Source: Macrostomum lignano
Taxonomy: Eukaryota
Assembly (NCBI GenBank): GCA_002269645.1
Contig: NIVC01002848.1
Coordinates: 71,727 to 135,726, forward strand
Direction: 5' to 3'
DNA: 64,000 bases
Part shown: piece after piece, positions 1 through 64,000 of the stretch
Numbering within the stretch: the stretch's first letter is position 1
How the letters are laid out: each line of letters starts with the position of its first letter
Position numbers and translations under genes: made by a program
The notes under the pieces: generated by a model
Seen by the model: the letters and a program-made list of their open reading frames with translations, nothing else
Told to the model about the DNA's origin: nothing
Databases searched by the model: none

Positions 1-700
1 ACCCAAAAAAGCAAGTTTACATTGCATTACAGTGTAGCTATAGTTCAATTAGTTACGGCTTAACTGTAAGACTAAGTATGTCTCTGGAATTTTTGCCGAA
101 ACATCTAAATGCTTCCAAAGAACGTGTAATAAAAATAAAAACTAAGAAGCTAAATGAATTGCCACGTTAAAAAGAGCTAGACACTGTTTACAATTGACTT
201 GACCTGCACGGGAGCAATATATTCAAATGAATGGCAAAAAATGAGCAATAATTACGCCTTAAGTAAATTCTAAAGCAGTTAATTATTTATTTATATTTTT
301 ACTAACGAAGCTATGTTCTTTTATCTGGTAAATTACTCATATATATAATTGTTAAAATCCAGTACTTCGAATTTTCCGTACCTATAACGCATGCACTTCA
401 TGGTCGTCTCGAAGGAGAATAAATCCATAAAAGTCAAATCACCTACTCAACGAGGAAACTAATTCAGTAAAAACACAATTAGTATGTGTAAAAAGCACAT
501 TACACCACTTTGGTGGATCAAAAGTGCTGTATGATTGCGTTGTTTTTGTTTATTGCAAAAGAGTCACTTTTTCAGTGTAAATTATTCATCTATATTTATG
601 CGGGGTTTTTTTAATCATATTGAATTCATTAGCGTAGGTAAATTCTGCTTAATTGATTAAAACTTTTAATCGGTTAACGGCGCGGCACCCCGAGGTTCTA

Positions 701-780
701 CCGAGTTCGGGCCGACGTCGGCTGGCCGACTTTAGTATGGCCGATCGAATGCCGAGTGGCCGACGTCGGCCCGAGCTCGG
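701..780. repeat. GC-rich inverted repeat (MITE-like palindrome)
   Basis: ccgagttcgggccgacgtcggc (701-722) pairs with gccgacgtcggcccgagctcgg (759-780) with 1 mismatch; it sits in AT-rich DNA. Confidence 0.6.
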
Positions 781-1109
781 ACCGAGCTCGGCTTTGCCAC
801 TGGGGCCTTCGTGCTTATTTATTTGCACCGTCTTGACTATATACCCCTTATTATCCAGGACATTGTGTGTGTCAGACGGGCGTCGATTCCGCCGGTGATT
901 CTCGCGAATAAAGGTCGTATCCAACTATTGAAGAGCAAATGCAGGAATAGGAAGTTATACTATATATCCTGTATATAGCTCAACTCCATATATATATAAC
1001 GTAAATGGCACCTGATTCCCCGATTCAATCAAGCAGGCGATCCTTAAGTCCAAGCCGTTGCATCGCAGCTAGTGCGGGGAGAGGCGCGTTCTTGAAATGG
1101 AAGAGACAC

Positions 1110-1118
1110 TATATAAAG
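1110..1118 (+). promoter_or_regulatory. Candidate TATA box of the neuropeptide gene
   Basis: TATATAAAG upstream of the splice acceptor ctttttcag|ATG at 4930. The link to that gene is inferred. Confidence 0.3.
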
Positions 1119-1348
1119 CTCGTAGTATCGTGGCTATCGAGAACAGACTCGGGTGCCGGTTTTAACGAACTGATCACAACGCATAAGAACTATAACGATT
1201 GAATTTTACCCTTCGGCGGGCAATTCGTCTGCGGGAAATTCTCGTGCTCCCAATTTCTGTGTAGTTGGTATTGTTGTCAACGTATTGCTCCTGTCTAACA
1301 AAATCCCAACCGTTAGACACCAATTTGTTGTAGATGTTTGTTCACTCT

Positions 1349-3398
1349 TGATGGGTTCGGCCTTTTAAGCCTGTAGCTTCGGGCCTCAGAACTCAGAAAT
1401 GAATCACTAAGAGCTCTGGCCTCTCACTCCTGTCAGATGGTCAGCCTCATGGTAGCTAGATTGTGGGCGAGCAGCAAGGTCCTATAGCTAGGAGAAGACA
1501 GCGAGAGACAAGCAGGGAGAATTTGAAAGGTAGAAATTAGCTAATCCGCAGATTAACTAACTCGCTGCCACCAGTCCGTGCGCCCCGGCTCACCAAACCG
1601 GAGCTATCGAAATCGGACTTCCGACTAGAGGGGCACTGCACTTACCTGCCATCTAGTGTCTTTTAGCTGTCTAAATCTCGAAGTCATAGCCGAATAGAAG
1701 GGACGCTGCTGGGACTAAGATCGCATTGGCCATGCAGGGACAGAGAGGACTTTTGCAGGGGGTTCTTGCGCTGGCAAGCCTTCATACACTACTAAATGTA
1801 CTATTTCATGACCGAATTCCCAGAAGTACATGTATAAGTACACGTAACTGCACGCTCTTGGCACTAAATGTGTTAACCCTTCGACAGATAGCGATGATGT
1901 AGATGCATTGTCACTTTCGGAGATCTTTAGACTAATATTTAACTTACTTTAGCCGCTTGACTGCCTGTGACCGCGCCAAAGCGCCAGTCTGGCTCTTAAT
2001 TTGCATGCTTAACATAATGATTTCTTAGATTGACTGGTTGACTGGGAACTGTGCCGCTTCCGGTCCACCGTGACCTCTGCCTCTAGATTTAGCCGCTCAT
2101 CTCAGCTGGCATTGCGAAAAAGAAAGAAAACGCTAAGTCTTTAACTTTCAAATTTAACTTTCGCACTTAATCCGCAATCCTAAACACTTTAGATTGAGTT
2201 AGAGCAAATGGCTACTTTTAATATTAACTGACACTTCTGCCTCGAGATTGGCACACAAAAGCAAGTAAGCAAAAGTGCAAATCCTATCAGACTACCTAGG
2301 AAGGGGTCAGACAAAGGGTGCACCCAGTTAAGCAGGTCAAGAGAGCCTCTCACCAAACCAATCAGAGGACCTATCTGCCGGTAGCCAAGGAATCCACAGA
2401 GACCGAAGCGCTCAGATGGGATGCTGCTGCTGATCTTGACTGACGATTGCCGCCGCTGCTCTTCGCTTGCCGATAGTCGTTGCTGCTCTTAGATGACTGC
2501 CGGGAGATGTTAATGATGCCTCTCAGGGGGAACTTAGCTGTTGAAGCCGAAACTGCCGGGGAAAGGGGGATCAGGACGGCAGGACCAGAAGGGGAGGACC
2601 AGGGTCCGATCTCCAGTATGGCCGGGGAAAAGGCCAGGTAAAACCGCCAGGGGAAAACCGAGCGCGGGTCGAGTTGCCGCCTTATATAGATCTCACGCGG
2701 CCGATTTGTTATAACGCACGCCGAATTTTCCGATTGGCTGAGAGCTTTTGTTAAAATAGGCGCCGAATTTTCTGATTGGTCGAGCCGGGGGCAGTCAGGT
2801 CGACTCTGATTGGCTGAGCTCAAGACCCCAAAACCCACCCCACCAGGTGGCCTTCAGACCCCAGGGAAGTTGACAGGTGCGGTCATAAATCATAAGCAAA
2901 ACATAATAAAAGTCACTTGTCTAGACATCCTGGCGCCAAAAGTGACAGCAAAACGCCTATAAATCAAAGGGGAAAGCAACAGAGCGAGTGGGGAGAAAGC
3001 TGGAAAGACCTCTTTGACCCAGACAGGCTGGAGCCAAAAGTGACAGCTAGACGGCCATAAATCACTGAGAACAGTAAAAAAGCCACAAATCTGGGGGTCA
3101 GAACGAGGTTGAAAACGTCCCTCCCAGACTTAGTGTCGCCTGTCTAGACTGTTGGAGGTCAATCCGTCTCAAACCCAGACAGTCTGACCTTCAAAGATGC
3201 GTAAACAATCCAAAATTAGAATCCTAAGAGAAGTACATTGACTATTTATCATAATTAATAGTGATGGCATAAACTAGTATAGAACTTAGCCTAGATGAGA
3301 GAATGGAGAGAAAATCCTAAGCTAGCCTACTGACAGTAGGGGAAAAGCGCATCGAAGCAAAACGTGCTGTTCTAAGATTGAAATTTGCGTCCTCATCA
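1349..3398 (-). mobile_element. Solo LTR (2050 bp), probably Ty3/Gypsy-type, copy 1
   Basis: Termini TGATG...CATCA; 4-bp TSD CTCT (1345-1348 and 3399-3402); colinear with 4961-6953; CCAAT boxes followed by a TATA (ctatataag) on the minus strand near 2680-2820; no gag/pol. Confidence 0.88.
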
Positions 3399-4929
3399 CT
3401 CTCTTAAATAATCCCACAATTGCCACCAAGTTGTTGTAGTGCCCTGTGATCCTGTCTACAATTAGGTCTCTGGATTTACTCGTTTCCTTAGAAAACCTCT
3501 CTTGTAGCGATCAGCTAATGCCCGAGCGTTAAGACACTGTATTTAATTAAATCCGGAAAATAGTGGCGTTTACTGGGATCAAGGGTGTCCAGCGGTAGGC
3601 TCCTAATCTTCTAACACCTTCACGGTTTCTTTTAACGCCTAATGCCTAGCGCCTAATCTTAGCCTTCACGGCTTATGTACATCGAGTCTTCACGACTTCA
3701 ATCTCCTTCAATCTCTCTATCTGAGTCTGCACGACTTCGATGTTCCCTATTTCCCTCAAGGTCAGTGGTCCTTGATTTCCCTTTGTGTGTGTGTGTGTTT
3801 CACGCACTGAAATTTAACTGAGCTTTCACGCCTCTTCGCTTCACGCTTTTTGAAATAACAAAAAGATATATATTAAAATTGGAGGAAAATTCACCAAGAC
3901 AAACGGTTATAACGTTTACTTTCTGCCCAGGGGGGCCTTTATAAAGATTTCATAGTTCACAGCTATTAGCTGAAGCGAAAATTAAAAAAAATTACCAGGT
4001 TTATAACAAATGGATGTTTTAACAAATACGAAACGTTTTATAACAAAAAAACTAAAGAAATTCGATCAGTATTAGTATTACCCAAAAATGATGTTCTGGC
4101 AGCCAAATAACTTTTGCGCGGGTATCTGATTTTTTACTGCCCACCATGGATGACTGTTTTTGAAATTCTATTGACAGGAACTTAATTATCACTACGCAAA
4201 ACGAGCGGCAATTTGCGCAGAATAGGCACTTTTCAAATGATATATAAATTTTCTAGCGTCAGTCAAAAACCGCTTAGCAATATCCAACCACTACAGCTTA
4301 TAATATACGTGAAAGGATCCTTACGAAAAACAGGCGAATGGAAAATACCTGCAAGTAGCTAAAAATCTTGCAATAGATGTAGAGCAAGACCTACATGATG
4401 TAAATGTGCTACAGCGGAAAGTTCGCTACTGTACGCGCAAGTCGCGTTATGGGGTCGGCCATCATAAACCCGAAAAATCAAAACTTCCAAAGCACTTCCC
4501 TATCATCATTCCTATCAGAAAAGCTCGTTAAAATTTTTCTGGAAAATCAAGTGAGCAAATTTAGCCTTAAGACCTAAATTGTGTCAAAATTAAAAAATTC
4601 CTAGAAATTATTTGCGTTAAAAAACGCAATCTCGCAGGCAGCTAGTAAAATGCACAGGCAGATCAAATCTGATACACATGGTAATCCAGCGAACGATTTC
4701 TGAAGAAAATGTATCGAAAATGCTTAGACAAAAAATCAATCGCAGCGATCTAGATCATAATAAAAGCTGTTGTAGCTTGTTGAACCAACAATTTCTTAAA
4801 ACCAAATTCGATATACGAAGCTGTTTCTACATACTGTGGCCAATGTTAATCTCCAGTACACGGTCATTTTGTGCTTAGACAGTGCGATCATATATTACCG
4901 TTGATTAGATTAACAAGCAGCTTTTTCAG

Positions 4930-7542
4930 ATGTCAATCAGAGGTGCAGGCGGCATTATTCTGATGGGTTTCGACCTTCGGGCTCCTTGTTAGGAAGCCTT
5001 CGGGCCTCAGGCCTCAGAAATGAATCAATTAGAGTCCTGGCCCCCCACTCCTGTCAGATGGTCAGCCCCATGGTAGCTTGATCGTGTGGCGAGCAGTCTA
5101 GGTCCTATAGCTAAGAGAGGGACAGCGAGAGACGAGCAGGGAGAATTTTGAAGGTAGAAATTAGCTAATCCGCAGACTAAAGCTAACTCGCTGCCACCAG
5201 CCCGTGCGTCCTGGCTCACCACACCGGGACTCTCGAAATCGGGCTTCCGACTAGAAGGGGCTTTGCGCTTACCTGCCAACTAGTGTCTTTTTGCTGTCAA
5301 TCTCGAAGTCATAGCCGATGATAAGGGACACTGCTGGGACTAGATCGCATTGGCCATGCAGGTACAGAGGGGACTTGTGCAGGGGATTCTTGCAGTGGCG
5401 AGACTATGGGGTAGCTACATGTACTATTACATTGCTAAATACGAAGATATGTACTTTTGGCCTTCAACGCGCCAACTAGCCTCTCATAGCGCTGATGATA
5501 GACTAACTCGAACTTCAGAGACCGCATGATTCATTACCCGAGCCGCTTGGCTAACCTAGAGTGCACAAAGTACATCTCTGGCGCCGATTCTGCACTTCTG
5601 GCAGTTTTGCTCACTGATTTGGTAGATTGATCGACTGAGAACCGCCTTGCCATTGGTCCACTGTGACCGGCGCCTACTAGCTTAGCTACTCATCTGAGCC
5701 ATCGGCGAACAAAGAAATAAAACCGATAAAAATAACTGTTAGATTTAACCTTCTCCTTAGATCACTTCGCACTTCAGATTGAATTGGAGTTTCAGACTAC
5801 TAGTAGTATTATTAAGTGATTTCTGCCTCAGTAACAGCACTACTGAACAAAATGAGCAAAAGTGTGCGCCTAATTCAGCTACTGAAACAGGGGACAGATA
5901 GGGGATCACCCAATCAAGCAAGTCTAGGTAGCCTCTCACCCAACCAATCAGAAACTCAACAGCCGGAGACCAGGAAATCCACAATGACCAAATCGGCTTG
6001 ATGCTTCGCAGCTGTAGACTCGGGATGATGCTGACACAATCTTCGCTGATAGCTAGCAGGTGATGATCTTCGCTTGATGTTCGCTGCTGACGACCGGGGG
6101 ACTCGTCCTTGATGATGATGGGGGGAAGTCGCAATCCGGGGATCAAGAAACGACGGTCGCGCTCCGGGAACCAGAAGTTGCGTGCTGGACCCGAGCAAGA
6201 GTAAGATGCGTCCGAGCGGGCCAAAAACTCCGGTTTAAATAGCCGCCAACTGGACCGCAGTTTGTTATAACGGAACACGTCGATTCTGATTGGCTGAGTC
6301 GTTTTGTTAAAATGAGCGCCGAATTTTCTGATTGGCTAAGCTTGTTGCTACCCAGAATCACGTGACCAAGAGATCCTATCAGTTCCCACAGGGTCGTAAA
6401 AAGATGACAGGTGCGGCCATAAATCACTCAAAATCGCAACAAAATGATTTATGACTTTTCGCGTAGGATTGACAGAAATTAATGAAAAAATATACATTAG
6501 AAAGCTCTTATTAAATAGAAAGTGAAGATAATGAAGAGAAATTGCTAATCACTAATCCCAAAGTACTTTTAGGGGTAAAACGCATAGCTGTCAAAGCTGT
6601 CACACGCTCGAGTGAATCCGAACAATAGGCTCTGACCTCATAAATCTTGATGGCCTGTCAAAATGATGAGAAAAAAGCTACCGCCCGCATCCTCTCAGAC
6701 CATCTGGCGCCCGTCTCAACACTGAGTGAGGCGCAGGTGGCCGTCAGACCAACTTCGGAAGCGATGATTTACGACCCAAAAAGCTACGCCTATGTTATTA
6801 TGACTACTAGTATGGCCAGACATTATATCTAGTATAGATTCTATGACAATTTGCAGAAAAAGGATAAAAATGCCCATCGCCCACTGTTAGTAGGCTAGTA
6901 AGTTTAGAGCCCATGTGCTAGCGCGGGATTTGGGAAAAAGTGCGTCCTCATCAATTCTGGCGTTGGTTTGTCTCGGAATTGCTTCAGTCCATTCTGCTTC
7001 TGCCCCACGCGATGCTCTGGAAGGTAGGCGCGCTACCGAAACGTTTTTTTAACCTAATTATACTTTTGAATAGTTGAAGATCGAAATTCAGTCAAATAAA
7101 ACCTGTAACTTTATGCACTTACTTTCCGTTAGTGAACTAAGCGAGGCCACTCAAGGCTTGGATTGGGCTCCCATTGAACCATGACGAGACACTTGTTGGA
7201 AGTGAAAAGCTGTTCGATGCAGATGAGACGTCTTCTCTTCACAGGGCTAGTAACAGCAAGCGAGGCCGGTCCAGTTCCGGCAACGTGTTCCGATGGGGCA
7301 AGCGAGACTACGGCAACGTGTTCCGATGGGGCAAGCGAGACTACGGTAACGTGTTCCGATGGGGCAAGCGAGACTACGGCAACGTGTTCCGATGGGGCAA
7401 GCGAGACTACGGCAACGTGTTCCGATGGGGCAAGCGAGACTACGGTAACGTGTTCCGATGGGGCAAGCGAGACTACGGCAACGTGTTCCGATGGGGCAAG
7501 CGAGACTACGGCAACGTGTTCCGATGGGGAAAGCGAAGCTGA
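4930..7542 (+). pseudogene. GNVFRWamide neuropeptide precursor, disrupted by a solo LTR
   Basis: Joining 4930-4960 to 6958-7023 gives the signal peptide MSIRGAGGIILALVCLGIASVHSASAPRDALE. A phase-1 GT-AG intron (7024-7141) joins in frame to exon 7142-7542, which encodes 1x SSSGNVFRW-GKR and 7x DYGNVFRW-GKR (amidation Gly plus dibasic cleavage site). Confidence 0.9.
4961..6953 (-). mobile_element. Solo LTR (1993 bp), same family, diverged copy 2, inserted in a coding exon
   Basis: Termini TGATG...gcgtcctCATCA shared with copy 1; 4-bp TSD ATTC (4957-4960 and 6954-6957); colinear similarity with copy 1 over most of its length. Confidence 0.9.
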
Positions 7543-8267
7543 GTTCGGCTGGGGCAAGCAAGGAATCTATTCAAATTATAACTTGGGGACAAATATTTTG
7601 TCAAATAAATGCGAATAATCACCGAGATGATCGAGTAAAACTTGTGCAAAAAAGGTGCCTGTAAGACTTCCGCTTCTCATTTCAAGCTATACATGCACTT
7701 AAGGCTGATTCACTCTGCCAGCGAATGAGCCATTAAATCACACACGACCTATATTTACAGTCGGGATCCCACCAAATTTGGTCTTATTTGAAGCCGCGCC
7801 GATGTGAAGTCCTGATGTTTTTAAAGTTCTCTCTAATAATAAAACCAGTAATCGATGCAAGAAAATATATACGAAAGGAAACTCACTAGAGGAACGTCAA
7901 AGGAGCCGTTCGACGCCAAGTGGCGTACTGAATAAGCTAATCTGAATTCCAACGTGGCAGTAGCTATAGAAAGGGTTTGCAGTGTGTAAAACTTGACATA
8001 CGAGCGTAGACATCTTGTGATCACTGTGACAATGTATGAATATAATTGAAAGGATTTTTCTTATCTGCAGATGGGCTCTCGATGGTCAAAACTCAATTAA
8101 TTAATCTTTTGAAATTTTTATCCTGCACAACTTCTATAGGTTGTTATTAAAGTCGTTAGATAAACCTACAGCTACTGTTCCTGTTCATGACAAAGTTACT
8201 ACCAGAGAAACTAACAAGTGTGGTATAATGAGGTAAATAGGGGTTGAGCCAATAGGAGTTGCAGGAC

Positions 8268-8600
8268 GGCGATTCTCAACAGAGGAATTGGAGGGCGATT
8301 CTCAACAGGGGAATTGGAAGGCGATTCTCAACAGAGGAATTGGAGGGCGATTCTCAACAGGGGAATTGAAGGGCGATTCTCAAGAGTTCGGGGGCGATTC
8401 TCAATAGGAGTTGGGGGCGATTCTCAACAGGAGTTGGGGGCGATTCTCAATAGGGGAATTGGAGGGCGATTCTCAACAGAGGAATTGGAGGGCGATTCTC
8501 AACAGGGGAATTGGAAGGCGATTCTCAACAGGAGTTGGGGCGATTCTCAATAGGGATTGGGGCGATTCTCAACAGGAGTTGGAGGGCGATTCTCAATGGC
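8268..8600. repeat. Minisatellite, ~22-26 bp unit (gggcgattctcaacagaggaattgga)
   Basis: Direct tandem copies visible. Confidence 0.9.
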
Positions 8601-9061
8601 ATTGTTCGGAGCCCATAATGGCAATCAAATCAATCACACAAAGAATAAGATAAACGACAGAATTATACTAATGCAGAATACATGTTGATTTTTTTATACG
8701 ATAAACTGAATAATTACATAGAAAATGACAGCATATAAATAAATAACTAGTTCTAAATCTATAAGAAACAACGATTCATGATTAAACTTTACAAACAAGC
8801 AATATATAGTTTAGCTCATTTAAAAAAGTAAAGCTAATAGGAAAAAATCGCTAAATAAATCCATACTTTAAGTAGGTGTGTCAGCTCTCCAGTTCAAGCA
8901 GTGCTAAGTGATATAAAAACAATTCACAATGACTATATTTATAATAATGAAAAGCGATATTGATAAAATGGAGAAGGAATAGGTAACACTATTGCAGAAG
9001 TAAGCTAGAACGAGGGTGAATTTGAAGCCAGATTTAAAAAAGCAAGTTAGTAATTGGAATC

Positions 9062-9890
9062 GGTCTATAAGGCGGTCATTGCGAACTCTTCCGCCTGATT
9101 GTGCTTGGGTCTATAAGTCGGTCATTGCGAACTCTTCCGCCTGATCGTGCTTGGGTCTATAAGTCGGTCATTGCGAACTCTTCCGCCTGATTTTGCTTGG
9201 GTCTATAAGTCGGTCATTGCGAACTCTTCCGCCTGATTGTGCTTGGGTCTATAAGTCGGTCATTGCGAACTCTTCCGCCTGATCGTGCTTGGGTCTATAA
9301 GTCGGTCATTGCGAACTCTTCCGCCTGATTGTGCTTGGGTCTATAAGTCGGTCATTGCGAACTCTTCCGCCTGATCGTGCTTGGGTCTATAAGTCTGTCA
9401 TTGCGAACTCTTCCGCCTGATTGTGCTTGGGTCTATAAGTCGGTCATTGCGAACTCTTCCGCCTGATTGTGCTTGGGTCTATAAGTCAATCATTGCGAAC
9501 TCTTCCGCCTGATTGTGCTTGGGTCTATAAGTCAATCATTGCGAACTCTTCCGCCTGATTGTGCTTGGGTCTATAAGTCAATCATTGCGAACTCTTCCGC
9601 CTGATTGTGCTTGGGTCTATAAGTCAATCATTGCGAACTCTTCCGCCTGATTGTGCTTGGGTCTATAAGTCGGTCATTGCGAACTCTTTCGCCTGATTGT
9701 GCTTGGGTCTATAAGTCGGTCATTGCGAACTCTTCCGCCTGATTGTGCTTGGGTCTATAAGTCGGTCATTGCGAACTCTTTCGCCTGATTGTGCTTGGGT
9801 CTATAAGTCGGTCATTGCGAACTCTTCCGCCTGATTGTGCTTGGGTCTATAAGTCGGTCATTGCGAACTCTTTCGCCTGATTGTGCTTGG
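9062..9890. repeat. Minisatellite, 46-bp unit, ~18 copies
   Basis: ggtctataagtcggtcattgcgaactcttccgcctgattgtgcttg repeated. Confidence 0.95.
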
Positions 9891-10508
9891 CTGCATCAGC
9901 TGCTGCTGTAGCCTAAAAATTGAAAACAAATATTAACGAAAATAGTTAGATTAAATGAAGTCTTAAGGCCCATTGGTACTTCATGACAAGTATTTTTCTA
10001 TTATGTTAGGTCCTTGTCAAAGTCGAAGATTTAAGCTTTTGTTCAGCTAAACTCTGGTCAATACAAATATGATTATTATTTATCATCATATATATAGCAA
10101 CTGATCTTTTAAAATCGAAGAAACTGGGGTTTTATACACGAAAATTCAACTGGAAGGATATCGTGCCATTCACAGCCATGAGACAGAGTGTACGTGCCTG
10201 TGTACAGTATTGGCGCGACTGTATGTGCTCAGGACTCAGTGGAATGGGCAGAACAGACACATCGCTGCATTGATGTGAGAGGTGTTTACATGGTGCCCAC
10301 GAAGTGTTTCTCTTGCGAATATATTTTTAGCTGAACTTTCTACTTCTTTTAAACAAAAATTTCTCAGCTTAGATTTAGGTCCAAATGACCGACGGAGTTG
10401 CCGAACAATAAATCAATTTTTTTCAAAAAAACTACACCTCAAAAGATTGAAAAACCCTTGTCATTTCATTCATTCTACTTCTAGTAGCCAGCTTTAAGTA
10501 TAGTATTT

Positions 10509-11135
10509 TTAGTTTAAACTTGCAGCAGGAGTTGCCGGAGCAACGTAGACTTCAAAAGATCGTCTGGCGGCATCGCCAGGCACTGGGCCGCCAAGTGGAG
10601 TGTACAACTGCAGCTCCACCCGGTGCCAGCCGGTTGGAGCAGTAGCCGGAGCTTGCAGACGCAGTTGGCAGACGGCGCTTAAGCCTGGAAGCAACGGCGG
10701 CAGTAGCAGACGCTCGGGGCCCAGCGCCAGAGCCCGGCCTCGACGGCAGCGCAAATGACAGCCTGGCGGACTGGAACCGCCTAAACCAGACCGACTACCC
10801 GTTGATAAGCATCGATTCGTCACTCGGCACGTGGCTATGACGTCATCTTGCGCGAACGGCTGCATTGATAATGAATCCGAATTGGCGCCAGAAATGAATA
10901 ACTGCGGCGAACTAAGCGTTACATCGTCGATGATTAAATCAATTGAGTCAGTGAGTAGGTTATTTGGGCCATAATCGAACTGATCAATTGACTGTGCAAT
11001 ATTCACTTGTTGATGCTCGTTGCTATGGCGACACTGACAGGCTGAACTACTAGTATGTTGAAGTTGCGACTGCTCCGTTGCTAAGCGACTGAATTGACAA
11101 GAGAGCTGACACTCTACCTCGTCAATTTCCATGAT
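10509..11135 (-). CDS. Probable coding exon of an unknown protein (207-aa ORF)
   Basis: Long non-repetitive ORF with a pyrimidine-rich acceptor just upstream (tttcattacagtcactag|ATC ATG). A possible phase-0 first exon lies at 14347-14276 (MATTSSRFSATPGSGDAPESERSA|gtacgc). No family recognised. Confidence 0.5.
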   Translation of the reverse strand: MMEIDEVECQLSCQFSRLATEQSQLQHTSSSACQCRHSNEHQQVNIAQSIDQFDYGPNNLLTDSIDLIIDDVTLSSPQLFISGANSDSLSMQPFAQDDVIATCRVTNRCLSTGSRSGLGGSSPPGCHLRCRRGRALALGPERLLLPPLLPGLSAVCQLRLQAPATAPTGWHRVELQLYTPLGGPVPGDAARRSFEVYVAPATPAASLN

Positions 11136-11411
11136 CTAGTGACTGTAATGAAATCAAAAAAAGAAAACTGGCTTTCAGTGTAACTATAGAGCAATTGTCA
11201 CTGGAGAAACAGATTGTGCATAGGTCAGCCACAGAGATATTTATTGAAGCCAGGGTCAGATTGATAACTCAGCATAAATTTATATTTAGATAGTTTTAGA
11301 ATGCAGTTCAGTTTTTAAAACATTTATATAGGTTGGATCAAAATAGGAGAGGACTAAAATTTGGAGATTCTATTAGTCTGAAAAGGGTGGCCTTAGAGAA
11401 ATCCTATCCTT

Positions 11412-12120
11412 CTGACAGGATAGGTTGGGAAATCACTGTCTCACTGACAGGATAGGTTGGGAAATCAATGTCTCACTGACAGGATAGGTTGGGAATTATT
11501 GCCTCACTGACAGGATAGGTTGGGAAATCAATGTCTCACTGACAGGATAGGTTGGGAAATTATTGTCTCACTGACAGGATAGGTTGGGAAATCACTGTCT
11601 TACTGACAGGATAGGTTGGGAATTATTGTCTCACTGACAGGATAGGTTGGGAAATCAATGTCTCACTGACAGGATAGGTTGGGAATTATTGTCTCACTGA
11701 CAAGATGGGTTGGGAAATTATTGTCTCACTGACAGGATAGGTTGGGAAATCACTGTCTTACTGACAGGATAGGTTGGGAAATGACTATTCACTGACAGGA
11801 TAGGTTGGGAAATGACTGTCTTACTGACAGGATACGTTGGGAAATCACTGTCTTACTGACAGGATACGTTGGGAAATCACTGTCTTACTGACAGGATAGG
11901 TTGGGAAATCAGTGTTTTACTGACAGGATAAGTTGGGAAATCAATGTCTTACTGACAAGATAGGTTGGGAAATCACTGTTTTACTGACAGAATAGGTTGG
12001 GAAATTACTGTTTCACTGACAGGATAGGTTGGGAAATCACTGTTTTACTGACAGGATAGGTTAGGAAATGACTATCTTACTGACAAGATAGGTTGGGAAA
12101 TAAAAATCTCATTGACAAGA
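11412..12120. repeat. Minisatellite, 31-32 bp unit (actgacaggataggttgggaaatcaatgtctc), decaying to the right
   Basis: Tandem copies that become progressively more diverged. Confidence 0.9.
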
Positions 12121-14589
12121 TAGGGTAAGAGATTCACTATGCCATTGATAAAAGAGCTAAGGAATCATTAATGTCATTGATTAGATGGGACTAGAGGAGT
12201 AACTTTCTCAATGATAGGATAAGCTAGGAGAATCATTATGTTAATAACAAGATAGGCTAAGGAAATCAATCTTATTGATCTTATTGATTAGGTATATTAA
12301 TATTATAGAATCATTGTCTCACTGACAAGGTAAGTTAGGGAAGTTACTATTATACTATTAAGGAAGATTAGGGTCATTATTCTTAAGGGATAGGCCTATC
12401 AAAAAAGAAGGATAGATAGCTAATATAAAAATGCTAATATACCCACTAGTATATAGCTAGGCCTATAGTATATATTTTTACCTTGTCTAAGCCTAATTAT
12501 ATATTTAAATTTTTTTAATATACTTAAGGAACTATATCTCCAAAGGGCAAAGAGAATCATATATCTTTAAGGATAGCTAGCTAGGTTGGTTTAGAATTAT
12601 ATAAATGTAAGTTTTATATTTATTAAGATTAAAACAAAAAACATAAATTATCTTAAAGATTCATTTTCTATAATATGCCTAGATAAGCATTGGTTTTAGA
12701 ATTAGCTTAAGGCCTATTGCTTAGTTAATATTTAATAACATAAAGTTTATTGTACCATTAGACAGGTCTAACAAGTTGTATCAATTGGCCTTAAGCTATT
12801 TTTAAAAGTATATGATATTATAATAATAAGCTAAAACAAGTCATAAGATAGCTAGGCCTAATAATAGTAGTATTTGTTTGAGACTTAAATAAAATATCAA
12901 AATTTGGCCTAGGCCTATAAATTCCAAGTTAGGCAGCTTTAGGCCTATTAGGTCTATATAAAATTATAAGTTTAGGCCTATATAAGTTAGGGCCTATAAG
13001 TTATAACATAGGCCCCTATCTATATTTATAAAGTAAATTAAATGATAGGGGCCAATCAAAAAGAAAACAAACAATAAGCCTATATTAAGCCAAGGGCTAC
13101 TAAAGCCAAAAGGCAAAGTATAGTTTTCAAAACTTTTATTGAACAAATGATCTTGTCTATAATTTACAACTTTGTCTTTACATTAGCAAATTACTAGGGC
13201 ACTAGGCTAGATAGGCCTAGGCCCACTCCCACTTGTCTACAAAGTGTCTTACATATGCAGTAAATAGGCCCTGGGAAATTGTTAGGCCTACAATCTACAT
13301 TCTCCTTTTAAGTAGGCCTAGCTAGGGCCTAAACAACAATGCTCTGTTGCAGCTAGGCCCTAGGGCCTAGGTTAGAGCTAAGGGCCTAGCTAGGCATTTA
13401 AGGTTTAGCCTTATGATGATTCAGGCTTTCTCTGACTTATAGTTCGCTATACCTAGATTACCTAGATAAATGTCTTATTTAAACCAAATTTAAATAGGCC
13501 TAAATTAGCCTGCCACGAGCGATGCAGCCTGTGCAGGCAGGCCCTAGGCCTTACATGCATCATATATGCATTTAACGCAATACACTAGGCACAAGCCTAA
13601 AGCAAATTTATTAATCATCACTCAGGACAGGGCAAGGCACAACCGAATGTCCTACCCAGCAGCCCAGAGTCTGAAAATTTAAGTAAATTCGACCCACTCG
13701 AAGTAGCAATTAGCATTGCTTTCGAAGAAAATCAAGGAAATCATGTGATCCAACCTCACCATATTCGCGAACTATTTTACCTACTTAAATCAGTAGTAGC
13801 ACCAGCATAAGCATTGAAAAAATACTGTAAGAAAAATTTCCCGTGACTTAATTTTTTTATCGAGCCAGAAGATCTGAATCGGTTTTCGTAAACTTTTTTA
13901 CTACGTTAATTTTGAAAAAAATATTTAAAAATCTAAGCGCTCGACAGTAGCAGTTAATGCGCTCGTACGTGTGTCGTGACTTTCTGAAATTATTTGTCTC
14001 CCCTTCCCTTTTGCCTCTGCTGTTATAAATCCTAGCTGGTGCAATCATTTTTACTAGAAGTAATATAACACTCTGCAACATTGAAAAGTTTCCACGCTAG
14101 CGCGAGAAGGGTCAACGTTTTGGTGGGTGGAGATATTCGTGGTTTGAGCCATAGACAAATATATAATCCGGATTCGAACGAAGCAATTGGAACAGCAAAG
14201 AAACAAAGTACGCGAGCATGGGTGACAACTTGCCCAGAACAGGGTCAGTAACGCGTATAGCAGCCACGTGCGTACAGCAGAGCGCTCACTCTCCGGGGCA
14301 TCCCCAGAACCAGGCGTCGCAGAAAATCTTGAGCTAGTTGTTGCCATGCAGTAGACGCCGCCACTGCTGCTGCCTCCAGTGGACCCTTTGCACTGAACTT
14401 TGCACTTTGCACTGACCCTTCACTGCAGTTTGAAGGGTCGTAGTTTAATCGACTTGGTAGTGATGGATCGCATAAACTACCTCTATTATTTTCTTTATTC
14501 TCAAACCCACGCAACTTTTAGTCCCCTTTCGACAGGTAAAATTCTCCTCGTAGCCATGTGTTCTCATTAATAATCATCACGCATGTACT

Positions 14590-14630
<41 letters not shown>

Positions 14631-14639
14631 CTGCCTGAC

Positions 14640-16895
14640 CTGCAGCTCAGATCCTCCGATCCCTGTCCCGGGGCTCAACCCGGCGAAAGAGAGCGACTTC
14701 GATGTTGGACCCATCACTGTGAGTGAGGTTCGCTATGCGCACTTGACAGGATGAAGCCTGATGCTGCTGCGGGCCTCGGTGACACCCCCCTCAGCTCGGG
14801 TGCTCAAGCTGCCTGAACTGACGGACATCGTCACGGCTCTACTTAATACTGGTAACAACTCGCCAATCGGACGTGATCTTTCCACCCAGGCCCCAGAGAC
14901 GTGGCGCACCTCAAGAATGTGTCAATCCCGAAGGACACCTCGACCGACCTGAACAACCAGCTTGAGTGCACGCTTCCCAAACTGCTCAACTCGATACTGA
15001 GAAACAGCGGCTCGTGCGGGTCATCGACCCACTTCTGCTCGCCGTTCAGAGCGGATTTCGGCCGGGCCTGTCAACCACCGAGCAAATCGCTACCGTCCAG
15101 TGCATTGTCGAAACATGAAGGCTAGCTGAGGCACAATATAGTTAGCATTATCTTTGTTGATTTCATCAAAGCTTTTGACACCATATCGATCGCTCTGTCA
15201 TCCCCCTTATTTTGGCTGCTTACGAAGTTCCTCGAGCCCTCTGCGCGGTGACGGACTTCTACGAGGGTGCTTATTAAGTTCCCGGAAAATGAAGCTTGAA
15301 AATGCGCAAATCAAACGAAACTTCATCAGCAGTTAGGTGGGATGTTCCACGTTTGCTTGTAAAATTTCAGCTTAATCGATCGCAATGATCCACCGCAGTG
15401 GCCAAAGTTTGGCTGAAAAAGTGCCCCCCCCCTTGCCACAGCCGACTGACCGCGACAGGCGAGTGGCGATCCGGGTCCAGTTTCGGCTGGGCAGCTCTGC
15501 GGCCACCTGCCTCCAGACGCTGCGTGAGGCTCTTCGGGATCAAGCGCCATCCCAGTCGATGGTGTATGAGTTGTTTGCGCGCTTCCGCTGTGGCTCGGCT
15601 CGGCCACTCTGGACGACGATCCTCGCGAGGGGCGGCCAAGTTCGGCCGTGTCCGACGGAGTCGTTGCTGCTGTTCGACGTAACGTGGACGAAGATCCGCG
15701 AGTGACGATTCGCTGGTTGGAGCAGCTCGTCGAGGTGTCGGATTCCACCATCATTTAAGATCCTGCACCAGCACCTCCGCATGAGAAAGCTGTCCGCTCG
15801 CTGGGTGCCCCACCAGCTCAGCGCTGACCAGATGCGAGCCCGCATTAAATTCGCCGACCTCATGGCGGCCAGGTTTGACGGAGGCCGCTCAAAGTTGGTG
15901 GATAACATCCTCACTGGCGACGAAACCTGGGTCTACTTCTATGACCCAGAGACCAAAGAGCAGAGTCAAAGGAGCATCAAATTTCGTCGCGAGGGCAGCG
16001 TCGGAAAAGTGATGGCGGCCATTTTCTTCCGACGCAGCGGCATCCTACCGCCAGTGCTGCTGCAGCAAGGCGCCACAGTGACGGCAGAATGGTACAGCAC
16101 CGTCTGCTTGCCTCAGGTTCTGCAGGCGCTCGCACAGCAGCGGTCGAAGACGCTTGCCAGATGCATCTTCCTCCATCAGGACAACGCTCCCGCGCACCGG
16201 ACACGAGTGACCCAGGAGTTCCTTTAGGCGACCCAGCTAGTCCAGTTGCCGCATCCGGCATATTCGCCGGACCTGGCGCCTGCTGACTTCTTCCTCTTTC
16301 CCAGGATGAAGAAAAATCTGAAGGGGAAGCGCTTCGACTCGAGGGAGGAGCTGGTTGTTGCGCTGCAAGCTGAGCTGGACAGCTTCACCAAAGCTGATCT
16401 CAGGGGGTGCTTCGACGCATGGTTCCAGCGCCTACAAAAGTGCTTCGAATAGGGTGGAAATTATGTTGAGAAGTTATAATAGACTGTGGTCGCTGATTCG
16501 ATTATCAGAACTGAACTTTTCCGTGAGCTTAATAAGCACCTTTCGTAACACCAAAGTTTTTGTTTAGCTCGCACAGAGGATCGCACAGATTACTTCTCCA
16601 CCAGCTCTGGCGTCCTGCACGGGGACACCCTCGCCTCTTTCATCTGATCTATTACGTCCTCCGCCGCGCGCTCGAGAAAGAAGACGGCTTTGTCGTCGCA
16701 CGCCGCAGGAGCGGACGTTTCCCCGGTGTCACGATCGCTGCCCTCGATTTTGCTGGCGACATCGTCCACTCCTGCCGAGACCCGGAAGCCGCTCAGCGCA
16801 CCCTCACCCGCCTCTCTCATGAAGGCGAGCGAGTTGGCCTGAGAATCAGGCCCAAAAAACCGAGGTCCTGCACGTCGGCATCGCGAACGCCCCTT
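14640..16895 (+). mobile_element. Degenerate non-LTR retrotransposon (LINE, RTE-like) RT fragment, split by a mariner
   Basis: Frameshifted RT motifs: VIDPLLLAVQSGFRPGLSTTEQIA and IFVDFIKAFDTI to the left of the mariner; SSGVLHGDTLA and AALDFAGDIV (decayed YADD) to the right. Confidence 0.85.
15262..16545 (+). mobile_element. Mariner (DD34D) transposon, full length, inactive
   Basis: Imperfect ~28-bp TIRs (cgagggtgcttattaagttcccggaaaa / ttttccgtgagcttaataagcacctttcg); TA TSD; 1284 bp; motifs WVPHQL, TGDETW, HQDNAPAH and YSPDLAPADF; frameshifts and a stop codon. Confidence 0.95.
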
Positions 16896-17685
16896 GGTCC
16901 AAACCATGGGCTTTGGAGCAATCAATTTAATAATCCGAGCACCCATTTAGTCATTTCCAGTGTTATTTGTATCGCATTGGCTGCAAATAGACGCACGCAT
17001 TCAACATGGTAGAAGACGAGGAAGCCAGCGAGCTTTTGGAAGAAGACAGAGAAAGCTTTGTCACTGCTGATGAAGCGCTAAAAGAGCAAGATCATGCAGC
17101 ACCGTGGCTCCACTGTTGACGCTAAAAAACATTTCGAAACACCATGGTATTGAGTAGCCTTGAGTGAAGCCACAATAAGCAAAAGCCTCGACAAGCAGTT
17201 ATTAATCATTTTGAAGTACTTGGAAGAGATGCGGACATACCGGTGGTTCGAAACTCGCCAGAGAATATAGCGTGGAGGGAGGCAGGAACTCGCCCAGCGA
17301 CTGTCTGATTTAACCCCAGAATGTCATCTGATCTATGTTGATGAAGATCATCCAGGAGGTTTCACCCTATCTTGGCCTGGTCCGCCATAAGATCGTGAGC
17401 TAGACACTGACTGCCGACCTATTCCAGGTGTTCATCGAGGAGCTGCTCAACTCGATCAATAATCCGAAGGCGTCGACAAGGCGCTTCATTTCACTAACCC
17501 ACTTTTGCTAGTTTTCTGCCCTATCAGTTGTCGGTTCAGTTGTGTTCAGTTTTCTTTCTCAAACTACTTGCACTTTATTGCTTTGTCTCCCCAATTGCAG
17601 TGTTTAAATGTGACACAAGTCTAAATGACTAAATGAGTGCTCAGATTATTAAATTGGTTGCTCCAAAGCACATTGGATTGGACCA
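16895..17685. mobile_element. MITE-like element with ~65-bp TIRs
   Basis: ggtccaaaccatgggctttggagcaatcaatttaataatccgagcacccatttagtcattt is inverted at ~17622-17685. Confidence 0.75.
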
Positions 17686-18251
17686 TAGAGTACTGAGAAA
17701 TCTATCTTCTAACACTGGGTTTCCCCACTGATTATTAAATTGCTTGCTCATAATATTAAATGGCTTGCAAAAAGTTATACTACTAGCCATTGAGGAAACC
17801 CCCATTCAGTGCGTGTCTATGGAAAAAACCCCTCACCCTACGGGAGCTCCATATAGGCCGCAAATTGTCTACTGCCAGCGGATTGGTTGATTTTGGAAAA
17901 TGTTGGATTATGGCGCTGTTAGTTATACCATAGAATAATAAAGATCAGTGAGGAGTGATGTCAAAAATCAGTTGCAAAGCCCAAGGAAGCAATTTATAAA
18001 TAGAAGAGAGAAGCAGAAGAAAAACGAAAAGCAAAATTAATGCATTCAATCAACTTGAAGAATCTACATGATGGAGAACCTATAGCCTAGATGGATTCTC
18101 GTCAGCTGAGTTGGATTTTAGACTACGCCCCCAGCGCGGTGACTGCGACTGGAGATGAAATTTCAAGGTTGAAAACTATCGGATCAAGATGAGTTAGGCC
18201 ATAGACAGTGAAAACTAACTGAGAGACAAGCAAATCTAACAATCTAAAGTA

Positions 18252-19046
18252 CCTTTTTGCAGTAGCCCATTTGGGCCTACGCGCATTGAATTTAATCCAA
18301 GATACGTTTGCCAATGTGGCGAAGCTTTGTCTATGGTAGCAAGGCTGGCATAGCAGCATTTAATTTGGTCCAACAAGCATCAATTTGGTCCATAGCTTCA
18401 TTTGCAACTGCTGCGGAGGAGCAAGATCTGCCCCACAATTGTGGACCATTCGAGTATGCTGGGAAGTCGAACGAATGTGATCGAAGCTCTCGGCAGAGAT
18501 GAACACCCAAAGGACATTGCAAGGCTGCTGAATGTAAAAGAAAAGGTGGTTTACAGCATCCATCAGCGCGTTGAAACCACTGCAAGCAGAGATCGCTTGC
18601 GAAAGGGTAGCAATCCCCAAGGCAAGTTGCTGGAGCCTCGTGCAGGTCTAACTGCTACTCGACGGAGTTACGATGAACCCTTTGTTGACGTTGCAGAAAA
18701 TGCAGTAGAAGTTAAAGAAACAGTTCCAGCTTTCGACTGTCAGCAGAGCTCTGGAGAAGCAACTGGAAATTGTTGGTAGAGACGCTGAACTTCCAGCTGC
18801 ACTCAAAACAACCACAGACGGTTGCGAGAAGGCAAGAGTTTGCCGAATGGCTCACGAGCGTTTGGACCAAATTGGTGCTTGTTGGACCAAATTAAATTCC
18901 ACAGTGCCAGCCTTGCTACCATAGACAAAAGCTCCATTTGGCAACGGTGTTTTGGACATGGATGACGGAATAGATTCCTTCCTATTCCTTCATCCACGGT
19001 TTTGGATAAAATTCAATGCGTGTAAGCCCAAAAGGGCTTCAAAAAG
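18252..19046 (+). mobile_element. Non-autonomous DNA transposon with long imperfect TIRs and an IS630/Tc1-like HTH remnant
   Basis: 18252-18392 is inverted at 18862-19046. The internal decayed frames (IEALGRDEHPKDIARLLNVKEKVVYSI; MNPLLTLQKMQ*KLKKQFQLSTVSRAL) resemble a Tc1/IS630 N-terminal HTH. Confidence 0.55.
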
Positions 19047-19436
19047 CTATGTTTAATTTTTATCACTTTTTAGTCTAAACACGAAAATTTTACATTTTTT
19101 ACTCTAGTTCAGCATGAGCGTGAGTCATGAAGTTGAGTATAGTTTCTTACTCAAAACTCCCAAAAGTAATTCACGTAAATTTAGTTAACGAACTTCTATA
19201 GCCGTCTTTGGCTGATGTGATAATATTTGCATGAATCATAACTCTTTCCTTGCCTATACAGTATATCGCGCGTAAACATGATGAGATGGAAAACAGGAAT
19301 CCGACCAAAACAGATGCTAATTTTACTCATCTGTCTTGGCTGCGAGTGTATAAATACAATGCTCAATGCACGACCAGTACAAACGTTTCAAAAGTCATCA
19401 ACTGGAAGCCCCCACCGCCACTTTGCTGTTGCAACC

Positions 19437-20177
19437 ATGACTCATCATCGAGAAATTGAGCTGATTTTTGCCCTAGTCATCGGGTTGATCCTACTACATG
19501 CACCTGTTTGTAAGTTTCTATTTGTAGCGCTGTCGTATAATCACTGTACCTGCATTCTACTTTACAATGAAATTTGATCGATTTAACTTTAAAAATTACG
19601 TTTAAAAATTTTAGTATCTCAAGAGCCACCGACTGCCACCGCTACGTTAGAGACAAGCATTGACGCTGTAAAATCTTCAGTTGGTGAATCTGCCACCACT
19701 TCAGGAGTGGAACTGTCTGGTGGCAGCAGCACAGCTGGTACTGCCACCACTTCAGGAGTGGAACTGTCTGGTGGCAGCAGCACAGCTGGTACTGCCACCA
19801 CTTCAGGAGTGGAACTGTCTGGTGGCAGCAGCACAGCTGGTACTGCCACCACTTCAGGAGTGGGCTTGTCCAGTAGCACATTGTCTAGAGACAGCACGTC
19901 ATCACCACCGTGTGCATCAACAACTCGAAAAGACTGCAACTGCCACAAGATGACACCTGGATCGCTGCGGTTGGAGAATCGCAATCTCTGGTCAGCCGTT
20001 GTCGGCTTGGCCATAACCTGCTCTCTACTAGGCGTTATACTGGTGGGAGCTATCATATTAATTATTATCATTCGGCGAAGATTTGCCAATCAAATGCCGA
20101 TTCGCCGGGGCAAGAACAAGTACGGATTTCGATTCGCAACTCCGGCGACTATGGACTTTTCGCATGGACAAGTTTAA
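19437..20177 (+). CDS. Small Ser/Thr-rich single-pass membrane protein (~211 aa, mini-mucin-like)
   Basis: Exon 1 19437-19509 (signal peptide MTHHREIELIFALVIGLILLHAPV, gtaagt donor) joins in phase to exon 2 19615-20177, which has three 54-bp S/T/G repeats, a TM segment AVVGLAITCSLLGVILVGAIILIIII and an RRR stop-transfer. Confidence 0.8.
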
Positions 20178-20458
20178 CAAATTTTATTTTGTGCTGGTTG
20201 TTGCGGTCATTGTAAACCAAGTCAGTGTGCCTTATTGTTTGTTTATAATTTTTTACGGTTTGTTTTAACAAAGCTTATTGACAACAGCTTGAAAAAATTC
20301 AACAGCTATAGTTAGAACCGTATTCTTTAACACCGGCCAATTCTGAAGCTTATTAATCGGTAAAATAATTACGTCGAATGTTTTATACGTTCATCGCTTT
20401 GAAACTGAAATCTTAGGCAGATGTTGTATACATTATTGTACATTTGTATTTGCATCGT

Positions 20459-20699
20459 ATTTGCATCACATATTTTTATTTACTCACACTTCAGTGTTTT
20501 GGCTCGCGATATTTTTGTTTCTATTTTTAGTCGTTTTTCTTTCATATATCGCATTGGTGATATATATATGTATGATTATTATGTATGATGAAAGAATATT
20601 TTCACATATATATATGAAAGAAAAACGACTAAAAATAGAAACAAAAATATCGCGAGCCGAAACATTGCAGTGTGAGTGGATAAAATATGTGATGCAAAT
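20459..20699. mobile_element. MITE / long hairpin with ~90-bp near-perfect arms
   Basis: gcatcacatatt...gtttttctttcatatat is inverted as atatatgaaagaaaaac...aatatgtgatgc. Confidence 0.8.
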
Positions 20700-20991
20700 T
20701 CACATCCACTAAAAGAAAGGGTCTAACACGCGAAATTGCAGTCGTATGACGAATTTTTTTGGGGAGTGCTTTTTGTTTTCTCGGGGCATATTGTCGTACC
20801 CCTAAAATAGTAGTATATTATCAGTTACTGTTTTTTCGATTTACAAAATTAGGAGTTTTTGCCCATATGTCTACAATTTCTTAGATTTAGTTCTTTCTTT
20901 CTTTCTCTAGAGTGCTGGTGTACAAATATAATACATTTGTAGCCCTTGAGAGGGCTAAACGCCCTCTTGACCCCGCAGTCTTCTGACTTTG

Positions 20992-21838
20992 CCATAGACA
21001 TTTTCTGCGGGTTATGAAACCTACTGAATGCATTGGAGTAAATGGGATTTTACCATAGACAGTCTCATCAGCGGGCCGTGAAACGCGGTTTCTCGCCCAC
21101 TAACCATGGATAAAAGAATAGAAAGGATCACTCATCTGAAAGCGAGTCTATGGTTAGGACTTCTTAAAATTGGAATCTCCCCCCCCCCATGAATTTTATT
21201 GGCTGCTTGAATTTAATAATAGTCCCCCCAAGTTCTTAATGGCTGAAGCTGGTACGCGGGGGGAAATTCACGATTAACGCGCGTGCTAGGCTGTAGTATT
21301 AACATTATAATCTTTTCTCTTGTTTTAAATGCTAATTTCTTTCCCTTAAACCGTCGTGGTCCAAAGGAAGCAGTTATGTAGAAGATAAGCGTGCGTTACT
21401 CAAATAGAGCATGTATATATATCTCTTAGAAAAATGGTTGAAAAATAAAGCCCGCAACTTGACTAACTGCTTGGAATAGCGGCCATAATATAAGGCTCAC
21501 ACCATGCTCTATAGCACAGAATATACTGTGCTCCATAGATGTCTAACGTTAATCGTGACTTTGGAATTTCCCCCGCGTACAAGCTGCAGCCAGTAAGAAC
21601 TTAGGGGGGACTAGTATTAGATCCCAGCAGCCAATGAAATTCATGGGGGAATATCCCAATTTTAAGGAAGTCTTGGCCACAGACTCGCTTTCAGATGAGC
21701 GATCCTTTCTATTCCTTCATCCATGCCACTAACTATAACACTAATATGATCCTTTCTATGTTTTTCGTTTCTGTTATTGTTGTTTGATTGAAATACACAA
21801 CAATAATATTTAAAAAATATAAAAGAAATTGTCTATGG
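20992..21838. mobile_element. CCATAGAC-ended element containing a nested MITE (21105-21725, ~185-bp TIRs)
   Basis: Outer ends tgccatagacattttct / agaaattgtctatggca; inner long inverted repeat 21105-21290 vs 21545-21725. Confidence 0.7.
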
Positions 21839-21877
21839 CAATAATCGAATATTTAGCTCGTCTCAGTGTTGTTTGAT

Positions 21878-23987
21878 CCATAGACAAAGTCATTCCTGCA
21901 CGGATGCTACGCAGAAGTGGCACAGCTCACAGCAAAACGGCAGAGTGAAATTGGAGAGTGAGCTTAATTAATAGTTTCATAGCTCTAGAGCTGAGCCATG
22001 GCTGCAATTATTAACTCCACTATAGCAACTGCACTAATTGACTTCAACTACTGCTCTGTAAGCGGTTGTACAACGGACGCGCTGGCAATTGTGTCAACGG
22101 AGAGCTGGAAAGAGAGAGCGAAGAAGTGCTGGCTTTGTCGTTAAGCATGCCCAACAGTACTGATGCGGAGCTGGAGCAGCTATTGGCTATCGAGCCGGAG
22201 TCGCTGTGCAACCTGGACGAGCTTGAGGAACTGGCTCGGCAACTGGAACGAGATAACCAATGCAAGTCTAGTGTCGCGAAGAAAGAGGCGATTGTCCGGA
22301 GGTTCACGGCCTGGTTGGCGGAGAACAACCTCCGCTTAGACTACAAAGATGCTCCAGAAGAGGATGTGGCTAAGTACGTTCGCTATTTCTACGCTCACCA
22401 GCGGAAGGCGGATGGGACGTTCTATTCCCCGAATACTATCGTTGGGATACGTGCCGCTCTTTTCCGCTACTTCATGAAGCTGCGTGGCCTCGACATCATT
22501 GCGGATCCAGCTTTTCATGCGCTTCATCCGTAGAGCGCTATACATCCGTCGCGGAAAGAAGAGAGAGACAATCGTCGCAGGCATGAGCGGGCAACCGACA
22601 CGTGCCCTGACTGACAGCGACAACGTGCAGTTCGGTGGCAGTGAGACTGCTTTGGCACCGGTTTCTACTGGTAACCAGCCTGTCATTACAACAACGTCAA
22701 GCGCCGGCGCATCCACTGTGACGGTTTCTACTGCCTTAACGAAGCGCATGAAGATCGTAGCTAACGGCGAACGCAACGTGGTGGAGTTTACATTTGAGTG
22801 ATATGTGATGCAGTCTACTACGCTCCAATATTGACTTCATGCTGACCTTAGCGTTACTTCTTTAAATTTATCGTCACTTTGCAATTTCATTCTTGTTCTA
22901 CGTTTCAGTATGTTTTAATGGTAGATTTATCTCTAGGTTTCGAGTGCGTAAATAGTCTTGGCACGAGTGCGCGTTAGCTACTGAACCAATTCTACCTGAG
23001 CTACTGACCCAATTCTACCTGAGCTAGTGAACCAATTCTACCTGAGCTAGTGAACCAATTCTACCTGAGCTACTGACCCAATTCTACCTGAGCTAGTGAA
23101 CCAATTCTACCTGAGCTAGTGAACCAATTCTACCTGAGCTACTGACCCAATTCTACCTGAGCTAGTGAACCAATTCTACCTGAGCTAGTGAACCAATTCT
23201 ACCTGAGCTACTGACCCAATTCTACCTGAGCTACTGAACCAATTCTACCTGAGCTACTGAACCAATTCTGCCTGAGCTACTGACCCAATTCTGCCTGAGC
23301 TACTGAACCAATTCTACCTGAGCTACTGACCCAATTCTACCTGAGCTACTGAACCAATTCTACCTGAGCTACTGAACCAATTCTACCTGAGCTACTGAAC
23401 CAATTCTGCCTGAGCTACTGACCCAATTCTGCCTGAGCTACTGAACCAATTCTACCTGAGCTACTGACCCAATTCTACCTGAGCTACTGAACCAATTCTA
23501 CCTGAGCTACTGACCCAATTCTGCCTGAGCTACTGAACCAATTCTACCTAAGCTACTGAACCAATTCTACCTGAGCTACTGAACCAATTCTACCTAAGCT
23601 ACTGAACCAATTCTACCTAAGCTACTGAACCAATTCTACCTGAGCTACTGAACCAATTCTACCTAAGCTACTGAACCAATTCTACATGAGCTACTGAACC
23701 AATTCTACCTAAGCTACTGAACCAATTCTATCAGCCGAGATACCGAAATTTAGGACTGAAACTTACATGTTCGCAGGCAAAAATATTTTCCAGTGCTGTT
23801 GTCACTTAATTAAAATAAATTATAAAGCCCTCTTATCCCTCTTATAGTCCAAGGGTGCGGTAAATTCCAATCTATCTATGTCTATGGCTAAAACCAGAAG
23901 AATGCTTTGCCCATAAATCAATGGCATTCTTATTTGAGCCAGCGTGCGGGAATGAAGGCAGTCGTGCAGGAATTAAATAATCTATGG
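21878..23987 (+). mobile_element. Internally deleted Crypton-like (tyrosine recombinase) element
   Basis: ORF 22066-22533 resembles the core-binding region of Crypton/DUF3504-family recombinases (FTAWL...VRYFYAHQRKADGTFYSPNTIVGIRAALFRYF...DIIADPAF). It is followed out of frame by a C-terminal tail (ALYIRRGKKRE); the catalytic core is missing. Ends are inverted: CCATAGA-N7-ATTCCTGCACG on both sides. Confidence 0.7.
22978..23730. repeat. Minisatellite, 23-bp unit (agctactgaaccaattctacctg), inside the Crypton-like element
   Basis: Tandem copies visible. Confidence 0.95.
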
Positions 23988-37717: not shown

Positions 37718-38219
37718 CTACAGCTGTAAAGAGAATAACCAACCGACCCGGTGTTCACTAAAAATCGAACATTTTACTCTTTGCACTTGTTTTCAAAGGC
37801 GTAGAAGCATTGTTGGCTACACCGAAATTCGATTAGTCAAATGCAGGGAACTAACGAGAAAACTGCAGCACAAAGTCCAGTAAAAGTGCATGCTATACAA
37901 GGCGCGCGCTGATCGGAAGACAATCAGGCAGCGCTCGCTCCCAAAAAAAAACTGTGCAAACCCGTTTGCGAAGTTTTCGCTGATTCTATTAGCGCCCGTC
38001 AGCTCTATTTTCGCAGCTTGTCACGGGCTGAGCAAAGGGAGCTCAGACTCATTAAATCAGCGAGTTCTGTACCTATCTATCCCCTTCTTCTCACCCATTC
38101 TTCATCGCGAAGCCCCACCCTCCCTGCAGCCTCCGCAATCTCTGCGTCGTCCACCCCCGCGGCGGTGCCTTATTCTCCAGAGGGTCTAATTAATGTGATT
38201 TGCATTCCGATGGGGTGGG

Positions 38220-39007
<788 letters not shown>

Positions 39008-39234
39008 CGAGGTTGAGCGAAAAAAAATTACTTCACAAATAGTTGAAAATTTGTGTACTTGAAAAAATTATAACCTTAAAATTCAAACTTTTTGCGCAGT
39101 TTATTTTGTTGGTCTTGCATTTGGAAAAACAATGTTTGGAAAATATGTGCTTAGAAAAATACTTTGTGCAGATTGGTGCGTATTAAAAATGCTGCTGCAG
39201 CTCTATGGAAAACATTCGCAAAATCTGTTTGTGT

Positions 39235-40170
39235 CCCAACCCCCAACCCCAGTCAGTTTGAGCCCCAACCCCCAACCCTAGTCAGTTTATTCCCCAACCC
39301 CCCAACCCCAGTCAGTTTGAGCCCCAACCCCCAACCCCAGTCAGTTTGAGCCCCAACCCCAGTCAGTTTGAGGCCCAACCCCAGTCAGTTAGTGCCCCAA
39401 CCTCCCAACCCCAGTCAGTTAGTGCCCCAACCCCAGTCAGTTTGAGGCCCAACCCCAGTCAGTTTGAGCCCCAACCCCAGTCAGTTAGTGCCCCAACCCC
39501 CAACCCCAGTCAGTTTGAGCCCCAACCCCAGTCAGTTAGTGCCCCAACCCCCAACCCCAGTCAGTTTGAGGCCCAACCCCAGTCAGTTTGAGCCCCAACC
39601 CCAGTCAGTTTGAGCCCCAACCCCCCAACCCCAGTCAGTTTGAGCCCCAACCTCCCAACCCCAGTCAGTTAGTGCCCCAACCCCTCAACCCCAGTCAGTT
39701 AGTGCCCCAACCTCCCAACCCCAGTCAGTTTGAGCCCCAACCTCCCAACCCCAGTCAGTTTGAGCCCCAACCCCCCAACCCCAGTCAGTTTGAGCCCCAA
39801 CCCCCCAACCCCAGTCAGTTTGAGCCCCAACCTCCCAACCCCAGTCAGTTTGAGCCCCAACCCCCCAACCCCAGTCAGTTAGTGCCCCAACCTCCCAACC
39901 CCAGTCAGTTAGTGCCCCAACCTCCCAACCCCAGTCAGTTTGAGCCCCAACCTCCCAACCCCAGTCAGTTTGAGCCCCAACCCCCCAACCCCAGTCAGTT
40001 TGAGCCCCAACCCCCAACCCCAGTCAGTTTGAGCCCCAACCTCCCAACCCCAGTCAGTTTGAGCCCCAACCCCCCAACCCCAGTCAGTTTGAGCCCCAAC
40101 CTCCCAACCCCAGTCAGTTTGAGCCCCAACCCCCCAACCCCAGTCAGATTGAGCCCCAACCCCCCAACCA
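39235..40170. repeat. C-rich minisatellite (cccaacccc-agtcagtttgag core)
   Basis: Tandem copies of variable unit length. Confidence 0.93.
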
Positions 40171-40394
40171 TAGTCAGTTGGTGCTCTTAATTATAATGCT
40201 TATAAAGATAAACGATCGATAGTCTATATAGCTAGATAATCTGGCAGGATCTACTCGTATATACGAACTTCAAGCAGTTTGTCTAGCAGTTTGTCATAGC
40301 AATGTATACATGCAAGCATGCATTCAGAAATTGGCATTGAGAAAATGCAGTGCGGAGAGTCTTCCATAGCTTACAGTGCTTTCACATCCGGCAG

Positions 40395-40523
40395 CTACCA
40401 CCAGGATTTGAACACGTCGCCCATAGCCAGAATTATAAATATTGTTATGGCCATGGCTATGCAGGTAATTATAGCGATGAAGATTTGAAATTTTGTCTCG
40501 CAGCAGCACTTCACCCAGGCCAT
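40395..40523 (-). CDS. Candidate 42-aa membrane microprotein
   Basis: MAWVKCCCETKFQIFIAIITCIAMAITIFIILAMGDVFKSWW*; aaacaATG start context and an upstream acceptor (cctgtag). Below the ORF-track cutoff. A competing plus-strand exon reading exists. Confidence 0.35.
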   Translation of the reverse strand: MAWVKCCCETKFQIFIAIITCIAMAITIFIILAMGDVFKSWW

Positions 40524-40749
40524 TGTTTGTGTTTATTTGGTTAGCAACTACAGGTGTAGCTATATTCGGTAACAAGTGAACAGGGGGATGGCAGATTTGC
40601 AAAGTCCACTCATATATGTTTCTTCCCATCCAATCTGAGCTCAGCAATTCGGCTGACCAATCGAAGGGATGCAGAGTAGCAGCTTAGCGATTAACACTCG
40701 TTCTGCTGTAGCACAAGTGCCACAGTACCCGGATCACATTAATTTGGGG

Positions 40750-41308
<559 letters not shown>

Positions 41309-41834
41309 AGTATCACTTCTGTAAAAGCAATCTCTGTATTAATTACGAGTATTTTATTATCGACTTCTATAACTTGACAAAAATATGGGAGAAAAGGCGT
41401 ATACATCATAGGAGAAGCTCTTTGCTTGAACGGGATGGGCTGTGAATCAAGCGAGGGAAACCTCGGAGAAGCATTGAGACTAATGGCATTCTGGACAGCA
41501 GGAAAGAAACCGTAGCCATGCAGGATGTAAAATTGATCCTGGGAAGTGAGTTGGCAAGAAAATCCCTTACTGCACTATTGCCGCTGCTGCTGTCTTAGTC
41601 AATACTTTTCTCTTACCTTAGCAGCTAGCTACGAACGATAGCTAAATACGATTAATACTTTTTCTATAGTCACTATTTTTCATGTCAGCCTCTATCAGCT
41701 GATCAGCTGCACCGCACTTAAGGTCTAATCGAATAGGCTATGTTACTATTATCTACAGTGTATTAATCAGCAAACCATTCCATAAATAAATAGTTTTAGC
41801 TCAAGGCTATTTAATAGCCTTGGTCACTTACAGT

Positions 41835-42415
41835 CCCTAGTCAACTAATCATGCTTATCAGTGTTCGTCACTCCCTTATCACTCCCCTGTCAACTAATCA
41901 TGCTTATCAGTGTTCGTCACTCCCTTATCACTCCCTAGTCAAATAATCATCCTTATCAGTGTTCGTCACTCCCTTATCACTCCCTAGTCAACTAATCATG
42001 CTTATCAGTGTTCGTCACTCCCTTATCACTCCCTAGTCAACTAATCATGCTTATCAGTGTTCGTCACTCCCTTATCACTCCCTAGTCAACTAATCATGCT
42101 TATCAGTGTTCGTCACTCCCTTATCACTCCCTAGTCAAATAATCATCCTTATCAGTGTTCGTCACTCCCTTATCACTCCCTAGTCAACTAATCATGCTTA
42201 TCAGTGTTCGTCACTCCCTTATCACTCCCTAGTCAACTAATCATGCTTATCAGTGTTCGTCACTCCCTTATCACTCCCTAGTCAAATAATCATCCTTATC
42301 AGTGTTCGTCACTCCCTTATCACTCCCTAGTCAACTAATCATGCTTATCAGTGTTCGTCACTTCCTTATCACTCCCTAGTCAACTAATCATGCTTATCAG
42401 TGTTCGTCACTCCCA
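41835..42415. repeat. 49-bp minisatellite upstream of the innexin
   Basis: ccctagtcaactaatcatgcttatcagtgttcgtcactcccttatcact, ~12 copies. Confidence 0.95.
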
Positions 42416-42778
42416 CTCCATGATTAATTATCTAATTACCGGATAAGTCCCGAATAATCTTCATCACTTCAAGTCTCGTGCCCCCGTCTGCGGGCCCAGC
42501 CTCAACAGCAGCTATAGCTAACCCATCTTGCGCATAGTCGGCAAACTTAGTCGCTTCCAATGTAGCAGAGTTTTAAGAGAGAAAAAACCAGATTCTAGTT
42601 ATGGAGACAAGAAAAAGGCAGACTCCCAAAGCCTGCACTCTGTCAGCTCGCTACCGAACTGCGCATTGTAGGGCACAGCCTACATGTATATAAATTCGAT
42701 ACCAAGGATAGAAAGCTTTGCAGCTTAGATAATTCAACCCTTTAATAATAAACTCCAATTCTATTATCTCCAACCACA

Positions 42779-45700
42779 ATGCTAGGCTTAGATTTTGTCG
42801 ATTTTGTGCAGAAATGGCAGATTTCAAATTACGTAAGCGTTGAAGATTTCGCGGACAAGTTTAATTCGCTGTTCAGCACCCTACTGCTGATCCTATGCGC
42901 GCTGATTATCTCCGCTAAGCAGTACGTCATGCAAGCCCTCAGCTGCAACTGTCCCAAAACTAATGCCGGAAAAACTATTGAGTACGTTGAGAACTTCTGC
43001 TGGGTCACCGGGACTTACGCGATTGGCGAGCACGAGGAACTGCCAGTAAAGGAAGCCGGGTGGAAGCTGTTTGAGTCCAGGCGGATCAGTGAGAAGTTTT
43101 TATGAGTTTATTTTTGCGCGTTCCTGTTGAGAACATTAGCAGGAAAAACGAGAGAGCAAGCCTCGATAGAGCATGAGAAACGTGAGAGCAAGTCTCGATG
43201 GAGCATGAGAAACGTGAGAGCAAGTCTCGATAGAGCATGAGAAACGTGAGAGCAAGTCTCGATGGAGCATGAGAAACGTGAGAGCAAGTCTCGATGGAGC
43301 ATGAGAAACGTGAGAGCAAGTCTCGATGGAGCATGAGAAACGTGAGAGCAAGTCTCGATGGAGCATGAGAAACGTGAGAGCAAGTCTCGATGGAGCATGA
43401 GAAACGTGAGAGCAAGTCTCGATGGAGCATGAGAAACGTGAGAGCAAGTCTCGATAGAGCATGAGAAACATGAGAGAAAGTCTTGATAGAGCATGAGAAA
43501 CGTGAGAGCAAGTCTCGATAGAGCATGAGAAACATAAGAGAAAGTCTCGTTAGAGCATGAGAAATTGAGAGCGTACACAACCGCCCCGAGCAAGACACTG
43601 CTCAGATTCTACTCAGCAAGTATTTTAACAAAAATGTAACAAAGACACAATCACACGCCAAATAAAACATTTCAGATTACTACCAATGGGTGCCATTCAT
43701 GCTAGGCCTACAATGCGTCATGTTCTATCTGCCGCATCTAATCTGGGTTGCTATAGTAACAAATCGACTTGGTTCAGACGCGCAATACCTAGTAACGGAA
43801 GCCGCTTCGGTTGCTAAGGAAACCAGCATTGATCGCCGCGATCAGGTGTTGAATCACCTGGCTAATTCGGTGCTGCACATGCAGACCGTACACCGGGAGT
43901 ACAGCGATGGCCGATTGGCCAAATTCCGTAGCAAGCTGGTCCGCCTAGCCGGAGTCTGCTTTCCCAGCAAGCGACTTGGCACGGCGCTGGTGTTTGCCTA
44001 CCTGCTTGTCAAGCTGCTGTACCTGGCTAACTGCTTCGGTCAGCTGTTCCTAATGCACAGCTTCCTCGGCCTTGGCGGGCATCATTTGGCGGTTACTAAC
44101 CGTACCGCTGGAAGCTTGAATACCGCTGCCCGTCCCGGCTTGCTCGCCGAGATGCTGGGCTGGGACCTGGTGGCTGCCGTAGCCAGCGGGCGCGACTGGC
44201 ACTCTGGCATGTTCCCGAGGTCCACCCTGTGCCGAGTCAGACTGCTCAGCGTCGGTCACGAGGTTCTGGTGTGCCAGTGCGCACTGCCGGTCAATATGCT
44301 CAATGAAAAGGTAGAGCAAGGGGGATTGTGGAGTGGATGTTTTTACATTGAGCCCTTCTAGAGACCCTGACACTCTTTAGGAAGACCCTGACACTCTTCA
44401 GGAGACCCTGACACTCTTTAGGGAGACCCTGACACTCTTCTAGAGACCCTAACACTCTTCAGGAGACCCTGACACTCTTCAGGGGACCCTGACAGTCTTC
44501 AAAAGACCCTGACACCCTTCTAGAGACCCTGACACTCTTCAGGAGACCCTGACAGTCTTCAAGAGACCCTGACACCATTCTAGAGACCCTGACACTCTTT
44601 AGGAAGACCCTGACACTCTTTAGGGAGACCCTGACACTCTTCTAGAGACCCTGACACTCTTCAAGAGACCCTGACACTCTTCAGGAGACCCTGACAATCT
44701 TCTAGAGACCCTGACACTCTTCAGGAGACCCTGACACTCTTCAGGGGATCCTGACAGTCTTCAAGAGACCCTGACACCCTTCTAGAGACCCTGACACTCT
44801 TCAGGAGACCCTGACACTCTTCAGGAGACCCTGACACTCTTCAGGGGACCCTGACACTCTTCAGGAGACCCTGACACTCTTCAGGGGATCCTGACAGTCT
44901 TCAAGAGACCCTGACACTCTTCAGGAGACCCTGACACTCTTCAGGGGACCCTGACAGTCTTCAAGAGACCCTGACACTCTTAAAGAGACCCTGACACTCT
45001 TCAAGAGACCCTGACACCCTTCTAGAGACCCTGACACACTAGAGACCCTGACACACTAGACAGCCCGACACCCTAGAGACCCTGACACCCTAAAGACCCT
45101 GACACGCTTTTAGGGACCAAAAAAGACCTACAAGAGTTCCTGACACATTTCTGACTGAATTTGAGCATGAATAAGCACACAGCAACCCTGCAGAACTTAT
45201 ATAAATTAATCAATCAATTAAAACAAACTAAATTGTTATGGAACAAAATGGGCAAAAGCTAGTGTCTCAATAGATTATTAATACGTCACAGATCCAAGCC
45301 CGAAAGCATTTAAAACTGCACTACATCAGTTCAAAGCTTTAGTGCGAATGTTATTTTTAATTTAAAAACTGGATCCCCAGTTTTTTCTTTTGTTTAAGTC
45401 TGCTATCTCAGCAAACCACCAAATGAAAGCTGAAACTGTGCGAAATTATGCTGACTCGGCAAAATTTTAGCAAAGTTTTTTGCAAGTAGCTCGCTACCAA
45501 AATCTTTTTCATTTCTGCAACATCAGGGGTCTGATTACTGGTTTGCTATCCAGTTTTTGCGTCTGCTTTTGTCGCTCAAGAAAAGAATCCGAACATTTTT
45601 CTTTCCGTGGAGCTCGGCATTGACTTTGAATACAGCAGTGTGAAAGTTTTACATCCAAAACGGCAGAGGGAGAGACAGAGGGAGAGACAGAGGGAGAGAC

Positions 45701-48700
45701 AGAGGGAGAGACAGAGGGAGAGACAGAGGGAGAGACAGAGGGAGAGACAGAGGGAGAAGGAGAGGGAGACACAGAGGGAGAGACAGAGGGAGACACAGAG
45801 GGAGAGACGGAGGGAGAGACAGAGGGAGAGACAGAGGGAGAGACCGAGGGAGAGACAGAGGGAGAGACAGAGGGAGAGACAGAGGGAGAGACAGAGGGAG
45901 AGACAATGAGAGATAGAGGGAGAGACAGAGGGAGAGACAGAGGGAGAGACAATGAGAGATAGAGGGAGAGACAGAGGGAGAGACCGAGGGAGAGACAGAG
46001 GGAGAGACAGAGGGAGAGACAGAGGGAGAGACGGAGGAAGAGCCAGAGGGAGACACAGAGGGAGAGACAGAGGGAGACACAGAGGGAGAGACGGAGGGAG
46101 AGCCAGAGAAAGAGACAGAGGGAGAGAGAGAGGGAGAGACAGAGGGAGAGACAGTGAGACACGGAGGGAGAGACAGAGGGAGAGACAGAGGGAGAGACAG
46201 AGGGAGAGACAGAGGGAGAGACAGAGGGAGAGACAGGGAGAGACGGAGGGAGAAACAAAGGGAGAGGGAGAGACAGAGGGAGAGACAGAGGGAGAGACAG
46301 AGGGAGAGACAGAGGGAGAGACGGAGGGAGAGACAGAGGGAGAGACAGAGGGAGACACAGAGGGAGAGACGGAGGGAGAACCAGAGGGAGAGACAGAGGG
46401 AGAGACCGAGGGAGAGACAGAGGGAGAGACAGAGGGAGAGACAGAGGGAGAGACAGAGGGAGAGACCGAGGGAGAGACAGAGGGAGAGACAGAGGGAGAG
46501 ACAATGAGAGATAGAGGGAGAGACAGAAAGAGAGACAGAGGGAGAGACAGAGGGAGAGACAGAGGGAGAGACGGAGGAAGAGCCAGAGGGAGACACAGAG
46601 GGAGAGACAGAGGGAGACACAGAGGGAGAGACAGAGGGAGAGACAGAGGGAGAGACAATGAGAGATAGAGGGAGAGACAGAGGGAGAGACAGAGGGAGAG
46701 ACAGAGGGAGAGACAGAGGGAGAGACAGAGGGAGAGACGGAGGGAGAGACAGAGGGAGAGACGGAGGGAGAGCCAGAGGGAGAGACAGAGGGAGAGACAG
46801 AGGGAGAGACAATGAGAGATAGAGGGAGAGACAGAGGGAGAGACAGAGGGGGACAGAGGGAGAGACAGAGGGAGAGACGGAGGGAGAAACAGAGGGAGAG
46901 ACAGAGGGAGAGACCGAGGGAGAGACAGAGGGAGAGACAGAGGGAGAGACAATGAGAGATAGAGGGAGAGACAGAGGGAGAGACAGAGGGAGAGACAGAG
47001 GGAGAGACAGAGGGAGAGACGGAGGAAGAGCCAGAGGGAGAGACAGAGGGAGAGACAGAGGGAGAGACCGAGGGAGAGACAGAGGGAGAGACAGAGGGAG
47101 AGACAATGAGAGATAGAGGGAGAGACAGAGGGAGTGACAGAGGGAGAGACAGAGGGAGAGACAGAGGGAGAGACGGAGGAAGAGCCAGAGGGAGACACAG
47201 AGGGAGAGACAGAGGGAGACACAGAGGGAGAGACGGAGGGAGAGCCAGAGGAAGAGACAGAGGGAGAGACAGAGGGAGAGACAGAGGGAGAGACAGTGAG
47301 AGATAGAGGGAGAGACAGAGGGAGAGACAGAGGGAGAGACCGAGGGAGAGACAGAGGGAGAGACAGAGGGAGAGACAGGGAGAGACGGAGGGAGAAACAA
47401 AGGGAGAGGAAGAGACAGAGGGAGAGACAGAGGGAGAGACAGAGGGAGAGACAGAGGGAGAGACGGAGGGAGAGACGGAGGGAGAGACAGAGGGAGACAC
47501 AGAGGGAGAGACGGAGGGAGAACCAGAGGGAGAGACAGAGGGAGAGACAGTGAGAGAGACAGAGGGAGAGACAGTGAGAGACAGAGGGAGAGACAGAGGG
47601 AGACACAGAGGGAGAGACGGAGGGAGAGACAGAGGGAGAGACAGAGGGAGAGACAGAGGGAGAGACCGAGGGAGAGACAGAGGGAGAGACAGAGGGAGAC
47701 ACAGAGGGAGAGACGGAGGGAGAACCAGAGGGAGAGACAATGAGAGATAGAGGGAGAGACAGAGGGAGAGACAGAGGGGGACAGAGGGAGAGACAGAGGG
47801 AGAGACAGAGGGAGAGACAGAGGGAGAGACAGGGAGAGACGGAGGGAGACACAGAGGGAGAGACAGAGGGAGAGACAGAGGGAGAGACAGAGGGAGAGAC
47901 GGAGGGAGAGCCAGAGGGAGAGACAGAGGGAGAGACAGAGGGAGAGACGGAGGGAGAGCCAGAGGGAGAGACAGAGGGAGAGACAGAGGGAGAGACAGAG
48001 GGAGACACAGTGGGAGAGACGGAGGGAGAGACAGAGAGAGACAGAGGGAGAGACAGAGGGAGAGACAGAGGGAGAGACAGAGGGAGAGACAGAGGGAGAG
48101 ACAGAGGGAGAGACAGAGGGAGAGACCGAGGGAGAGACAGAGGGAGAGACAGAGGGAGAGACAATGAGAGATAAAGGGAGAGACAGAGGGAGAGACAGAG
48201 GGAGAGACAGAGGGAGAGACAGAGGGAGAGACGGAGGAAGAGCCAGAGGGAGACACAGAGGGAGAGACAGAGGGAGACACAGAGGGAGAGACGGAGGGAG
48301 AGCCAGAGGAAGAGACAGAGGGAGAGACAGAGGGAGAGACAGAGGGAGAGACAGTGAGAGATAGAGGGAGAGACAGAGGGAGAGACAGAGGGAGAGACAG
48401 AGGGAGAGACAGAGGGAGAGACAGAGGGAGAGACAGGGAGAGACGGAGGGAGACACAGAGGGAGAGACAGAGGGAGAGACAGAGGGAGAGACAGAGGGAG
48501 AGACGGAGGGAGAGCCAGAGGGAGAGACAGAGGGAGAGACAGAGGGAGAGACGGAGGGAGAGCCAGAGGGAGAGACAGAGGGAGAGACAGAGGGAGAGAC
48601 AGAGGGAGACACAGTGGGAGAGACGGAGGGAGAGACAGAGAGAGACAGAGGGAGAGACAGAGGGAGAGACAGAGGGAGAGACAGAGGGAGAGACAGAGGG

Positions 48701-51700
48701 AGAGACAGAGGGAGAGACAGAGGGAGACAGAGGGAGAGACAGAGGGAGAGACAGAGGGAGAGACAGAGAGAGACAGAGAGAGACAGAGGGAGAGACAGAG
48801 AGAGAGACAGGGAGAGACAGAGGGAGAGACAGAGGGAGAGACAGAGGGAGAGACAGAGAGAGACAGAGGGAGAGACAGAGGGAGAGACAGAGAGAGACAG
48901 AGGGAGAGACAGAGAGAGAGACAGGGAGAGACGGAGGGAGAGCCAGAGGGAGAGACAGAGGGAGAGACAGAGGGAGAGACGGAGGGAGAGCCAGAGGGAG
49001 AGACAGAGGGAGAGACAGAGAGAGAGACAGAGGGAGACACAGAGGGAGAGACAGAGGGAGAGCCAGAGGGAGAGACAGAGGGAGAGACAGAGGGAGAGAC
49101 AGAGGGAGACACAGTGGGAGAGACGGAGGGAGAGACAGAGAGAGACAGAGGGAGAGACAGAGGGAGAGACAGAGGGAGAGACAGAGGGAGAGACAGAGGG
49201 AGAGACAGAGGGAGAGACAGAGGGAGACAGAGGGAGAGACAGAGGGAGAGACAGAGGGAGAGACAGAGAGAGACAGAGAGAGACAGAGGGAGAGACAGAG
49301 AGAGAGACAGGGAGAGACAGAGGGAGAGACAGAGGGAGAGACAGAGGGAGAGACAGAGAGAGACAGAGGGAGAGACAGAGGGAGAGACAGAGAGAGACAG
49401 AGGGAGAGACAGAGAGAGAGACAGGGAGAGACGGAGGGAGAGCCAGAGGGAGAGACAGAGGGAGAGACAGAGGGAGAGACGGAGGGAGAGCCAGAGGGAG
49501 AGACAGAGGGAGAGACAGAGAGAGAGACAGAGGGAGACACAGAGGGAGAGACAGAGGGAGAGCCAGAGGGAGAGACAGAGGGAGAGACAGAGGGAGAGAC
49601 AGAGGGAGACACAGTGGGAGAGACGGAGGGAGAGACAGAGAGAGACAGAGGGAGAGACAGAGGGAGAGACAGAGGGAGAGACAGAGGGAGAGACAGAGGG
49701 AGAGACAGAGGGAGAGACAGAGAGAGACAGAGGGAGAGACAGAGGGAGAGACAGAGGGAGAGACAGAGAGAGAGACAGGGAGAGACAGAGGGAGAGACAG
49801 AGGGAGAGACAGAGGGAGAGACAGAGAGAGAGACAGAGGGAGAGACAGAGGGAGAGACAGAGAGAGACAGAGGGAGAGACAGAGAGAGAGACAGGGAGAG
49901 ACGGAGGGAGAGCCAGAGGGAGAGACAGAGGGAGAGACAGAGGGAGAGACCTAGGGAGAGCCAGAGGGAGAGACAGAGGGAGAGACAGAGGGAGAGACAG
50001 AGGGAGACACAGAGGGAGAGACAGAGGGAGAGACAGAGGGAGAGACAGAGGGAGAGACGGAGGGAGAGACAGAGGGAGAGACCGAGGGAGAGACAGAGGG
50101 AGAGACAGAGGGAGAGACAGAGGGAGAGACAGAGGGAGAGACGGAGGGAGAGCCAGAGGGAGAAACAAAGGGAGAGGGAGAGACGGAGGGAGAGCCAGAG
50201 GGAGAGACCGAGGGAGAGACAGAGGGAGAGACAGAGGGAGAGACAGAGGGAGAGACGGATGGAGAGCCAGGCGGAGAGACAGAGGGAGAGACAGAGGGAG
50301 AGGGAGAGACGGAGGGAGAGCCAGAGGGAGAGACAGAGGGAGAGACAGAGGGAGAGACGGAGGGAGAGCCAGAGGGAGAGACAGAGGGAGAGACAGAGGG
50401 AGAGACAGAGGGAGAGACAGAGAGAGACAGAGGGAGAGACAGAGGGAGAGACAGAGGGAGAGACAGAGAGAGACAGAGGGAGAGACAGAGGGAGAGACAG
50501 AGGGAGAGACAGAGAGAGACAGAGAGAGACAGAGGGAGAGACAGAGAGAGAGACAGGGAGAGACAGAGGGAGAGACAGAGGGAGAGACAGAGGGAGAGAC
50601 AGAGAGAGAGACAGAGGGAGAGACAGAGGGAGAGACAGAGAGAGACAGAGGGAGAGACAGAGGGAGAGACAGAGGGAGAGACAGAGAGAGACAGAGGGAG
50701 AGACAGAGGGAGAGACAGAGGGAGAGACAGAGGGAGAGACAGAGGGAGAGACAGAGGGAGAGACAGAGGGAGAGACAGAGGGAGAGACAGAGGGAGAGAC
50801 GGAGGGAGAGCCAGAGGGAGAAACAAAGGGAGAGGAGAGACGGAGGGAGAGCAGAGGGAGAGACAGAGGGAGAGACAGAGGGAGAGACAGAGGGAGAGAC
50901 AGAGGGAGAGACGGAGGGAGAGCCAGAGGGAGAAACAAAGGGAGAGGAGAGACGGAGGGAGAGCAGAGGGAGAGACAGAGGGAGAGACAGAGGGAGAGAC
51001 AGAGGGAGAGACAGAGGGAGAGACGGATGGAGAGCCAGAGGGAGAGACAGAGGGAGAGACAGAGAGAGACAGAGGGAGAGACAGAGAGAGACAGAGAGAG
51101 ACAGAGGGAGAGACAGAGAGAGAGACAGGGAGAGACAGAGGGAGAGACAGAGGGAGAGACCGAGGGAGAGACAGAGGGAGAGACAGAGGGAGAGACAGAG
51201 GGAGAGACAGAGGGAGAGACGGAGGGAGAGCCAGAGGGAGAAACAAAGGGAGAGGGAGAGACGGAGGGAGAGCCAGAGGGAGAGACAGAGGGAGAGACAG
51301 AGGGAGAGACAGAGGGAGAGACAGAGGGAGAGACGGAGGGAGAGCCAGAGGGAGAAACAAAGGGAGAGGGAGAGACGGAGGGAGAGCCAGAGGGAGAGAC
51401 CGAGGGAGAGACAGAGGGAGAGACAGTGGGAGAGACAGAGGGAGAGACGGATGGAGAGCCAGAGGGAGAGACAGAGGGAGAGACAGAGAGAGACAGAGGG
51501 AGAGACAGAGAGAGACAGAGAGAGACAGAGGGAGAGACAGAGAGAGAGACAGGGAGAGACAGAGGGAGAGACAGAGGGAGAGACAGAGGGAGAGACAGAG
51601 GGAGAGACAGAGGGAGAGACAGAGGGAGAGACAGGCGGAGAGACAGAGGGAGAGACAGGGAGAGACAATGAGAGATAGAGGGAGAGACAGAGTGAGAGAC

Positions 51701-52485
51701 AGGCAGAGAGACAGAGGGAGAGACAGAGGGAGAGAGGGGGATCGAGACAGAGGGAGAGACAGAGGGAGAGACAGAGGGGGACAGAGGGAGAAACAGAGGG
51801 AGAGAGAGGGAGAGACAGAGGGAGAAACAAAGGGAGAGGGAGAGACAGAGGGAGAGACAGAGGGAGAGACAGAGGGGGACAGAGGGAGAGACAGAGGGAG
51901 AGACAGAGGGAGAGACAGAGGGAGTGACAGAGGGAGAGACAGAGGGAGACAGAGTGAGTTTCAGAATAGCAGAAGCAGGTAGCGGGAATCATGCTCAGAG
52001 GCCATCAACCCCAAGCCAGATGACAAACGCCGCCCCCGCAGGTGTACATGATGCTGTGGCTGTGGACCCTGGCGGCAGCCTTCATCACGGTGCTCTCCGT
52101 GCCAGTCTGGTTTGCCAGAGTCGGCCTCCGAGTCAGCAGAATTCGCTTCATCCGACGCCAGCTGCTGCTGTCCCAGACTCCAATAATGACTGGCCATGAA
52201 TATCGGTCAGCCAGCACTGGCAAACCCAGATTAGTCGCAGATAAGTGCAACTTTGCCAAGATGGCCAAAGACATGGTGGACAACCTGCTGCACGCTGACG
52301 GCGTGTTCCTGTTCAAGATGATGCAGCTGAATGCAGGCGACGTCGCCGCGGGCCAAGTGCTGCGTCGGCTGTACGAGAACTGGAAGCATCAGCTGGCCGA
52401 CACGCCGGCAGAGAAGTTGACGATAAGTGAGCCTGGCCAGGAGAAACCGCCGAAAACTTCGGAGAAGAACTTAGTAGTAGTGTGA
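42779..52485 (+). CDS. inx: Innexin (gap-junction protein), 3 exons, 462 aa
   Basis: Exons 42779-43088, 43676-44310 and 52042-52485 splice in frame; signatures VEDFADKFN, KQYV, N|YYQWVPF, FPRSTLC and LPVNMLNEK|VYMMLWLW. Confidence 0.95.
43150..43570. repeat. 32-bp minisatellite in innexin intron 1
   Basis: gagcatgagaaacgtgagagcaagtctcgatg repeated. Confidence 0.95.
44360..45110. repeat. ~21-bp minisatellite in innexin intron 2
   Basis: gagaccctgacactcttcagg repeated. Confidence 0.93.
45662..51955. repeat. 6.3-kb purine-rich satellite, 12-bp core gagggagagaca, in innexin intron 2
   Basis: Direct reading; recurring variant blocks indicate higher-order duplication. Confidence 0.97.
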
Positions 52486-52669
52486 ACTTGTTGACGTTAG
52501 CAACGGGTCCAAAGTTTTTTTTTAAAGTTTACTTTGGATACAGTGGTTGAAACCAAAAACTGAATGTTGAAGACTTTAAAAACTACCAGTTGAAAGTTGC
52601 TAAAATAAGTTTTTGTTTTGTCCAGTATTCAAGGTATATCGACCGTTGCTATGGCCAGGTTATGATCAA

Positions 52670-53470
52670 GTGACTTATTGAGGAGAGTTATGATCATTCG
52701 GCTCATTGGGGAGAGGGTTATGATTATTAGAGTCATTGGGGAGAGGGTTATGATCATTCAGCTCATTGGGGAGAGGGTTATGATCATTCGGCTTATTGGG
52801 GAGAGGTTAATGATCATTAGGGTCATTGGGGAGAGGATTATGATCATTCGGCTCATTGGGGGAGAGAGTTATGATCATTCGGCTCATTGGGGAGAGGTTT
52901 ATGATCATTCGGCTCATTGGGGAGAGGGTTATGATCATTCGGCTCATTGGGGAGAGAGTTATGATCATTAGGCTCATTGGGGAGATGGTTATGATCATTA
53001 GGCTCATTGGGGAGGGTTATGATCATTAGGGTCATTTGGGAGAGGGTTATGATCATTAGGCTCATTGGGGAGAGAGTTATGATCATTCGGCTCATTGGGG
53101 GAGAGAGTTATGATCATTCGGCTCATTGGGGAGAGGTTTATGATCATTCGGCTCATTGGGGAGAGGGTTATGATCATTCGGCTCATTGGGGAGAGAGTTA
53201 TGATAATTAGGCTCATTGGGGAGAGGGTTATGATCATTAGGCTCATTGGGGAGATGGTTATGATCTTTAGGCTCATTGGGGAGGGTTATGATCATTAGGG
53301 TCATTGGGGAGAGGGTTATGATCATTAGGCTCATTGGGGAGAGAGTTATGATCATTCGGCTCATTGGGGAGAGAGTTATGATCATTCGGCTCATTGGGGA
53401 GAGGGTTCTGATCATTAGGGTCATTGGGGAGAAGGTTTGATCTTGTGACTTATTGAGGAGAAAGTTATGA
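52670..53470. repeat. 30-bp minisatellite (ttatgatcattcggctcattggggagagag)
   Basis: Tandem copies visible. Confidence 0.95.
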
Positions 53471-54419
53471 TCAGTTTGGTTAATAGGGAGGGCAATGAAC
53501 TTTTTTGGTTTAGTTAGAGGCAAATTTTCATGCAATTCAGCCTCAGCAATCGCAAACAATATGCTTTTATCAGCAGTAGCTTTCAAACTTAATTTCCTAC
53601 AGTTTTTCACTGCAGGTGCATCAGCAACAGCAATATTTTATGCACTGGGATTATGCACCACCCTTGGCCAAAATTCACTCTGTTTAAGTTTTTAAAAAAA
53701 CTGTTTCAGCACTGCAACTACAGTAATAATCGCTAAATTTGATATAATTAAGTGTGCCAGCTGTGCTACCAGTCAAAAAGTGCTAATTACATGTTTGCAT
53801 GTATGATTTTCAAAAGTTGATTAGCAATCAATATTTCTTTGCAATTTAAACATCAATTTAATAAATATATCTCTTGAGCTATAACTTTTAATTTATTGTA
53901 CTTAACAGGTATTCAAAGTGGCACTCTAGCAAACAGTCTGTGTCAAATTATATCCCAAGCTGATAAGCTACAAGCGATTTTAAATTTAAATAAATTTTAT
54001 TTTAGTTAAAAATTGTCCAACAAGACTTCCAAATCAAAGGGTGAAATTTATTTAATTATAAGCTCGAATAAACAAATCAGTTTGATAAAACAACGATGCA
54101 CGCGAAATTTGCGTTGCAATAGAAAAATATTAGTATTCATTCATGATTTGAGGACTAATAAATAAAAAATAGTGAACATTCAACGCAGGTGAAGATGCAG
54201 GTGAGGGGAGGCACTGCTAGTTAAATACTCAATTTAGTAGTCACTAACGGTGCATTCTGGTGTTTTAATGAAAAAAGTCAAAATTCTTGTAACAGTTTGA
54301 CGAAATAAAATTAATAGAGAAAAGTGGGGAAGAGATGAGAGTACAATGGGGAGAGAGATGAAAGTACCAGGAGGTAGGAGAGAGATGAGAGCAGGAGGAA
54401 GAGATTAGATCACGAGGAA

Positions 54420-55290
54420 GAGATGAGAGCACAAGGAAAAGAGATGAGAGCACAAGGAAAAGAGATGGGAGCACAAGGAAAAGAGATGAGAGCACAAGGA
54501 AAAGAGATGAGAGCACAAGGAAAAGAGATGAGAGCACAAGGAAAAGAGATGAGAGCACAAGGAAAAGAGATGAGAGCACAAGGAAAAGAGATGAGAGCAC
54601 AAAGAAAAGAGATGAGAGCACAAGGAAAAGAGATGAGAGCACAAGGAAAAGAGATGGGAGCACAAGGAAAAGAGATGAGAGCACAAGGAAAAGAGATGAG
54701 AGCACAAGGAAAAGAGATGAGAGCACAAGGAAAAGAGATGAGAGCACAAGGAAAAGAGATGAGAGCACAAGGAAAAGAGATGGGAGCACAAGGAAAAGAG
54801 ATGAGAGCACAAGGAAAAGAGATGAGAGCACAAAGAAAAGAGATGAGAGCACAAGGAAAAGAGATGAGAGCACAAGGAAAAGAGATGGGAGCACAAGGAA
54901 AAGAGATGAGAGCACAAAGAAAAGAGATGAGAGCACAAGGAAAAGAGATGAGAGCACAAGGAAAAGAGATGGGAGCACAAGGAAAAGAGGTGAGAACACA
55001 AGGAAAAGAGATGAGAGCACAAGGAAAAGAGATGAGAGCACAAGGAAAAGAGATGAGAGCACAAAGAAAAGAGGTGAGAACACAAGGAAAAGAGATGAGA
55101 GCACAAGGAAAAGAGATGAGAGCACAAGGAAAAGAGATGAGAGCACAAAGAAAAGAGGTGAGAACACAAGGAAAAGAGGTGAGAACACTGAGAACACAAG
55201 GAAAAGAGATGAGAGCACAAGGAAAATAGATAAGATCACAAGGAAAAGAGGTGAGAACACAAGGAAAAGAGGTGAGAACACAAGGAAAAG
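54420..55290. repeat. 21-bp minisatellite (gagatgagagcacaaggaaaa)
   Basis: Tandem copies visible. Confidence 0.95.
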
Positions 55291-55604
55291 AGGTAGAGGA
55301 CAAAGAAAAGAGATAAGAGTACACAAGAAAGTCAGATACAGCGGGTACAACGAATAGATAAATAGAGCTAACTGAAAAAGTCAAGAAATGAAATTTTCTA
55401 ATAAAATATGCAAACCACGAAGGCTGAACGGAGCATTTACAGCATAAATGTTCGTTATTAAAGCATAAAGCGAAACCATAATTCAGAAGACTGATAGTAG
55501 TGTGAATTAATAAATCATAGCTAAGATTAAGAAGGTCAAGGCGCAAAAAATTTTAATGGCTAAAAATATCTGCATTAGGCAAGACAGTACTACAAGTCAA
55601 GAGC

Positions 55605-56580
55605 TCATGAATACTTGGTGTACTGCAGAGGCTCAATCTCTTGAGCTAAAAACTCGTGAACTTTTGGCCAGATCTCGTTTGAGTAGCTGCCAGTAAATTG
55701 CACTAGAAGGCCGCGCTGTCTGAAGTATTCTAGCACGGGTTCAGTCAATTCTTTGTAGTGCGACAGGCGCTCCAGTACCACAGACTCTTTGTCATCTTCG
55801 CGTTGGATTAACGGCTCGCCAGTGACGTCATCGAAGCCCTTTGGATAGAGGGGGGGGTGAGTGTACATTGGGGTTTGGCGTAGAGGATAGATAGAGAGCA
55901 AGTGTACATTGGGGTTTGGCGTAGAGGATAGAGGGGCGAGTGTACATTGGGGTGTGGCATAGAGGATAGAGGGGCGAGTGTACATTGGGTGTGGCATAGA
56001 GGATAGAGGGGCGAGTGTACATTGGGTGTGGCATAGAGGATAGAGGGGCGAGTGTACATTGGGTGTGGCATAGAGGATAGAGGGGCGAGTGTACATTGGG
56101 GTTTCACAGAGATTCAGAGAATAGAGAAGCAAGTGCGAATAGGGTTTATAAACAGTGTTTATAGTATCTGTGGTTTTGGCCCAAGATAGAGCCTGGGTGA
56201 ACATTAGGTTTAAAATAAGTTAGTAATGAGAACAAGTACATATTCTGGAATTCTGGAACATTTTCAAGCATATATATAACGCACCTCTCGCACAGGCTTA
56301 TTAAACTCTGTGTGATAAGTCCTCCCACTTCCCGGATGAATCCACCGGCCTTTAATACGTTCAACAATGACGTTAAACGGCACGTCAAGATTCATAACTC
56401 GATCAATTTGCACGCGTGAGCAAAGACTTTCAGCCTGCGGCAGTGTGCGCGGAAAGCCGTCTAATAGTAAGTGAGAATTTGCGGCAGCTTTGGATTGCTC
56501 TTCAATGATGAGCTCAAGTACCAGACTGTCTGGCACTAGTTCGCCGCGGTTCATGTACTTGCCAACTTCTAGACCGAGCT
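55605..56580 (-). CDS. AK3: Adenylate kinase, AK3-like (mitochondrial GTP:AMP phosphotransferase), last two exons
   Basis: Exon 56580-56285 (GELVPD, LLDGFPRTLPQAE, RWIHPGSGRTYH) splices in phase 0 to exon 55838-55605 (GFDDVTGEPLIQREDDK...EIWPKV). The P-loop exon is not in the window. Confidence 0.88.
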
Positions 56581-58809
56581 CTTGAAATGAGATTGGCGCG
56601 AAAGAAAATAATAAATATGGATACTATTCGGAGCGTGGACGTGTAATTATGTATGTACATGTAAGATACTAAACAAGAGATATTAGATAAGATAAAAAAG
56701 ATCTCATAGAGGGGCGAGTGTACATTAAGGTTTGGCGCAGAGGATAGAGGGGATAGAGGGACGAGTGTACTGTAGTGTGAGCATCTTTTGCGATAGCCTT
56801 GTATTCTATTAGTTGGGTTTTGCATTATTGTTATTGAATTATTATTTTGCTTTAGTTAGTCATACGTTTTTGGTGTACTTTTTCCTTGTTAGTTAGAATC
56901 AATTTTGCGTAAACAGGTTAGAGTTAGACGCCATTTGTGACTCAGCGGAGGGTTAAGTTGTCTGCGAACCCCAGCTTTGCGCGGTCAGCCAATCAGAACC
57001 GGCCTGGACCCTGGCACGCGGCAAGTTTCAATTCTACCCGGCGCCGCGGGCACAGTGCAATTCGGCTTAAGCAAGCGGCCGGCCAGACGACCACCACCCG
57101 GCTTGAGGGGGGTTTTGAGGGGTTGTGACTCTGACTATATATGAAAGTGTGTTTGGCAATCAGATCTCGCCTTCCTTTCCGCCTTCTCTTTCCCCGGTTT
57201 TGTCTTGTCCAGTTCCCGGCCGGTGGCCCGATTTCTCCTCTCTTGTTGGTTCGCGCTTTGAGGCGCCTGAATTCATCACCCCCGGTCCATATTTTTGTTC
57301 CCGCCCAACCGCTTTAGTCTTGTGGTGTAACGCCTACGGCAAATTCCTGTCTGAAGTCGTCGCTATCAAGCGCGGTTAGATAGAGACTGTCGGATCTGAT
57401 CAAGTACGCGGCCTCGATCCCGAGGGCCTCAGTGTTACACTGAAGGGCAGTGCCGATAGAATTTAGTCGGTACTCCGTTGAACGGTCGGTTCGGCAGGGC
57501 TCTCGTTTGAGTGTAGGTTCTGGCTTAGGCCAGGGGTTAGGAGTCTTTCTCCGTGGTCCTGTGTTCGGTTCTTCTCCTTCTTCTTCAAGCTGAGATCCGC
57601 TTGTCAGTGCGTAAAATAATCATTATTATTAATCGTTACTATTCGTTATCATCAGTCTAATTATCTGCGCCGCGAATTGCTTGAATCCTGTAGCTTGAAT
57701 AATCAAATTAAATCGTCTAACCAATTATCAGTTTGTATCATATAGGATTATCACTCTCTAAATCTTTCGGTTTGTGTTCCCTCGTGTTCTTTATTTTCTT
57801 GTACTGTACCTGCGGCTATTGGAGAAGACTGGTAGGACTCGCCGACCGGCGATAGGCGATTAGGATTAATAGCTTTAAAATCTCTGACGCTCCAAGTAGG
57901 TTTGTCTAGGGCCTAATTAATTGCTCACCGTGCATGCTATTTATCTAATTGCCTATTTATCACAGTACATTGGGGTTTGGCGTAGAGGATAGAGGGGATG
58001 GAGGGGCGAGTGTACATTGGGGTTTGGCGTAGAGGATAGAGGGGATGGAGGGGCGAGTGTACATTGGGGTTTGGCGTAGAGGATAGAGGAGGGGATAAAG
58101 GGACGAGTGTACATTGGGGTTTGGCGTAGAGGATAGAGGGGATAGAGGGGCGAGTGGACATTGGGGTTTGGCGTAGAGGATAGAGGGGATAGAGGGACGA
58201 GTGTACATTGGGGTTTGTCGTAGAGGATAGAGGGGATAGAAGGACGAGTGTACATTGGGGTTTGGCGTAGAGGATAGAGGGGATAGAGGGGCGAGTGTAC
58301 ATTGGGGTTTGGCGTAGAGGATAGAGGAGGGGATAAAGGGGCGAGTGTACATTGGGGTTTGGCGTAGAGGATAGAGGAGGGGATAAAGGGACGAGTGTAC
58401 ATTGGGGTTTGGCGTAGAGGATAGAGGGGATAGAGGGGCGAGTGTACATTGGGGTTTGGCGTAGAGGATAGAGGAGGGGATAAAGGGACGAGTGTACATT
58501 GGGGTTTGGCGTAGAGGATAGAGGGGATGGAGGGGCGAGCGTACATTGGGGTTTGGCGTAGAGGATAGAGGGGATAGAGGGACGAGTGTACATTGGGGTT
58601 TGGCGTAGAGGATAGAGGGGATAGAGGGGCGAGCGTACATTGGGGTTTGGCGTAGAGGATAGAGGGGATAGAGGGACGAGTGTACATTGGGGTTTGGCGC
58701 AGAGGATAGAGGGGATAGAGGGGCGAGTGTACATTGGGGTTTGGCGCAGAGGATAGAGGGGATAGAGGGGCGAGTGTACATTGGGGGTTGGCGTAGACGA
58801 TAGAGGGTC
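55850..58809. repeat. G-rich minisatellite (gagtgtacattggggtttggcgtagaggatagagggg core) in two AK3 introns
   Basis: Blocks at 55850-56100, 56705-56770 and 57965-58809. Confidence 0.9.
56771..57964 (+). mobile_element. Solo LTR (1194 bp) of a second family, inserted in the minisatellite
   Basis: TGT...ACA termini; 4-bp TSD GTAC (56767-56770 and 57965-57968); the repeat unit resumes exactly after it; CCAAT (~56988) and TATA-like ctatatatg (~57135). Confidence 0.85.
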
Positions 58810-59387
58810 AGTAGTAGTATGTTATAAGGGGCTGCGCCACACTTAATTGCTCGGGCGCATTGCGCGCCAGCTCGCTGGATGACTCAGCCCCTTATAACAT
58901 ACTACTACTACCAGGAGGTCATGGATTCAAGTGGGTGTGTGATATGTAAATATACATATATCTGTGAGTGAGGGTGTTGAGGGTGAGGGCATGTGGGGGG
59001 CATTGGCCTGTGGAATATTTCACCGAACACAGATTTTCCGGAATTTTTATACTTTTAAAAAGGGGGGGTGCCCTCGCCCTCATGCCCTCACTCATTTTGA
59101 AAATCACTAAAAATAAGTGAAAAATGACTAAAAACAGGTGAAAATGGTCTGAAAACAGCGATTTTTTGTGATTTTCTAATTTTTTTAAAAAGTGCAATTT
59201 TCACGATTCCAGCTCTAAAACCATGAGAAAAGTTGGATTCACGGGTCAATTTAATGCAATTTCAGGTATATACAATATGAAAGTGTCATCTAATTTGACG
59301 ATAGTAAATTTTATATATATAAAATGGCCTTCAGTAAACCATTATTTCTAGGAAATGCTTTAGATATTCAGTCAGGTATAGACATAA

Positions 59388-60158
59388 TTGACAATTAGGC
59401 ATAATCGCCATATAAAAATGAATGATAAAAATGAACACATCTATCCTGTGGTTGAGCTGCATGAAGCAGATTTGAGGGAGCGGGACTATTTCAATCAGAG
59501 AAAGGGTGAAATCAAAGGCAGTATTGAATGCATTACGAAAGATCTTACAATTTATAGCAAAAAGGTAAAAAAGTACAAACGACAAAGTAGCAGGATAAAT
59601 TGGATCAACATTGTGACAGGAAATGTAAGTCTCTTGGCTGCTACAGGAATTGGCATAGCAACATCGATACTGACATTGAATCCCTTAGTTATTGGAGTAG
59701 TAATCGGGGCAATGAGTGGTTTTGAAGCTGTAAAATCCACGTCGTTGTTTGCAACTGTGAAAATTCATTGCCAAAAGCAGAAGGCAAAATACATTGTTCT
59801 CAGAGATCTGGCCAATAAATACAGAGAGAGATTATATATTTACTCCCAAAAAGCAGTTGATGATTATAGATTAACTCTTGAAGAGGTTCAAGCAGCTACT
59901 GCAATTTATTCAGAATACAGAGAGAAAAGAGATCAATTGTTAGACGCCGGTGTTGCGCCTGAAGAAGTTAACCATTCGGAAGTCGTTGATAAAATTCTCA
60001 AAGAGAGTAGACTTGGTCATTCAGCGAAGGAAAAAATTAAAAAGGAACTGCTGGAGAAAGATCTGAGAGAAAAATTGGGTCTAGCCGATAAGCCAAAAGA
60101 GTACTCGGCAACACTCAATCTTCAATCAAATGCTCCAACTGCACCCCCCTATGCTTGA
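59388..60158 (+). CDS. Polinton-associated protein with a central hydrophobic hairpin, function unknown
   Basis: Intact 256-aa ORF (the true start may be MNDKNEHIYP); IYP...KKYKR...two hydrophobic segments...KAVDD pattern that I recall from ORFs next to animal Maverick polB genes. Confidence 0.65.
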   Translation: MTIRHNRHIKMNDKNEHIYPVVELHEADLRERDYFNQRKGEIKGSIECITKDLTIYSKKVKKYKRQSSRINWINIVTGNVSLLAATGIGIATSILTLNPLVIGVVIGAMSGFEAVKSTSLFATVKIHCQKQKAKYIVLRDLANKYRERLYIYSQKAVDDYRLTLEEVQAATAIYSEYREKRDQLLDAGVAPEEVNHSEVVDKILKESRLGHSAKEKIKKELLEKDLREKLGLADKPKEYSATLNLQSNAPTAPPYA

Positions 60159-60182
60159 GTCTGTTTAATTTTTTTCTTAAAA

Positions 60183-63100
60183 ATGGAAAGGAAAATACCA
60201 GCGGCCTCTTATGAATATGATCTCGACACCGTTGAAGAAATTCACGGTTTAATCTCCCCAATTCTTTCTAAACATTTGATGGCTAGAGATTCAATAAAAT
60301 ACAGAATTTCCTTTGTCGCAGAATTTTATAAAGGAACTACCGACAGTTGGATTGAGTTCCAATATCATTCAAAGTATCGAACTTTGTTAAATCTGCTTCA
60401 AGTTGAAGATAGTATTGAAAGTACAATAAGGGATGTTCTGGATGAATTTGATGAATGGAAGGATAGTTTTAATGAAAGGGGATCGGGATATTATTTTGTT
60501 AAGTTAGTAAAGATTGTGTTGAAAGTTGTTGGCATTAATCAGTTGAAAGGAGGAACTTATATTTCAATTCCAATTAAATCAAACGCATTAGTAAATGTCA
60601 AGAACACTAAAGACAATAGGTGCTTTCTCTGGTCTATTTTAGCAAAGCTCCATCCTGTGAAGGAACATAGATATAGAGTTGGTAAGTATACACAGTATAT
60701 AAATGAAATAAACTTAGGAGACGTTAAATTTCCAGTGGACATTCGAGATATCTCTGACATTGAAAAGTTGAACAGTCTTCATATAAATGTGTTTGGATTA
60801 AGGGATATAAATACTAAAGAGTCAATATATTCTATTCGTCTGACAGAAGATTACGACAACCCCAATGTTATTGATTTACTACTTGTCAAAAATCATTATT
60901 GTTTAATAACAGACTTGTGTTTATTCCTCACGTCCCAAAATTACAACAGGGTTTTTCTTTGTCGAAAGTGTCTTCAAGTCAAATACTCCCAGGATGCACT
61001 GGATAATCATAAAGCAATCTGTAATGACTTCAAAGTGTCAATTGAAGTTCCAAAGATTGATAAGAGGATATTAAAGTTTAAAAACTACCACATGAGTGTA
61101 AGAAAACCATTTGTGTTTTATGCAATATTAGATTATGTAACGATGGATGATAAATCACTAGAGCTATCACAATGGACACTTTTTACTAGTTCCGACTATG
61201 AGGACATTATAAAATCAAATATTATTTCAAATACTACAGTGGAATCATTCGTTGAAACCGTAATAAAAAAGTTTGAGCATATAAAAAATGAAATGGATAG
61301 ATATAAACATCCAAGATTAAGTGATGTCGAAGAGACTGATTACAAAGCGGCAGAACAATGTTTTCTCTGCTCAAGGCCATTTGTAGATAGTAAAAAAATT
61401 CGAGAGCATAATCACTACAATGGTAAATATCGTGGCGCAGCATGTCAATCATGTAATACCAAAGAGGGCAAGGCGAATCAAACAGTACCGTTGTTTCTCC
61501 TGAATGAATCTGGAAAAGATCTAAACTATTTGATAGCTCCATTAACACGAATGAATAATAAAAAATATATATTGGATTTTATTTCTAAAACATCGGAAGA
61601 CCATGTTGCAATTAAGTTGGGGAATTATACCAGTGGTGTTGTGTTTTTAGATGGATCTAGGTTTTTGGAACCACCATTTACACTCTCTAAAGAAGAAATA
61701 AAATATTTGCCACCCAGTGATACAACAGCAGTAATTAGAAAGATTTACTCATTTGTCAATGCTTTTGAGAAGTTTCGATCAACATTTTTGAAATATTTCA
61801 AGATAGATCCTGCGTATTGCTTTTCCCTTTCTGGATTATCGTGGGCATGTGGGTTGAAATATACTAATGTGGAATTGGAATTACTTGGTGATAAAGAAAT
61901 GATATCCATGGTAGAAAGTGGTATTCGCGGCGGTTTCTCTGGAGTTCTTGGAGATCGATATAAAAAAATGAATAACAAGTATTTAGAAAGTTATGACAGC
62001 AATTCTGAATCGTCGTACATGCTATACTTGGACAAGAATAATTTATATGGTGAAGCAATGATGAAAAATCTACCTGTGGGAGATTTCAAGTTTGAAAATG
62101 ATCTAGAGTATCACAAGAATATTCCTAATGGCAGGGGTTGTTTTCTTGAAGTTGACCTTCAATATACAGAGGAATGTAAGAAAGCTACAAGTAAATATCC
62201 ACTGGCTCCTGAGAAACGAACAACTAGGTTTGAGGATTTATCTGACATACAGAAGCAATACCTCGAAGTCGAAAAGAAAAAGTTTGTTCAATCCAAGTTG
62301 AATGTTGACATTTTACAACAAGGAGAAATATGTTTTACATCACAGACTACTTGAGTTTTATGAGAAGATGGGCATGCGAGTTGCGAGAGTTTATAGAATT
62401 CTTTCATTCAAAGAGTCAAACTGGTTGAGTAAATACATCGAATTTAATACCAGGCGGAGAATGGAAGCAAAAACTAAATTTGAGAAAGACCTGTGGAAAC
62501 TACTAAACAACTCATTCTACGGTAAAACAATCGAAAATGTAAAGAATAGGTCGAACTTTCATCTTGTAGCTGAAGAAAAAACTGCAAGGCGTTATTTTTC
62601 CAAACCAAATTTCAAAGATTTCATTATGTTTAGTGAGGATGCGGTTGGTATCCAAATGTACAAAAAGACAATTGCGTGTGACAAGCCAATTTATTTAGGA
62701 ATGGCTATTCTGGATTATGCAAAAATGTTCATGTACGATTGCTATTACAATGTTATTGAGAAGAATTGGAACAGCTGTCAATTGCACTATTCTGATTGTG
62801 ATTCGCTGATATTCTCAGTGATTACTCAGGATGTTTATGAGGATCTTGAAAAAATTAAAGAACACTTAGACACATCGGATTATCCAAGAGAGCATCCACT
62901 ATACTCCGAGACGAACAAGAAAGTCATTGGAAAGTTGAAAGATGAAATGAATGGCTCAATAATTTCCGAAGCTGTATTCCTGCGGTCAAAGGAGTATGCT
63001 TTCACTACAGTTTCAGGGGAGTGTGTTACGATCAAGGGGGTTTGATAAAAGCAGTACAAATATAAAGTTTGAAACATTTAAAAACATACTATGACAGATT

Positions 63101-63251
63101 ACAAAGATATTCAAAGAGGTAGAGTAAGTATGATGTATCTGAAAAAATAAAAATATATATTCGTGAGATTATGAAACAAACAATGAGTCCGTTAGATGAT
63201 AAAAGATATTATTTGGATCCTATCAGATCTATTCCTCATCAGCCAATGTAA
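60183..63251 (+). pseudogene. polB: Protein-primed family B DNA polymerase (pPolB), frameshifted in this sequence
   Basis: RCFLWSILA; endonuclease VII-like REHNHYNGKYRGAACQSCN; polymerase motifs YLDKNNLYG, KLLNNSFYGKT, YSDCDS, KVIGKLKDE and SPLDDKRY. One extra base at ~62301 and further indels after ~63037. Confidence 0.92.
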
Positions 63252-63272
63252 TCGCATTGATAACATCTTCGT

Positions 63273-64000
63273 TTATTTTTTTACACATAAAAACAGAACA
63301 TTTTTAGTTTCTTGCTGTTTACCATCTATCCTACGCCTATATCTATCCTTATAATACTTACAATAGTCATTGTGATTCTTGAAGAAATCTGTTATGTATT
63401 GTTGTTGGAATTCACGTTTCTCACGTTGGGCTAGAGTCCTATAGTATTCACTCTCTGTTGGCGGCAGTGTAAATTTCTCTAACAAGCATAAATGTTTTTT
63501 CCTCAGTTTCTAAAAATTCATAATTCTCTTCAAAGAAGTGAGCAAACCAATTACAATTCTGTATGAATTCATTAGTGTTTTCAATTACATTTTGAGATAG
63601 ATATATTTTCACCCTTTGTTTGCTTGAAAATTTCTAGTAGGTGTTTCATCTCAGAAACTTATATTTAGTCTTAAACTCCTCACTTTTCAAATATGATCGG
63701 CCTTGCTAAGTGTGTTTCTCAGGCATCAATGATTTCGTTATCTGTTGTATATTTGCACGGGTAATTAATATTGATAATTTCCTCTTCTCTGCATCTCCAA
63801 TATTTTGTCTAAAGTCAGGCTTGTTATTACATTCGACTATTAGGGTTGCGTGTTAAAACGACATTACACTGGCTTGAATATAAATTTCTAGGCTTGGATA
63901 ACCCCACACAGTTAGTAATTTTATTGATGCATTGTTCAAGACACCACTTACTTCTTGACTGATAACTAACCTCTTTTTATTAATTTGTGCTAGGGGCTTG
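63273..64000 (-). pseudogene. D5-like SF3 helicase, C-terminal half, multiply frameshifted
   Basis: Manual translation across indels: LAQINKKRLVISQEVSGVLNNASIKLLT / GVIQA / RNLYSSQ / HATLIVECNNKPDF...DAEKRK / NWFAHFFEENYEF / EKREF...KNVLFLCVKK. This matches the Walker B, motif B' (ARxLY), sensor-1 (CNxxP) and Arg-finger layout of D5-like helicases. Confidence 0.7.

What the first reader, a model, noticed from the sequence alone, without database searches (positions are those of the whole stretch)
4930..7023. Solo LTR inserted in the signal-peptide exon knocks out a neuropeptide gene
Seen: removing 4961-6957 restores MSIRGAGGIILALVCLGIASVHSA..., and the ATTC TSD lies inside the Ile-Leu codons. 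With the insert, the frame stops after 20 codons (...IILMGFDLRAPC*). The peptide-coding exon is otherwise intact, suggesting a recent knockout, a polymorphic allele, or a redundant duplicate. A cryptic rescue splice (ATG G|gtttcg to ttagag|cc at 6910) would be in frame, but that is speculation.
Basis: partly seen in the sequence, partly recalled or inferred. Interest (0 to 1): 0.7.

Follow-up and report, generated by a model that had tools for sequence, protein, structure and literature searches.

The report
LTR insertion breaks flatworm neuropeptide gene
A 2-kb mobile-element remnant, most likely a solo retrotransposon LTR, sits inside the signal-peptide exon of an FRWamide-type neuropeptide gene in a Macrostomum flatworm genome and should silence this copy; this is a real but ordinary kind of mutation.

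Summary
A 1993-bp element (4961-6953) with TGATG...CATCA ends and a 4-bp target-site duplication (ATTC) splits the first coding exon of a two-exon gene. As assembled, the ORF from ATG 4930 stops after 20 codons. Joining the flanks restores a textbook signal peptide and a good phase-1 splice donor at 7023/7024.

Exon 2 encodes GRSSSGNVFRW-GKR plus seven identical DYGNVFRW-GKR units. Its relatives are a Macrostomum lignano protein with the same intron phase and position, Urechis 'FRWamide' and the Capitella LFRWamide gene.

A second, related 2050-bp element with the same conserved ends and its own duplication (CTCT) lies 1.5 kb upstream. This defines the element boundaries independently of the reading-frame argument. 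The insert has no coding capacity, no internal LTRs and no long inverted repeats. Solo LTR is therefore the best reading, but no full-length parent element could be found.

An adenylate kinase gene in the window is 93% identical to M. lignano. That genome is 21% LTR retrotransposon and heavily duplicated.

I could not test whether an intact allele or duplicate exists.

Verdict: real, supported, ordinary; low to moderate interest.

The parts
4930..4960 (+). 5' part of coding exon 1 (Met1 to the first base of Leu11). It is preceded by ttttcag|ATG (an acceptor-like or possibly trans-splice site) and by a TATA-like ATATATTA at 4890-4897.
   Evidence: The M. lignano paralogue starts MSNRS, against MSIRG here.
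4957..4960 (.). Left copy of the 4-bp target-site duplication, ATTC.
4961..6953 (.). Inserted 1993-bp element, most likely a solo LTR, with TGATG...CATCA termini. Its orientation (U3-R-U5) is unresolved. A conserved TATA-like site lies at 6234 and two conserved inverted CCAAT boxes at 6289 and 6331. AATAAA is at 5716 on the + strand.
   Evidence: No ORF is conserved between the two copies, and there are no internal LTRs or long inverted repeats.
4990..4992 (+). Premature TAG stop created by reading from exon 1 into the insert (20 codons).
6954..6957 (.). Right copy of the target-site duplication, ATTC.
6958..7023 (+). 3' part of coding exon 1: the rest of the hydrophobic core, the cleavage region ...SVHSA/SAPRDALE and a phase-1 end. 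The donor G|GTAGGC lies at 7023|7024.
   Evidence: donor +4.4 bits on a rough matrix. The intron has the same phase and position as in M. lignano.
7024..7141 (+). Intron, 118 nt if acceptor 7142 is used. With the alternative in-phase acceptor 7223 the intron is 199 nt. The in-phase acceptor 7133 would give a stop after two codons.
   Evidence: The acceptor choice is an inference; there is no RNA evidence.
7142..7542 (+). Exon 2 coding part: a pro-region, one GRSSSGNVFRW-GKR unit and seven DYGNVFRW-GKR units, then Ser and TGA (7540-7542).
   Evidence: Homology is shown.
7278..7536 (+). 33-nt tandem array (7.8 copies, 97% matches) that encodes the peptide units. The only differences between units are three synonymous changes.
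7604..7609 (+). AATAAA, a likely poly(A) signal about 60 nt after the stop codon.
   Evidence: read directly from the sequence.
1349..3398 (.). Second, related 2050-bp element in the same relative orientation. It has the same termini (TGATGGGTT...TGCGTCCTCATCA) and its own duplication, CTCT (1345-1348 and 3399-3402). It is 86% identical to the insert over the first 440 nt, with only conserved islands beyond that.

Best explanation
The window comes from Macrostomum lignano or a very close relative. It carries a compact two-exon gene for an FRWamide-type, multi-copy amidated neuropeptide precursor.

An LTR retrotransposon integrated into codons 10/11 of the signal-peptide exon and duplicated 4 bp (ATTC). 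The element was later reduced to a single LTR by recombination between its two LTRs.

Translation from the only available ATG now runs into the LTR and stops after 20 residues, before the hydrophobic core is complete. The rest of exon 1 and the peptide exon have no in-frame start. This copy therefore cannot make a secreted precursor and is a null allele or a young pseudogene.

Shown: the insertion, its boundaries, the frame disruption, the restored signal peptide and homology of the gene.

Inferred: that the element is an LTR, that it is solo through recombination, that no splicing rescue occurs, and that the event is recent.
For: - **Insertion anatomy and restored ORF:**
- **Independent boundary definition:** a second copy has conserved 9-nt and 13-nt termini and its own 4-bp duplication.
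- **Insert content:** no ORF is conserved between the copies. There are no internal terminal repeats or long inverted repeats, no tRNA and no Rfam hit.
- **Gene identity:** the best relatives are M. lignano BOX15_Mlig026077g1 (E=1e-17, 52% identity), Urechis FRWamide (E=3e-10) and Capitella CAPTEDRAFT_185359. The M. lignano gene has the same layout: a signal-peptide exon, then a phase-1 intron a few residues after the cleavage site.
- **Hydrophobic core:** the best 10-residue Kyte-Doolittle mean is 3.3 when restored, 1.8 with the insert and 2.7 for the M. lignano signal peptide.
- **No bypass:** no alternative signal exon lies within 7 kb upstream, and no other copy of exon 1 or of the peptide repeats is in the window.
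- **Host:** the AK3 exons are 93% identical to M. lignano, while the next best hit is 60%. In that genome LTR retrotransposons make up 21% of the sequence (PMC5730564).
- **Recency:** both duplication copies are identical, the exon 2 frame is open and the peptide units differ only synonymously.
Against: - No full-length element carrying this LTR was found. The window holds no gag-pol sequence, and no eukaryotic DNA database was available.
- The promoter and poly(A) layout of the insert does not give a clear U3-R-U5 orientation.
- No RNA, read or population data were available. Splicing around the insert, heterozygosity, or assembly collapse of a full-length element into one LTR cannot be excluded.
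- The in-phase acceptor with the best pyrimidine tract (7133) would itself give a stop. The gene model of exon 2 therefore rests on homology, not on transcripts.
Confidence: 0.75

Rival explanations
1. The insert is a complete non-autonomous mobile element of another class, not an LTR. The consequence for the gene is the same.
For: No parent element with gag-pol was found. Only two copies were seen, and the U3-R-U5 layout is unclear.
Against: TG...CA ends with a 4-bp duplication and only a 5-bp inverted repeat do not fit the usual hallmarks of terminal-inverted-repeat DNA transposons, Helitrons, LINEs or SINEs, DIRS or Penelope elements (general knowledge). There are no internal mini-LTRs, so it is not a TRIM or LARD. 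Conserved termini on otherwise diverged bodies look like integrase attachment sites.
Confidence: 0.12
2. The gene still works because the LTR is removed as an intron through cryptic splice sites. The precursor then has an altered N-terminal region in its signal peptide.
For: In-frame, stop-free donor and acceptor pairs exist. Donor 4943 with acceptor 6910 or 6922 would give MSIRA(HVLA)RDLGKSASSSILALVCLGIASVHSA..., which keeps the whole hydrophobic core.
Against: The acceptors have weak pyrimidine tracts of 0.41-0.53. There is no transcript evidence. No DYGNVFRW-type protein exists in a database that includes the transcript-based M. lignano annotations.
Confidence: 0.06
3. The copy was already redundant or dying, being one of several duplicates in a partly duplicated genome. 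The insertion is then tolerated rather than causal, and an intact duplicate or allele supplies the peptide.
For: The M. lignano DV1 assembly has 180 Mb of duplicated non-repetitive blocks at 95% identity or more (PMC5730564). The paralogue P0001 is on two contigs that are 97-98% identical over 8 kb.
Against: No near-identical protein was found in the 5.8-billion-cluster database, which includes the NCBI and UniProt M. lignano annotations. This is weak evidence, since short genes are easily missed and the window may come from another species or line. There is no other disabling change in the gene.
Confidence: 0.35
4. In the animal the site holds a full-length LTR retrotransposon. The assembly collapsed its two LTRs into one.
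For: This is a known failure mode of assemblers. It cannot be excluded without reads.
Against: The assembly resolves a 6.3-kb array of a 12-nt satellite and dozens of minisatellites, which suggests long reads that would span an element. Both junctions are clean.
Confidence: 0.08

Closest known systems
Macrostomum lignano hypothetical protein BOX15_Mlig026077g1 (P0001)
   Same: It is a short precursor with a signal peptide, an acidic pro-region and tandem xGVFRW-GKR units. It has the same two-exon layout, with a phase-1 intron just after the signal peptide. Like the window gene, it lacks the Cys motif in the pro-region.
   Different: Overall identity is only 52%. Its peptides are (Q/P)SGVFRWamide rather than DYGNVFRWamide. 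It is intact and present on two contigs. It is a paralogue, not the same gene.
Urechis unicinctus FRWamide precursor (GenBank MT162138; PMC7737342) and the Capitella/Platynereis LFRWamide/'RYamide' (sNPF-like) precursors (PMC6389622)
   Same: They carry multiple FRW-G-KR units preceded by a signal peptide, and sequence similarity is significant. In Urechis the gene is expressed in the larval apical organ and ciliary-band nerves.
   Different: The annelid precursors are longer (about 190-250 aa). They carry a conserved C..LC...C.C motif in the pro-region and have heterogeneous peptide copies. The receptor and function in flatworms are unknown.
Solo-LTR and LTR-retrotransposon insertional alleles in general (for example gypsy insertions in Drosophila, IAP/ETn insertions in mouse, Gret1 in grape VvmybA1); from general knowledge
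   Same: An LTR element is inserted in or near a gene with a short target duplication. Recombination between the two LTRs leaves a single LTR, giving a loss-of-function or altered allele.
   Different: Here the insertion lies inside the signal-peptide coding sequence. No phenotype, population frequency or parent element is known.

Membership tests
Solo LTR of an LTR retrotransposon | 5'-TG...CA-3' termini that form a short inverted repeat | tested here: met
   TGATG...CATCA. The same termini occur in the second copy.
Solo LTR of an LTR retrotransposon | Flanked by a 4-6 bp target-site duplication | tested here: met
   ATTC/ATTC for the insert and CTCT/CTCT for the upstream copy.
Solo LTR of an LTR retrotransposon | Non-coding, 0.1-5 kb long, with no internal terminal repeats | tested here: met
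   The element is 1993 bp. The ORFs in the two copies are not similar at the protein level. No internal LTRs or long inverted repeats were found.
Solo LTR of an LTR retrotransposon | The same sequence occurs as paired direct repeats around a gag-pol interior with a primer-binding site and polypurine tract elsewhere in the genome | not testable with these tools
   There is no such interior in the window. No eukaryotic DNA database was available, and the metagenome scan was empty.
Solo LTR of an LTR retrotransposon | U3-R-U5 organisation with a promoter and a poly(A) signal | tested here: inconclusive
   A TATA-like site and two inverted CCAAT boxes are conserved in both copies, but the strand is ambiguous.
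FRWamide / LFRWamide-type neuropeptide precursor | Repeated x-F-R-W-Gly units bounded by dibasic cleavage sites | tested here: met
   Eight units ending FRWGKR.
FRWamide / LFRWamide-type neuropeptide precursor | Significant sequence similarity to named family members | tested here: met
   Urechis FRWamide E=2.8e-10, the Capitella gene E=2.3e-9 and the M. lignano paralogue E=1.2e-17.
FRWamide / LFRWamide-type neuropeptide precursor | N-terminal signal peptide | tested here: not met
   Not met in the sequence as assembled, because the ORF stops after 20 codons. It is met only after joining the flanks of the insert. This is the finding itself.
FRWamide / LFRWamide-type neuropeptide precursor | Cys-containing motif in the pro-region, as seen in annelid members | tested here: not met
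   The motif is absent here and in the M. lignano paralogue. It is present in P0002-P0006 and P0009. It may not be a defining feature outside annelids.
FRWamide / LFRWamide-type neuropeptide precursor | Processed, amidated peptide made in neurons | not testable with these tools
   This needs in situ hybridisation and mass spectrometry.
Spiralian LFRFamide / sNPF family | Peptides activate an sNPF-type receptor, or precursor orthology is shown by phylogeny | not tested
   There is only weak similarity to mixed FRY/FRW/FRF precursors (P0013, P0015 and P0016; E of 1e-5 to 1e-4). The link is suggested in PMC6389622.

The most novel reading that the evidence does not exclude
The solo LTR has been intronised. 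A cryptic donor in codon 5 (4942|4943) and an acceptor near the LTR's 3' end (6921|6922 or 6909|6910) would splice it out in frame. The gene would still make DYGNVFRWamide peptides from a precursor with a remodelled signal-peptide N-region. That would be a caught-in-the-act case of intron gain from a retroelement inside a signal peptide.
Probability: 0.05. Interest if true: 0.55.

Novelty: new member of a known kind. Interest (0 to 1): 0.25.

Why it matters
The value is mainly practical. It marks a likely natural null, or a haplotype-specific null, of a neuropeptide gene in a laboratory flatworm model. If the insert is polymorphic between lines, it could serve as a ready-made loss-of-function allele.

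It also shows that Macrostomum has at least two FRWamide-type genes. In the papers I could search, this family is named only in annelids.

It is a reminder that short neuropeptide genes broken by mobile elements go unannotated. As biology it is an ordinary insertional mutation in a genome that is one-fifth LTR retrotransposon.

Tried and rejected
- **Intact allele or paralogue, protein search:** the restored precursor gave nothing above 52% identity.
- **Intact allele or paralogue, metagenomes:** scans with the protein and with a conserved 26-nt LTR block both came back empty.
- **Source or homologous contig:** exact look-ups of four window ORFs (60183-62354, 43690-44361, 7181-7618 and 10509-11132) found nothing on record.
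- **Shared repeats:** I compared the window with the three fetched loci. Only the peptide repeats match.
- **Coding capacity of the LTR:** the minus-strand ORFs of 155 and 173 aa at equivalent places in the two copies are not similar at the protein level, so I rejected them.
- **tRNA or known RNA content:** none was found.
- **Alternative signal exon:** a scan of 1-7140 for an ATG followed by a hydrophobic core and a good phase-1 donor found none.
- **The two LTR copies as the two ends of one element:** rejected, because each has its own matching duplication.
- **A 6-bp duplication (ATTCTG):** rejected by comparison with the upstream copy, which fixes the element start at TG.
- **Frame-1 ORF over the repeats (7181-7618):** treated as a by-product of the repeats.
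- **Species from the innexin exon:** uninformative, with best hits at 41%. The AK3 exons settled it.

Full report
**1. Observation**

- An ATG at 4930 opens MSIRGAGGIIL. From 4961 the frame continues as MGFDLRAPC and stops at TAG 4990-4992.
- The stretch 4961-6953 (1993 bp) begins TGATGGG and ends CCTCATCA.
- ATTC occurs directly before it (4957-4960) and directly after it (6954-6957).
- Joining 4930-4960 to 6958-7023 gives MSIRGAGGIILALVCLGIASVHSASAPRDALE: a charged N-region, a 10-residue hydrophobic core and a small-residue cleavage region.
- That sequence is followed by a good splice donor, G|GTAGGC, in phase 1.
- The best 10-residue Kyte-Doolittle mean is 3.3 for the joined sequence and 1.8 for the interrupted one.

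**2. The element boundaries are defined independently**

A BLAST of the insert against the window finds a second, related element at 1349-3398.
- In the pairwise alignment, similarity begins exactly at TGATGGGTT and ends exactly at TGCGTCCTCATCA. The flanks do not align.
- The first 440 nt are 86% identical. The rest is a mosaic of conserved islands: a TATA-like site, two inverted CCAAT boxes, and TGACAGGTGCGGnCATAAATCA.
- The upstream copy has its own 4-bp duplication, CTCT, at 1345-1348 and 3399-3402.

These are therefore two independent insertions of related mobile elements, both with TG...CA ends and 4-bp duplications. The upstream copy also fixes the duplication at the gene as 4 bp (ATTC). 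The 6 bp that happen to match there (ATTCTG) are a coincidence.

**3. What the element is**
- It has no coding capacity. The long minus-strand ORFs at equivalent places in the two copies share no protein similarity.
- It has no internal terminal repeats and no long inverted repeats.
- It contains no tRNA and no Rfam family.

TG...CA ends, a 4-bp duplication, a length of 2 kb and termini conserved on otherwise diverged bodies are the signature of an LTR. A single LTR bounded by the original duplication is what recombination between the two LTRs of an element leaves behind.

By general knowledge, other transposon classes do not fit this combination of ends and duplication.

The one defining feature I could not test is the existence of full-length elements with this LTR around a gag-pol interior. 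The window has none, and no eukaryotic DNA collection was available.

The orientation (U3-R-U5) is unresolved. The conserved TATA-like site and CCAAT boxes can be read on either strand.

**4. What the gene is**

Exon 2, in the frame of 7141-7542, encodes a pro-region, GRSSSGNVFRW-GKR and seven identical DYGNVFRW-GKR units, then Ser and a stop. AATAAA follows 60 nt later. The 33-nt units differ only by three synonymous changes.

A search with the joined-flank precursor returns these relatives:
- a Macrostomum lignano hypothetical protein (P0001, E=1e-17);
- the Urechis unicinctus protein named FRWamide (P0004; PMC7737342);
- the Capitella gene described as LFRWamide (PMC6389622);
- Owenia and unnamed environmental relatives.

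The M. lignano gene (L001:4001-4560) has the same architecture. Exon 1 is the signal peptide plus five residues, followed by a phase-1 intron (G|GTAGGT ... TTGCAG|AC) and then the peptide exon. This supports the two-exon model and the assignment of 4930-4960 plus 6958-7023 as the true first exon.

Annelid members carry a Cys motif in the pro-region. Both Macrostomum-type proteins lack it.

**5. Caveat on exon 2**

Three in-phase acceptors exist.

| Exon start | Acceptor sequence | Result |
|---|---|---|
| 7133 | ttccgttag\|tg (best pyrimidine tract) | Val-Asn-stop |
| 7142 | ctaag\|cg | 165-aa precursor |
| 7223 | gatgcag\|at | shorter pro-region |

Which one is used is unknown. A branch-point-like CTTAC lies only about 10 nt before the first AG, so skipping to 7142 is plausible. 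That is an inference.

**6. Consequence**
- Inside the insert, the last in-frame stop before the exon remnant is at 6891-6893, and no in-frame ATG follows it. A transcript starting in the LTR therefore cannot restore a start codon.
- No alternative exon (an ATG, a hydrophobic core and a good phase-1 donor) exists in 1-7140.
- No second copy of exon 1 or of the peptide array is in the window.
- An AATAAA at 5716 on the sense strand could also cause premature polyadenylation.

As assembled, this copy cannot make a secreted precursor.

In-frame cryptic splices do exist. The best alternative (4943) scores -0.6, and the natural donor scores +4.4. The acceptors are weak. Rescue is possible but unlikely.

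**7. Host and context**

Two exons of an AK3-type adenylate kinase on the minus strand are 93% identical to M. lignano A0A1I8IZ41. Most of the differences look like errors in that gene model. The next best hit is 60%. The window is therefore from M. lignano or a very close relative.

That genome is reported to be 21% LTR retrotransposon and 15% simple or tandem repeat. About 39% of its genes are trans-spliced, and the DV1 line carries large duplicated blocks (PMC5730564). The window fits this description, with more than 30 tandem arrays.

The paralogue P0001 lies on two contigs that are 97-98% identical over 8 kb. A duplicate or allelic copy of the present locus, with or without the insert, is therefore quite possible.

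None could be retrieved. No near-identical protein is in the database, even though the M. lignano annotations are included. Exact ORF look-ups and metagenome scans found nothing.

**8. Age**

Three observations point to a recent event:
- both duplication copies are identical;
- the element termini are intact;
- about 400 nt of coding sequence is open, with only synonymous variation between units.

By rough reasoning, a neutral 400-nt ORF is expected to take a disabling hit after about 1% divergence. I cannot date the insertion without other copies of the LTR.

**9. Verdict**

It is a new instance of a well-known kind of event: an LTR insertion, reduced to a solo LTR, that disrupts a coding exon.

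There is a modest bonus. It reveals a second FRWamide-type gene in Macrostomum, a family named so far only in annelids in the literature I could search.

Noticed in passing
window 1349-3398: A second 2050-bp element related to the insert lies 1.5 kb upstream of the gene's ATG, in the same relative orientation, with its own 4-bp duplication (CTCT). Two related elements within 3.6 kb at the 5' end of one small gene may hint at an integration preference, or may be chance.
   Followed up: partly
window 45664-51949: A 6.3-kb purine-rich satellite with unit CAGAGGGAGAGA (12 nt), about 537 copies at 88% matches. It shows extreme GC and AT skew.
   Followed up: no
window 27467-28037, 37364-37716, 38221-39007, 40750-41309: Long tetranucleotide arrays, (GTCA)n, (CAGA)n, (TAGA)n and (AACT)n, of 90-200 copies each. 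More than 20 minisatellites are scattered through the window, including 8264-8596 and 9062-9890 just 3' of the neuropeptide gene.
   Followed up: no
window 26886-27290 and 28689-31700, minus strand: A mucin-like, highly repetitive Ser/Thr/Ala/Pro ORF of about 1000 aa ends in an EGF-like Cys pattern. A downstream exon has an EGF-like motif and a transmembrane segment. This is probably one membrane mucin-type gene.
   Followed up: partly
window 15781-16227: A remnant of a mariner-type transposase (Pfam Transposase_1, E=6.5e-6) lies in a GC-rich block (14-18 kb).
   Followed up: partly
window 59388-63045 (runs towards the window end): An AT-rich block holds long ORFs of 256, 723 and 247 aa. The 723-aa ORF hits Pfam Endonuclease_7, and the next ORF carries a YSDCDS motif typical of protein-primed B-family DNA polymerases. 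This is probably part of a Polinton/Maverick-like element. I did not reconstruct or print it.
   Followed up: partly
window 43690-44361: An innexin exon. Its relatives carry PF00876, and the best hits are only about 41% identical, including a cestode protein.
   Followed up: partly
window 55608-55850 and about 56170-56461, minus strand: Two exons of an AK3-type adenylate kinase are 93% identical to M. lignano A0A1I8IZ41. A 37-nt minisatellite (55854-56102) lies between them.
   Followed up: yes
window 7181-7618: An ATG-initiated 145-aa ORF lies in the +1 frame across the peptide repeats (…TCSDGASETTA… repeats). It is most likely a by-product of the repeat. It is the ORF a naive gene caller would pick, now that the true start is cut off.
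   Followed up: partly
L001 and L002 (M. lignano NIVC01004577.1 and NIVC01001908.1): The paralogous FRWamide-type gene of M. lignano sits on two contigs that are 97-98% identical over 8 kb. This illustrates the duplicated state of that assembly.
   Followed up: yes

What the first reader, a model, noticed from the sequence alone, without database searches (positions are those of the whole stretch)
58810..58909. Polinton terminus folds into a branched, parvovirus-like hairpin
Seen: a perfect 25-bp inverted repeat, agtagtagtatgttataaggggctg (58810-58834) / cagccccttataacatactactact (58885-58909). Its 50-nt loop holds two mini-palindromes (gcgca-t-tgcgc and ccagc-tc-gctgg). Known: Polintons start with AGT repeats used in protein-primed initiation, and their TIR partners normally lie at the far end of the element. 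A long stem with two small arms is the layout of AAV/parvovirus terminal hairpins. Inference: this element may have self-priming or flip/flop ends, a mode I do not know to be described for Polintons. No TSD flanks the 100 bp (agggtc vs accagg), which argues against a separate mini-element.
Basis: partly seen in the sequence, partly recalled or inferred. Interest (0 to 1): 0.85.

Follow-up and report, generated by a model that had tools for sequence, protein, structure and literature searches.

The report
Hairpin-ended Polinton with swapped replication module
Both ends of a virus-like transposon family in a flatworm genome carry a 100-base inverted repeat whose loop always points the same way and which is missing from sister elements that use an ordinary polymerase, so it likely serves as a fold-back start site for protein-primed copying aided by a primase-helicase, rather than as a parvovirus-style self-primer.

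Summary
The 25-bp inverted repeat is real and no artefact. It is the first 100 bp of the ~575-bp TIR of an 18-kb Polinton family, present at both ends, with 6-bp TSDs; this copy's far end and two empty alleles were found. The parvovirus reading fails: the loop has one orientation in 80 of 80 orientable ends, the two mini-arms neither fold nor co-vary, and no Rep-type nickase was seen. The stem does co-vary: 10 of 29 arm variants are mirrored in both arms of one end. The genome holds a natural experiment. Hairpin elements encode a primase-helicase and a protein-primed polymerase that lost its proofreading motifs but keeps its terminal-protein domain under purifying selection. Sister elements with a 98%-identical integrase-capsid block but an intact polymerase and no helicase lack the hairpin (30 of 30 ends), as does a second family (21 of 21). 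A divergent relative has a hairpin of unrelated sequence. Best reading: a fold-back end origin for helicase-assisted, protein-primed replication. Terminal palindromes were reported in protist virophages and PLVs in a 2026 preprint; my searches found none for animal Polintons. New variant.

The parts
58804..58809 (+). 6-bp target-site duplication AGGGTC, at the edge of a 47-bp minisatellite (57965-58807)
   Evidence: Same 6-mer follows the far end G000:C4019:17104-17202; empty alleles at C1475 and C23 hold it once
58810..58834 (+). Outer arm = element terminus, starting with AGT triplets
58835..58884 (+). 50-nt asymmetric loop, fixed orientation; varies 3.4% against 7.5-9% for the inner TIR
58885..58909 (-). 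Inner arm, perfect reverse complement of the outer arm, co-varying with it
58810..59384 (+). Left terminal inverted repeat (~575 bp); 94.2% identical to the far-end TIR on C4019
59418..60158 (+). 246-aa ORF, no Pfam match, also present in the hairpin-less sister elements
60183..62354 (+). Protein-primed PolB, N-terminal frame: terminal-protein domain (residues ~8-117, predicted linking Ser101), vOTU, EndoVII/HNH insert, exonuclease motifs I and II degenerate and the motif III region deleted, palm motif A
62302..63251 (+). PolB C-terminal part (motifs B and C); frame-broken in this copy
63275..64000 (-). C-terminal end of the PrimPol-PriCT2-D5N-SF3 primase-helicase gene (approximate start; the contig ends at 64000)

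Best explanation
The 100 bp is the terminal inverted repeat tip of a Polinton family that carries a primase-helicase and a polymerase without proofreading motifs, and it likely folds back on single strands to give each end its own short duplex start site for protein-primed copying. Shown: hairpin at both ends, fixed loop orientation, co-varying arms, 6-bp TSD, and co-occurrence with this replication module rather than with the integrase-capsid block. Inferred: (1) the SF3 helicase, not the polymerase, unwinds the genome and so exposes single-stranded ends; (2) the 3' terminal 100 nt folds into a 25-bp duplex that replaces the long end-to-end panhandle; (3) the terminal-protein domain primes at the 3' AGT triplets on that duplex, which restores the end without inverting the loop; (4) copying on the folded strand (intramolecular template switching or 3'-end repair) keeps the two arms matched. 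This works like the fold-back telomere of Streptomyces linear replicons, not like AAV hairpin transfer.
For: Orientation: inner TIR on the same side of the loop in 80 of 93 contexts and on the other side in 0; the other 13 were internal relics, truncated or unreadable. Arms: 47 of 62 independent ends perfect, in 8 sequence types; 10 of 29 variant alleles mirrored, 4 of them private to one end; mirrored cells 46 against a shuffle mean of 8.8. In 4 of 16 TSD-paired insertions the two ends differ by a mirrored change while each end is self-perfect, so arms are matched within an end, not between ends. Priming kit kept: alpha/beta terminal-protein fold with Ser101 between helix 2 and the last strand (matching the description read); shared variants 11 synonymous to 9 non-synonymous, P=0.0006; vOTU Cys/His and palm motifs A-C in 6 of 6 full copies, allowing for frame breaks. 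Primase and SF3 motifs intact and under purifying selection. Natural experiment: variant 1b shares 8,388 bp at 98.4% but has a 1,275-aa exonuclease-intact PolB, no helicase and no hairpin (30 of 30 ends); family 2 has an exonuclease-intact PolB and no hairpin (21 of 21). A divergent relative has a 113-bp terminal hairpin of unrelated sequence. Loss of exonuclease going with helicase gain is a described pattern.
Against: No extrachromosomal or single-stranded molecule was observed; only integrated copies and assembled contigs were available. The association rests on one module swap plus one other family, and 1a and 1b differ over the whole TIR (71% identity), not just the hairpin. The replication genes of the divergent hairpin relative are missing, and the divergent exonuclease-dead module at C2974 has no recoverable ends. 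Mirrored arms arise in any short-spaced inverted repeat by template switching, so they show folding, not function. 19 of 29 alleles are one-sided. Differences between paired ends could partly come from collapsed repeats in the assembly: some contigs join ends of different insertions, and the window overlaps C4019 at only 97.5%. A hairpin-family-biased nuclease gene offers a nicking route to the rival.
Confidence: 0.48

Rival explanations
1. Self-priming with asymmetric resolution: the 3' end folds back and primes synthesis, and an element nuclease resolves the junction so that only one loop orientation survives, as reported for some parvovirus left ends and as the Halocafeteria preprint's hairpin model would need here.
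For: The 3' strand folds with its last base paired. One-orientation parvovirus left ends are described (passage). Hairpin priming was proposed for virophage/PLV palindromes tied to non-pPolB replicases. A restriction-enzyme-like ORF (Pfam RE_Eco47II) lies next to the right end of most hairpin copies and is absent from the 1b ends held. Extension on the fold-back would explain mirrored arms.
Against: No HUH/Rep family among 16 ORF scans. The nuclease ORF is missing from three hairpin-family copies. EndoVII is also in the hairpin-less polymerases. The terminal-protein domain is under purifying selection. No outer arm is extended into a copy of the inner TIR in 93 contexts.
Confidence: 0.18
2. 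The stem-loop is the loading and priming site of the PrimPol-SF3 enzyme itself, which copies the element, while the polymerase is in the middle of being replaced.
For: The hairpin co-occurs with the primase-helicase. The loop is about twice as conserved as the inner TIR, which suggests a protein-binding site. Replicase turnover and two-replicase elements are described.
Against: Palm and terminal-protein domains are still under purifying selection, and the exonuclease-dead polymerase has persisted beside the helicase over about 40% protein divergence. Primase-only copying would not restore exact linear ends. This rival is compatible with the best explanation as an added role.
Confidence: 0.2
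3. By-product: one template-switch event duplicated the terminus inward, an error-prone polymerase keeps homogenising it, and the hairpin has no role.
For: Template switching homogenises inverted-repeat arms in many genomes. Sister elements transpose with the same integrase and no hairpin.
Against: The first 100 bp is the most conserved part of the TIR. A relative at about 50% protein identity keeps a terminal hairpin of similar size with unrelated sequence. Neutral switching also inverts spacers, and none was seen.
Confidence: 0.12
4. Assembly fold-back or chimera artefact.
For: The assembly has indel errors and mis-joined copies.
Against: 91 loop sites with different flanks, 16 TSD pairs against 0.4 expected, empty alleles, cover in contig sets of 3 studies.
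Confidence: 0.01

Closest known systems
Polintons/Mavericks with EndoVII/HNH-bearing protein-primed PolB (pPolB2-type; PMC10748475, passages read)
   Same: 18-kb size, ~575-bp TIRs, 6-bp TSD, AG...CT ends, rve integrase, A32-like ATPase, double-jelly-roll capsid, PolB with terminal-protein and vOTU domains.
   Different: Terminal 100-bp fold-back, exonuclease motifs lost, added PrimPol-PriCT2-D5N-SF3 gene. The two ordinary lineages in the same genome have none of these.
Terminal palindromes of endogenous virophages and PLVs in Halocafeteria seosinensis (bioRxiv 10.64898/2026.07.28.741278; passages and section 7 read)
   Same: Palindrome inside the TIR next to the TSD; linked to non-pPolB replication genes; some elements carry pPolB plus D5 primase-helicase.
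   Different: Those were found with a gap limit of 10 nt (52-nt palindrome in subtype 5). Here a 50-nt asymmetric loop lets orientation be read, and it is fixed. The host is an animal, and a near-isogenic hairpin-less sister exists. The authors propose hairpin priming; the data here favour protein priming.
Streptomyces linear-replicon telomeres (PMC5449611, introduction read)
   Same: Protein-capped ends whose 3' single strand folds back on an internal copy; the fold-back templates repair of the tip; no flip/flop described in what I read.
   Different: Bacterial, uses Tap/Tpg and no family-B polymerase, seven packed palindromes, and a proven internal origin. A works-like comparison only.
Mavirus-type pPolB without exonuclease plus separate SF3 helicase (bioRxiv 10.1101/2024.03.18.585575; passages and section 6 read)
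   Same: Terminal protein, vOTU and palm kept; exonuclease loss accompanied by helicase gain.
   Different: Here it arose inside an animal Polinton polymerase clade whose closest homologs keep all three exonuclease motifs, and the helicase is fused to a primase.
AAV/parvovirus terminal hairpins (general features recalled; one passage of PMC1185569 read)
   Same: Terminal palindrome of about 100 nt at both ends with a paired 3' end.
   Different: No T/Y shape, no flip/flop, no Rep/NS1 nickase found; integrase and TSD instead.

Membership tests
Polinton/Maverick | 13-25 kb with 100-1,500-bp TIRs | tested here: met
   17.8-18.7 kb, TIR ~570-590 bp; ranges from PMC10748475
Polinton/Maverick | 5-8-bp target-site duplication | tested here: met
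   16 six-mer partner pairs, 1 at five and 0 at seven bases; empty alleles
Polinton/Maverick | Protein-primed PolB | tested here: met
   Aligns to Polinton PolBs; best fold matches are viral protein-primed PolBs; exonuclease motifs lost
Polinton/Maverick | rve integrase, packaging ATPase, double-jelly-roll capsid | tested here: met
   PF00665, PF04665, PF21738 over cut-off
Polinton/Maverick | Adenovirus-like maturation protease | tested here: inconclusive
   143-aa ORF with His, Asp, Gln and Cys in protease-like order, read by eye (label recalled); no Pfam hit
Parvovirus/AAV-type hairpin end | T- or Y-shaped branched fold | tested here: not met
   Two-arm fold 4.8 kcal/mol worse than the best fold; mini-arms do not co-vary
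Parvovirus/AAV-type hairpin end | Flip and flop loop orientations | tested here: not met
   0 of 80 orientable contexts; upper 95% bound about 5% for 62 independent ends; integrated copies only
Parvovirus/AAV-type hairpin end | HUH Rep/NS1 nickase | tested here: not met
   None in 16 Pfam scans of element ORFs; a few small ORFs were not scanned
Parvovirus/AAV-type hairpin end | Single-stranded packaged genome | not testable with these tools
   No virion or raw-read data
Halocafeteria-type palindromic virophage/PLV ends | Palindrome at the TIR tip adjacent to the TSD, at both ends | tested here: met
Halocafeteria-type palindromic virophage/PLV ends | Nearly gapless palindrome (detected with a gap of at most 10 nt) | tested here: not met
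   49-50-nt loop; parameter read
Halocafeteria-type palindromic virophage/PLV ends | Association with non-pPolB replication genes | tested here: met
   Primase-helicase in the hairpin family, none in 1b elements or held family-2 regions
Streptomyces-type telomere | Terminal protein bound to 5' ends | not testable with these tools
   Domain and predicted linking serine kept; binding itself not observable
Streptomyces-type telomere | Tap/Tpg machinery and no family-B polymerase | tested here: not met
   The element encodes a family-B polymerase; works-like only
Streptomyces-type telomere | Internal bidirectional origin | not tested
   An internal 101-bp inverted repeat exists in some subtypes only

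The most novel reading that the evidence does not exclude
An animal Polinton has switched to a two-enzyme replication scheme with fold-back telomeres: a primase-helicase copies the body of the genome, and the protein-primed polymerase, stripped of proofreading, only primes and patches the ends on a 100-nt fold-back, a eukaryotic-virus counterpart of Streptomyces end patching that travels as one module (hairpin TIR, polymerase, primase-helicase) between capsid blocks.
Probability: 0.3. Interest if true: 0.85.

Novelty: new variant of a known kind. Interest (0 to 1): 0.62.

Why it matters
How Polintons and their viral relatives start replication and restore their ends has not been shown experimentally in the papers I read; the models there assume an end-to-end panhandle, and a 2026 preprint proposes hairpin self-priming for palindromic ends and asks for tests. 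This locus supplies three. The asymmetric loop shows that no hairpin transfer occurred in integrated copies. The mirrored arm changes show that the end folds locally. The genome holds near-identical elements with and without the hairpin, which ties the hairpin to the replication module and not to integration. The host is named as Macrostomum lignano by a source record, a laboratory flatworm (recalled), so the question becomes directly testable on natural DNA.

Tried and rejected
Whole-window repeat search was swamped by minisatellites. IMG/VR scans with polymerase and capsid queries gave no relatives. Primase-helicase scans gave 2 loci with no inverted repeat of 12 bp or more in the held parts and 8 distant loci that I did not examine. 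The metagenome scan gave 72 polymerase loci with no recognisable terminus, so the association could not be tested outside this genome. No RNA holder was listed. The run contigs listed no strand-changing joint, but with a 25-bp stem this is weak and is not counted against flop. PDB fold search gave nothing at E<=0.001, and the nuclease ORF had no solved relative. Cruciform cutting by the polymerase's EndoVII domain was considered and rejected as the reason for the hairpin, because the hairpin-less polymerases carry the same domain. A stand-alone 100-bp mini-element was rejected: none of 93 contexts is flanked by unrelated DNA on both sides with intact arms, apart from one internal relic whose flanks are shared between copies. 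The allele-level hypergeometric test was weak (10 against 6 expected, P=0.024). Kapitonov and Jurka 2006 was not available and is known only through citing papers. A search for the MVM left-end literature returned nothing. Three of four look-ups of earlier findings were empty.

Full report
Observation. The arms at 58810-58834 and 58885-58909 are perfect reverse complements around a 50-nt loop. The arm occurs twice in the window against 0 expected, and the region folds at -33.9 kcal/mol, z -6.6. The window ends with its contig, so the rest came from the genome G000. A source record names a protein identical to the element's capsid as Macrostomum lignano.

What it is. The 100 bp is the tip of a ~575-bp TIR. 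Six contig spans of 17.8-18.7 kb carry it at both ends; four have matching 6-bp TSDs and two (C67, C3947) join ends of different insertions. Among 72 terminal ends with 59 distinct outside 6-mers there are 16 partner pairs, against 0.4 expected, with 1 pair at five bases and 0 at seven. The far end of this very copy is C4019:17104-17202, followed by AGGGTC, and two empty alleles hold AGGGTC once at the edge of the minisatellite. The element encodes a double-jelly-roll capsid, A32-like ATPase, rve integrase, PolB with an EndoVII insert, and an 833-aa protein with PriCT-2 and D5_N over cut-off and weak Prim-Pol and helicase matches. Primase and SF3 motifs are intact in the copies that cover them (motif labels recalled). 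Contig sets of 4 public runs from 3 studies cover the hairpin. It is a Polinton and not an artefact.

No flip/flop, no T shape. An exact arm pattern found 58 loci and a loop pattern 91. Orienting by the inner TIR alone, 64 of 64 ends first and then 80 of 93 distinct contexts had the loop the same way round and none the other way; the remaining 13 were internal relics, truncated ends or unreadable. After dropping 16 contexts with indels, truncations, relics or unreadable bases and merging duplicates, 62 independent flanks remained, which bounds flop at about 5%. This holds for integrated copies only. The two-arm fold is 4.8 kcal/mol worse than the best fold, the 3'-end strand folds as an unbranched rod, and the first mini-palindrome is intact in only 46 of 62 ends. 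On 41 distinct ends, 0 of 8 mini-arm pairs but 6 of 25 stem pairs show a change on both sides.

The arms evolve together. 47 of 62 ends are perfect, in 8 sequence types. Of 29 variant alleles, 10 are mirrored in both arms of one end (4 private to one end) and 19 are one-sided, 13 of them private. Relatedness inflates the shuffle tests (46 against 8.8; 39 against 10.7), so the private cases weigh more. In 4 of 16 TSD-paired insertions, including this one, the two ends differ by a mirrored change while each end is self-perfect, and the inner TIRs of paired ends differ by 0-20 substitutions in 300 bp. Matching is therefore local, not end to end, with the caveat of collapsed repeats. The first 100 bp varies 3.4-4.3% against 7.5-9% further in. 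An older end (74% TIR identity) keeps orientation and shares new arm letters on both sides.

The replication module. Against its closest homologs, which keep all three exonuclease motifs, this PolB has motifs I and II degenerate and the motif III region deleted, in 6 of 6 full copies. The N-terminus models as the alpha/beta terminal-protein fold with Ser101 in a Gly-flanked loop between helix 2 and the last strand, the position described for the linking residue. Shared variants among 12 copies show purifying selection on this domain (11 synonymous, 9 non-synonymous, P=0.0006), on the palm and on the primase-helicase; in the exonuclease II-III remnant shared variants look neutral (3 and 10) while the remaining class does not (8 and 3), so counts there are too small to call. 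A fragmented element with the same exonuclease-dead PolB at about 60% identity also has the primase-helicase, but its ends are lost.

A natural experiment. Variant 1b shares 8,388 bp of integrase and capsid genes with a hairpin element at 98.4%, but has a 1,275-aa PolB with intact exonuclease motifs, no primase-helicase and a TIR only 71% alike. None of 30 ends examined has a terminal repeat longer than 4 bp. Family 2, with another capsid and an exonuclease-intact, EndoVII-bearing PolB, has none in 21 of 21 ends; only partial family-2 elements were held. Conversely, a single relative at about 50% capsid and integrase identity ends in a 113-bp hairpin of unrelated sequence; its replication genes are missing. 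So the hairpin is not needed for integration, does not follow EndoVII, and follows the helicase module where that can be seen. A restriction-enzyme-like ORF sits near the right end of most hairpin copies, is absent from three of them and from all 1b ends held; it is the best handle for the self-priming rival.

Mechanism. Most likely (0.48): the helicase opens the genome, each single-stranded 3' end folds into a 25-bp duplex that stands in for the panhandle, the terminal protein primes at the AGT triplets, and copying on the folded strand keeps the arms matched without inverting the loop. All four steps are inferred. Rivals: primase-helicase origin (0.20, partly compatible), self-priming with asymmetric resolution (0.18), neutral by-product (0.12), artefact (0.01).

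Comparison with what is known. Terminal palindromes linked to non-pPolB replicases, with a hairpin-priming model, are in bioRxiv 10.64898/2026.07.28.741278 (passages and section 7; its supplements were not seen and may list loop sizes). Exonuclease loss with helicase gain is in bioRxiv 10.1101/2024.03.18.585575 (passages and section 6). Replication-module turnover is in PMC11296320 and bioRxiv 10.64898/2026.10.13.758929 (passages). Fold-back telomeres with protein priming and tip repair are in PMC5449611 (introduction). The panhandle model was read in PMC4046053 (passages), template switching in PMC8604942 (passages), Polinton size ranges in PMC10748475 (passages; no mention of hairpins or palindromes), and a one-orientation parvovirus end in PMC1185569 (one passage); PMC6431247 passages added nothing. 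Searches showed no report of a terminal fold-back in an animal Polinton; I read listings and only the papers named, and the library lacks subscription journals and Repbase. An earlier scan note on a chytrid virus points to the same preprint and was not checked.

Verdict. Real, a member of the Polintons, not a parvovirus-type end. New variant of a known kind, interest 0.62: the palindrome idea is in print for protist viruses, but the fixed orientation, the locally mirrored arms and the near-isogenic hairpin-less sister make a standing question about Polinton replication testable.

Noticed in passing
G000:C2232:171455-190172 and C3947 against C4094:36378-54642: The ~7-kb polymerase/primase-helicase block lies in opposite orientation in different copies of the same family, and integrase or helicase can sit next to either end.
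   Followed up: partly
G000:C4094 element positions 8451-8551 (also C4788, C67, C5112, C4019): A second, internal 101-bp inverted repeat of unrelated sequence (about 31-bp arms) followed by ~135-bp direct repeats, in one subtype only; a possible internal origin.
   Followed up: partly
G000:C2232 element positions 17709-17786; C255:611986-612084: Relic copies of the terminal hairpin lie inside elements, upstream of a small accessory ORF, with flanks shared between loci.
   Followed up: partly
L032:7236-7919 (-): 228-aa restriction-endonuclease-like ORF near the right end of most hairpin copies; 1b ends keep only a short remnant of its start.
   Followed up: partly
window 58880-58886: TGACTCA spans the loop/inner-arm border and recurs beside the internal repeat and in 1b ends; it resembles an AP-1 site (label recalled).
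   Followed up: no
G000:C1874, C273:213682, C2719:99690-103568, C1391:140853: Polintons here often insert into or right beside each other: 1b inside a hairpin element's helicase gene, hairpin ends inside a PolB gene, and a hairpin element directly next to a family-2 end.
   Followed up: no
family-2 ends, e.g. L269-L288: Instead of a hairpin these ends carry three or more ~75-bp subterminal direct repeats.
   Followed up: no
window 45664-51949 and 7278-58807: The window is dense in mini- and microsatellites, including a 6.3-kb 12-bp array; most long ORFs outside the element are repeat-derived.
   Followed up: no
L039:9087-9854 (-): Fibre-like ORF with an F5/8 type C domain and short tandem repeats.
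   Followed up: no

What the first reader, a model, noticed from the sequence alone, without database searches (positions are those of the whole stretch)
61080..61800. pPolB appears to have lost 3'-5' proofreading while the polymerase motifs are kept
Seen versus the Polinton consensus as I recall it: Exo I PFVIYADFE reads PFVFYAILD; Exo II HNLSGYD reads LNESGKD; the KGVFPYEY...YLKxD block holding Exo III is replaced by a much shorter in-frame segment (FLEPPFTLSKEEIKYLPPSDTTAVIRKIYSFVNAFEKFR). Motifs A and B are conserved, and motif C is DCD instead of DTD. These changes lie in an uninterrupted 723-codon frame, so they look like lineage-level loss rather than post-insertion decay. Inference: an error-prone replicase.
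Basis: partly seen in the sequence, partly recalled or inferred. Interest (0 to 1): 0.7.

Follow-up and report, generated by a model that had tools for sequence, protein, structure and literature searches.

The report
Polinton polymerase that lost proofreading
A young family of virus-like elements in this animal genome carries a DNA polymerase that lacks key proofreading residues in every copy read, next to a primase-helicase gene that likely compensates, while a recombinant sister family with intact proofreading motifs lacks that gene.

Summary
The Exo loss is real and family-wide. The Exo I Asp is Ile (Asp in 88 of 89 relatives). About 75 residues holding KGxYPY and Exo III are deleted. Only the Exo II Asp and an Exo I Glu-to-Asp remain. 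All 32 other copies covering Exo I lack its Asp; all 28 spanning copies have the deletion. The nuclease fold is still predicted, and the polymerase is under purifying selection (pN/pS 0.16).

Two corrections. The 723-codon frame stops after motif A; motifs B and C lie in another frame, a break that four sequencing runs do not show. 'Error-prone' is untested, and two indirect checks show no mutator signal.

New context: the ~18-kb Polinton also encodes an AEP-PriCT2-D5-SF3 primase-helicase facing pPolB. Exo-intact relatives examined lack it. A recombinant family here keeps the structural genes (98-99% identical), has an exo-intact pPolB and no helicase. This parallels the exonuclease-for-helicase trade described for mavirus and PLVs, here in an animal Polinton. 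New variant of a known kind.

The parts
58810..59390 (+). Left terminal inverted repeat of the Polinton, about 580 bp, starting AGTAGT
   Evidence: matches both ends of ~18.2-kb sibling elements; inner limit approximate
58810..58909 (.). Terminal 100-nt hairpin with a 25-bp stem
   Evidence: -31.6 kcal/mol, z -8.8; both arms in 26 of 30 TIRs, loop in the same orientation in 30 of 30; not specific to the exo-dead family
59418..60158 (+). 246-aa ORF of unknown function, shared with families 2 (35-40%) and 3 (98%)
60183..62354 (+). pPolB 5' frame (723 aa): terminal protein, vOTU, dead Exo with HNH insert, TPR1, motif A
60183..60540 (+). Terminal-protein (LF/PAD fold) domain; Ser101 in a G-S-G loop between helix 2 and strand 4 is the predicted priming residue
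   Evidence: model 4-119 aligns to Pol eta little finger, Z 8.2, rmsd 3.6, 104 aligned; position rule from PMC11161782 section 6
60573..60923 (+). vOTU protease domain with D144, C147, H238 kept
   Evidence: Z 8.2, rmsd 3.2, 103 aligned to a viral OTU; columns
61119..61133 (+). Exo I, YAILD: first catalytic Asp replaced by Ile, Glu by Asp
   Evidence: model 308 starts at phi29 residue 5, so 315 falls at D12 if the strand is ungapped
61347..61484 (+). HNH / endonuclease VII insert, conserved (12 of 13 conserved columns kept)
   Evidence: PF02945 E 1.8e-7
61500..61520 (+). Exo II, LNESGKD: Asn and Asp kept, His and Tyr lost
61662..61775 (+). Remnant across the ~75-residue deletion; Exo III Tyr and Asp positions are A516 and K520
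   Evidence: alignment A4; helices 536-600 of the intact control model have no counterpart
62025..62051 (+). Polymerase motif A, YLDKNNLYG, catalytic Asp kept
62302..63045 (+). pPolB second frame: motif B (62497-62526), TPR2 region, motif C YSDCDS (62788-62805), KxY
63123..63251 (+). pPolB C-terminal piece in a third frame
   Evidence: matches sibling C-termini
63276..63993 (-). 3' part of the AEP-PriCT2-D5-SF3 primase-helicase gene, in pieces here; the rest lies beyond the contig end
   Evidence: tblastn of P0123 residues 603-841; domains; contig ends with the window

Best explanation
This Polinton family encodes a protein-primed DNA polymerase whose Exo I Asp and Exo III block are lost in every copy read, so it is predicted not to proofread, and it likely relies on the primase-helicase encoded beside it to unwind DNA. 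Shown: loss of the residues, family-wide sharing, purifying selection on the polymerase, and the adjacent helicase gene, which is absent from the exo-intact relatives examined. Predicted by model: the nuclease fold persists. Inferred: no exonuclease activity; weakened strand displacement, as in phi29 metal-ligand mutants; rescue by the SF3 helicase; the Exo remnant kept as a scaffold for the template tunnel and HNH insert; initiation still primed by the terminal protein.
For: Residue loss. Exo-only profile score 29 bits against 268-296 for 4 intact proteins. Exo I lacks Asp in 32 of 32 covered copies of 37 examined, Exo III remnant in 33 of 33; deletion in 28 of 28 spanning copies. Variants in 3 or more copies: pN/pS 0.16 polymerase, 0.15 vOTU, 0.37 Exo; singletons 0.75 and 1.29. 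21 of the 26 other full-length copies share a contig with a helicase hit (matched by eye). No helicase in 3 family-2 elements walked, 6 family-3 contigs or 106 outside loci. Family 3 nests inside family 1 by its structural block (0.4-1.3% from young copies; old copies 1.4-3.1%) and has an exo-intact pPolB. phi29: metal-ligand mutants lose strand displacement (PMC6351526). Exo loss goes with helicase gain in mavirus and PLVs (PMC11161782 section 10).
Against: No activity was measured. The pairing rests on one lineage, so it is one evolutionary event plus one reversal. Only 25 of the 106 outside loci are 10 kb or longer. The neighbours of the other exo-dead proteins (P0150, P0243) are unknown. 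OmPLV has a helicase with an intact Exo (PMC12721341), and some polintons carry D5-like genes whose Exo state was not stated in the passages read (PMC4405056). TPR2 is retained. Selection on the helicase gene is poorly measured (at most 6 variants per class in the 3+ group). Two acids (D317, D446) remain. The Exo/Pol ratio of pN/pS is similar in families 1 and 2 (2.3 vs 2.7).
Confidence: 0.55

Rival explanations
1. Replicase turnover in progress: the AEP-SF3 protein does most synthesis or priming, and pPolB is kept mainly for terminal-protein priming or is on its way out; Exo was simply the first part to go.
For: The AEP domain shows a DxD and a following His motif (motif names recalled; Prim-Pol hit E 5e-3 and 5e-4, below cut-off). 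Two-replicase elements are read as transient replacement states in 10.64898/2026.07.28.741278 and 10.64898/2026.10.13.758929. Motifs A (DKN) and C (DCD) are unusual, and pN/pS in the polymerase is twice that of family 2 (0.16 vs 0.07).
Against: The polymerase is still strongly constrained (p 3e-11 against neutral). The loss looks old: P0150, about 41% identical, shares the Exo I change and loop deletion. The one recent swap went the other way, to an intact pPolB without AEP.
Confidence: 0.2
2. One reading: a stand-alone error-prone replicase; the helicase gene is incidental cargo.
For: phi29 D12A/D66A misincorporates more (PMC6351526). TPR2 is kept. Helicases can sit with intact Exo elsewhere.
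Against: No mutator signal in ts:tv or relative distance, though both are weak. The helicase was dropped together with the exo-dead pPolB in family 3.
Confidence: 0.15
3. The polymerase is dead and the family is copied in trans by families 2 or 3.
For: Most assembled copies are frameshifted: only 2 of 20 loci have a frame over 900 codons. Exo-intact families coexist in the genome.
Against: Breaks fall at different places in different copies. A 2,689-nt contig from another run spans Exo I to motif C with one gap against the window. Purifying selection on shared variants. All polymerase Asp residues are kept.
Confidence: 0.05
4. The domain keeps some nuclease activity through D317, D446 and a relocated acid, or the HNH insert substitutes for it.
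For: The fold is still predicted, two acids remain, the Exo remnant is under constraint (0.37) and the HNH is conserved.
Against: The first Exo I Asp and Exo III Tyr/Asp, all named as catalytic in phi29 (PMC4974454), are gone. The HNH is also present in exo-intact relatives, so it is not a replacement.
Confidence: 0.05

Closest known systems
Polinton/Maverick elements with pPolB1-type polymerase (TP-vOTU-Exo-palm)
   Same: TIRs starting AG, ~18 kb, 6-bp target duplication in some siblings, rve integrase, A32 ATPase, DJR capsid, same pPolB domain order. The pPolB1 label is my assignment and was not tested against that paper's sets.
   Different: Exo motifs were reported as conserved across Polinton pPolBs of all taxon groups (10.1101/2023.08.22.554363, passages). 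Here they are lost, and an AEP-SF3 gene is added.
Mavirus-like virophages (pPolB with Exo remnant plus separate SF3 helicase gene)
   Same: Exo loss together with a stand-alone SF3 helicase gene and an rve integrase (PMC11161782; PMC13215967).
   Different: Mavirus pPolB lost most of the domain and the first motif C Asp. Here the fold, HNH insert and both Asp are kept, the helicase carries an AEP domain, and the pPolB nests among exo-intact Polinton proteins. An independent and less complete loss.
PLV/transpoviron pPolB-SF1 helicase fusions and AEP-SF3 replicases
   Same: Polymerase without exonuclease paired with a helicase; AEP-SF3 architecture.
   Different: No fusion here; both replicase genes sit side by side in an animal element.
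phi29 DNA polymerase Exo mutants (D12A/D66A)
   Same: Top structural match (Z 12.2, rmsd 4.3, 248 aligned); the same Exo I Asp position is lost.
   Different: Engineered mutants of a phage enzyme; here a natural loss with a large deletion.

Membership tests
Polinton/Maverick | Long TIRs starting AG, 15-20 kb | tested here: met
   571-591 bp arms; siblings of 18.2-18.7 kb. The window holds only the left end.
Polinton/Maverick | 6-bp target-site duplication | tested here: inconclusive
   Present in 3 of 6 sibling pairs with both ends found, of 7 examined (2 distinct insertions). The others have mismatched flanks, some swapped between contigs. Not testable for the window copy.
Polinton/Maverick | pPolB with TP, vOTU, Exo-fold and palm motifs A, B, C | tested here: met
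Polinton/Maverick | Retroviral-type integrase | tested here: met
   PF00665 E 6e-10 in a sibling
Polinton/Maverick | [quoted passage not shown] | tested here: met
   PF04665 E 7e-6; PF21738 E 2e-13 in a sibling
Polinton/Maverick | Minor capsid protein and maturation protease | tested here: inconclusive
   272-aa and 146-aa ORFs have no Pfam or PHROG hit; I named them by size and position from recall
Active DEDD 3'-5' proofreading exonuclease | Exo I Asp | tested here: not met
   Ile315 against Asp in 88 of 89
Active DEDD 3'-5' proofreading exonuclease | Exo I Glu | tested here: inconclusive
   Asp317 against Glu in 92 of 92; still an acid
Active DEDD 3'-5' proofreading exonuclease | Exo II Asp | tested here: met
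   D446
Active DEDD 3'-5' proofreading exonuclease | Exo III Tyr and Asp | tested here: not met
   Deleted or replaced by A516 and K520
Active DEDD 3'-5' proofreading exonuclease | Measured exonuclease activity | not testable with these tools
   needs an assay
Mavirus-like virophage | pPolB that lost most of the Exo domain | tested here: not met
   model region 304-562 still aligns to DnaQ-like folds
Mavirus-like virophage | Separate SF3 helicase gene | tested here: met
   P0123: D5_N E 5e-12, PriCT_2 E 4e-11, DUF5906 weak; phrog_1156 E 3e-39
Mavirus-like virophage | Virophage-type capsid protein | not tested
   no capsid tree was built

The most novel reading that the evidence does not exclude
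An animal Polinton caught partway along the route that produced mavirus and PLV replicases: it gained a primase-helicase, lost proofreading and strand displacement from pPolB, and passes the two genes on as one module. A recombinant in the same genome that took an exo-intact pPolB shed the helicase. A second, unrelated pPolB (P0243) made nearly the same deletion, so the route is repeatable. The near-identical families 1 and 3 would be a natural matched pair for testing the proposed exonuclease-helicase trade-off.
Probability: 0.4. Interest if true: 0.78.

Novelty: new variant of a known kind. Interest (0 to 1): 0.6.

Why it matters
Krupovic et al. 2024 (PMC11161782) proposed that exonuclease loss and helicase gain compensate each other, from end states in protist viruses. 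Polinton pPolBs were described as keeping their Exo motifs. This family shows an intermediate state in an animal element, with the fold kept and the catalytic residues gone. The same genome holds an exo-intact sister lineage and a very recent recombinant that differs mainly in the replication module and ends. That makes the hypothesis testable with purified proteins. It would also show whether a ~18-kb DNA virus can do without proofreading.

Tried and rejected
- Post-insertion decay or assembly artefact as the source of the Exo changes: rejected.
- Separate exonuclease gene in the element: none found. An Exo-only profile over 2,769 frames hit only pPolB; no exonuclease family among the element ORFs. 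Several ORFs remain unnamed, so a divergent nuclease is not excluded. An Eco47II-like endonuclease ORF is present, also in family 2.
- Terminal hairpin as a mark of helicase-driven replication: first attractive, then rejected as specific, because exo-intact family 2 also has an inverted copy of its terminus 264-308 nt in. No flip-flop in 30 of 30 TIRs.
- Mutator signature: not seen; weak tests.
- Degenerate helicase (Walker A ends GKG): relatives have the same.
- Expression: no RNA holder listed. Runs guessed to be RNA cover the genes, and two of three lack the outer TIR. Not evidence.
- Sequence search of PDB: nothing significant. Foldseek on the window model: no E under 0.001. Atlas: only the family itself.
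- Third protein search used a length window of 1979-5000 aa and was uninformative. Viral scan with P0280: no match.
- selection counts were redone against a single natural reference, which is the version quoted.
- Earlier scan findings: none returned.

Full report
Observation. The flagged stretch lies in a 723-aa frame, 60183-62354. Its best database match is a Macrostomum lignano protein at 93% (P0003); the rest are Polinton-type pPolBs. Against 119 relatives, Exo I has Ile where 88 of 89 have Asp and Asp where 92 of 92 have Glu. Exo II keeps Asn441 and Asp446 but loses the His and Tyr. The KGxYPY-to-Exo III block is gone, and anchoring on AFEKFR puts Ala516 and Lys520 at the Exo III Tyr and Asp. 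Conserved columns kept: vOTU 24 of 27, HNH 12 of 13, polymerase 46 of about 51 before the frame ends (31 columns past the break dropped), Exo 4 of 9 and 15 of 48; full-length relatives keep a median of 96-100%. An Exo-only profile scores the window protein 29 bits and four intact ones 268-296. phi29 needs D12, E14, D66, D169 and Y165 (PMC4974454, passages).

Correction. The frame ends after motif A. Motifs B and C are in 62302-63045 and the C-terminus in 63123-63251. Sibling copies break at other places, and contigs of 4 of 4 laid runs lack the window's breaks. They are assembly errors or private to this copy.

Structure. The model of the 723-aa frame (mean pLDDT 76) matches phi29 polymerase best (Z 12.2, rmsd 4.3, 248 aligned), then viral OTU domains and the Y-family little finger, the published TP-vOTU-Exo order (PMC11161782, sections 6 and 10 read whole). 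The alignment starts at model 308 = phi29 5, which places Ile315 at D12 if the first strand has no gap. The same offset fits Pol epsilon, T7 and DnaQ (their residue numbers are recalled). A control model of intact P0013 (pLDDT 89; phi29 E 2.5e-17) has a run of helices at 536-600 with no counterpart in the window model. The fold persists; most of the active site does not.

Family-wide. The genome holds at least 27 matches spanning the whole 1.1-kb query at 90-100% (lower bound). Of 37 other copies examined, 32 cover Exo I and none has the Asp, 33 cover the Exo III remnant, and 21 of 21 covering motif C read DCD. 28 of 28 that span Exo II to motif A carry the deletion. Variants in three or more copies give pN/pS 0.16 for the polymerase, 0.15 vOTU, 0.37 Exo (Exo vs Pol p 0.046) and 0.44 TP; singletons are near neutral. 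Copies are not independent: some contigs repeat one insertion, and three stop variants fall in the shared class. So the polymerase was selected while the family spread, and the Exo remnant is still constrained, probably as scaffold.

The element. Siblings are 18.2-18.7 kb with ~580-bp TIRs and encode integrase, ATPase and DJR capsid. Facing pPolB is an 841-codon frame with weak Prim-Pol, PriCT-2, D5_N and SF3 helicase domains; its 3' part is window 63276-63993 on the minus strand. Its nearest relatives are only 25-33% identical, and the two viral loci found show no pPolB among the listed ORFs. 21 of the 26 other full-length copies share a contig with a helicase hit; the other five are cut short or internally deleted. 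No separate exonuclease was found.

Controls. Family 2 in the same genome has intact motifs wherever its 25 loci cover them, is sister to the exo-dead protein on both trees (SH-aLRT 96 with P0150, and 86; quick trees), and has no helicase in three elements walked. Family 3 shares about 8 kb of structural and integrase genes with family 1 at 98-99% but has another, exo-intact pPolB, other TIRs and no helicase. Its structural block nests inside family 1, so it arose by replacing the exo-dead pPolB and helicase together. Outside the genome, 42 of 43 loci with one frame over Exo I to motif A have all four acids, and none of 106 loci has a hit to my helicase profile, though only 25 are 10 kb or longer. 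Among 241 database homologues 219 have all four acids; most of the other 22 are fragments. Two stand out. P0150 (41% identical, partial) shares the Exo I change and loop deletion, so the loss is probably old. P0243 lacks Exo I and III with a similar deletion and keeps its polymerase motifs; it falls apart from the window protein across a starred branch, on a long branch.

Mechanism. Inferred: the TP domain (Ser101) primes, vOTU cleaves it off, and pPolB extends without proofreading. In phi29 the Exo domain forms the template tunnel with TPR2, and metal-ligand mutants lose strand displacement (PMC6351526, passages), so a helicase would be needed. This fits the published pattern for mavirus and PLVs. 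Against: the pairing is one lineage, OmPLV has helicase plus intact Exo (PMC12721341, passages), some polintons are known to carry D5-like genes (PMC4405056, passages), and two-replicase elements may be transient (10.64898/2026.10.13.758929 section 13; 10.64898/2026.07.28.741278, passages). Higher error rate is plausible but unseen: ts:tv 77:24 vs 124:75 and equal distances to an old copy.

Novelty. Exo loss in pPolBs, AEP-SF3 replicases, dual replicases and module swaps are each described in protist viruses and environmental contigs (also PMC13215967, passages). A large survey reported Exo motifs conserved in Polinton pPolBs of all groups (10.1101/2023.08.22.554363, passages). Five searches found no report of an exo-dead animal Polinton pPolB or of Polintons in this host. 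PMC10661337 was read in passages for D12A.

Verdict. Real and family-level; new variant of a known kind; interest 0.6. Loss of exonuclease activity about 0.9; helicase-assisted working polymerase 0.55.

Noticed in passing
G000 C781, C1449, C176, C4675, C2071, C4832 (L080, L081, L084, L098-L105): Family 3: recent recombinant with family-1 structural and integrase genes, a different exo-intact pPolB, 902-bp TIRs and no helicase.
   Followed up: yes
L021:664-7487 versus L025, L027, L033, L035: Family 1 exists in two arrangements; the block of the 246-aa ORF, pPolB and primase-helicase is inverted. The window has the arrangement with that ORF next to the TIR.
   Followed up: partly
window 60160-60197; L021:1431-1465 and 6994-7028: pPolB and the primase-helicase both begin MERK and share a 35-nt start element at 80% identity; possibly shared regulation, possibly chance in AT-rich DNA.
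   Followed up: partly
window 58810-58909: Terminal hairpin in each TIR; family 2 has a longer-range version, family 3 none; no flip-flop.
   Followed up: yes
P0243 / P0280 (database proteins): Second exo-dead pPolB with a similar deletion, apparently independent.
   Followed up: partly
L026:4207-5478, L022:7249-7647, L021:7847-8158, L025:7828-9252: Integrase frame with a PLA2-like N-terminal part, an Eco47II-like endonuclease, a RING-finger ORF and an F5/8-type C protein in the element.
   Followed up: no
L023-L030 flanks: Left and right flanks of some copies match across different contigs, suggesting assembly chimeras or recombination between copies.
   Followed up: no
window 55605-56623: Adenylate kinase exons on the minus strand about 2 kb from the insertion, separated by a 47-bp tandem array at 57965-58807.
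   Followed up: no
L078:3427-6936: A fourth, more distant exo-intact pPolB element in the same genome.
   Followed up: partly
window 1-58000: Many tandem arrays, including 6.3 kb of a 12-bp unit at 45664-51949; they explain most long ORFs there.
   Followed up: no

What the first reader, a model, noticed from the sequence alone, without database searches (positions are those of the whole stretch)
60183..64000. pPolB paired with a convergent D5-like SF3 helicase in an animal Polinton
Seen: the minus strand next to polB translates, across indels, into a D5-like helicase core and C-terminal domain. Known: canonical animal Mavericks encode pPolB, RVE integrase, packaging ATPase, protease and capsid proteins. 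SF3/D5 helicases next to pPolB are typical of mavirus-type virophages and some protist Polintons/Polinton-like viruses. Inference: this may be a distinct endogenous Polinton-like virus lineage in a flatworm-like host.
Basis: partly seen in the sequence, partly recalled or inferred. Interest (0 to 1): 0.8.

Follow-up and report, generated by a model that had tools for sequence, protein, structure and literature searches.

The report
Flatworm Polinton: proofreading lost, helicase gained
A virus-like jumping element in a flatworm genome has a DNA polymerase that has lost its error-correcting site and, right beside it, a borrowed DNA-unwinding enzyme, a pairing described before in viruses of single-celled hosts and apparently evolved again here.

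Summary
63273-64000 (minus strand) is a frame-broken D5-like SF3 helicase (phmmer best E 6e-19; tblastn 5e-27). It ends 21 nt from the stop of a Polinton pPolB (60183-63251), whose best hit is a 94% identical Macrostomum lignano protein. The polymerase sits among animal Polinton pPolBs, near Mytilus elements. It does not look mavirus-like.

Its polymerase, TPR2 and vOTU motifs are kept, and 84 of 92 spanning relatives keep all four residues. The second Macrostomum copy shares the ExoI loss.

Exonuclease loss with helicase gain was described for mavirus and Tlr1-like viruses (PMC11161782), and phi29 exonuclease-site mutants displace strands poorly (PMC6351526). Best reading: an independent, animal case in which the helicase opens the fork. 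That link is inferred, not shown.

Integrase, capsid genes, the helicase N-terminus and the right end lie outside the window. Polintons with SF3 helicases are already known in general.

The parts
58810..58909 (.). Left end of the element: (AGT)3 Maverick end motif, repeated inverted 100 nt further in, forming a hairpin with a perfect 25-bp stem and a 50-nt loop holding a small GC stem
   Evidence: Inverted repeat I1; fold -33.9 kcal/mol, z -6.6, 0 of 200 shuffles as stable; stem and loop; end motif 5'-(AGT)2//(ACT)2-3' described in PMC8097293. No matching 6-bp duplication around the 100 nt itself (flanks printed).
58910..59417 (.). Non-coding terminal region (rest of the presumed TIR or promoter), with a 15-nt inverted pair 58983-58997/59077-59091 and a 21-nt tandem repeat 59100-59144
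   Evidence: The partner TIR is not in the window (self-BLAST).
59418..60158 (+). ORF1, 246 aa, intact. Hydrophobic, weakly SLATT-like putative membrane protein ending in a PTAPPY stretch (late-domain-like; that label is recalled)
   Evidence: Pfam SLATT_1 only E 0.029, below cut-off; ESM Atlas neighbours at 0.91 are unnamed Mollusca/Nucleocytoviricota clusters, recognition below threshold, so a lead only.
60183..63251 (+). Protein-primed PolB (TP-like N-terminus, vOTU, zinc finger, eroded exonuclease, palm with TPR1/TPR2, thumb), about 1020 codons, with frame breaks near 62304, 63046, 63093 and 63137
   Evidence: AlphaFold model of the first 723 aa, mean pLDDT 79; Foldseek against BFVD.
60552..60938 (+). 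vOTU-type protease domain of pPolB, with Cys147 and His238 kept (catalytic role inferred from conservation and PMC11161782)
   Evidence: the abstract of PMC11161782 gives vOTU as the likely TP-releasing protease.
61101..61760 (+). Exonuclease remnant: ExoI Asp and Glu sites read Ile and Asp (nt 61125), ExoII Asp kept but Tyr site reads Lys (nt 61503 on), ExoIII Tyr/Asp absent (gap in MAFFT; Ala/Lys in ungapped register, nt 61740); about 20 + 70 aa shorter than in relatives, in frame
61350..61475 (+). Endonuclease VII-like (HNH/zinc) insert inside the exonuclease domain, well conserved
   Evidence: Pfam PF02945 E 1.8e-7; 66% identity to near relatives.
63273..64000 (-). C-terminal ~240 codons of a D5-like SF3 helicase, 5' part beyond the window. 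Walker B-like motif near 63970, motif C near 63844, arginine finger near 63790. Breaks near 63890, 63850, 63779, 63721, 63650, 63610, 63459; in-frame stop near 63706. An AATAAA overlaps its stop.
57965..58807 (.). Host flank, not part of the element: 47-bp satellite (17.7 copies) that the element abuts. The same unit recurs at 56706-56770 and 55854-56102, inside the adenylate kinase gene region.
55605..56620 (-). Host adenylate kinase gene, middle and last exons. No first (P-loop) exon was found in the window, so the element probably lies in its first intron.
   Evidence: Pfam ADK E 3.7e-19, ADK_lid; P-loop motif search found nothing.

Best explanation
This is the left arm of a Polinton (Maverick) integrated in a Macrostomum flatworm genome. 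Its lineage acquired a D5-like SF3 helicase from the environmental primase-helicase pool of PLVs and giant viruses, and let the exonuclease of its own pPolB decay. Proposed working: vOTU frees the terminal protein, and pPolB starts at the AGT-repeat end by protein priming (inferred from family knowledge). In phi29 the exonuclease domain forms part of the tunnel that splits the duplex. An exonuclease-dead, shortened domain should therefore both stop proofreading and weaken strand displacement, and the SF3 ring would unwind the fork for the polymerase (inferred). Shown: the two genes, their adjacency, the exonuclease loss, the intact polymerase motifs and the polymerase's place among animal Polintons. 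Inferred: that the helicase serves this polymerase, the order of gain and loss, and that the frame breaks are mostly local sequence errors.
For: (1) Exonuclease loss is specific. Among 120 listed pPolB hits, ExoI Asp is D in 111, N in 2, gap in 6, and Ile only in the other Macrostomum copy. 84 of 92 relatives spanning the region keep all four acidic residues; the other 8 are gapped or carry one D-to-N change. ExoIII Asp is present in 86 of the 87 relatives where the anchor was found. (2) Erosion is local. Identity to relatives, relative to relatives among themselves, is 0.47 and 0.62 in the two exonuclease parts, against 0.81-0.94 in vOTU, zinc finger, insert and palm. (3) It predates this copy. 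P0001 (94% identical) has the same ExoI and ExoII changes, and the 29 differences between copies are more conservative than random (p 0.006-0.035 across transition biases 1-8). (4) It is derived. The two copies are sister to an exonuclease-intact group containing Mytilus elements (SH-aLRT 100), nested among spider, insect, coral and crinoid pPolBs. (5) PMC11161782 reports exonuclease loss accompanied by helicase gain in mavirus (S3H) and PLVs (S1H). (6) PMC6351526 reports defective or abolished strand displacement in phi29 exonuclease metal-ligand mutants. (7) The helicase is compactly joined and matched in composition. (8) 10 of 11 frame breaks fall in the last 21% of the coding span and cross the gene boundary (p 1.4e-6), which does not fit decay of the helicase alone.
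Against: Only one copy shows the two genes together; P0001 has no context and ends before ExoIII. TPR2 and ExoII Asp are kept, so some intrinsic displacement may remain. The TP-like N-terminus is also fast-evolving (ratio 0.67) and the lineage sits on a long branch (1.21), so part of the erosion may be general. A helicase fused to a pPolB with an intact exonuclease exists (OmPLV, PMC12721341), so the coupling is not obligatory. The nearest full-length helicase relatives are 800-970 aa proteins with PriCT-2, some with a primase domain, so this gene may be a second replicase. Breaks are not enriched at homopolymers (3 of 11, background 44%), which gives no support to the sequencing-error reading. 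I could not see whether exonuclease-intact relatives also carry a helicase.
Confidence: 0.58

Rival explanations
1. Replicase takeover in progress. The minus-strand gene is a full primase-helicase (AEP- or PrimPol-SF3) able to replicate the element by itself, and pPolB is becoming redundant, with the exonuclease going first.
For: The nearest full-length relatives carry PriCT-2 and D5_N, and some a Prim-Pol or AEP domain. PMC11296320 proposes helicase invasion followed by loss of PolB. The 2026 preprint 10.64898/2026.10.13.758929 shows genomes with two replicases.
Against: Polymerase A, B and C, TPR2 and vOTU residues are kept, and differences between copies are conservative. In the PMC11296320 model the helicase invades a TIR, whereas here pPolB is the gene near the end.
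Confidence: 0.2
2. Coincidence. The helicase is a passenger, a mobile primase-helicase or the edge of a tandemly inserted second element, unrelated to the exonuclease loss.
For: Helicases are scattered without pattern in coral polintoviruses (PMC11131425). Mobile AEP-SF3 genes and tandem integrations are described. The helicase has no relative above about 40% identity, and none of its listed relatives is named from an animal.
Against: There are 21 nt between the stops and no repeat or end motif there. GC and GC3 match pPolB. The loss is absent from nearly all other relatives, yet occurs in the one seen beside a helicase.
Confidence: 0.14
3. A dead, decaying copy. The exonuclease loss and the breaks are post-insertion decay with no functional meaning.
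For: 11 frame breaks and 1 stop in total; no homopolymer signal at the breaks.
Against: The first 2.9 kb of coding sequence, including the whole exonuclease region, has no break, and both exonuclease deletions are in frame. The ExoI and ExoII changes are shared with a second copy.
Confidence: 0.08

Closest known systems
Animal Polintons/Mavericks with pPolB1 (adintovirus-type); nearest named: Mytilus edulis, M. galloprovincialis, M. coruscus; same family: Macrostomum lignano PAA77928.1
   Same: pPolB domain order, vOTU, endonuclease VII-like insert, 40-42% identity to the nearest group, (AGT)n end motif. M. lignano pPolB1 Polintons are already catalogued: 350 and 156 accession mentions, that is 175 and 78 rows, in the supplement of PMC10748475.
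   Different: Exonuclease catalytic residues are lost, whereas PMC10748475 reports them conserved in pPolBs from all taxon groups. There is a convergent SF3 helicase ('helicase' occurs 0 times in that paper's main text) and a 100-nt terminal hairpin.
Mavirus-type virophages and pMVRE group 1
   Same: Works alike: pPolB with only a remnant exonuclease plus a separately encoded SF3 helicase (PMC11161782, PMC13215967).
   Different: The polymerase is not mavirus-like: Foldseek puts mavirus at rank 22 (E 3e-4, 13% identity) and an adintovirus at rank 4 (E 2e-20). M. lignano appears only in the list of screened genomes in the PMC13215967 supplements. The exonuclease here is eroded, not mostly deleted. 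Capsid unknown.
Tlr1-like pPolB-S1H fusions of PLVs and transpovirons
   Same: Exonuclease loss together with a helicase (PMC11161782).
   Different: There the helicase is SF1 and fused. Here it is SF3 and a separate, convergent gene.
Environmental D5-like primase-helicases (PriCT-2 / D5_N / DUF5906); named example Hyperionvirus sp. DNA primase; distant solved relatives poxvirus D5 and ASFV C962R
   Same: Helicase core and C-terminal domain, 30-40% identity.
   Different: No close relative exists in the protein sets (end branch 1.65). Whether this copy keeps a primase domain is unknown.
Previously noted Polintons with S3H (PMC3671162; PMC4405056)
   Same: A Polinton carrying a D5-like SF3 gene.
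   Different: The passages I read do not name the hosts or mention exonuclease loss. Their figures were not available to me.

Membership tests
Polinton/Maverick (Polintoviricetes) | Protein-primed family B polymerase | tested here: met
Polinton/Maverick (Polintoviricetes) | RVE (retroviral-like) integrase | not testable with these tools
   Not in 58810-64000; the element runs off the window and no eukaryotic contig collection was open.
Polinton/Maverick (Polintoviricetes) | Major and minor capsid proteins, packaging ATPase, maturation protease | not testable with these tools
   Beyond base 64000 if present.
Polinton/Maverick (Polintoviricetes) | Paired TIRs with (AGT)2//(ACT)2 end motifs | tested here: inconclusive
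   The left motif is present at 58810 at a sharp host boundary; the partner TIR is not in the window.
Polinton/Maverick (Polintoviricetes) | 6-bp target-site duplication | not testable with these tools
   Needs the right end.
Canonical animal pPolB1 | ExoI, ExoII and ExoIII catalytic motifs conserved | tested here: not met
   3 of 4 carboxylates and the ExoIII Tyr are missing.
Canonical animal pPolB1 | PolA/B/C, TPR1/TPR2, vOTU Cys-His | tested here: met
   PolC reads DCDS where relatives have DTDS.
Mavirus-type virophage / pMVRE | pPolB of the mavirus clade | tested here: not met
   Nests among animal Polinton pPolBs (no mavirus sequence was in that tree); mavirus is a distant Foldseek match.
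Mavirus-type virophage / pMVRE | Degenerate exonuclease plus stand-alone S3H | tested here: inconclusive
   Degenerate exonuclease met. The S3H is a separate gene, but whether it lacks a primase domain is outside the window.
Mavirus-type virophage / pMVRE | Virophage-type capsid | not testable with these tools
   Outside the window.
Polinton-like viruses (PLV) | PLV-type major capsid protein; usually tyrosine recombinase | not testable with these tools
   Outside the window.
D5-like SF3 helicase | Walker B, motif C and arginine finger in register | tested here: met
   relatives match D5_N/DUF5906 and solved D5/C962R.
D5-like SF3 helicase | Walker A and N-terminal primase/PriCT-2 domains | not testable with these tools
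   The alignment begins at residue 215 of the 467-aa best hit, at the window edge.

The most novel reading that the evidence does not exclude
An animal Polinton lineage has rebuilt its replication. An exonuclease-dead pPolB depends on a captured D5-like helicase, independently of mavirus and Tlr1. The 100-nt terminal hairpin also lets the 3' end of a displaced strand fold back and prime itself, giving a hybrid of protein-primed and parvovirus-like hairpin-primed replication. The hairpin rests on one copy only and could be a snap-back accident or a miniature element.
Probability: 0.15. Interest if true: 0.85.

Novelty: new variant of a known kind. Interest (0 to 1): 0.62.

Why it matters
The proposed rule that losing the pPolB exonuclease goes with gaining a helicase rests on two old, deep cases in protist viruses (PMC11161782). 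This would be a further, independent case in an animal, with 40%-identical exonuclease-intact relatives as natural controls and an eroded domain still in place. That makes the rule testable: which came first, and whether the helicase compensates for strand displacement (as the phi29 data suggest) or for fidelity (as that paper suggests). It would also show helicase flow from the environmental PLV/giant-virus pool into an animal Polinton, and predicts a more error-prone element in a laboratory model flatworm.

Tried and rejected
Searches that found nothing useful:
- Pfam and PDB searches with the window helicase pieces gave no D5 hit.
- The word-indexed search scored none of 225 candidates.
- The ESM Atlas search on the last 78 aa was uninformative.
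- Foldseek of the pPolB model against the PDB gave no match at E<=0.001; phi29 polymerase ranked second.
- Phage tblastn with the best helicase relative gave only 22-29% primase matches in the 25 of 49 records listed.
- The bacterial/archaeal genome scan for helicase context found 74 pattern matches and none confirmed.

Searches for an animal-encoded relative of the helicase: none was named among 120 listed profile hits (the only taxon named is Hyperionvirus sp.) or 17 helicase clusters looked up.

Ideas considered and rejected:
- Mavirus/PLV origin of the polymerase.
- Decay confined to the helicase (breaks continue into the polB 3' end).
- The 100-nt hairpin as a self-contained miniature insertion: no target-site duplication around it, so disfavoured but not excluded.
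- Using pPolB lengths in the PMC10748475 supplement to find sister copies: 19 of the 70 rows I saw (of 78) are <=1050 aa, but length alone cannot identify the family.

Rows left out: P0193 (a repeat protein) was dropped from the helicase set. The trees used 63 of 120 pPolB hits (quick method, SH-aLRT only) and 63 of 190 helicase hits. The gene neighbourhoods of viral and metagenomic relatives stayed unchecked.
Full report
OBSERVATION. The + strand from 60183 encodes a Polinton-type pPolB. Its first frame (723 aa) has 154 homologues at E<=1e-10. The best is Macrostomum lignano PAA77928.1 at 94% identity, so the host is most likely that flatworm (inference). The next named hits are from Mytilus. 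The gene ends at 63251 and has four frame breaks. The minus strand from 64000 to 63273 is a broken helicase gene. One frame read with X at stops found 81 proteins at E<=1e-3, best 6.2e-19. 36 of the 40 I scanned carry D5_N or DUF5906. The best hit also aligns to the last 55 codons in another frame, which were not in the query. A frameshift-aware alignment scored 377 against 34.5 +/- 3.2 for 12 shuffles, with Walker B-like, motif C and arginine-finger segments in register, 7 breaks and 1 stop. A profile of the relatives matches solved poxvirus D5 and ASFV C962R. Direct Pfam, PDB and word-indexed searches with the window pieces failed.

ANATOMY. The element starts at 58810, directly after a host 47-bp satellite whose unit also occurs inside a host adenylate kinase gene. 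No first exon of that gene was found in the window, so the insertion is probably intronic. The end begins with (AGT)3, matching the commonest end motif of vertebrate Mavericks (PMC8097293). The first 25 nt recur inverted at 58885-58909, making a strong hairpin (z -6.6). ORF1 (59418-60158) is intact and only weakly SLATT-like. The pPolB and helicase stops are 21 nt apart with no repeat between them. GC3 is 0.30 for pPolB and 0.31 for the helicase, against 0.46 and 0.66 in two host exons. Integrase, capsid genes and the right end are not in the window.

THE EXONUCLEASE. Family B exonucleases use four carboxylates and a tyrosine (PMC4974454). In this pPolB the ExoI Asp and Glu sites read Ile and Asp, ExoII keeps Asp but not Tyr, and ExoIII Tyr/Asp are absent whether read as a gap or in ungapped register. 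Among 120 hits the ExoI Asp site is D in 111, N in 2, gap in 6, and Ile only in the other Macrostomum copy. 84 of 92 spanning relatives keep all four acids. The two exonuclease parts are about 20 and 70 aa shorter, in frame. Their relative identity is 0.62 and 0.47, against 0.81-0.94 for vOTU, zinc finger, endonuclease VII insert and palm; the TP-like N-terminus is also low at 0.67. Polymerase motifs A, B, C, TPR2 and vOTU Cys/His are kept. The model still folds the remnant with confidence (pLDDT mostly above 78 over residues 330-560). The second copy shares the ExoI and ExoII changes but ends before ExoIII. The 29 differences between copies are more conservative than random (p 0.006-0.035), a weak sign that the lineage stayed under selection after the loss. 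PMC10748475 found exonuclease motifs conserved in Polinton pPolBs of all taxon groups, so this is an exception.

ORIGINS. In a tree of 63 of the 120 hits (quick method, SH-aLRT), the two Macrostomum copies are sister to a 24-member group containing Mytilus elements (100), inside a set with spider, insect, coral and crinoid pPolBs. The loss is therefore derived. vOTU, palm start and the second frame all hit this same group best. Mavirus was not in the tree, but is a distant Foldseek match (rank 22). The helicase has no close relative. It groups loosely with environmental D5-like proteins at 30-40% identity, on a long branch, whose full-length members have PriCT-2 and sometimes Prim-Pol or AEP domains. 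The one named taxon among 120 profile hits is Hyperionvirus sp.. Direction and donor are not established; the tree is unrooted and lacks references.

THE BREAKS. 10 of 11 frame breaks lie beyond 63040, in 21% of the coding span (p 1.4e-6), at similar density in the polB 3' end and the helicase. This fits a local consensus error or local decay better than earlier death of the helicase alone. There is no homopolymer enrichment (3 of 11 against 44% background), so sequencing error is not shown.

MECHANISM. PMC11161782 states that exonuclease loss is accompanied by helicase gain in mavirus (S3H) and PLVs (S1H), and suggests compensation in fidelity. In phi29 the exonuclease domain and TPR2 form the tunnel that splits the duplex, and metal-ligand mutants displace strands poorly (PMC6351526). 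I therefore infer protein-primed initiation at the AGT end by an error-prone pPolB, with the SF3 helicase opening the fork (0.58). Rivals: a full primase-helicase taking over replication (0.20; model in PMC11296320; dual replicases), a passenger or separate insertion (0.14), and plain decay (0.08). Against an obligatory link: OmPLV has a helicase fused to an exonuclease-intact pPolB. The terminal hairpin could let a displaced 3' end prime itself, but this rests on one copy and on my own reasoning.

WHAT IS KNOWN. Some Polintons are known to encode S3H/D5-like genes (PMC3671162; PMC4405056). Coral polintoviruses carry scattered helicases. A 2026 preprint maps stand-alone SF3 helicases on a pPolB tree (legend only); its figure and supplements were not available and may include animal cases. 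M. lignano Polintons are catalogued without mention of helicase. I found no paper on an exonuclease-dead animal Polinton pPolB or on this element. The searches were polinton + macrostomum (1 unrelated paper), macrostomum lignano + maverick + transposable elements (0), polintons + pPolB + exonuclease + helicase (8 papers, 6 listed). The library lacks most subscription papers and Repbase.

WHAT I SAW OF EACH PAPER. PMC11161782: passages and section 5. 10.64898/2026.10.13.758929: passages and sections 11 and 13. PMC10748475: passages, supplement searches and one supplement part. PMC13215967: passages and supplement searches. PMC8502044, PMC3671162, PMC11131425, PMC11296320, PMC8097293, PMC4974454, PMC6351526, PMC12721341, PMC4405056 and 10.1101/2024.03.25.586562: passages only. 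All others: search listings only. SF3 motif names, the late-domain label and the parvovirus hairpin comparison are recalled and come from no call.

VERDICT. The feature is real. It is a new variant of a known kind: a Polinton by polymerase and left end (full membership untested), working like mavirus in its replication module without being a mavirus relative. Interest 0.62.

Noticed in passing
window 58810-58909: The element's end motif is repeated inverted 100 nt inside, giving a perfect 25-bp-stem hairpin bounded by (AGT)3 and (ACT)3. Unclear whether it is a family trait, a snap-back product or a miniature element.
   Followed up: partly
window 60132-60158 (+): ORF1 ends in PTAPPY, resembling overlapping PTAP/PPxY late-domain motifs (recalled), after a hydrophobic SLATT-like region. 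It could be a membrane or egress protein.
   Followed up: partly
window 7141-7542 (+): Reading frame with about nine tandem NVFRWGKR units, which looks like a neuropeptide precursor (amidated peptides; interpretation recalled). No Pfam hit.
   Followed up: no
window 43666-44361 and 52024-52485 (+): Two innexin exons (Pfam E 8.7e-32 and 7.6e-12) separated by about 6.5 kb of GAGAGG-type simple repeat (45.6-52 kb).
   Followed up: no
window 15540-16227 (+): Broken mariner-type transposase remnant (Pfam Transposase_1 E 8.9e-6).
   Followed up: no
window 26886-31700 (-): Exons of an EGF-domain, single-pass membrane protein (EGF E 3.1e-8) with a long [12 protein letters not shown] mucin-like repeat exon.
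   Followed up: no
window 22042-22533 (+): Reading frame that by eye resembles Crypton-type tyrosine recombinase N-termini (recalled); no Pfam hit.
   Followed up: no
PMC10748475 supplement, part 253: Four M. lignano rows have pPolB of 915-924 aa with the integrase starting 1.6-2.0 kb upstream. These may be another short-polymerase family worth checking for exonuclease loss.
   Followed up: no
P0189 and P0254: Relatives of the helicase include T5orf172-D5 fusions, like the mobile helicases discussed in PMC11296320.
   Followed up: no
BFVD hits: The top structural matches to the pPolB model are polymerases labelled densovirus or parvoviridae from bird-associated datasets; they are probably adintovirus- or bidnavirus-type PolBs (inference).
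   Followed up: no
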